DNA of 32,000 nucleotides from Candidatus Electrothrix yaqonensis (GCA_047651235.1 CP178758.1:2610001-2642000); one strand, 5' to 3'. Shown: positions 1 to 32,000, counted from the first letter of the stretch. The notes: generated by a model not told the origin, from the sequence alone. Made by a program: numbers and translations.

Positions 1-248
1 CAGGTGGACTTGCCTTCACCCAGCGGAGTCGGAGAAATAGCGGTCACGTCAACATACTTGCCGTCCGGCTTATCTTTCAGGCGGTCAAGGATCTTGCGGT
101 AGTCCAGCTTGGCCAGATAATGCCCGTGCGGCAGCAGTTCTTCTTTCTCCAGCCCGAGCTTTTCACCTAGCTCGTACACTGTTTTCATCCTGTTTTCAGC
201 CTCTTCGGCAATTTCCCAGTCAGCGTGTTTGGTCGGGTCTAAAACCAT
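1..248 (-). CDS. fhs: Formate--tetrahydrofolate ligase, N-terminal ~82 codons (gene runs off the window start)
   Basis: Reverse translation from the ATG (CAT at 246-248) gives [82 protein letters not shown]. This matches the conserved FTHFS N-terminus, including the TPxGEGK(S/T)T P-loop. An AGGAGAG SD lies 5 nt upstream. The ORF is missing from the ORF track because it is truncated by the window edge. Confidence 0.85.
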
Positions 249-714
249 GATGGCTCTCCTGTTATAAGTTAATAATTAAAAGGGTTGCAATGTTGATGTC
301 AGCGGCCGGATACAACAGGGACACGCGGGTTCAGAGAAAATGCGTGACCTGAACAGTGAACCCGGAATGAGAAAAACAATTCTTTTACTGGATTTAGAGC
401 CTATTGTCAACAGATTAGTCGGCAGCTCCACATTCCTGTGTCCTTGACCGGGACAATTTTGTCGGAGAGGGGCAGGAAAAAGGGTAGTCCTGCAACGAGG
501 TGATGATTTCAAAAATGGCAGCAGCGGACTCCCGCAATGGCGGCGGGACTGACTGATGGCGCTGAAAGAACTGTTTACAACAGTCGTTATTAGAAAGCAA
601 CATTCTATGGGGGTGACTACCTTCTGCCGAATCCTGCTAAAAATTTCCTGCACACCATAAAAGAACACAAGGCAAAGGTTGCGGAGGTGCAGGTCAGGGA
701 CGCAGGAGGGGACG

Positions 715-1251
715 GTGAGCAGAGAACTGCACCCGGAAATCCTCAGACATTTTCGCACAACATCCTTCAGCACTCCGGTCATCGGCATCACCGGAGGCAA
801 GGGCGGAGTGGCAAAACAACCATAGCTGCTAATCTGGCAGCTGCCTTTGCTGCTCTGGGCAAAAAAACTGCTGGTCCGGGTGGTTGCCGGAGAACTGGGC
901 ATCGGCTGCCCGGTGATTGCGGCACTCAAAGGCTCTGATTACGTCCTGCTGGTCACTGAACCGACGCTGTCCGCCCTGAGCGATCTGCAGCGGATCATGG
1001 AAGTGGTGCGCGGTTTCAGGATACCTGCTGGAGCAGTGCTCAACCGCTGCGACATGCACGAGGAATCCGCCCGGACAACTCGGCAGTGGCTGCAGGAAAA
1101 CGATCTGCCCTTGCTGGTGGAAATTCCCACGGATCCGTATCTGCCGCAGGCTCTGGCCCAGGGCGACCTTGCTGTAACTCTATATCCGGATGCCCCATCA
1201 TCAGCCGCACTGAAACAACTGTACAATATACTGGAAAATCTGCTTTTCTGA
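715..1251 (+). pseudogene. Decayed MinD/CooC-type P-loop ATPase (two compensating frameshifts plus loss of the central region)
   Basis: GTG at 715 is preceded by AGGAGG (704-709). Frame 1 reads ...VIGITGGKGGV, then a stop (823-825). Frame 3 continues the Walker A as GKTTIAANLAAAFAALGKK. Frame 1 resumes at the A7 run (861-867) as KKLLVRVVAGELGIGCPVIAALKGSDYVLLVTEPTLSALSDLQRI...IPTDPYLPQALAQGD. Only about 10 residues separate the Walker A helix from the GIGCPV/LVTEPT block, where homologues have roughly 80-150 residues (switch I, often a ferredoxin insert). Confidence 0.6.
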
Positions 1252-1371
1252 TCCGGACTGATCCGGAGCTTCCCTGCCGCTTGCTGTATTGCAGTTCAAC
1301 CCTCTCAAAGGACACCCGCCTTTGCCCCTCTCTCTTCTTCCGCTTCCGGGGCGGGTCGTCCGTTTTCTGTC

Positions 1372-1797
1372 TCATCGGATATGACGGACGGACGGGCTGT
1401 CGCAGCACGAGGTCAACTCCTTTACTGCGCCGCAGGGGTATTTAATCTGTACAGACACCTCCCATCTGCAGACAATCTCCTTCTGTATTTTTTCTATGGT
1501 ATTCTCGATATCTTCCCTCTTTTTCAGTCTTGCCATAAGCCTGCCCGCAGGTTGATCTGCAGCCAATACGGAACCCGGTATGACAAGAATAAACGCAGCA
1601 GCGGCAACAGGATCAGGTTTATGCTGTTCATCGTATACATGATCATGATCTTCAACCGGTCGTATTGAGATATGACAATGAAATTTTTCGCTGATGATTT
1701 TTTTTATTTCAGCAGCAGCAACAGCAGCTTCCGGCCCGCTTATGATCACATGAAATCCTTTTTCTTCTAATTGGCACCGCTCATCAGATGGCTTCAT
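1372..1797 (-). CDS. Hypothetical protein (141 aa), no family recognised
   Basis: The ORF starts at MKPSDERCQLEEKGFHVIISG with a GGAGAGGGAA SD directly upstream. It is divergent from the asnB-like gene. The longer track ORF (to 1854) has no SD. Confidence 0.45.
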   Translation of the reverse strand: MKPSDERCQLEEKGFHVIISGPEAAVAAAEIKKIISEKFHCHISIRPVEDHDHVYDEQHKPDPVAAAAFILVIPGSVLAADQPAGRLMARLKKREDIENTIEKIQKEIVCRWEVSVQIKYPCGAVKELTSCCDSPSVRHIR

Positions 1798-1995
1798 TGT
1801 TCCCTCTCCGCTATGTTTTTTCTCCCGCTTTGCTGTAAAAGCACTGGCTCTCAACCGGGCTATCCGTTATTGTCCACGATAGAAGGAAAAAAGTCATACG
1901 GAAAATCAGGAAGACCAGCGTCGTTCACAGGATAACCAGCGGATGTAGCTGTTGCAGAAAATCGGACACCGGATGTTTTTTTCAGATAAACCAGT

Positions 1996-3894
1996 ATGTG
2001 CGGAATAGCAGGTATCTACAGTTACCATTCTGCGGCTCCGGCAGCGGACAGAAAAGAGCTGCGCAGAATCAGAGATCACATGGCGACGCGCGGGCCGGAC
2101 GGCAGCGACGAATGGTTTTCTGCAGACAGACGGGTGGCCTTGGGGCACCGGAGGCTGGCTATTATTGATCTTTCCCAAGATGCAGCCCAGCCGATGAGCA
2201 GCCCGAATGACATGCTGGTTGTCAGTTTTAACGGGGAGATATATAATTATCAGGCACTGCGGGACAGGCTTGAGGCAGAGGGATATCAGTTCCGGACCCG
2301 ATCAGATACCGAGGTTCTGCTGCATCTGTATGCGAAGAAAGGTCCGGCAATGGTGGATGATCTCCGGGGCATGTTTGCCTTTGCCCTTTGGGACGAAAGA
2401 CAGAAAAAATTGCTTCTGGCCCGTGACCCCTATGGTATAAAGCCGCTCTATTATGCAGATAACGGGCGGACCCTGCGTTTTGCTTCTCAGGTCAAGGCAC
2501 TCATGGCAGGCGGCAGGATATCCCGGACTGTGGAACCGGCAGGCGTAGCCGGATTGTACCTGTTCGGCAGCGTGCCGGAACCCTGGACTCTGTACCAGGA
2601 CATCCGTTCAGTGCCTGCAGGCAGTTATATTCTGGCGGATGAGACTGGGATGTCTCCGCCGGTACAGTATTTTTCCCCAGCGGCCACCTGGACAGATGCG
2701 CTGAAAAATGTACCGGAAGGGCAGCTGAACGAAGAGGATATACAGAAGCAGATCCGTGCTGCGGTGCTGGATTCTGTCCGGCATCATATGGTGGCGGATG
2801 TGCCAGTCGGGGCCTTTCTTTCTGCCGGGATTGACTCCGGAACCCTTGTTGCCCTGATGTCTGAGACAGGCACGGTCAGGCATACTGACAGGCATTCTCT
2901 GAACACCATCACGCTCGCCTTTCAGGAGTTTGAGGGACAGCATGAAAATGAAACGCTGCCAGCCCGTCAGATTGCGGAACAATACGGCACTGAGCATGTC
3001 ACCCGTCTGGTGACTGAACAGGAATTCCGGCAGGATCTGCCCACCATCCTTGCGGCGATGGACCAGCCCAGCATTGACGGGATCAATACGTGGTTCGTTG
3101 CCAAGGCGGCAAAGGAGCAGGGCCTGAAAGTGGCGGTGTCCGGGCTGGGCGGAGATGAGCTGTTCGGTGGTTATCCCTCGTTTACAGATATTCCGAGATG
3201 GGTCAGCAGGCTGTCCATTGCCTCAAAAATTCCTCTGGCCGGTCGGCTGTTCCGCAAGGGATATACTGCGTACAGAAGGATGTACCCTGCAGCTGGCCCG
3301 AAACTGGCAGGCCTGCTGGAATACGGAGGAACCTGGGCCGGAGCCTGGCTCCTTCGAAGAGGCATATTCATGCCCTGGGAGCTTCAGGAACTCATGGGGC
3401 GGGAACAGGCAGAAGCCGGACTGGAACGGCTGCAGCCGCTGCAGCATATCGCCTCTCTGCTGCAACCGGAACCGGAATCTGCGTTCGCCAAAGTCGCTGT
3501 CCTGGAGAGCAGTCTGTACATGCGCAATCAGCTCCTGCGGGATGCCGACTGGGCCGGGATGGCCCACTCTCTGGAGATTCGGGTGCCGCTGGTAGACGCT
3601 GTCCTGTTTCAGCGGATTGCCCGGCTGATTTCTTCTGTCGGAGAAGGCAGGGGACAAGAACAATGGAAACGCTGGCTTGGCAGAACACCGCATCGCAGTC
3701 TTCCGCACGAAATTTTAAACAGAACAAAGACGGGTTTCAGTATACCGATGGACAAGTGGATCAGGCACCTGCATGCTGCCGGTGAATCTGCTCCGGCCCT
3801 GCCGGAAAAACATGAAAAACACACTCCCTGGGCCAGAACATGGGTGCAGTATATTCTGAGCAGGTATCAGGACAGAGGACAGTATGGGGCTTGA
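1996..3894 (+). CDS. asnB: Asparagine synthase (glutamine-hydrolysing)-type amidotransferase, AsnB family
   Basis: The N-terminus MCGIAGIY carries the Ntn catalytic Cys2. Other motifs are the GATase-II region (HRRLAIIDLS, FNGEIYNY, SDTEVLL) and the synthetase PP-loop region (VGAFLSAGIDSG, SGLGGDELFGGY). Length is 632 aa. Confidence 0.85.
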   Translation: MCGIAGIYSYHSAAPAADRKELRRIRDHMATRGPDGSDEWFSADRRVALGHRRLAIIDLSQDAAQPMSSPNDMLVVSFNGEIYNYQALRDRLEAEGYQFRTRSDTEVLLHLYAKKGPAMVDDLRGMFAFALWDERQKKLLLARDPYGIKPLYYADNGRTLRFASQVKALMAGGRISRTVEPAGVAGLYLFGSVPEPWTLYQDIRSVPAGSYILADETGMSPPVQYFSPAATWTDALKNVPEGQLNEEDIQKQIRAAVLDSVRHHMVADVPVGAFLSAGIDSGTLVALMSETGTVRHTDRHSLNTITLAFQEFEGQHENETLPARQIAEQYGTEHVTRLVTEQEFRQDLPTILAAMDQPSIDGINTWFVAKAAKEQGLKVAVSGLGGDELFGGYPSFTDIPRWVSRLSIASKIPLAGRLFRKGYTAYRRMYPAAGPKLAGLLEYGGTWAGAWLLRRGIFMPWELQELMGREQAEAGLERLQPLQHIASLLQPEPESAFAKVAVLESSLYMRNQLLRDADWAGMAHSLEIRVPLVDAVLFQRIARLISSVGEGRGQEQWKRWLGRTPHRSLPHEILNRTKTGFSIPMDKWIRHLHAAGESAPALPEKHEKHTPWARTWVQYILSRYQDRGQYGA

Positions 3895-3900
3895 CAGGTA

Positions 3901-5616
3901 ATGAAGGATCTGCGTTCTTTGCTCAAAATGCTTGAAACTATGCTGTCGCACAGGGGCAGGCGGCTGTTTATCCGGGTGGTCTTTTTTTCCGCCTTTGCTT
4001 CCCTTGTCGATGCAGTCAGCGTGTCGCTGATGGCACCGTTTCTTGCGGTTGCAACGGATTTCAGTTTTATTCATACCAACCCTGTTACCTCCAATCTTTT
4101 TACGTTTTTTTCCTTTCAGAATGAAGCAGCATTTGTTGCTGCCCTGGGCATAACGATCCTGGCTGTCTATTGTTTCAGAGCAGTTATCAGTCTGCTCACG
4201 GCCTACCTGATCGCCCGGTTCAGTTACGGGCAGTACAGTCATATTGCCATGCGGCTGTTTTCCGGTTATCTGCATTACCCCTTTACTCAGTACACGAAAC
4301 GCAATACCAGTGACCTGACCAAGGCTGTCATGGTGGAAGCCAACCAGATTACCCAAGTGTTTTCAGGGCTGCTGACCATTGCCACAGAGCTGTTGGTTTT
4401 TATTCTGTTGTACGGTATCATGCTGTTCACGAACTGGCAGGGCACCCTGCTGATTACCGCAGTTCTCGGCTCTGTTGCGTTTGTGCTGATCCGTTCAGTG
4501 ACGGAAAAAACAAAGCAGGCCGGTACCCAACGGGTCGATGCTGGCGGTAAAATGTTCCGGATACTCAGCAGCGCCTTCGGCAGCTTCCGCATGTTAAAGC
4601 TGCAGTCGGCTGAAAATGCTGCTTTAACCGGTTTCAGGCAATCCTGCCAGGATTTTTCACGTCACTTTACAGCTATAGGAACTCTGCATAACATTCCGCG
4701 CTTAGGCTTGGAACTGGCAGGATTCGGCCTGTTGATTTTTGCTCTGACAGTGTATATCGGCGTGCAAAAGACTGATATTCAAGCGCTGCTTCCGGTCTTC
4801 AGCCTGTTTGCTGTTGCCTTATACCGCCTGATGCCGTCAATAAACCGGATTGCAACCTCCTGGAATCAGATTCTTGCCGGTGCCGAGTCGCTTCGTGTTG
4901 TATATAATGAACTGCATCAGCCAATGGAAGAACTCGGAGATGAAGATATCTCCTTTGATCAGGAAATCATCCTTGAAAACCTAGGCTTTGCCTATGAAGC
5001 AACCTGTCCTGTTCTGCAGAACGTGAATCTGAAGATCAGGAAAGGGGAGCGGATTGCGATTGTCGGGGAGAGCGGTCATGGGAAGAGCACCCTGCTTGAT
5101 CTCATTATCGGTCTGCTGCCGCCAACACAGGGCCGGATAACTGTGGACAGCACAGAAATAACAGACGAAAATCTTCGCTCCTGGCGCAGAAAGATCGGCT
5201 ATATTCCCCAGACAGTCTACCTCTTTGACGGAACTGTGCGGGAAAATGTCGTTTTCGGGCGTCAATACGATGAAGCACATCTGCGCAGGGTTTTGCGGCA
5301 GGCAAATATCTGGCATTTTCTTGAGACAAAAGAAGGGACTGAGACAATGGTCGGCGATGCCGGTGTGATGCTCAGCGGCGGTCAGTGCCAGCGCATCGCG
5401 ATAGCCCGGGCATTATACGGGAACCCGGAAGTGCTTGTTCTGGACGAGGCGACATCAGGACTGGATATTGAAACAGAAAGAAAGATCCTGCAGGAAATTC
5501 GACAGATCGGTGCAGGAACGACTGTTATTACGGTCACACATCGGCGCTCCTCTGTTGATGCCGGGCAGATTGTATATCAATTGGACAGCAAAAACCTCTG
5601 TCAATTAGAAGTATAA
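3901..5616 (+). CDS. ABC exporter, fused permease/ATPase (MsbA-like type I exporter)
   Basis: The N-terminal half is hydrophobic with about six TM segments. Motifs are Walker A GESGHGKST, signature LSGGQCQRIAIARAL and Walker B VLVLDEATSGLD. It starts 6 nt after the asnB-like stop. Confidence 0.85.
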   Translation: MKDLRSLLKMLETMLSHRGRRLFIRVVFFSAFASLVDAVSVSLMAPFLAVATDFSFIHTNPVTSNLFTFFSFQNEAAFVAALGITILAVYCFRAVISLLTAYLIARFSYGQYSHIAMRLFSGYLHYPFTQYTKRNTSDLTKAVMVEANQITQVFSGLLTIATELLVFILLYGIMLFTNWQGTLLITAVLGSVAFVLIRSVTEKTKQAGTQRVDAGGKMFRILSSAFGSFRMLKLQSAENAALTGFRQSCQDFSRHFTAIGTLHNIPRLGLELAGFGLLIFALTVYIGVQKTDIQALLPVFSLFAVALYRLMPSINRIATSWNQILAGAESLRVVYNELHQPMEELGDEDISFDQEIILENLGFAYEATCPVLQNVNLKIRKGERIAIVGESGHGKSTLLDLIIGLLPPTQGRITVDSTEITDENLRSWRRKIGYIPQTVYLFDGTVRENVVFGRQYDEAHLRRVLRQANIWHFLETKEGTETMVGDAGVMLSGGQCQRIAIARALYGNPEVLVLDEATSGLDIETERKILQEIRQIGAGTTVITVTHRRSSVDAGQIVYQLDSKNLCQLEV

Positions 5617-5671
5617 CAACGAGAGCTTCTGTCCATCAGGATCTGTTTATCCGACATGTCTACATATCGCC

Positions 5672-6832
5672 ATGAAAGTAGGATACTTTACACATACAAC
5701 AATTTTCCCTTCGGAAACCTTCATATACGATTTAATCCATTCGTTATCTGAAATTAACGAATCCCTTGTTTTTTATTGCGGGTCTAATAATATTAAAGAA
5801 AAAAGTATTAATTCTATCGCTGTCGGATATTCAGACAGCATAAAAATGCTCCCTTATTATGGGTATAAAATAGCAAGAGTCTTTTCTTTAAACGGGTATT
5901 TGATCAAGTTTAAGCTTCAGGAAGCAATAGCTTATTCCTGCTTGAAGCAGATAAAAAATCTTCCTAATGTAGCATATATTGACTATGCGAACTCTGCTGT
6001 TCTTTTACGAAAATTTCTTGTCAAACATGGTGTCCCGTATATTCTGCATGTTCATGGGTACGACGTGACAGGAGCGGTTAATGATCCTGTATATAAAAAA
6101 GAAGTGATTAAAACCTGCTCTGATGCCTACGCTGTCATCGCAGCATCTGAACATATAAAAAGAATTCTTATCCTCATCGGCTGCAACGAGGATAAGATTC
6201 ATGTAATACGCTATGGCGTGAAAAGAGACCATATTAATCCGTTAACGTGGTTGGAAAGGATAAAAAATGGGCCGACAATCATCAGCGTAGGACGGCTGAC
6301 CGCAAAGAAAAACCCTATCGCACTCCTGCATGCTTTTAAAATTGTACAAAAAGAAATACCTGATACCATTATGACAATTATTGGAGATGGTCCTTTAAAA
6401 AAAGAGGTGATAAAACGGATTGATCAGTTAGGATTGTCAAAACAGATCAGGATGCTTGGCGAAATTGGAAGAGAGGAGTGTTTTTCTGAACTGAACAGGC
6501 ATTGGGTCTACGCACAGCATAGCGTTACAGGACCGGACGGGGATCAGGAAGGATTTGCGATCAGTCCGGCAGAGGCTGCACTGCATGGTTTACCTGTTGT
6601 CTCCACGTGGCATAATGGAATTCCTGAACATGTTATTCACAACAAGACCGGAATATTGGTGCAGGAATTCGACTATGAAGCAATGGCAGAGGCGATTATT
6701 CGGCTCTTAAGAGATCCTGAATTATCAGAAAGAATGGGGAGAGAAGGGAGAGAGAATATCACGCGACTTTGTGATCATAAAAAACGCGTTGAAGCAATTC
6801 AATTACTTCTGGAGAATGCGCTTGCAGGGTAA
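5672..6832 (+). CDS. Glycosyltransferase family 4 (GT-B, RfaB-like)
   Basis: The C-terminal GT1/GT4 signature region reads GRLTAKKNP...IIGDGPLK...SVTGPDGDQEGFAISPAEAALHGLPVVST...TGILV. The gene is markedly AT-rich (about 32-37% GC on the lines I counted) compared with its flanks. Confidence 0.8.
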   Translation: MKVGYFTHTTIFPSETFIYDLIHSLSEINESLVFYCGSNNIKEKSINSIAVGYSDSIKMLPYYGYKIARVFSLNGYLIKFKLQEAIAYSCLKQIKNLPNVAYIDYANSAVLLRKFLVKHGVPYILHVHGYDVTGAVNDPVYKKEVIKTCSDAYAVIAASEHIKRILILIGCNEDKIHVIRYGVKRDHINPLTWLERIKNGPTIISVGRLTAKKNPIALLHAFKIVQKEIPDTIMTIIGDGPLKKEVIKRIDQLGLSKQIRMLGEIGREECFSELNRHWVYAQHSVTGPDGDQEGFAISPAEAALHGLPVVSTWHNGIPEHVIHNKTGILVQEFDYEAMAEAIIRLLRDPELSERMGREGRENITRLCDHKKRVEAIQLLLENALAG

Positions 6833-6891
6833 GCCATAAGTAAAACAGGTGCAACTTTTATGTGCCAAGAAGGGATCTCCTGGAGGAGACT

Positions 6892-6957
6892 ATGAAATTA
6901 TCAATAAAAAGTTCTTGCCGTTGCGCGGATCGGGGGATGAACTGCAATCCATCATGA
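6892..6957 (+). CDS. Possible 21-aa upstream ORF (MKLSIKSSCRCADRGMNCNPS) coupled to the ligase start
   Basis: A GGAGGAG SD (6882-6888) lies 3 nt before the ATG at 6892. Its TGA stop (6955-6957) overlaps the ligase ATG (6954-6956) as ATGA. There is no homology evidence. Confidence 0.25.
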   Translation: MKLSIKSSCRCADRGMNCNPS

Positions 6958-8600
6958 CCAACTGCAATATCGGCGCAGCCCTGCACAAGGCCGCTGCGGA
7001 GCGTAAAGACGCCGTCGCCCTGGTAACAGGCAAAAACGGCAAGTATCAGCAATGGACCTTTCAGGAGGTGCTGGCCAACAGCAACCGTTATGCCAATGCC
7101 CTGCAGGCCAAAGGCGTGCGGCGCGGCGACCGGGTCATGCTCATGGTCCGGCCGTCCATGGAGTTCATCTGCCTAACCTTTGCCCTGTTTCAGCTCGGCG
7201 CAGTGGTCATTCTGATCGATCCGGGCATGGGCTACAAAAACCTGCTCCGCTGTATCGGTTCGGTGCAGCCCGCTGTCCTGATCGCCATTCCCCAGGTGCA
7301 TCTTTTTTCCCGCCTGTTCCGCAAACCCTTTGCCACGGTGCGCCATCGTATTGTTGTCGGCCCTACGTTATGCGGTCTTTGCGGCACCGGACTGCAGGCA
7401 GCTGTGCGAAATACAGGAAATGCTGGTGATGAATTTACTGCGGTGAGCACGACGGAAGACGAACTGGCTGCCATCATCTTTACCACCGGTTCCACCGGCC
7501 CGCCCAAGGGCGTGCAGTACACCCACGGCATCTTTTTTCATCAGCTCCGCCTGATCCGCGATTATTACGGCATCGGCCCCGGGGATGTGGATCAGCCCGG
7601 TTTCCCGCTTTTCGGCCTGTTTGCCACAGCACTGGGAGCGGCAGCGGTGATCCCGGACATGGACCCGACCCGCCCGGCTGAGGTTGATCCGGCCAAGTTT
7701 ATCCGTTCCATCAGGGACTGGCAGGTCAGTTATTCATTCGGCTCTCCGGCCATCTGGAACGTGGTCAGCCGCTACTGCATTGAGCAGGAGATTACCCTGC
7801 CGGTGCGCAAAATCCTTATGGCCGGTGCCCCGGTGCCGGGCGAGCTGATTGAACGGGTGCAGCGCATCATGCCGCCGGACGGGGAAATTTATACGCCCTA
7901 TGGCGCCACGGAAAGCCTGCCCTCCGCCTCCATGACGGGACGGGAAATTCTGACGGAGACCTGGCCGCAGACACGCATCGGTAAAGGTACCTGTGTCGGC
8001 AAAGCGCTGCCCGGCATGAGCATTCAGATCATCGAGTCGAAGGATGTACCGCTCAACGATTGGAGCGAAGCACAACCGTTGCCAGCCAATACCATCGGTG
8101 AGATCGCGGTGAAAGGGCCGGTGGTGACCAGGGCTTATGATCATAATGAAAAAGAAACCCGGATGGCGAAAATCCCGGATGCAGACGGGTTCCGGCACCG
8201 CATGGGAGATATGGGCTATCTGGATGACCAAGGCAGGCTCTGGTTCTGCGGCCGCAAAGCCCACCGGGTGCTGACTGCTGAAGGCCCGATGTATACCATC
8301 TGCTGTGAGGCCATCTTCAACGAGCATCCGGATGTATTCCGCTCCGCTCTGGTCGGGATCGGTCTCCCCGGTGAACAGCGACCGGTACTGACGGTCCAGC
8401 TGCATGGAAAAAAGGTAAACGAGGAGCGCTTCTGTGCAGAACTGCGGCAGCTGGGCGCGGCCAACCCTCTGACCAGCCGGATTGACACCTTTATGATCTT
8501 CTCCTCCTTTCCCGTAGATATCCGGCATAATGCCAAGATTTTTCGGGAAAAGCTGGCTGTCTGGGTGCAGCAGCGGTTAGAGTGCCAGAACGGCCTCTGA
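6954..8600 (+). CDS. AMP-dependent synthetase/ligase (fatty-acyl-AMP/CoA ligase family)
   Basis: Adenylate-forming core motifs are IIFTTGSTGPPKGV, TPYGATE, GEIAVKGPVVTRAY and RMGDMGYLDDQGRLWFCGRKAHRV. I chose the start at MTNCNIGAALHKAA because family N-termini begin about there. The track ORF from GTG 6849 adds 35 residues that look unrelated. Confidence 0.8.
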   Translation: MTNCNIGAALHKAAAERKDAVALVTGKNGKYQQWTFQEVLANSNRYANALQAKGVRRGDRVMLMVRPSMEFICLTFALFQLGAVVILIDPGMGYKNLLRCIGSVQPAVLIAIPQVHLFSRLFRKPFATVRHRIVVGPTLCGLCGTGLQAAVRNTGNAGDEFTAVSTTEDELAAIIFTTGSTGPPKGVQYTHGIFFHQLRLIRDYYGIGPGDVDQPGFPLFGLFATALGAAAVIPDMDPTRPAEVDPAKFIRSIRDWQVSYSFGSPAIWNVVSRYCIEQEITLPVRKILMAGAPVPGELIERVQRIMPPDGEIYTPYGATESLPSASMTGREILTETWPQTRIGKGTCVGKALPGMSIQIIESKDVPLNDWSEAQPLPANTIGEIAVKGPVVTRAYDHNEKETRMAKIPDADGFRHRMGDMGYLDDQGRLWFCGRKAHRVLTAEGPMYTICCEAIFNEHPDVFRSALVGIGLPGEQRPVLTVQLHGKKVNEERFCAELRQLGAANPLTSRIDTFMIFSSFPVDIRHNAKIFREKLAVWVQQRLECQNGL

Positions 8601-8660
8601 AGGTAATCAGGGCATGGAGGTTCCGTGCTGGACGGCTTCGGCCTGATCGCCTTTGCCTCC

Positions 8661-9737
8661 TTACGCCATCGCCACATCCAGAATATCCACCAGCCTGCCG
8701 TTATAGTTATTGCGGATCATCTCCCAGAGTGCGGTATAATCATTCACCGTGATCTCCAGAGTACTCACGGCCGAGCCGGCAAAACCGGGGATAATGTATT
8801 CCCCGTTTCCGGTCACCGGGATTTCCGCGCCGGCCGCACCCTCCTCCTTCATATCGATGAGCGAGAAAAGCAGCTGCTCTCCCGGCAGATCCTGAATCAC
8901 CTGAATACGCAGGCGTTCGTCCGCCGTGAGCGTACCTGCATTGATCCCGACATGAGCCGTGGCCGCGCTGCCGGTCAGGATGCCGGTCTCAGGCGGTGTC
9001 GCTCCGCCCAGACCAGGCACTGCCAGCGGGGTGCGCAGTCTGCGCTGATAGGTGCCGCTGCGCTCTGTGCCGTGTTCCGTGTACTGGGTTGTTACCGTGA
9101 CCGTATACTCATTGTTCCACGGGTTGGCCTGGGCAGGAATATCAGGAACCACCAGAATCTCGCTGTTGGAAACCAGGGCGAAAGTGCTCTGCTTTGTCGC
9201 GCCGCTCTCCGTGCCTGTGATGGTGCAGCCGGAGTCCGGGTCGTCCTCCTCAAAGTCAAGGTTGCTGCCGGTAAGGTGCAGGACGCCGTTCGGATTGAGC
9301 ACGTCGGCCAGCTTGACTTTGGTGTCTTCCGCCGAGCTGATAAGGGGCTGCTTCTGGCTCATGGGCAGGCGGGTGAACCGGGCTACTGTGCGCAGGTTCT
9401 GCAGCAGATTCCGGGAGGCAAAGACGCCCACGCCCAGCAGATCATCACTGTCAGGCAGGGGGTCGTCCGGCGCGTTCAGGCGGCCGGTAAAGGAGGGCCG
9501 AAAGCGGAAGGCGTCCTTCAGGGTGACCTGATCGCCGTTGATCAGCCGCTGCAGTATCCACTCCATAATCAGGGGCGCAAGAGAACGGATCAGATCAGCG
9601 TTGTAGTTTGGATTGGCCGACGAAATATCCGTTGCCATCTCGTCGTAGCCTGCGGTGTTGCGCGGAACAAACAGGATGCGGTAGGACAGGGGTTTGGTAA
9701 GGGCATTGATGACCGGTCGCCACTGAATCGTTGCCAT
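8661..9737 (-). CDS. HU-like DNA-binding domain fused to an Ig-like DUF4469-type domain plus an extra C-terminal region
   Basis: The start MATIQWRPVINALTKPLSYRILFVPRNTAGYDEMATDIS...INGDQVTLKDAFRFRPSFTGRLNAPDDP fits the HU-fold module of this family. The stretch QPLISSAEDT...LNPNGVLHLTGSNLDFEEDDPDSGCTI...NSEILVVPDIP...NEYTVTVTTQY fits the Ig-like module. A GGAGAA SD sits upstream of ATG 9737. The family assignment is from memory (PF18291/PF14734-like) and was not searched. Confidence 0.6.
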   Translation of the reverse strand: MATIQWRPVINALTKPLSYRILFVPRNTAGYDEMATDISSANPNYNADLIRSLAPLIMEWILQRLINGDQVTLKDAFRFRPSFTGRLNAPDDPLPDSDDLLGVGVFASRNLLQNLRTVARFTRLPMSQKQPLISSAEDTKVKLADVLNPNGVLHLTGSNLDFEEDDPDSGCTITGTESGATKQSTFALVSNSEILVVPDIPAQANPWNNEYTVTVTTQYTEHGTERSGTYQRRLRTPLAVPGLGGATPPETGILTGSAATAHVGINAGTLTADERLRIQVIQDLPGEQLLFSLIDMKEEGAAGAEIPVTGNGEYIIPGFAGSAVSTLEITVNDYTALWEMIRNNYNGRLVDILDVAMA

Positions 9738-9885
9738 GACTTTTCTCCTCTGAAAATGGGCAGGTGAGAGAGTTGATATAATGGGGATAATTTGCAGATT
9801 AGGGCGATATGGCGGTTCTGTCAACGGAATTTTTCTTTTTCTCTGCTGAGCAACGGAAAAAGCCGGTACGTCAGTTCAGCAGGGG

Positions 9886-10017
9886 GAGTAACGGGCGTGT
9901 CTCGATTCGAGTAACGGGCGTGTCTCGATGTGAGTAACGAGTGTGTCTCGATGCGAGTAATGAGCGTGTCTCGATGCGAGTAACGGGCGTGTCTCGATGC
10001 GAGTAACGGGCGTGTCT
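9886..10017. repeat. 5.7 head-to-tail copies of a 23-bp unit GAGTAACGGGCGTGTCTCGATGC (iteron-like array)
   Basis: Units occupy 9886-9908, 9909-9931, 9932-9954, 9955-9977, 9978-10000 and 10001-10017 (truncated). Each has 0-2 substitutions. There are no spacers. The array lies in the divergent intergenic region between the 9737(-) and 10172(+) starts. Confidence 0.95.
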
Positions 10018-10171
10018 GAGATAAGGGGTGCCGGCAGGGTGTTCAGCCATTGTACGGTTTGATGCCGACGGGGTATTTTTTTCCGCAAACTCCGTGATTC
10101 CTGTTTACGATGTTATCTCATTGTTGTACCTTTAGAAGGTATACAAATTACACATGAGGGAGGAAAACAAA

Positions 10172-10363
10172 ATGCTTGACTGGCTCATACAGAACAAAAC
10201 ATGGCTTTTCAGCGGTATTGCCGTATCGGTTCCGATAGCGCTGATCGGGTGGTATCTTGCGAGGAAAAAAAGCGGTGGGAATATAACGCAGCGCACACGG
10301 GGAAAGAACAGCCCGGCTGTGAATGCCAATAATGGTAACGTGGATATTCACTATGGCGACTGA
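10172..10363 (+). CDS. Small membrane-anchored protein (63 aa), probably the detached N-terminus of the downstream TPR protein
   Basis: A GGGAGGA SD lies 8 nt before ATG 10172. The sequence MLDWLIQNKTWLFSGIAVSVPIALIGWYLARKK is a TM helix followed by a positive patch. The tail ITQRTRGKNSPAVNANNGNVDIHYG repeats a motif found at the start of the next ORF. Confidence 0.6.
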   Translation: MLDWLIQNKTWLFSGIAVSVPIALIGWYLARKKSGGNITQRTRGKNSPAVNANNGNVDIHYGD

Positions 10364-12326
10364 GAAAGGGTCAACAGCTGAAACGGCCGCTCAGGTTAAT
10401 CAGTCAACGAGCGGGGATAAATCGCCGGTAATCAATACTGATGGTGGTGATGCCACGGTCAATTACGGCCTGAAAAAAGAAGAATACCGGCAAATGCTCC
10501 AGGAAGAGCTGGCACGTTCACTCAAAGGGATGCAGGCTTCCGGACTTGCTGCTGAAGGACGTCAACTGCTGGAACAGCAGGTAAAGGCTGCCGAGGAAAA
10601 ACTGGCTAATCTTCAGCAGAGCTATGAAGAGGAGATCAAACGCCGCAGAAATGCGGTTGAGGCACTAGGAAAACTTCAGGGAAAGCTGCCCGAAGCCCGG
10701 ATTGCCGCAGCGCAAAAGAGTTTGGAGCAGGGCCATACCGAAGCGGCGGAGCAGATCTTTGATGAGGTGGTGGACAAGGAGGGCAGCTCCGTTGCCCTGG
10801 CTGCGTTTCAGAGCGGACAGCTTGCCGAAGGCCGTCTGGATTACGAAAAAGCCATGCGCCAGTACACAAAGGCGGTGGCTTTGGAAGAGGACAACCCGGA
10901 CTACCTGCTGGCTGCCGGTAAGATGGCCCGCACTGTTGCTGATTATGACCGGGCGCAGGAGTGGCTGGAACGGTTATTACAGATCAGGGAGGCGGAGAAG
11001 GAAGAGACCGTTGACCTTGCCATAGCTCAACACGAACTTGCTCTTTTATATAAATCGCAGGGCCGTTACGCGGAAGCGGAACCGCTCTATACACATGCTC
11101 TGGAAATTTATGAAAACTCCCTGGGCAAAGACCATCCTTCGGTCGCGGCCACACTGAACAATCTGGCGGCATTATATGAATCGCAGGGCCGTTACGCAGA
11201 AGCGGAACCGCTCTATACACGTGCTCTGGCGATCTGGGAGAAATCCCTGGGCAAAGACCATCCTGAGGTCGCGACCACACTGAACAATCTGGCTCTTTTA
11301 TATAAATCGCAGGGCCGTTACGCGGAAGCGGAACCGCTCTATACACGTGCTCTGGCGATCTGGGAGAAATCCCTGGGCAAAGACCATCCTTCGGTCGCGA
11401 CCACACTGAACAATCTGGGGTGGTTGTATTACTCGCAGGGCCGTTACGCGGAAGCGGAACCGCTCTATATACGTGCTCTTGCAATCTGGGAAGAATCTCT
11501 TGGAAAGGAACACCCGCATGTTGCGGCCACACTGAACAATCTGGCTTTTTTATATAAATCGCAGGGCCGTTACGAGGAAGCGGAACCGCTCTATATACGT
11601 GCTCTGGAGATCTCAGAGAAATCCCTGGGCAAGGACCATCCTTCGGTCGCGACCACACTGAACAATCTGGCGGGATTATATGAATCGCAGGACCGTTACG
11701 CGGAAGCGGAACCGCTCTATACACGTGCTCTTGCAATTTGGGAAGAATCTCTTGGAAAGGAACACCCGCATGTTGCGGCTGCTTTGAACAATCTGGCTGG
11801 ATTATATTACTCGCAGGGCCGTTACGCAGAAGCGGAACCGCTCTATACACGTGCTCTGGCGATCTCAGAGAAATCCCTGGGCAAAGACCATCCTGAGGTC
11901 GCGACCACACTGAACAATCTGGCGGAATTATACAGACAGCAGGGCCGTTACGCAGAAGCGGAACCGCTCTATACACGTGCGCTGAAGATTAAGGAGAAAT
12001 CCCTGGGCAAAGACCATCCTTCGGTCGCGACCACACTGAACAATCTGGCTCTTTTATATAAATCGCAGGGCCGTTACGCGGAAGCGGAACCGCTCTATAC
12101 ACGTGATCTGGCGATTTCAGAGAAATCCCTGGGCAAAGACCATCCTTCGGTCGCGGCCACACTGAACAATCTGGCGGCATTATATGAATCGCAGGGCCGT
12201 TACGCGGAAGCGGAACCGCTCTATACACGTGCTCTGGCGATCCTTCATGCCGCCTTTCCCAACGGGCATCCTGATATTGAAATACTCAAGAGCAACATCG
12301 ACGAATTGCAACGTAAGATGCACTGA
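10353..12326 (+). CDS. Tetratricopeptide repeat protein (kinesin-light-chain-type TPR, 10 units) with N-terminal coiled coil
   Basis: ATG 10353 overlaps the upstream ORF by 11 nt in another frame. There are ten 42-aa units: NLAxLYxSQGRYAEAEPLYxRALxIxEKSLGKDHPxVAxTL. The preceding region is a predicted coiled coil (LEQQVKAAEEKLANLQQSYEEEIKRRR). Confidence 0.85.
   Translation: MATEKGSTAETAAQVNQSTSGDKSPVINTDGGDATVNYGLKKEEYRQMLQEELARSLKGMQASGLAAEGRQLLEQQVKAAEEKLANLQQSYEEEIKRRRNAVEALGKLQGKLPEARIAAAQKSLEQGHTEAAEQIFDEVVDKEGSSVALAAFQSGQLAEGRLDYEKAMRQYTKAVALEEDNPDYLLAAGKMARTVADYDRAQEWLERLLQIREAEKEETVDLAIAQHELALLYKSQGRYAEAEPLYTHALEIYENSLGKDHPSVAATLNNLAALYESQGRYAEAEPLYTRALAIWEKSLGKDHPEVATTLNNLALLYKSQGRYAEAEPLYTRALAIWEKSLGKDHPSVATTLNNLGWLYYSQGRYAEAEPLYIRALAIWEESLGKEHPHVAATLNNLAFLYKSQGRYEEAEPLYIRALEISEKSLGKDHPSVATTLNNLAGLYESQDRYAEAEPLYTRALAIWEESLGKEHPHVAAALNNLAGLYYSQGRYAEAEPLYTRALAISEKSLGKDHPEVATTLNNLAELYRQQGRYAEAEPLYTRALKIKEKSLGKDHPSVATTLNNLALLYKSQGRYAEAEPLYTRDLAISEKSLGKDHPSVAATLNNLAALYESQGRYAEAEPLYTRALAILHAAFPNGHPDIEILKSNIDELQRKMH
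11010..12270 (+). repeat. Ten tandem 126-bp coding repeats (TPR units), many nearly identical at the DNA level
   Basis: The TCGCAGGGCCGTTACGC landmark recurs from 11055 and 11181 through to 12189, with a period of exactly 126 bp. Confidence 0.9.
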
Positions 12327-12341
12327 TGAACAGGGTGACCT

Positions 12342-13463
12342 CTATTTTCCCCCCTTTGCCGGAGCCCCCCAGGTATAGACAGCAGTGACCGCATAATTCC
12401 AGACAGAGCTCACTCCGATTCCGGCCAGAGCCGAGAGCATCCAGTTGGTCTGCTGTCGAAACAGCAGGGAGGCGATTCCCACATTGGCTGCCGCTCCCAT
12501 GCTGCAGACAAGCACAAAGGAGAGCCAGCCGGTAAGCAGGCGCCAGCCCTTGAGCTGAACATCACTGTAGGTAAAGAAGTTGTTCATCAGATAATTGGTG
12601 GTCATAGCCACCAGCGTGGCTGCAGTCTGCCCGTAGACAAACGGAGCATTGATGATGCGGAAGACCAGGAACAGTACCAGGAAATGAACAAGTACGCCGA
12701 TCCCTCCGACCAGGATAAAGGCGACAAAACGCACCGGTATAAAGCGGCCGATCCATTTGTCCAGCAGCAGCATAGCGAACTCCAGCAGAGCACGGCTGTC
12801 CAGTTTGCTTTCCCCGGCATGGCGCGTTCTGAAGGTATAGGGAAGCTCCTGGAAACGCATGGGTGTGGCAGAAGAGGCAAAGAGATCCAGCAGAATCTTA
12901 AAGCCGATGCCTGACAGATTGCGTACCCGCTGCATCAGGGCCTCCCGGCGGATCATAAAGAAACCGCTCATGGGGTCGGTCAGCTCAGTACGGGTGAAGT
13001 AACGGCTGATCCGGGTGGCAAGGCGGCTGTACGCTGCTCTTTTGGCATTCCAGCCGCCGATCCCGCCGCCGTCCGCATAGCGGCTGCCCACCACGACATC
13101 CAGCTGCTGACTGCGCAGAGCCTGCAGCATGTCAGGCAGCAGGCCCTCGTCGTGCTGCAGATCAGCATCCATCACAGCGAGATACGGGGCGGAAGAGGCA
13201 AGCATTCCCTCCACACAGGCCGAGGACAGGCCGCGCCGTCCTATCCGGTGAATCAGGCGGACCCGTGCATCCTGAAAGGCCATATCCGCAACCTGGCCGC
13301 TCGTGCTGTCCGGTGAGTCATCATCCACAAAAACCACCTCCCAACGGATTCCCTGCAGAACCCGCTCAAGGCGACCGACCAGTTCTTCCACATTATCCGC
13401 CTCATTGAAACAGGGCACCACGACAGAAAGCAGGGGGCCGGGGACAGGACGTTCTTTGTGCAT
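12342..13463 (-). CDS. GT2 polyprenol-phosphate glycosyltransferase (DPM1/ArnC-like) fused to a GtrA-like membrane domain
   Basis: The GT-A region reads LSVVVPCFNEADNV...VVFVDDDSPD...AVMDADLQHD...DPMSGFFMIRREAL. The C-terminal four-TM GtrA-like region reads FVAFILVGGIGVLVHF...NNFFTY...VWNYAVTAVYTW. Confidence 0.85.
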   Translation of the reverse strand: MHKERPVPGPLLSVVVPCFNEADNVEELVGRLERVLQGIRWEVVFVDDDSPDSTSGQVADMAFQDARVRLIHRIGRRGLSSACVEGMLASSAPYLAVMDADLQHDEGLLPDMLQALRSQQLDVVVGSRYADGGGIGGWNAKRAAYSRLATRISRYFTRTELTDPMSGFFMIRREALMQRVRNLSGIGFKILLDLFASSATPMRFQELPYTFRTRHAGESKLDSRALLEFAMLLLDKWIGRFIPVRFVAFILVGGIGVLVHFLVLFLVFRIINAPFVYGQTAATLVAMTTNYLMNNFFTYSDVQLKGWRLLTGWLSFVLVCSMGAAANVGIASLLFRQQTNWMLSALAGIGVSSVWNYAVTAVYTWGAPAKGGK

Positions 13464-13618
13464 AGATGATACAGCCGACGATATATAAGGAAAAAGGAAG
13501 AGGCTGAAAGGAAAAAAGCCGGGCAGGCAGAGGGCAGAATCAGAACAAATACTGCACTGTCCCGATCAAAAAGAAATGACCGGAACAATGCCTTTGAATA
13601 TGAATATCAGCGGAAACA

Positions 13619-14398
13619 CTAAAGGGGGTTGCCTTCACTCCTGAACCATCCATTCCAGGCAGTCCGGGGAGCATCGGCACACGGTGAAGTCCCGCACCGG
13701 TCTGTTGTCTTCCGGCAATGGTGCTCAACACCTCGCTGATAATCTACACCGCAGGTTTTGCAGCGAACCTTAGCGCAATCGCATGCAGTACCCTTTGCAT
13801 ACCGCGTACCGCAGGAGCTGCAGCGGGAGGAGATATCACACTGGTATCCGTATCTCGCCTGTCCCCTGTCGCAGGAGCTGCAGCGGACCGTATCGTATTG
13901 ATCCTGCCGTCTCTGTTTCCGCACTTTCTTGCACTTACTGCACTTATCACAGCGGCTCTTTCTGTAGTCACAGTTTGTTGCATACCGCGTACCGCAGGAG
14001 CTGCAGCGAGAGGAGATATCACTCTGGTATCCGTATCTCGCCTGTCCTCTGTCGCAGGTTCTGCAGCTGGTGCCTTTTGCGTACCGGTTACCGCAAAGTC
14101 TGCACCGCACTGTACTGGTGTATTCAGTCTTTGTCCTTGTCAGATCACAACGGTACCCGCAGGAGGATCTCTTATACTTTCTATACTTTTTGTCACAGCC
14201 GCACCGCCGGTCATACCGGCAATCTTTACTGCAGGTTCTGCATGGCTTCCGGCAGTTTGCCTTCCCGCATCGTGACAGATCGCACGAATAGCCGCACCGC
14301 ACCTGTTTCTGCTGATAACAGTCGTAGGAAAAAGCTGGCCCTACTGTGAACAGCATTGTCATGGTGATCAAAAAACTTGCCGCAAAAATCGCTTTCAT
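13619..14398 (-). CDS. Exported cysteine-rich basic repeat protein (259 aa), family unknown
   Basis: A GGGGAGGGAAGA SD abuts ATG 14398. The Sec-type leader is MKAIFAASFLITMTMLFTVGPAFS/YD. I count 34 Cys, mostly in CxxC(G/D) knuckles. There are internal protein repeats and an approximately 90-bp DNA direct repeat (13797-13886 vs 13980-14070). Confidence 0.7.
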   Translation of the reverse strand: MKAIFAASFLITMTMLFTVGPAFSYDCYQQKQVRCGYSCDLSRCGKANCRKPCRTCSKDCRYDRRCGCDKKYRKYKRSSCGYRCDLTRTKTEYTSTVRCRLCGNRYAKGTSCRTCDRGQARYGYQSDISSRCSSCGTRYATNCDYRKSRCDKCSKCKKVRKQRRQDQYDTVRCSSCDRGQARYGYQCDISSRCSSCGTRYAKGTACDCAKVRCKTCGVDYQRGVEHHCRKTTDRCGTSPCADAPRTAWNGWFRSEGNPL

Positions 14399-14464
14399 TC
14401 TTCCCTCCCCGCATTTTATTCATTGAACTTTAATTTGAACTGCAAACATATATTATTACACATA

Positions 14465-14500
14465 CCTTATTTTTTCGATGATAACAATGGGAAAATAAGG
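14465..14500. promoter_or_regulatory. Inverted repeat CCTTATTTT-N18-AAAATAAGG in the AT-rich divergent intergenic region
   Basis: The arms at 14465-14473 and 14492-14500 are perfect complements. The repeat lies between the Cys-rich gene start (14398, -) and pabBC (14751, +). Confidence 0.3.
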
Positions 14501-14750
14501 CGTGCAGGATAAAAAATATGTAATATCAATATATTCTGTGTTGCAGAAAAATATATCCCTTTCTGTTGCCGCAATGGAGATAATCCCGCGCCGAAAGCAG
14601 GCCCCGGGATCTCAATTCACTTGCGCAGTTTTTCTGTTCTTAGTAGAAAACAGAGGTTGTCTGCGGTCGGGCCTGTTCCCGCCTCTGTCGGGGGCGAAGA
14701 TCAGCTCCGACGTTCTGCTGCAATACTCTGTCCTCTGTCTCCGTCACTGC

Positions 14751-16727
14751 ATGAAACTGAAACCATTCAGCGAGAATACTCTGCTTTGCCTTACTTCCCG
14801 GCTTGACCGGGAGGATAATTTTGTTTTTCTGGAAAGTTCCAGGTTGAGCGAAGAAAATCATCATTCTCTGCTGTTTACCCGACCGTCCTCGTACCTGTAC
14901 TGTCTGCCGGGAGATTCCGCGATAAAATTTCTGGACCGGGCAGACCATCTTCGGGACCAAGGGATGTTTCTTGCCGGATGGCTGGCCTACGAGTTCGGCT
15001 ACCTGCTGGAACCCCGCCTGCACCATTTTCTTGCCCGCAATCGCAATGCCGCATCCGCACCTGCAGAGCAACCGCTGGCCGTACTTGGGGTCTATGATAA
15101 TCCTGTTGTGTTCAATCACAAAACCGGGCAGTTCAGTAGCGGTTCCGGCTGGCCGGAAGGAGAAGCGGAACAGACTGCCTGCACCTGTACCGACCTGAAT
15201 ACAAGCATCTCCGAGCGGGAGTATCTGCAGGCCGTCCGGGCCGTTCAGGAGTATATTCTGGCCGGAGACACGTATCAGGTCAACTTCACCCTGCATGTTG
15301 ATTTCCATTTCCAGGGCTCGATAGCGGCTCTGTACCGCACCCTGCGCCGGAATCAATCCGTCGGCTATAGCGCCTGGATACGCCATAACGGCCGCGATGT
15401 CCTGAGCTTTTCACCGGAGCTGTTTTTTGCAGCCAACGCAGAGCGCGTCCGCGTCAGGCCCATGAAAGGAACCATGTCCAGGGGCAGAACCAATGCGGAA
15501 GACAAAGAGCAGCAGGAAAAACTGCGTTCAGACCCCAAAAACCGGAGCGAAAACGTGATGATCGTTGACCTGCTCCGTAATGATATCGGGCGGCTGCTGT
15601 ATGAGGGAGGGGGCGGCACGGTTGTTCCACGATCGCTTTTTGATGTGGAGACATACGAATCGCTGCTCCAGATGACCTCCGCTGTGGACGGCATTCCCGA
15701 ATGTATTTCTGAACATATACCGGGAAATAATCAGGATAAATCGGACAGCTCAAACTCTCCGCTGTCCTTCAGACGGCTTGTCGAAACCCTGTTCCCCTGC
15801 GGCTCTGTCACCGGTGCCCCGAAAATCCGGACTATGGAGATTATTCACGAACTGGAGCAGCAGCCCAGGGGCGTGTACTGCGGGGCAATCGGCTACACAA
15901 GCCGGGAAAAAAGCTACTTCAATGTCCCCATCCGCACCCTGGAGCTGCACAACGGCCAAGGCAGGATGGGGGTCGGGTCCGGTATTGTGGCGGATTCCGT
16001 GCCTGAGGCGGAATGGGAGGAATGCCTGCTCAAAGGCAATTTTCTCACCAGCAGCGAACCTGATTTCCAGCTCATCGAAACCATGCTCTGGCGACCGGAT
16101 CAGGGCTTTTTCCTGCTGGACTATCACCTCGAACGTCTGCAGGACTCTGCCGCCTATTTCCATTTTTTCTGTGAGCCGGATGCAATCCGTCTGCATCTGG
16201 AACAGAAGGTGCAAAAGCTCAAGGGAGATCAGGGAGAGCAGCAGCAATGGCGCATCCGCCTGCTCCTGCACCGGGACGGCAGGATAGAAACAAGTGCGGT
16301 GCCGCTCCCCTCCCCTGCCCCAGTCTCCGGCAAAGTCATTTTTTCTGAACACCAAGTGGATGCGGCCTCCCCTCACCGGTTTCATAAAACAACCCGGCGC
16401 GAGCTGTACAACCGGGAATACGCCGCAGCAGCGGAACAGGAATATTTTGATATTCTGTTCACCAATACCGAGGGGCAGGTCACCGAGGGCGCTGTCTCCA
16501 ATATTTTCGTTGCCCGGCAGGACGATGATGTATTGCTGACCCCGCCGGTCAGCTGCGGCCTTCTGGCCGGAACCTACCGCCGTATGCTGCTTGAACAGGG
16601 CAAAGCAATCGAACAGGCGCTGACGGTTGAAGATGTGCTGCAGGCACACCGCCTCTATGCGGCCAACTCAGTGCGTGGTCTTGTCCGGGTATATCCGGAG
16701 CAAAATTCTGTAAATTCCGCGCAGTGA
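14751..16727 (+). CDS. pabB: Fused aminodeoxychorismate synthase component I / aminodeoxychorismate lyase (PabB-PabC)
   Basis: Chorismate-binding motifs are SPELFF, RPMKGT, DPKNRSENVMIVDLLRND and LFPCGSVTGAPKIRTMEII...RGVYCGAIGY. A C-terminal class-IV aminotransferase-like domain follows (FQLIETMLW...LLDYHLERL...TEGAVSNIF...GLLAGTYR). The start at MKLKPFSEN was chosen from family N-termini and is uncertain, since there is no clear SD. The track ORF begins at 14502. Confidence 0.8.
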   Translation: MKLKPFSENTLLCLTSRLDREDNFVFLESSRLSEENHHSLLFTRPSSYLYCLPGDSAIKFLDRADHLRDQGMFLAGWLAYEFGYLLEPRLHHFLARNRNAASAPAEQPLAVLGVYDNPVVFNHKTGQFSSGSGWPEGEAEQTACTCTDLNTSISEREYLQAVRAVQEYILAGDTYQVNFTLHVDFHFQGSIAALYRTLRRNQSVGYSAWIRHNGRDVLSFSPELFFAANAERVRVRPMKGTMSRGRTNAEDKEQQEKLRSDPKNRSENVMIVDLLRNDIGRLLYEGGGGTVVPRSLFDVETYESLLQMTSAVDGIPECISEHIPGNNQDKSDSSNSPLSFRRLVETLFPCGSVTGAPKIRTMEIIHELEQQPRGVYCGAIGYTSREKSYFNVPIRTLELHNGQGRMGVGSGIVADSVPEAEWEECLLKGNFLTSSEPDFQLIETMLWRPDQGFFLLDYHLERLQDSAAYFHFFCEPDAIRLHLEQKVQKLKGDQGEQQQWRIRLLLHRDGRIETSAVPLPSPAPVSGKVIFSEHQVDAASPHRFHKTTRRELYNREYAAAAEQEYFDILFTNTEGQVTEGAVSNIFVARQDDDVLLTPPVSCGLLAGTYRRMLLEQGKAIEQALTVEDVLQAHRLYAANSVRGLVRVYPEQNSVNSAQ

Positions 16728-16940
16728 TTGTAAACCGGCTGTTCAGAGGCTTCAATCAACAACTGAAGAACTTGAAGAACTAATTCTCCCACCTTTTTAG
16801 TGGTAATTCACGGCCTCAACGTTTACTATTCAGCTGTTCAGGTCAACGGGGTATGAACATGAATACCAGTCGGACAGTCGGCAGCCCCCCTGATGCCGGA
16901 AACAGAAACAATCTGCCTGTCCCGGAGTACAACTAAATGA

Positions 16941-16967
16941 CCGTATGCTGAATAATTCAGCATACGG
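16941..16967. promoter_or_regulatory. Perfect 13-bp inverted repeat with 1-nt centre: CCGTATGCTGAAT-A-ATTCAGCATACGG
   Basis: I verified exact reverse-complement symmetry by hand. It ends 17 nt before the proposed kinase start. No T-tract follows, so it is more likely an operator than a terminator. Confidence 0.5.
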
Positions 16968-16983
16968 ATGTGATATTGAAGAT

Positions 16984-18453
16984 ATGAACGAAGAAGTAAC
17001 GCAGCAGAAAAAATACGATCTCAGCGGGGTACAGCCTTTTGCGCTGGTAAAGTACTTTTCCTTCACCTCGCTGTCCGTTATCCTGCTGGCCTCCTTTGTG
17101 CTCACCTGGAGTTTTTCCGATAATGCCCGGAAAACCATGCTGGAACGCAGCGAAAGCTATTCCCGCATGTTTGCCGAGAGCCTGAACCGTCAGGTCTTCA
17201 ACCGCTTTGTTATGCCTACCGTGATCCTGTACGGACGTATCGCCATGTCGGATCCGGTCCAATTTGAACAGCTGGATAAAATTGTCCTGAATATCACCAG
17301 GGGAATGAATATTGAATCTGTCACCATTTTTGATTCCAGGGAAAATATTATTTCCTACTCCACTGAAGCAGCTCTGGTCGGCAAAAAAGGCATCGGCGGC
17401 AGTGAATATCGGCAGGCTCTGGAGGGAAAGACCTCTTCCGTGCTGACCTCCGACGGATCAATACTCAGCCTGCTGCCCGGGGCTTCACCTGTCTTCTGCA
17501 CCCTGAGCACCTATGTTCCCTTCCGTCAGGAACGAAGGCCCGGTGACCGTTCAGGAGAAATCATGGGTGTGATTCTGGTGGTAAAGGATCTGTCCGAAGA
17601 TCTGGAGGCGGTTATCTCCCTGCAGTTCCGGGTGCTGCTGCTCTCCCTTGCTGTCATGGGAGCTTTGTTTGCCGTGCTGAGCGCCATTGTGATCCGGGCC
17701 AACCGGATTATGCAGGCACGGGCCGAGGAACGGCGGCAGCTGGAAAAAGAACTGCACGAAGCCCAGCGGCTTGCCACGCTGGGAAAGATGATCGCCTCAG
17801 TCTCGCATGAAATCAAAAATCCCCTGGGCATTGTCCGTTCCACAGCTGAGATGCTCGGCAGACGGCTCTCCAAGGTGGCTCCCGGAAATGAACATCTGTC
17901 CAAAATTATTGTTGACGAGACGTCCCGGCTGGACGGTATTGTCCGCGAGTTTCTTGACTTTGCCCGCCCGAAAAAACCGGCCAAAAATACCCTCTCCCTG
18001 AACAGCCTTGTTGAACGCCTGGCTCTGTTTATGAATGTCGAATTCAGCGACAAGCATATTGAGCTGGTGGAGAAACTTGATCCTGCCCTACCGGAGTGTC
18101 CCATGGACGGCGACCAGATGTATCAGGTGCTGCTCAATATAGTGTTCAACGCCATCCACGCCATGTCTGCCATGTCTGCCATGTCTGAGGGCGGCGGCAC
18201 TCTGACAATCCGTACCTCAACAGTCTCCGACGGAGTTGCCATTGCAATTACCGATACCGGAACAGGGATGCCCGAAGAAAAGCTGCAGCAAATTTTTATT
18301 CCGTTTTTTACCGATAAAAACCGGGGCACCGGTCTCGGATTGGCCATTACCAAAAACATCGTTGAACAGCATGGAGGTAAAATTTCTGTGCAGAGCCAAG
18401 AGGGAGAAGGAACAACCTTCACCGTCATGCTCCCCTGTAATGGACAGGGGTAA
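16984..18453 (+). CDS. Sensor histidine kinase (two TM segments flanking a ~190-aa periplasmic domain; HisKA + HATPase_c)
   Basis: Kinase motifs are the H-box SVSHEIKNPL, N-box LLNIVFNAIHAM, G1 DTGTGM and G2 GTGLGLAITK. The start at MNEEVTQQKK lies downstream of the palindrome; the track start at 16945 lies inside it. No adjacent response regulator is present. Confidence 0.8.
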   Translation: MNEEVTQQKKYDLSGVQPFALVKYFSFTSLSVILLASFVLTWSFSDNARKTMLERSESYSRMFAESLNRQVFNRFVMPTVILYGRIAMSDPVQFEQLDKIVLNITRGMNIESVTIFDSRENIISYSTEAALVGKKGIGGSEYRQALEGKTSSVLTSDGSILSLLPGASPVFCTLSTYVPFRQERRPGDRSGEIMGVILVVKDLSEDLEAVISLQFRVLLLSLAVMGALFAVLSAIVIRANRIMQARAEERRQLEKELHEAQRLATLGKMIASVSHEIKNPLGIVRSTAEMLGRRLSKVAPGNEHLSKIIVDETSRLDGIVREFLDFARPKKPAKNTLSLNSLVERLALFMNVEFSDKHIELVEKLDPALPECPMDGDQMYQVLLNIVFNAIHAMSAMSAMSEGGGTLTIRTSTVSDGVAIAITDTGTGMPEEKLQQIFIPFFTDKNRGTGLGLAITKNIVEQHGGKISVQSQEGEGTTFTVMLPCNGQG

Positions 18454-18618
18454 AAAATGTTCTCATGTTCTGCCGGTCCCGGTGCAGAAAATATATTATG
18501 CGAAAGGGCTGTTGACGCATGTATTCATATGTTGTAAGCCTTATTTCTTGTTTCTTTATTTCTCAGAATACACCACTGCCGCAACCTGTTGCGCACAATC
18601 AATCATATATTTATATTT

Positions 18619-20544
18619 ATGGAATTTAATAACCACAAAGGAACAGCCGCTCCTGCAAGCTGGCTCGGAGATCTTGACAGATATCTGTTCAGTGAAGGGA
18701 CGCACGAACGTGCCTATGAAAAACTTGGAGCTCACCTGATTTCCTTTGACGGACAGCAGGGGGTGGCCTTTTCCGTCTGGGCGCCCAATGCGCAGCAGGT
18801 CAGCGTGATCGGTGATTTCAACGGCTGGGATGTGGATGCCTGCCCTATGCAGCCGAGCAGCTCCGGGATCTGGACAGTCTTTGTCCCCGGACTGCAGGAA
18901 TATGCCGTATACAAATACCGGATAACCGCCAAAAACAATGAGCAGTTCGACAAATCCGATCCATACGGTTTTGCCATGGAGCTGCGCCCGAATACCGGTT
19001 CGGTTGTCGCTGATCTTGACCGCTATCAATGGGAAGATGATGACTGGGTCAGCAATCGCGCAGCACACCAGGCCCTGGACCGTCCGATCTCCGTTTACGA
19101 AGTGCATCTCGCCTCTTGGCGCAGAGAAGCAGACGAGAAATGGGGGAGCCGCTATCTTACCTATCGTGAGCTTGCCGAAACCCTGATTCCCTATGTCCTG
19201 GAAATGGGCTACACCCATATTGAGCTGTTGCCTGTGGCCGAACACCCTTTTGACGGATCCTGGGGGTATCAGGTTCTCGGTTTCTTCGCCCCGACCAGCC
19301 GGTTCGGCACACCGCAGGATTTCATGTACTTTGTTGACCAATGCCACCAAAATAATATCGGGGTGCTCCTCGACTGGGTGCCGGCCCATTTTCCCAAAGA
19401 CGGGGCCGGGCTCAACTATTTCGACGGCACGCATCTGTATGCCCATGCAGATCCCCGCCAGGGCGAGCATCAGGACTGGGGCACTATGATCTTCAACTAC
19501 GGGAGAAATGAGGTACGCTCTTTCCTGATTTCCAATGCCCTGTTCTGGATTGACAAATATCATATTGACGGTCTGCGGGTGGATGCGGTGGCCTCAATGC
19601 TCTATCTGGACTACTCCCGTGAAGAAGGACAGTGGGTACCCAATGAGCACGGCGGACGGGAAAATCTGGCAGCTATCAGTTTTCTGCGCAAGGCCAATGA
19701 GGTGGTGCACGGCGTGTATCCGGGGGTGCTCACCATTGCCGAGGAATCGACCTCCTGGCCTATGGTCTCCCGCCCCACCTGGTTAGGCGGTCTCGGTTTC
19801 AGCCTGAAATGGAACATGGGCTGGATGCACGACACCCTCAGCTATATGCAGCATAACCCGATTCACCGCCGGTATCATCATAATGAAATGACCTTCGGGA
19901 TGCTGTATGCGTTTCAGGAAAATTTCACCCTGCCCATCTCCCATGACGAAGTGGTGCACGGCAAAGGCTCGCTGCTCAACAAGATGGCCGGTGACGAGTG
20001 GCAGAAATTCGCCTCGCTGCGGAGCTATCTGGGGTTCATGTGGAGTTATTCCGGCAAAAAATTGCTTTTTATGGGCTGCGACTTCGGGCAGTGGCAGGAA
20101 TGGAACTATGACAGGGGGCTGGAATGGGATGCCCTGAAGGCCGGGACGCATCAGGGAGTACAGCGTTATGTCGCCGACCTGAATCGGATATACAGAAACG
20201 AACCTGCTCTGTATGAAAATGATCATGACTGGGCCGGTTTTTCCTGGATTAATGCCAATGATTCGGACAACTCTGTCTTCTCCTTTATCCGCAGGGCAAA
20301 AAAAACTGATGACTTTCTTGTTGTAATCTGTAATTTTACACCGGTAATACGGGAAAATTACTGCATCGGCGTTCCGCAGAGCGGCGGATACAGAGAAATC
20401 ATCAACAGTGACCGTGCTGTATATCAGGGCAGTGACGTGTATAATGACGAGCTGCAGGCAGTTGCCGGAGAGGCCTACGGCATGGACAACACTCTTGCTC
20501 TTACTCTTCCCCCTCTGGCGACTCTGATTCTCAAACCGGTATGA
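18619..20544 (+). CDS. glgB: 1,4-alpha-glucan branching enzyme
   Basis: The N-terminus reads [17 protein letters not shown]...[13 protein letters not shown]13 catalytic regions are [53 protein letters not shown] and [10 protein letters not shown]. Confidence 0.9.
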
Positions 20545-20603
20545 CGCTGTAATTTCCTCCCGTCACTTTTTACTGCATTTTATGCAGTTACTGCGGAAAG
20601 TTC

Positions 20604-20640
20604 TCCTCCTTCCGGGAGGAATTATTTGTTATTTGTTTTT
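20604..20640 (+). terminator. Candidate intrinsic terminator after glgB
   Basis: A TCCTCC-ttccg-GGAGGA hairpin (20604-20620) is followed by the T-rich stretch ATTATTTGTTATTTGTTTTT. The stem is short. Confidence 0.35.
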
Positions 20641-20666
20641 ATACAAACGAACCAATAGGCTCCGAT

Positions 20667-23600
20667 ATGAAATTTACGCAAAAAATAACGCCACGTACAG
20701 CTCTCCTGATCGCAGTCGGTATTCTGGTATATATTGCTCTTGCAGGCTATCATGGCAGCATAAAGAAACAACATGACCTCCAAAAAGAGGAAATACAGCA
20801 GCAACAGCAGCAGGAAAAAATGACCCGGCTGCAGCAGGAGGTGGATGCCTATAAACAGAAAATTGCCGAAGTACGGGATAATGAGCGCCATCTGCGCTCA
20901 GAACTGACCATGCTGCAGGAGGAGGCGACAGAAAATACCGAGGCTCAGGCTCAACAGGCGGAGACCGGAGAGCAGCGCGATACAGTTGCTCAGGAGCAGC
21001 TCATCAATGCCGAGAAAAAAATCAGAGAGCTGCAGGAACAGCTGAACAAAGCAGAAGAGAGGCACGCTGCGCAGCGTGCTGAGCAAAACTCTGCAACCGG
21101 ACGTCTTCAGGAAAAATTACAGGCACAGAAGAAGGAACTTCAACAGCAGCAAAAAGAACTGGCGGAAATAGAGCAGCGCAACCAGCTTGCCCGGGAAACA
21201 TGGAAGAAAGAAGAACAGGAACTTGCACAATTAAAAGAGGTGATCCAACAGAAGAACAAACTGCTCACCCAGGCTCAGCAGGAACGCAACAAGACAATTC
21301 AGACAATACAGAAGCTGGAACATTCGGAACAAAAATATAGCGAAAAGCTGAAAGAAGCAATGCAGCGTATTGCTGACGCTGATAAACGTGCCGCTCTTGC
21401 TGAAAAACATATTGTTGAGCTGACAGCTGATCTGGAGCAGACCACTGCCCGGCTTGCCGAGGCAACCACCGAAGTTTCGGTGATGCAAGAGAAGGCCCGG
21501 AAGGCTGAGCTCAAAATGGAAGCCATGCTGCAGTACGGCAAAGAAAAAGACCGGATGCTCGCTCCGGCTGAACAGAAAGCCGCAACCTTGGAAAAACAGC
21601 TCAGCGCACAGCAGGAGCAGGTCAAACAGCTTACAGCCCAGCTCACTGCAGCCCGAAAAGAACTGCGGGCTGCCCTCGACGAACGACATGCCCTGACAGC
21701 CAAAATCAAGAATCTGAATAAAACCGGTACAGCGCAACAAAACAAAATTTCCGCACTGACCGAAAAACTGAAAAAGGCTGTTCAGCAACAGGAGCAAAAG
21801 AAGGCGACCCTGGAGCAGGTGCAGGCTCAGCTGGCCCAAACCACGCAGCAGCTTGATAAAGTCAGCGCGGAACGGCAGCAGCTCAAAGAGAACGTCGCGC
21901 ACTTTATGAAAAAACTGCAGACTGCCGTCAAGGAGCAGGAGCAGAAAAAGGCGGCCCTGGAGCAGGTGCGGGCTCAGCTGGCCCAGACCACGCAGCAGCT
22001 TGATAAAGCCAGCGCGGAACGGCAGCAGTTCAAAGAGAACGTCGCGCACCTTATGGAAAAACTGCAGACTGCCGCCAAGGAGCAGGAGCAAAAGAAGGCG
22101 GCCCTGGAGCAGGTGCAGGCTCAGCTGGCCCAAACCACGCAGCAGCTTGATAAAATCAGCGCAGAACGGCAGCAGCTCAAAAATGAGACAGAAAAACTCT
22201 CCGTCCTGATTGCGGAAAAAGGAACCAGGATGGGAGAACAGGAAAGGCTCTACAGTAACGCGGCAGAAAAAATTAAAACACTGGAAGATTCTCTGAAAAA
22301 AGCCGGGCTCAAAATAGAGGCCCTGCTGCAGTACGGCAAAGAGAAAGAGCGCATGCTGGCGCCCTCGCAACAGCAGATTGCTGCCCTGCAGGACCAGCTC
22401 AGAAAAAAAGAGGAACAGCTCGCAGCAGCAGAACAGAAACTTACTGAGGCGAGAGCAAACGGCAAAGATCTGGTCAATCAGGTTACAAGCCTGACTGAAT
22501 CTGCCGCTGTACGGGATCAGGAAGCTGAAGAACTCTACAAGGAACTTGACGAATCGGCTGCGAATGTTACCCGGCTCGAGCAGGAACTCGCTGAAACGAA
22601 AACAGCTCTGGAAACTGCTCAGGGCGAGCTTGCCGCTGTCCGGGAACAGGCGCAATTGCTGGAGCAGCAACTGCAGGGCAAGGACGAAGAACTGACAGTC
22701 GTCAGAGCTGAAAACGAAAAATTTGCCGTAGAAATTGCAGAAAAGGCGGCTCTGAACGAAGAGCTGCAGAAGAAACAGGAGGCCTTGGCCGCAGAACTTG
22801 AAGCGGCAAAGAAACAACAGGCAGAAGCTGCTGAGCAGCTCAAGGCAAAGATCGAGAAACTGAATGCAGCAACGGCAGCCGTCGAAGAGGCGAAGAATGC
22901 AGCGGCAGCGGCGCAGGAAAAAATAATATCCTTGGCAGGACAGATTGAGGAGGAAAAGTCCGCACTTGCAGCTTCACAGGAGGAGGCAACTGCTCTGAAA
23001 GCACAGGTTGCTGACCTTCTTCCGGTACAGGAACAGATGCAGAAGGCAAAGGAACAGGTGGAAATGCTGGAAGCCGAGCTGGAGAATGCCCGGAACCTGA
23101 AAGAACAGCTGGTAACGGTACAGGAAAAGGCCGCAGCTCAGGAAAAACAGCTTGCCGATCTGCAGGCAGAAGCACAGCAGCTTACCGCAGCTCAGGAGCA
23201 GATTGCAGCCCTGAAAAAAGAACTGGACGAAGTCCGTGCACAGGCGGACCAGAAAGCCGCGGAACAGGAAAAACAACTTGCTGAACTGCAGGCAGAAGCA
23301 GAACAGCTTGCTGCGGAACAGGAAAAAACAGCAGCGCTGCAGGCCCAGTTGACCGAACTGCAGGGTAAAGCAGAGCAGGTTACTGCAGCTCAGGAACAAG
23401 TTGCAGCCCTAAAAAAGGAACTGAGCGAAGCCAGTACACAGGCTGAGCAGCTCAACGCTGAACAGGAAGAGGCTGCTGCGTTGCAATCCCAGGTTGCCGA
23501 ACTGGAAAAAAATACTCAGCAGCTTGCCGAAGCCAAAGAGAAAATTACTGCTTTGGAAGAAAAGCTGCAGGCGGCACAGGCGAAAGCAGATGAACTCGCT

Positions 23601-24443
23601 GCGGCTGCAGAGCAGAAAGATTCCTTGGCAAAACAGCTTGAGCTGGTGCAGATGAATCTGCAGGCACGACAGAAAAAGTATGCTGAATTGAAAATAAAAC
23701 TGCAGGAGAAAAAAGCTGCAGTGCAGCGGCTGCAAGAAGAGGCGGCTGGCAAAGCAGCTTCTCTTGAAGAAAAACTGAAGCCCCTGGAAAAAGAGCTTCA
23801 GACCACAAAGGCTGAACTGGCGGAGAAAGCTGAAGCAGTTGCTCAGGCGGAGAAACAGCTGCAGGAGCAGAACGGAGCCTCTGCAGAAACCGATGAACTG
23901 CGCAAAAACGCTGAACAGCTGACTGAAGAACTTACAGCCGTCAAAGAGGAACTGATTACTCTGCAGGAGAAGAATGCTGAATTACAGGAGGAGATCGACC
24001 GGCTGAAGGAGCAGCTGAACCAGCAGCAAAATCAGAATGTTCAGCAGGATGTCCGGCAGGAAGCCACCCTTGATGCTGACCAGGACGGTGAAGTGGACAG
24101 CACCATTGTCCTCTCCGGTGTTAACTTCACCCTTGGTACGGCCGAACTGACTAAACAGGCTGTCACTTCCTTGAAAACAACAGCCTCTCTGATCAAACAG
24201 CATGCACCTGATCAACGGTTTGAAGTTGCAGGCTATACGGACAGTCAGGGGAGTCCGGAGAGAAATCAGAAAATCTCAGAACAACGGGCCAATACTGTCC
24301 GTGATTTTCTGATCAACGAAGGCATACCAAAGAAACTGCTGATCAGCAAAGGGTATGGGCAGGAAAATCCCATTGCGGATAACAGCACCCGGGAGGGACG
24401 GGCCAGGAACCGTCGGGTTGAGCTGCATCAGATCACAGATTAA
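20667..24443 (+). CDS. Membrane-anchored giant coiled-coil protein with C-terminal OmpA-like peptidoglycan-binding domain (1258 aa)
   Basis: The N-terminus MKFTQKITPRTALLIAVGILVYIALAGY is a signal-anchor. About 1100 residues rich in Q/E/A/K/L with heptad character follow. The C-terminus VNFTLGTAELT...FEVAGYTDSQGSPERNQKISEQRANTVRDFL...GYGQENPIADNSTREGRARNRRVEL is an OmpA_C-like domain. Confidence 0.85.
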   Translation: MKFTQKITPRTALLIAVGILVYIALAGYHGSIKKQHDLQKEEIQQQQQQEKMTRLQQEVDAYKQKIAEVRDNERHLRSELTMLQEEATENTEAQAQQAETGEQRDTVAQEQLINAEKKIRELQEQLNKAEERHAAQRAEQNSATGRLQEKLQAQKKELQQQQKELAEIEQRNQLARETWKKEEQELAQLKEVIQQKNKLLTQAQQERNKTIQTIQKLEHSEQKYSEKLKEAMQRIADADKRAALAEKHIVELTADLEQTTARLAEATTEVSVMQEKARKAELKMEAMLQYGKEKDRMLAPAEQKAATLEKQLSAQQEQVKQLTAQLTAARKELRAALDERHALTAKIKNLNKTGTAQQNKISALTEKLKKAVQQQEQKKATLEQVQAQLAQTTQQLDKVSAERQQLKENVAHFMKKLQTAVKEQEQKKAALEQVRAQLAQTTQQLDKASAERQQFKENVAHLMEKLQTAAKEQEQKKAALEQVQAQLAQTTQQLDKISAERQQLKNETEKLSVLIAEKGTRMGEQERLYSNAAEKIKTLEDSLKKAGLKIEALLQYGKEKERMLAPSQQQIAALQDQLRKKEEQLAAAEQKLTEARANGKDLVNQVTSLTESAAVRDQEAEELYKELDESAANVTRLEQELAETKTALETAQGELAAVREQAQLLEQQLQGKDEELTVVRAENEKFAVEIAEKAALNEELQKKQEALAAELEAAKKQQAEAAEQLKAKIEKLNAATAAVEEAKNAAAAAQEKIISLAGQIEEEKSALAASQEEATALKAQVADLLPVQEQMQKAKEQVEMLEAELENARNLKEQLVTVQEKAAAQEKQLADLQAEAQQLTAAQEQIAALKKELDEVRAQADQKAAEQEKQLAELQAEAEQLAAEQEKTAALQAQLTELQGKAEQVTAAQEQVAALKKELSEASTQAEQLNAEQEEAAALQSQVAELEKNTQQLAEAKEKITALEEKLQAAQAKADELAAAAEQKDSLAKQLELVQMNLQARQKKYAELKIKLQEKKAAVQRLQEEAAGKAASLEEKLKPLEKELQTTKAELAEKAEAVAQAEKQLQEQNGASAETDELRKNAEQLTEELTAVKEELITLQEKNAELQEEIDRLKEQLNQQQNQNVQQDVRQEATLDADQDGEVDSTIVLSGVNFTLGTAELTKQAVTSLKTTASLIKQHAPDQRFEVAGYTDSQGSPERNQKISEQRANTVRDFLINEGIPKKLLISKGYGQENPIADNSTREGRARNRRVELHQITD
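21768..22185 (+). repeat. Three tandem 147-bp (49-aa) coding repeats inside the coiled-coil gene
   Basis: Units start at 21768, 21915 and 22062, an exact 147-bp period. The unit is LQTAxKEQEQKKAALEQVxAQLAQTTQQLDKxSAERQQxKENVAHxMxK. Confidence 0.85.
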
Positions 24444-24657
24444 TCTCACCTCAGCTTTCCATTTCCTGTCGGGGGATGAAAAAAAGAGCTGTCCCGGCAG
24501 GAATCATATCACATGCCCGGAATAGCATTTTTTTTCGGGATTTCGATTTACATGTATATGGATGGCGTTCCCCATTGTCGCGGAGTGTATGGAGATTACC
24601 CGGCCCGGTATCAACGTAAATCCGGTCTATATGCATGTCTCATAGCGTTATTTCGGT

Positions 24658-24691
24658 GCCCCTTGCCCCGCGTGGGTGCGAGGCAGGGGGC
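24658..24691. other. GC-rich 14-bp-stem hairpin between convergent genes
   Basis: The structure is GCCCCTTGCCCCGC-gtgggt-GCGAGGCAGGGGGC, with one G-U pair and one mismatch. No flanking T/A tract is present on either strand. Confidence 0.3.
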
Positions 24692-24807
24692 AGCTGCGAT
24701 TCGTCAAGATCGACGATGGTGTCCCGGTCTGAGCTGCTCTGCCGGATAATCTCCAGCGGCGGAAAGTCGATAATGCCGATTATTCTGTTCATGGGACAGC
24801 TCGGGAT

Positions 24808-25518
24808 TCAATGCAGTTTTCTCTGCAGCACCCAGTTGTTCTGACGGGAAAAAATGTAGCTTCCGTCCTTCTTGAACATTGCAATATCTTTATCGTTGAT
24901 TGCGATAAGCAAGCCTTCATGCAAAATATTGCCATCTTTATCTCGAATGACGGAACAGATATCCAATTCTGTTTTCTGATCAGCGGAGCAACCGTTTTGT
25001 TTGAATAGAGTAATCTTTTTTTCGGCTATTTTCTGCCCTGCTGAATGAGCCACGAAAGAGGGAGACCACCAGAATACGGTTGTGCCCACTAACAACAACA
25101 GTAAAATCGGTGAAGAAAGTAATGCTATGCCACTTATTACGATAGACTTTTCTACGCGATTTCTATCTTTCTTTTTTAACCACCAGAAAGCTCCTGCAAT
25201 AAAGCATAAATCTAACAGAATAGTAAGTACAAACCAAGGGTTTATCTGTCTGATAGGTTCAGACATAGACAGCAGGCTGGACAGCAAGTTGATCAAAATA
25301 TGCGGAACAGCATGATAGGCGTTAATATAAATATATTGGGTTGATATGGGAAAAATATCTGAATCAATACCGAATGTACTCAGATATCCCTGATAAAAAC
25401 TGATTCCCAGCAGATAAGCGACTGCCGGAATAAAGGCAATAATCGCCGCACCGATTAACTGGATACGGACACTTTTTTTGTCGCCGGTATCCTGATTCTG
25501 ATCTTGGTCATTACTCAT
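24808..25518 (-). CDS. Hypothetical integral membrane protein (236 aa), AT-rich gene
   Basis: There are four to five hydrophobic segments (LIGAAIIAFIPAVAYLL, VPHILINLLSSLL, WFVLTILLDLCFIAGAFWW, ISGIALLSSPILLLLLVGTTVFWW) and then a soluble C-terminal ~90 aa. Its ATG overlaps the ispG stop as ATGA. No family is recognised. Confidence 0.6.
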   Translation of the reverse strand: MSNDQDQNQDTGDKKSVRIQLIGAAIIAFIPAVAYLLGISFYQGYLSTFGIDSDIFPISTQYIYINAYHAVPHILINLLSSLLSMSEPIRQINPWFVLTILLDLCFIAGAFWWLKKKDRNRVEKSIVISGIALLSSPILLLLLVGTTVFWWSPSFVAHSAGQKIAEKKITLFKQNGCSADQKTELDICSVIRDKDGNILHEGLLIAINDKDIAMFKKDGSYIFSRQNNWVLQRKLH

Positions 25519-26594
25519 TCTCTCGCCTCCGCATCCATCCTCCTTAACTCCTCCAGAAACGCAGGCAGCAGCTCGGCCTCCGGCAGCTTTTTGAACACCT
25601 CCCCTTTCTTGAAAATAATCCCGGTGCCGTGCCCCCCGGCAATACCGATATCCGCCTCTTTTGCCTCACCCGGCCCGTTGACCACGCAGCCCATGACCGC
25701 CACTTTGAGGTTGGACTGCATGGTCTGCAGGACCCGTTCTACCTCCTCGGTCAGCGAGAACAGATCGATCCGGGTGCGGCCGCAGGTCGGGCAGGAAATC
25801 AGTTCCGGGCCGCGTTCGCGGATACGCAGGGAGCGGAGCAGTTCAAAGCCCACCCGCACCTCTTCCAGCGGATCACGGGTCAGGGAGATGCGGAAGGTGT
25901 CGCCGATGCCTTCGGAAAGCAGGATGCCGAGTGCCACGCTGGATTTCACCGTGCCGGGAATCAGGCCGCCTGCCTCGGTCACGCCGAGATGCAGGGGATA
26001 ATCGGTACGGCGCGACAGCTCGCGGTATCCGGCAATGGTGGTCAGGGTATCGGAGGATTTGACCGAAATTTTGATCGCCTCAAAGCCCAGCTTTTCAAGG
26101 GCTGCCACGTTGTTCAACGCGCTTTCGATGAGCGAGCGGCAGTTTTTCGGAGTCGGATAGCCGTATTTTTTCAGCAGCTCTTTTTCTATGGACCCGGAGT
26201 TGACCCCCACCCGGACGGGTGCTTTGTGCAGCCGGGCTGCATCCACCACTCTGGCCAGCTTGTCCGGCCCGCCGAGATTGCCCGGATTGATGCGGATGGC
26301 CTGCGCACCGTGCTCCAGGGCAGCCACTGCCAACCGGGCATCAAAATGAATATCCGCAATCAGCGGGATGCTGATCTGCTCCCGGATGGCCCGGATGGCC
26401 TCTGCCGCAGTCATGTCCGGCACAGCCACCCGGATAATCTCGCAGCCTGCCGCTTCCAGCCCTTTGATCTGGCCTACTGTGGCTTCGACATCGCGAGTAT
26501 CGGTGTTGGTCATGGACTGCACCGTAATCGGGGCATCACCGCCTATTGCTGTCTTGCCGATAAAAATCTTTCTGGTTTGTTTTCGTTGGATCAT
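25515..26594 (-). CDS. ispG: 4-hydroxy-3-methylbut-2-en-1-yl diphosphate synthase (MEP pathway)
   Basis: The sequence MIQRKQTRKIFIGKTAIGGDAPITVQSMTNTDT...IIRVAVPD...IPLIADIHF...IRINPGN...VRVGVNSGS...CPTCGRT...AVMGCVVNGPGE is canonical GcpE/IspG, including the three Fe-S Cys. The track ORF start at 26687 adds 31 unlikely residues. Confidence 0.9.
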   Translation of the reverse strand: MIQRKQTRKIFIGKTAIGGDAPITVQSMTNTDTRDVEATVGQIKGLEAAGCEIIRVAVPDMTAAEAIRAIREQISIPLIADIHFDARLAVAALEHGAQAIRINPGNLGGPDKLARVVDAARLHKAPVRVGVNSGSIEKELLKKYGYPTPKNCRSLIESALNNVAALEKLGFEAIKISVKSSDTLTTIAGYRELSRRTDYPLHLGVTEAGGLIPGTVKSSVALGILLSEGIGDTFRISLTRDPLEEVRVGFELLRSLRIRERGPELISCPTCGRTRIDLFSLTEEVERVLQTMQSNLKVAVMGCVVNGPGEAKEADIGIAGGHGTGIIFKKGEVFKKLPEAELLPAFLEELRRMDAEARE

Positions 26595-26777
26595 GGAGTT
26601 GTCCTGCGTAAACCTGCGTAAAAGGAAAAAGAGGGGCAGAGCCGGAGAAATCTGAATATCCGAATATACCTTTCTGTCCGGTTCCATGCAAGGTTCTTGG
26701 GCCTGCCCAGACGCCGCCGAAACCGGTACGCGGCTTTACACAATCTTTACAAATTTCCTGCTGATCAACACAATTTC

Positions 26778-26805
26778 TTTACAGTCCATATGTATCCTGT
26801 AGTAT
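26778..26805 (+). promoter_or_regulatory. Candidate sigma70-type promoter for the yjbQ-family gene
   Basis: TTTACA (26778-26783), 16 nt, then TAGTAT (26800-26805), about 85 nt upstream of ATG 26889. This rests on pattern match only. Confidence 0.25.
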
Positions 26806-26888
26806 TCTTTTTCGGTCAATGACATCATTCTGCCTGAACAACACAACATCAACACAGAAATACAACACCTGCTGGAGGAGAAAAAACG

Positions 26889-27305
26889 ATGAAGAGCTAT
26901 CACAAGGAACTCTGGTTTAACATCAAGACCCGCCGCGAATTGATCAATATCACCCCGCAGGTCCAGGAATGCCTGGAGGAATCCGGCATTCAGGAGGGTC
27001 TCTGCCTAGTCAATGCCATGCACATCACGGCTTCGGTCTTTATCAACGACGATGAATCCGGCCTGCACCACGACTATGAGGTCTGGCTGGAAAAACTGGC
27101 CCCGCACGCCCCGGTGGAGCAGTACCGGCATAACGGCTATGAGGACAATGCGGATGCCCATCTGAAACGGCAGGTCATGGGCCGGGAGGTGGTAGTGGCG
27201 GTCACCGAAGGCAAGCTGCATTTCGGTACTTGGGAGCAGATTTTTTACGGTGAATTTGACGGGCGGCGGAAAAAACGGGTGCTGGTTAAAATTATCGGCG
27301 AGTAA
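26889..27305 (+). CDS. YjbQ/UPF0047 family protein (secondary thiamine-phosphate synthase-type)
   Basis: The 138-aa sequence ...[56 protein letters not shown]...[41 protein letters not shown] is a typical family pattern. A GGAGGAG SD is present. Confidence 0.8.
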
Positions 27306-27397
27306 TTCATCTGCTGTTCATCTTGTCTCGGTAGAATAAAAGAAAGATCAGGTATGGCTATGTACAATTTTATTCATCCCAACTAAAGGAGGATACC

Positions 27398-27991
27398 ATG
27401 AACAAGTTCTACGAAAGCTCCCCAAAACCTGCTGGCAAAACCATGATGAACCGTGCGCTGTTTGCCCTGGCAGCAATGCTGATCTGTCTGTTCTGGGCAG
27501 GCGCAGCCCAGGCAAGCAGAGATGAAGGGTATGAACGGTACAGAGAGGAAAGCAAGATTTATGGTACAATCGACAGCATGCCTACTTCCGGCTTCAACGG
27601 TACATGGGTTATCAGCGGCCGTGAGGTTGAGGTCACGGACAGAACCCGGATCAAAGAAAAATACGGTCGGGCCGCAACCGGAGGATATGTGGAAGTCGAA
27701 GGATTCCGGGACGGCAATAAACTCACTGCGCATGAGATTGAGGTAAAACGCAGCAGAGAGTATCGTTCCGGTCGCGAAAAAATTAAACTGTACGGAAACA
27801 TCGAGACTCTGCCCAAGGAAGGCCTGAACGGTGTATGGCGGATCAACGGCCGGGAGGTGACTGTTGATCGAAATACACGCATCAAGGAGGAATACGGCAG
27901 AGTTGCGGTCGGTGCCTATGCTGAGGTGGAAGGCAGCCCTTCCGGCAACACCATTGCAGCCTATGAGATCGAGATCAAAAACAGAAGGTAA
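27398..27991 (+). CDS. Exported protein with two DUF5666-like beta domains (paralogue 1)
   Basis: An AAGGAGG SD is present. The leader is NRALFALAAMLICLFWAGAAQA. There are two copies of the module YG.I...P..G.NG.W.I.GREV.V...TRIKE.YGR...G.Y.EVEG....N...A.EIE.K. The family name is from memory. Confidence 0.75.
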   Translation: MNKFYESSPKPAGKTMMNRALFALAAMLICLFWAGAAQASRDEGYERYREESKIYGTIDSMPTSGFNGTWVISGREVEVTDRTRIKEKYGRAATGGYVEVEGFRDGNKLTAHEIEVKRSREYRSGREKIKLYGNIETLPKEGLNGVWRINGREVTVDRNTRIKEEYGRVAVGAYAEVEGSPSGNTIAAYEIEIKNRR

Positions 27992-28018
27992 ACAGGGCTG
28001 CACATAATGCAGGATGCA

Positions 28019-28067
28019 AGGGTGTGCGGACAGGTCAGCTACTCTGCACACCCTGTCCTGTTTTTTT
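28019..28067 (+). terminator. Intrinsic terminator after paralogue 1
   Basis: Either AGGGTGTGC...GCACACCCT (28019-27 / 28046-54) or the alternative GGACAGG...CCTGTCC (28028-34 / 28052-58) can form, followed by T7 (28061-28067). Confidence 0.65.
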
Positions 28068-28206
28068 CCTGTTGCTTTCAAAAAGGAAAAAGCCCGGTAA
28101 GCAACGGGCAGTCCGGGCCCGGACCGGGTTGACCTGCGGCACCTGCATGTATCGTTTTTCGACGATAAAACAAAATTTGCTCATCCCAATCTAAAAATAA
28201 GGAACC

Positions 28207-28563
28207 ATGAACAATCGTCTGAAAAAATTGCAAAAACATAACGGAGGAACAATAGTGAACCGTGCGCTGTTTGCCCTGGCAGTAATTCTGATCTGCCTGT
28301 TCTGTGCAGGCACTGCGCAGGCTGGCGACGACAGAAAGCATAAACGGTACAGAGAAGAACATGAGCTCTACGGTATGATCGACAGGATGCCGCGTTCCGG
28401 TTTTACAGGCATATGGATTATCGGTGGCCATAAGGTTGAGGTGACAGCCGGAACACGGATTAAACAAAAACACGGTCGGGCAGAAATCGGACGGTATGTA
28501 GAGGCGGAAGGTTTCTGGCGCGACGACAGACTCATTGCCGATAAGATTGAAGTGGAACGGTAG
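28207..28563 (+). CDS. Exported protein with one DUF5666-like domain (paralogue 2)
   Basis: The leader NRALFALAVILICLFCAGTAQA is nearly identical to that of paralogue 1. There is one module: YGMIDRMPRSGFTGIWIIGGHKVEVTAGTRIKQKHGRAEIGRYVEAEGFWRDDRLIADKIEVE. Confidence 0.7.
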   Translation: MNNRLKKLQKHNGGTIVNRALFALAVILICLFCAGTAQAGDDRKHKRYREEHELYGMIDRMPRSGFTGIWIIGGHKVEVTAGTRIKQKHGRAEIGRYVEAEGFWRDDRLIADKIEVER

Positions 28564-28616
28564 CAGAAAATATCGTTATGGCCAAGAGAGACTGTACCCC
28601 CAGGAGGACAGGTATC

Positions 28617-29222
28617 ATGAACAGTAATTACACGAAATCCCCGCGACATTCTGCGGCAGGAAAAATGATAACCGGCGCACTGTTTGCCCTGGCAGTAATT
28701 CTGACCTGCCTGTTCTGTGCAGGCGCAGCCCAGACCAGCAGAGATGAAGGGGATGAACGGTCCGGAGAGAGACGCAAAATTTATGGTCTGATCGACAGGA
28801 TGCCGGATTCCGGCTTTACAGGTATATGGGTTGTCGGCGGTCGTGAGGTGGAGATTACGGAGAGAACACAGATCAAAGAAGAAGACGGTCGCGCCGAAAC
28901 AGGGCAATACGTAAAAGTGGAAGGAGCCTGGAACGGCAACCGGTTCACAGCGTATGAACTTGAGGTGGAAGACCGCAGAGCGTATCGTGATGGCCGTATG
29001 GACAGCGTCAAGATGTTCGGGACCATTGAGGCCCTGCCCCGGGGAGGTTTTAACGGGGTATGGCGGGTCAGCGGTTGGGAGGTGACTGTTGACCGGAATA
29101 CACGAATCAAGGAGGAACACGGCAGAGTTGTGGTCGGTGCCTATGCTGAGGTGAAAGGCCGCGCCACCGGCGACAATACGTTTATAGCCTATGAGATCGA
29201 TATCAAAAACAACAGAAGATAA
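28617..29222 (+). CDS. Exported protein with two DUF5666-like domains (paralogue 3)
   Basis: An AGGAGG SD lies 9 nt before ATG 28617; the track start at 28578 has none. The leader is GALFALAVILTCLFCAGAAQT. Two modules are present, as in paralogue 1. Confidence 0.7.
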   Translation: MNSNYTKSPRHSAAGKMITGALFALAVILTCLFCAGAAQTSRDEGDERSGERRKIYGLIDRMPDSGFTGIWVVGGREVEITERTQIKEEDGRAETGQYVKVEGAWNGNRFTAYELEVEDRRAYRDGRMDSVKMFGTIEALPRGGFNGVWRVSGWEVTVDRNTRIKEEHGRVVVGAYAEVKGRATGDNTFIAYEIDIKNNRR

Positions 29223-29243
29223 AGGACTGCATTATACAGGGTT

Positions 29244-29290
29244 GCAGAGGGTGCGCAGATCAGCTGCTCTGCGCACCCTCTGCTGTTTCT
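29244..29290 (+). terminator. 15-bp-stem hairpin after paralogue 3 (terminator or attenuator)
   Basis: The hairpin GCAGAGGGTGCGCAG-atcagctgct-CTGCGCACCCTCTGC (29244-29283) is followed by the weak T-tract TGTTTCT. It is homologous to the 28019 hairpin. Confidence 0.5.
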
Positions 29291-29325
29291 ACTGATCCGA
29301 AAAAAATCCAAAAAGGAGGAAGCTC

Positions 29326-29952
29326 ATGACCAACGATCATCCTGCCCAGTCCGATAAACACGATGAACAGGTACCCCTGACCAACCCGGTCCGGGTCTGG
29401 CACCTGCTGATGATTCTGCTCTGCCTTGCAGCCTGGTTCACCGGTGAACTGGCCGGTGATTACAAGAAAATAGAGCACACCGGTTTTCTGATTCACCGCA
29501 GCCTCGGCCTGCTTGTTTTTCTTTCCCTGGGTTTTTATATCATCTACGGACTGGTCGGCCCCAAGGCCTGCCGCCTTTCCGGCTGGTTTCCCCTGACCGG
29601 GGAACGGCTGCGCCGGACAGGACAGGATCTGGCTGTTCTCCGTAAATTTAAGCTGCCGGAGCATAAGCGGCGGCAGGGACTGGCCGGAATGGTCCAGTTT
29701 TTCGGGATTCTTGTTTTTTCCTGGCTTGCCCTGAGCGGCACCGTAATGGCCCTGTCCATTACTCCGGGAATCCGGGCAGGCGGTATCCTGCACAGCCTGA
29801 TGGAGGCCCATGAAGCCGGAGCCGTGCTCATCCCGGTCTACCTGCTCCTGCATGTGGGGGCCGTGATTGCCCATTCCCTACAGGGAGACCATGTCTGGAA
29901 GGAGATATTTTTTATGCGGAAAGGATCTGCGGTCCAGCCGGACCCAGAATAG
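29326..29952 (+). CDS. Cytochrome b561 / Ni-Fe-hydrogenase-type b cytochrome family membrane protein
   Basis: An AAGGAGGAAG SD is present. There are four TM segments with His in the expected helices (VRVWHLLMIL, FLIHRSLGLL, HSLMEAHEAGAVLIPVYLLLHVGAVIAHSL), the PF01292-like pattern. Confidence 0.7.
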   Translation: MTNDHPAQSDKHDEQVPLTNPVRVWHLLMILLCLAAWFTGELAGDYKKIEHTGFLIHRSLGLLVFLSLGFYIIYGLVGPKACRLSGWFPLTGERLRRTGQDLAVLRKFKLPEHKRRQGLAGMVQFFGILVFSWLALSGTVMALSITPGIRAGGILHSLMEAHEAGAVLIPVYLLLHVGAVIAHSLQGDHVWKEIFFMRKGSAVQPDPE

Positions 29953-30121
29953 AGAGGAGCCATAGATGAGTAAAGCAACCTCCTGTTTTACGCAGCAGTC
30001 TCAAGTGGATTCAACGGTTGATCGATCAACTCTTAACAGGGAGACCATCGAAAAAATATTTCTCAGATTAAGCACTCCCGACACAGCAGCAGCATCGGTT
30101 TCATGGCAGTCTGTCCCGCAG

Positions 30122-32000
30122 TTACGTACCCCGGATCAGTTCCAGCAGTTCATCCGTGCTGATACGGGCGCCTGTATCTGTTCCTTCCAGTAGGGAATTT
30201 GCCAGATTGCGTTTTTCCTGATGGAGCTGGACTATTTTCTCCTCAATGGTACCGGCGGTCACCAGACGGTAGACCGTGACCGGCCGTTTCTGCCCGATAC
30301 GGTGCGCCCGGTCTGCAGCCTGGTCCTCCACAGCCGGATTCCACCAGGGATCCATATGGATCACATAATCCGCTGCCGTAAGATTCAGGCCGAGTCCGCC
30401 AGCCTTGAGGCTGATCAGAAAGAGGTCGCCCTTACCGGCCTGAAAGGCGTCCACCCTGCGCAGGCGTTCTTTGGCCGGAGTGGTGCCGTCCAGGTACTGA
30501 TAGGAAATTTTCTGCTGATCAAGATAGTCGCAGATCAGGGCCAGATGCCCGGTAAACTGACTGAAGACCAGGGCCTTGTGCCGGGAATCGAGCAGCTCTT
30601 CCACCACCTCGGCAAACACCCGGAGTTTGCTGGAAGTGATTCTGGTGTTCCGGTCAATGAGTTTCGGGTTGCAGCAGGCCCGGCGCAGACGCATGATCTC
30701 GGCCAGGATCTGGAGATGGCGGCCGCTCTGCTGGCCGTTGCTTTCAATATTTTCTATGGCCTGCTGCCGGACAGCCTCATAAAACTGCAGTTCCGATTTT
30801 TTCATTTCCACCCGCAGGGTGATTTCCGTTCTCGGAGGCAGTTCATCCAGCACTTCGGACTTAATCCGGCGGAGCATAAAGGGACGGATGAGCTTTTTCA
30901 GCTGGCGGCGGGCAGCCCGGTCATGATGTTTTTCAATGGGAATGCCGAAACGGCTGTTGAACTCTTTGTAGGTGCCCAGCAGGCCGGGATTGATAAAATT
31001 AAATAGGTTCCACAATTCCCCCAGGTGGTTCTCGATGGGCGTACCGGTGGTGATCAGCCGGAATTTGGCTTTCAGGCGCATGGCCGCTTTGGACCGTTTG
31101 GTGGCTGCATTTTTGATGGACTGGGCCTCATCCAGCACAGTGGTCTGCCAGGAGACTTTTTCCAGCAGATCGATTTCCTGCTGAAGCAGGGTATAACTGG
31201 TTATCAGGATATCCCGTTTTCCGAGGCCCAGGATAACAGCTTCTCTGTCCTCTGCTCCGGCAAGGCTCTGCAGGGTCAGGGTCGGGGCAAAACGGGCGAC
31301 CTCCTGCTCCCAGTTCATACAGACCGAAGTGGGGGCGATCACAAGCGTCGGCCCGGATTCGGCCCGATCCAGGATAACAGCGATGGACTGCAGGGTTTTG
31401 CCTAACCCCATATCGTCGGCAAGGCATCCGCCCATCCCGAGGTGGGCAAGTCGGGCCATCCAGATAAAACCCTCGGTCTGGTAATCACGCAGTTCCGCCT
31501 GCAGGGTGGACGGGACTTCCGGAACAAAATCCCGGGCAAAATCAATTCGTTTTAATTGCTCCCGCCAGCCTGTATCTGTACTGGTATTGGCCTGACGGGT
31601 CAGATCATCCAGGGCAAGGGCGGCCAGCGGATGCACCTGAATTTCATCCTCAGCCGCCCCCTTGGGTCCCTTGGTGTCACCGAACTGGATCAGCTCTTCC
31701 AGCCGGTCCCGGAACTCCTGGGTCAGGGCGAGAAACTGGCCCTTGCCCAGGGGGATAAAACGGCTGTGCGATTCACGGATTTTATCCAGCAGAGATTTCA
31801 GATCAATGACCTCATCCTGATCCACCTGAACATGACCGGAAAGGGCAAACCAGTTCTGCTGGCTGGTACGGATGTTGAGATTGAGCTGATTGACCCCGGC
31901 CCGTCTGCGGACAGCGAGTTTTTCGCCTTCAGGCCATTCCAGAACCACCCGGTCGCGGATTTCTTCCAGTTCCAGCAGGGCCTGCAGACATTCTTCCGGA
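30122..32000 (-). CDS. SNF2-family helicase/ATPase, C-terminal ~625 codons (gene continues past the window end)
   Basis: Motifs are LRDYQTEGFIWM, motif I DDMGLGKT, motif II VLDEAQSIKN, TGTPIEN, and helicase-C motifs LVFSQF, SLKAGGLGLNLT, DPWWNPAVEDQAADRAHRIGQ. The reading frame stays open through 31949-31999 (PEECLQALLELEEIRDR...). Confidence 0.85.
   Translation of the reverse strand, partial: PEECLQALLELEEIRDRVVLEWPEGEKLAVRRRAGVNQLNLNIRTSQQNWFALSGHVQVDQDEVIDLKSLLDKIRESHSRFIPLGKGQFLALTQEFRDRLEELIQFGDTKGPKGAAEDEIQVHPLAALALDDLTRQANTSTDTGWREQLKRIDFARDFVPEVPSTLQAELRDYQTEGFIWMARLAHLGMGGCLADDMGLGKTLQSIAVILDRAESGPTLVIAPTSVCMNWEQEVARFAPTLTLQSLAGAEDREAVILGLGKRDILITSYTLLQQEIDLLEKVSWQTTVLDEAQSIKNAATKRSKAAMRLKAKFRLITTGTPIENHLGELWNLFNFINPGLLGTYKEFNSRFGIPIEKHHDRAARRQLKKLIRPFMLRRIKSEVLDELPPRTEITLRVEMKKSELQFYEAVRQQAIENIESNGQQSGRHLQILAEIMRLRRACCNPKLIDRNTRITSSKLRVFAEVVEELLDSRHKALVFSQFTGHLALICDYLDQQKISYQYLDGTTPAKERLRRVDAFQAGKGDLFLISLKAGGLGLNLTAADYVIHMDPWWNPAVEDQAADRAHRIGQKRPVTVYRLVTAGTIEEKIVQLHQEKRNLANSLLEGTDTGARISTDELLELIRGT

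Follow-up and report, generated by a model that had tools for sequence, protein, structure and literature searches.

Cysteine-rich proteins that store metal ions or stiffen cell surfaces have been described in several organisms. Bacterial metallothioneins of the SmtA/BmtA type are cytoplasmic, about 55 aa long and hold a single Zn4 cluster, and the methanotroph copper storage protein Csp1, a Tat-exported four-helix bundle, illustrates that bacteria can export a metal store lined with Cys. Outside the cytoplasm, Zn sites with Cys ligands are rare, and Cys pairs in the periplasm are mostly oxidised to disulfides. In the chlamydial OmcA/OmcB proteins and the Cys-rich material that sheathes Leptothrix and Sphaerotilus, the precedents for disulfide-cross-linked envelopes, such bonds stiffen the envelope or sheath. 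Mussel foot proteins of the Mfp-6 type are eukaryotic, about 100 aa long, and are adhesive or antioxidant through DOPA chemistry. Cable bacteria conduct current over centimetres via fibres in the periplasm, which include a framework of sulphur-ligated nickel. To our knowledge, no protein that builds, anchors or feeds this framework is known, nor any periplasmic metal-binder linked to the nickel/sulphur wires. A literature search found no report of a Cys-rich protein in cable bacteria and none of a metallothionein in Electrothrix.

Here, a gene of Candidatus Electrothrix sp. YB6, a marine cable bacterium, is described that is real and apparently lacks an annotation; it is located on the minus strand of a 32,000-nucleotide stretch of DNA (hereafter the window; Table 1). 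Its predicted product is an exported, Cys-rich protein that appears to consist of copies, now decayed, of a metal-knuckle unit of 20 residues with Cys-Cys-His-Cys ligands, and it belongs to a family that was found so far only in Candidatus Electrothrix. With zinc-ribbon and rubredoxin knuckles, the family shares a CxxC-Gly at a beta-hairpin turn, a second ligand pair (HxC or CxC) nine residues on, four Cys/His ligands per ~20 residues, the lack of a hydrophobic core, and the interchange of Cys and His at a ligand position. Tandem arrays of Zn modules, namely RBR/IBR domains, the Cep104 zinc-finger array and the Rpb9/Rpa12 and LysW ribbons, were included in this comparison. However, the C-x2-C-x9-H-x-C spacing and the V-Q, [HY]-P and G positions fit no zinc-finger model in Pfam or NCBIfam, and the zinc-ribbon examples are cytoplasmic or nuclear whereas the window protein carries a Sec leader.

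Like SmtA/BmtA and Csp1, the protein has a high content of Cys, in some members together with His, that would suit several thiophilic metal ions. It differs from them in being basic, Sec-exported and composed of beta-hairpin repeats, with a mature part of 235 aa. A metallothionein of the SmtA/BmtA type was rejected on this length, on the signal peptide and on the absence of a Pfam match at E <= 1. OmcA/OmcB and the Leptothrix/Sphaerotilus sheaths are likewise exported Cys-rich material, and OmcB is also basic. Nevertheless, there is no sequence or domain similarity to OmcA/OmcB (no Pfam match at E <= 1), and the density of Cys is several-fold higher here than in OmcA/OmcB and the sheath proteins, accompanied by conserved His and knuckle signatures.

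The gene and its predicted product

The preliminary description had proposed a minus-strand ORF starting with ATG, preceded by a strong Shine-Dalgarno sequence and encoding a basic, exported product with 34 Cys, and all of these points were borne out. The GGAGG core of the Shine-Dalgarno site lies 5 nt upstream of the ATG, and an identical Shine-Dalgarno sequence precedes the ATG of L002, one of two metagenomic orthologues. No sigma-70-like promoter was found in the upstream region, and an Rfam search of the window returned no match. All 34 Cys fall within the mature part (14.5%), which has a pI of 9.4, a GRAVY of -1.19 and 22 Ser plus 18 Thr, and the protein contains 35 Arg, 20 Lys, 18 Tyr and two His. 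Its Cys richness (13.1%) is the highest among window ORFs of at least 80 aa, the runners-up reaching at most 9.6%. Every CxxC knuckle listed earlier (CRTCS, CRLCG, CRTCD, CSSCG twice, CDKCSKC, CSSCD and CKTCG) was found again. A multihaem c-type cytochrome, already excluded in that account for lack of CxxCH, was ruled out by the absence of this motif and of any cytochrome Pfam match.

The leader has Lys2, hydrophobic residues 3-19 and A-F-S before Tyr25. The Sec assignment is supported by hydropathy, the -3/-1 rule and conservation throughout the family, in which the pattern reads MK(S/A)IF...AGTA(L/F)S followed, after the predicted cut, by YDCY; a leader ending A-x-(S/A) and then YDCY occurs in the window protein and in 21/21 full-length relatives. 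The leader contains no twin-arginine motif, and the mature part contains no second hydrophobic segment (maximum 19-aa hydropathy 0.03). The product is therewith predicted to be exported by the Sec route, with a leader kept in the whole family. A bacterial lipoprotein was rejected, as the lipobox [LVI][ASTVI][GAS]C is missing, the leader ends in ...GPAFS-YDC and the first Cys stands three residues past the predicted cleavage point.

Purifying constraint is apparent in the reading frame. Pairwise dN/dS against the two metagenomic orthologues (L001 and L002) is 0.29-0.40, well under 1, and only 0.04-0.08 over the first 45 codons, and orthologue indels are in frame. These values strongly disfavour the view that the ORF arose by chance or is a pseudogene decaying within repeat-rich DNA, as do the strong Shine-Dalgarno sequence, the conserved leader, C-terminus and terminator-like hairpin and an ORF that stays intact in ~25 independent genomes or metagenomes. 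Such an origin would suit the degenerate units of the YB6 lineage, the lack of an entry for this gene in the public protein collection for YB6 and GW3-4, and the long antisense ORFs overlapping the gene at 13718-14275 and 13783-14349, but its probability is close to negligible. Since selection acts on the minus-strand frame, the two antisense ORFs were rejected as true genes. Among the variable Cys columns, 7/9 swap with Tyr between close orthologues.

Table 1. Features of the Cys-rich gene and its surroundings (positions in the window)
Feature	Position	Strand	Details
CDS of the predicted exported Cys-rich knuckle-repeat protein	13619..14398	minus	ATG start, 259 aa + stop
Shine-Dalgarno region GGGGAGGGAAGA	14399..14410	minus	abuts ATG; read directly in the sequence
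Predicted Sec-type signal peptide, residues 1-24 (MKAIFAASFLITMTMLFTVGPAFS)	14327..14398	minus	predicted cut before YDCY; hydropathy, -3/-1 rule (script)
N-terminal Cys-rich region, residues 25-80, 11 Cys	14159..14326	minus	length varies among orthologues (alignments)
Conserved core, residues 81-115, hairpin + first knuckle	14054..14158	minus	25-sequence alignment, AlphaFold
Copy 1 of lineage-specific 90-nt module, residues ~111-140 (CRTCDRGQARYGYQSDISSRCSSCGTRYA)	13978..14067	minus	direct repeat, 94% identity, spacing 183 nt
Copy 2 of 90-nt module, residues ~172-201 (CSSCDRGQARYGYQCDISSRCSSCGTRYA)	13795..13884	minus	direct repeat
Unit with Cys replacing His, residues 191-210 (SRCSSCGTRYAKGTACDCAK)	13769..13828	minus	C193, C196, C206, C208
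Sole canonical CCHC unit, residues 211-230 (VRCKTCGVDYQRGVEHHCRK)	13709..13768	minus	C213, C216, H226, C228
Conserved C-terminal motif DAPRTAWNGWFRSEGNPL	13622..13675	minus	family consensus TxWHxWF(K)NQ
Terminator-like 15-bp hairpin + T-rich tract	13554..13591	minus	terminator scan; between Cys-rich and GT2-GtrA genes
GT2 glycosyltransferase + GtrA-like membrane domain fusion	12342..13463	minus	Pfam Glycos_transf_2 5e-33, GtrA_DPMS_TM 1.7e-17

An Electrothrix family with a 20-residue unit

No family had been recognised in the preliminary description. The absence from curated families holds, but the implied orphan status does not, as an uncurated Electrothrix-wide family exists. It was found via synteny, through the neighbouring GT2-GtrA gene, followed by a renewed search with a mixed alignment, and this profile search yielded 24 proteins of 150-259 aa, with ~25 relatives of 205-271 aa recovered by alignment-based searching; all named ones are Electrothrix. 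A scan of the genome collection with N-terminal peptide patterns had found no relative, a single-sequence search of 5.8 billion proteins gave two near-orthologues only, and a metagenome scan gave only two further loci. When 1.84 billion representatives were scanned by HMMER with a YB6-clade profile, only P0003, P0004 and P0005 were added; the last, Cys-rich and eukaryote-like, was rejected as a spurious match. Neither the profile search of the 5.8 billion proteins nor the HMMER scan of the 1.84 billion representatives detected the family in Electronema or anywhere else outside Electrothrix. To judge from these searches, the family is uncurated, present across Candidatus Electrothrix and seen so far only there, and the Cys-rich gene is single-copy, syntenic, chromosomal and conserved across the genus. 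In public annotation it is prone to being left uncalled.

Family members combine the leader followed by SYDCY, tandem 20-residue units, a C-terminal TxWHxWF helix and adjacency to the GT2-GtrA gene. Three to five units stand in tandem between a Pro/Cys-rich N-terminal region and the C-terminal Trp/Phe-rich helix. The unit reads VQC[RK]xCGxx[HY]Px[GD][VM]xH[RYH]CG, that is Cys-x2-Cys-x9-His-x-Cys, and the consensus drawn from 71 units is VQCRTCGQHHPQGVEHRCGE; in 66/71, CxxC is followed by Gly. A single-unit 20-mer of the family is VQCRTCGVHHPQGMRHRCGE. Over 72 aligned units, the ligand pattern is CCHC in 57 and CCCC in two, the latter being YB6 and L001 units in which Cys stands in for His. Ligands tend to be lost in concert: the same units comprise 59 with intact ligands, four with one loss and nine with two or three, against 2.4 expected in the last class under independence, a statistic that is uncorrected for relatedness and rests on alignments whose YB6-clade part is uncertain. 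In degenerate units, Tyr takes the place of His. The number of mature Cys is odd in 14/24 full-length members. The family's 20-residue unit also occurs in six tandem copies in P0004, an unrelated exported protein of 753 aa, which suggests that the unit is an extracytoplasmic module rather than a chance pattern.

Membership of the window protein is indicated by the leader with YDCY, the core at residues 82-109, the TxWxxWF motif and the GT2-GtrA adjacency. The core follows the motif (G/S)Y(R/Q)C..T.T.KTE..T(T)V(R/Q)C.LCG.RY.KG; in the 25-sequence alignment, C99 and C102 are invariant and Y82, C84, T96 and G103 are at least 90% conserved. In YB6 the first knuckle is C99-x2-C102-x9-C112-x2-C115. 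The C-terminal motif takes the form RTAWNGWF at residues 245-252, in which T246, W248, W251 and F252 are at least 90% conserved in the same alignment. With a PWM derived from the 71 units of the family, residues 211-230 scored 48.6, and none of 500 shuffles exceeded 1.4. Residues 191-210 align with canonical CCHC units of relatives and show a CCCC ligand pattern. The remaining units are degenerate, and lineage-specific duplications are present. The YB6 protein is a divergent, His-poor subtype rich in Cys, Tyr and Arg. As the defining His is nearly absent from it, the unit is invisible from the YB6 sequence alone.

The ~90-bp direct repeat offset by 183 bp (61 codons), pointed out earlier, was confirmed. 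Nested modules had also been proposed; they are present, but they are derivatives of the YB6 lineage combined with a recent duplication and not the basic unit of the family. Among the modules restricted to this lineage is CDRGQARYGYQxDISSRCSSCGTRYA. The 61-codon duplication is absent from L002 and present in the independent metagenome contig L001; therefore, an assembly artefact in the repeat region was ruled out.

Gene neighbourhood

The Cys-rich gene lies directly upstream of, and in the same orientation as, the GT2-GtrA gene, whose protein is 100% identical to a Candidatus Electrothrix sp. YB6 protein and is probably, by its domains, of the polyprenyl-phosphate-sugar synthase type. E. laxa, GW3-4, E. 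aestuarii and E. gigas as well as metagenome loci have the pair, and the outer flanks on both sides of it differ between loci; the arrangement recurs in L001, L083/L086, L084, L085, L088 and L091. A long terminator-like hairpin separates the two genes, which may therefore not be co-transcribed; it also folds in L001 and L002, where base changes preserve pairing. Envelope and polysaccharide genes (GT1, ABC exporter, asparagine synthase and AMP-binding enzyme) are located nearby in the window. No linkage to Ni transport or cofactor genes was found at any locus examined.

Database, fold and structure searches

In agreement with the preliminary description, neither Pfam and NCBIfam nor the PDB sequences and Foldseek yielded a confident match to a characterised family. 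The only Pfam match, RH_dom, stayed below threshold (20.4 bits, cut-off 28.1), the only one in NCBIfam was LRP1_Cterm (E 0.48; 10.4 bits, cut-off 36.4), and searches of Pfam/NCBIfam with the relatives gave only matches with E >= 0.088, one such search being empty. Searching the PDB with the single sequence returned nothing, the best profile match had E 0.017, and Foldseek found nothing at E <= 0.001 (best E 0.023). The top non-significant neighbours in fold and sequence are nearly all Zn-binding modules, including RBR/IBR, the Cep104 zinc-finger array, Rpa12/Rpb9 ribbons, rubredoxin, LysW, the TRIM5 and TRAF6 RINGs and the sub-threshold RH_dom. A DnaJ-type zinc finger was rejected, as the motif is CxxCGxx[HY]P and not CxxCxGxG and no Pfam match was obtained.

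Overall AlphaFold confidence is low (mean pLDDT 54.9 and 60.6; pTM 0.25-0.27), and the N-terminal Cys-rich region has pLDDT < 50. In the relative P0128 (pLDDT up to 92), a beta-hairpin is modelled at each CxxC with a 20-residue period, and an amphipathic C-terminal helix spans 244-255 (pLDDT 72-79). The core strands 82-89 and 92-99 have pLDDT ~76, strands 190-192/199-201 belong to the CCCC unit (pLDDT 81-89, a range given for residues 190-235), and strands 210-212/219-221 flank the CxxC of the canonical CCHC unit. The earlier suggestion that CxxCG motifs are metal knuckles gains support from these modelled hairpins and from the relatives, in which the CxxCG...HxC unit is the ancestral one. The arrangement C-x2-C-G...[H/C]-x-C on modelled beta-hairpins is consistent with a zinc-ribbon/rubredoxin-like class, while significant sequence or fold similarity to the zinc-ribbon and rubredoxin families was not found.

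Metal knuckles, disulfides or other roles

The reading tentatively preferred, at slightly less than an even chance, is that zinc-ribbon-like metal knuckles make the protein an array with a structural or metal-buffering role in the periplasm or envelope. Each unit would form a small knuckle, a beta-hairpin folded about a single divalent metal ion, most simply Zn(II), with Fe, Ni, Co or Cu also possible. The ligands would be Cys-x2-Cys and His-x-Cys, as in zinc ribbons and rubredoxin knuckles, and the mature protein would resemble beads on a string without a hydrophobic core. The early-branching YB6 lineage may have remodelled most units by replacing His with Cys or Tyr, by internal deletions and by the 61-codon duplication, and its 34 Cys and two His might provide up to ~9 four-ligand sites or metallothionein-like thiolate clusters. 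Such an array could serve as a metal-stabilised structural or scaffolding protein of the envelope, where its positive charge would suit acidic polysaccharide, or as a periplasmic buffer for thiophilic metals. Metal binding, the identity of the metal, the location after export and the physiological role are what we infer. That the protein represents the first Sec-exported, metallothionein-like bacterial metal buffer with zinc-ribbon-type knuckles is considered unlikely.

The behaviour of the ligand positions appears to fit metal sites better than disulfides. The odd number of Cys in many members makes an obligate pairing of all Cys unlikely, and a regularly spaced His beside Cys has no role in a pure disulfide scaffold. 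The GT2-GtrA pairing, conserved through rearrangements of the flanks, is an envelope context that was also counted for the metal-knuckle array. Against it count the habit of periplasmic Cys to form disulfides and the rarity of extracytoplasmic Cys-Zn sites, as well as the window protein itself, with one CCHC and one CCCC unit and otherwise irregular, Tyr-swapping Cys. The change of His to Tyr in degenerate units looks like relaxed constraint and not like conserved sites, and the low AlphaFold confidence, the lack of a significant fold match and the terminator-like hairpin weigh in the same direction.

The main rival is a disulfide-cross-linked structural (glyco)protein of the envelope or extracellular sheath. 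In that case, intra- and intermolecular disulfides would build a detergent-resistant lattice whose basic charge binds acidic polysaccharide, and a polyprenyl-phosphate sugar made by GT2-GtrA would be used in the periplasm to glycosylate the Ser/Thr-rich protein or an associated polysaccharide. The exported, Cys-rich, basic and coreless composition with its many Ser and Thr, the GT2-GtrA pairing kept in at least five Electrothrix lineages despite differing flanks, and the nearby envelope and polysaccharide genes all suit such a lattice, and rapid evolution with varying repeat number and tolerated Cys/Tyr swaps is typical of a structural surface protein. The fibre sheath of cable bacteria has been described as protein lying on a layer that is rich in polysaccharide and includes acidic sugars (PMC8238962), and YB6 has abundant extracellular sheaths and unusually wide ridges (PMC12093952). 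Nevertheless, a lattice of disulfides leaves unexplained the invariantly spaced His (57/72 units) and the swap of His for Cys as a ligand, and Gly after CxxC together with a hairpin at each CxxC are signatures of knuckles. The odd Cys numbers also speak against it, though intermolecular bonds could absorb them, and the terminator-like hairpin separates the Cys-rich gene from its supposed sugar supplier. This alternative is rated as somewhat unlikely, and it does not exclude metal knuckles, the two readings being not mutually exclusive.

The host being a cable bacterium, a part in the conductive fibres has to be considered. The protein might hand over periplasmic Ni, or anchor or cap oligomers of nickel bis(dithiolene) (NiBiD) via Cys thiolates or S-S bonds, as a component or assembly factor, which is improbable; that the family is the missing periplasmic protein partner of the nickel/sulphur conduction system, acting as a basic Cys/His-rich scaffold, is given an equally small chance. 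YB6 is conductive and has NiBiD (PMC12093952), comparative genomics revealed no Ni-binding protein in the periplasm that could explain the fibres (PMC11976967), and such a protein goes unmentioned in a survey of Ni homeostasis (PMC11247825). The family is exported, by prediction, and abounds in the ligands that Ni prefers, Cys and His; because it is unannotated in at least two public genomes, earlier screens could have missed it. A 2026 structural paper models the ends of NiBiD oligomers as S-S cross-linked to cysteine residues, but it reports fibre Ni as dithiolene-ligated and not Cys/His-ligated (PMC13534509). The conduction machinery is common to both genera, whereas no Electronema match appeared in the profile search or the HMMER scan. 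Moreover, the family evolves fast, its Cys positions are poorly conserved, its units decay in YB6 and E. gigas, both conductive cable bacteria, and no Ni transport or cofactor gene is linked to it at the loci examined. Still less credible is a secreted cationic antimicrobial or toxin-like product of the defensin or bacteriocin type, or a precursor of such peptides: while charge, Cys content, secretion, fast evolution and variable repeat number would agree with it, a mature part of 235 aa is far above known Cys-stabilised antimicrobial peptides, and no immunity, maturation or export genes are near. A single-copy, syntenic, genus-wide gene whose product has a metal-type unit and keeps its C-terminal helix favours a metal-knuckle or structural envelope role over this one.

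Implications and minor resemblances

A genus-wide, predicted exported Cys/His-rich knuckle-repeat protein provides a concrete candidate class that public gene calls have largely missed, and since it is missing from annotations, proteomic and comparative screens would overlook the family. Therefore, as a practical matter, the ORF and its orthologues belong in cable-bacteria protein databases. Even without a role in conduction, an extracytoplasmic zinc-ribbon-like array would be an unusual way to fold a coreless protein outside the cytoplasm, and in sulphidic sediments, where metals are mobilised, it might buffer thiophilic metals in the periplasm.

In addition, two resemblances concern composition. 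A subtype comprising YB6, E. gigas, P0143, P0144 and P0146 is similar to Mfp-6 in being basic, rich in Cys, Tyr, Lys and Arg and poor in hydrophobic residues, but Mfp-6 has no CxxC...HxC repeat and no homology to the family. With the TNFR Cys-rich domain, only the density of Cys is shared; a TNFR-Cys domain was rejected as a label without profile support, there being no Pfam/NCBIfam TNFR match for the window protein or for P0126. The latter, an E. laxa homologue, is named 'TNFR-Cys domain-containing protein' in one public record, and this label appears to be a pattern-level false positive.

The Cysteine-Rich Gene and Its Product

The protein encoded by the cysteine-rich gene carries 34 Cys, every one of them within its 235-residue mature part (pI 9.4, GRAVY -1.19), together with 35 Arg, 20 Lys, 18 Tyr and just 2 His. 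Composition and motif counts agree with the preliminary description on the number of Cys, on the CxxC motifs (CRTCS, CRLCG, CRTCD, CSSCG twice, CDKCSKC, CSSCD and CKTCG) and on the lack of CxxCH in this protein, and the absence of CxxCH led to the rejection of cytochrome identity. The minus-strand reading frame with its Shine-Dalgarno string at the ATG, as well as the direct repeat, were found as described (see table). The Sec-type leader proposed earlier holds at the sequence level, where a scripted hydropathy check gave one Lys, a 17-residue hydrophobic stretch and A-F-S preceding Tyr25. Neither a lipobox nor a hydrophobic segment after the leader was returned by the script, and lipoprotein identity was rejected for want of a lipobox.

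Features of the cysteine-rich gene, its product and its relatives
Feature	Position	Strand	Remarks
Cys-rich ORF	13619-14398	-	259 aa encoded (ORF list)
Shine-Dalgarno string GGGGAGGGAAGA	abuts ATG of Cys-rich ORF	-	direct reading
Long antisense ORFs	13718-14275, 13783-14349	opposite to Cys-rich gene	ORF list
Direct repeat, 90 nt	13795-13884 and 13978-14067	-	94% identical, offset 183 nt
Terminator-like hairpin	13591-13554	-	15-bp stem, T-rich tail; between Cys-rich and GT2-GtrA genes
First knuckle, window protein	C99-x2-C102-x9-C112-x2-C115		fused by deletion
Unit with Cys at His position, CSSCGTRYAKGTACDC	residues 191-210		window protein
Canonical unit VRCKTCGVDYQRGVEHHCRK	residues 211-230		only one in window protein; weight-matrix score 48.6
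Duplicated module, window protein			CDRGQARYGYQxDISSRCSSCGTRYA
Family part a	leader, then YDCY		MK(S/A)IF...AGTA(L/F)S; from alignment of members
Family part b	after YDCY		Pro/Cys-rich, length variable
Family part c	core		conserved Y-Q-C-x-T-T-x-T-x-K-T-E-x-x-T-T-V-Q-C-x-L-C-G-x-R-Y-x-K-G-V-x-H-Y-C
Family part d	downstream of core		2-4 further tandem 20-residue units
Family part e	past the units		second Cys-rich stretch (QDCSQGDCF...)
Family part f	C-terminal		T-x-W-H-x-W-F motif
Orthologue, E. laxa	upstream of GT2-GtrA		240 aa
Orthologue, strain GW3-4	upstream of GT2-GtrA		215 aa; uncalled gene
Orthologue, E. aestuarii (P0003)	upstream of GT2-GtrA		224 aa
Orthologue, E. gigas	upstream of GT2-GtrA		234 aa
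Orthologue, metagenome contig L088	upstream of GT2-GtrA		222 aa

Orthologues were present on two metagenome contigs, L001 (JGI sample 3300036163; 271 aa, 85% identical) and L002 (JGI sample 3300035610; 268 aa, about 76% identical), with lengths taken after re-reading from the true ATG. Residues 1-43 are identical among these proteins and the window protein, and indels are in frame. Nei-Gojobori dN/dS against the two orthologues was 0.29-0.40 overall and 0.04-0.08 in the first 45 codons, indicating that selection acts on the minus-strand frame and ruling out the antisense ORFs as the selected frame. An assembly artefact in the repeat region had been named as an objection; the independent contig L001 has the same 61-codon duplication, which is missing from L002, so that the repeat represents a lineage-specific duplication and no artefact. 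There is next to no likelihood that the ORF is not a gene. Cys/Tyr swaps account for seven of the nine gap-free variable Cys-containing columns of the same three proteins.

The collection of 5.8 billion proteins holds no entry identical to the window protein, though the GT2-GtrA neighbor from the same genome is 100% identical to a Candidatus Electrothrix sp. YB6 protein there; the cysteine-rich protein is therefore apparently missing from public annotation. The L002 orthologue (L002:36-842) is intact but split by JGI, L001 was cut by JGI at an internal Met, and the GW3-4 orthologue (L085:3230-3877) is uncalled in the NCBI record. Gene callers systematically miss or mangle the family, as seen in YB6, GW3-4, L001 and L002.

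Distribution of the Family

Curated libraries bore out the earlier statement that the protein falls into no recognizable family, since Pfam gave only a sub-threshold RH_dom and NCBIfam and PDB sequences gave nothing useful. Scanning 1.84 billion cluster representatives by HMMER with a YB6-clade profile recovered one distant relative, P0003 (E 5.5e-11), and the GT2-GtrA gene directly downstream of it is 81% identical to that of the window. Closed Electrothrix genomes were then entered via GT2-GtrA orthologues and the upstream position inspected; each of those followed has an intact orthologue at the equivalent place. A second search, using a six-sequence alignment as query, returned 24 proteins of 150-259 aa, and all species-named matches were Electrothrix (laxa, ATG2, EH2). 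No such gene lies upstream of the closest non-Electrothrix GT2-GtrA (L090, 66% identical). The family was undetected in Electronema by the HMMER scan and the six-sequence-alignment search, though its gene often goes uncalled, and no mention of it was found in the searchable literature. The new family is lineage-restricted and represents an exported version of a familiar type of metal-knuckle module.

The same HMMER scan also gave P0004 (L087:631-2892; ENA ERZ27257340), an unrelated 753-aa exported protein with six tandem copies of the same 20-residue unit as in the family, here CxxCGxQYxxGTxHxC. After them come a linker rich in Pro/Thr and then a large domain without Pfam match. Its six copies suggest that the unit may be an extracytoplasmic module beyond Electrothrix.

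Repeat Unit and Predicted Structure

The consensus of 71 units, VQC[RK]xCGxx[HY]Px[GD][VM]xH[RYH]CGx, reads Cys-x2-Cys-Gly-x8-His-x-Cys. Members are all basic (pI 8.8-9.6) and contain 21-35 Cys, 2-22 His and 5-22 Tyr; family-wide, the Tyr-rich members are the His-poor ones, and the window protein belongs to this His-poor subtype. The weight matrix that scored its canonical unit gave at most 1.4 in 500 shuffles, and how the YB6 clade aligns with canonical units is uncertain in mid-protein. The nested modules noted in the preliminary description are present, but as the window protein is of the His-poor subtype with remodeled or duplicated units, they are derived features of the YB6 lineage and not the basic unit of the family.

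Among 72 aligned units, the four ligand positions read CCHC in 57 and CCCC in 2. Ligand loss is concerted: 59 units keep every ligand, 4 lack one and 9 lack two or three, the last class being expected to number 2.4 under independence, with the relatedness of sequences ignored. Tyr almost always replaces His where that position is lost. Variable Cys, too, mostly turn into Tyr across the family. His-to-Tyr and Cys-to-Tyr changes are all single transitions (CAY or TGY to TAY), and Tyr may be either functionally tolerated, for example as ligand or cross-link, or simply the cheapest mutation. An odd Cys count occurs in the mature part of 14 of 24 full-length members.

AlphaFold2 models based on the family alignment are poor overall, with mean pLDDT 54.9 (window protein) and 60.6 (P0128, a canonical member) and pTM 0.25-0.27, but confident on the units, where pLDDT is 81-89 at residues 190-235 of the window protein and reaches 92 in P0128. 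In the models a short beta-hairpin surrounds each CxxC, recurring every 20 residues, and the C-terminus is helical. Foldseek against the PDB found no match at E <= 0.001; Zn-binding modules, including RBR/IBR, the Cep104 zinc-finger array, Rpa12/Rpb9 ribbons, rubredoxin, LysW and the TRIM5 and TRAF6 RINGs, predominate among the first matches in both Foldseek lists and in the PDB profile search, at non-significant scores. The unit may be likened to a zinc-ribbon or rubredoxin knuckle, but the window protein is not demonstrably a member of any curated family of this kind, as defining similarity tests failed for it and its relatives (Pfam, NCBIfam, PDB profile search, Foldseek). Metallothionein and DnaJ-type finger identities were rejected, as was the TNFR domain, a label given by one database to the E. 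laxa homologue.

Conserved Gene Pair

GT2-GtrA is the sole neighbor retained at every locus examined. Its product matches Glycos_transf_2 (5e-33) and GtrA_DPMS_TM (1.7e-17) in Pfam, an architecture that makes polyprenyl-phosphate sugars for periplasmic-side glycosylation, as in DPMS, GtrB and ArnC-type enzymes. The upstream flank is a divergently oriented PabB-aminotransferase IV fusion in YB6 and TSCPD plus GGDEF/EAL genes in other species, while the downstream flank of the pair differs in every genome. The pair has thus outlasted several rearrangements, a hint that the two genes are functionally linked. Co-transcription is doubtful because of the terminator-like hairpin in between, which also folds in L001 and L002; hairpins with T-rich tails stand at the equivalent spot in other species. 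The hairpin of the window is likely an intrinsic terminator, or else an element that regulates GT2-GtrA downstream of it.

The closest non-Electrothrix relatives of GT2-GtrA (60-66% identical) are named Chromatiaceae, Roseateles and Rhodoferax, not Desulfobulbaceae, which hints at horizontal acquisition. No Electronema-named orthologue was among the best 120 matches. IspG of the window shares 86-89% identity with homologues from Candidatus Electronema, Candidatus Electrothrix and Desulfobulbaceae MAGs.

Possible Functions

Disulfides are normally favored in the periplasm. Nevertheless, the units appear more like metal-chelating knuckles than parts of a scaffold held by disulfides alone, given the regularly spaced His, a Gly following CxxC, Cys in place of His, ligand loss in concert and the hairpins predicted. 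The metal sites proposed earlier gain support from the models and from the regular Gly and His of the relatives, and the fold and sequence searches found no significant match. The best-supported reading, held tentatively at somewhat under an even chance, is a basic protein, exported by Sec, whose zinc-ribbon-like knuckles are strung together like beads. It would bind divalent metal in the periplasm or envelope, either as a metal-stabilized scaffold or to buffer thiophilic metals, the YB6 version being a remodeled, thiolate-rich one. Rather unlikely, yet the main rival and compatible with this reading, is a disulfide-cross-linked envelope or sheath (glyco)protein. The sugar-carrier synthase next door and the fast evolution with variable repeats would fit it. 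So would the acidic polysaccharide layer that underlies cable-bacterium fibers (PMC8238962) and the abundant sheaths of YB6, a cable bacterium branching early within Electrothrix and described as Ca. Electrothrix yaqonensis, with unusually wide ridges, long-range conduction and a nickel bis(dithiolene) (NiBiD) cofactor (PMC12093952).

No periplasmic Ni-binding candidate has been found for the fibers (PMC11976967; PMC11247825), and cross-links between cysteine residues and the ends of NiBiD oligomers are considered in a 2026 structural model (PMC13534509), both of which would suit a role in the Ni/S conductive fibers. Such a role is nonetheless improbable: the family decays in conductive species, protein-collection searches did not detect it in Electronema, where the gene may be uncalled, and Ni-related neighbor genes were not found at the loci. 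An antimicrobial product is less probable still.

Other Genes of the Window

The wider window contains envelope and polysaccharide genes (asparagine synthase, ABC exporter, GT1 and AMP-binding enzyme). Following this run, the ORF at 8625-9767 (+) has no Pfam match at E <= 1, and 24808-25518 (-) and 27383-28081 (-) have none at E <= 1e-5; all three products are within 232-380 aa. The 1258-aa ORF at 20667-24443 (+) has a C-terminal OmpA peptidoglycan-binding domain as its sole recognizable domain, with about 1150 N-terminal residues outside any Pfam match. At 14502-16727 (+), aminodeoxychorismate synthase (PabB) is fused to a PabC-like aminotransferase of class IV; since neither family covers the first ~110 residues of this GTG ORF, translation probably begins further downstream, which would leave a wider intergenic region with the cysteine-rich gene. 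Convergent with GT2-GtrA, 10323-12326 (+) encodes a 667-aa protein of about ten nearly identical 42-residue TPR_12/TPR_10 (NPHP3-like) repeats, whose high mutual similarity indicates that they were probably recently expanded or homogenized.
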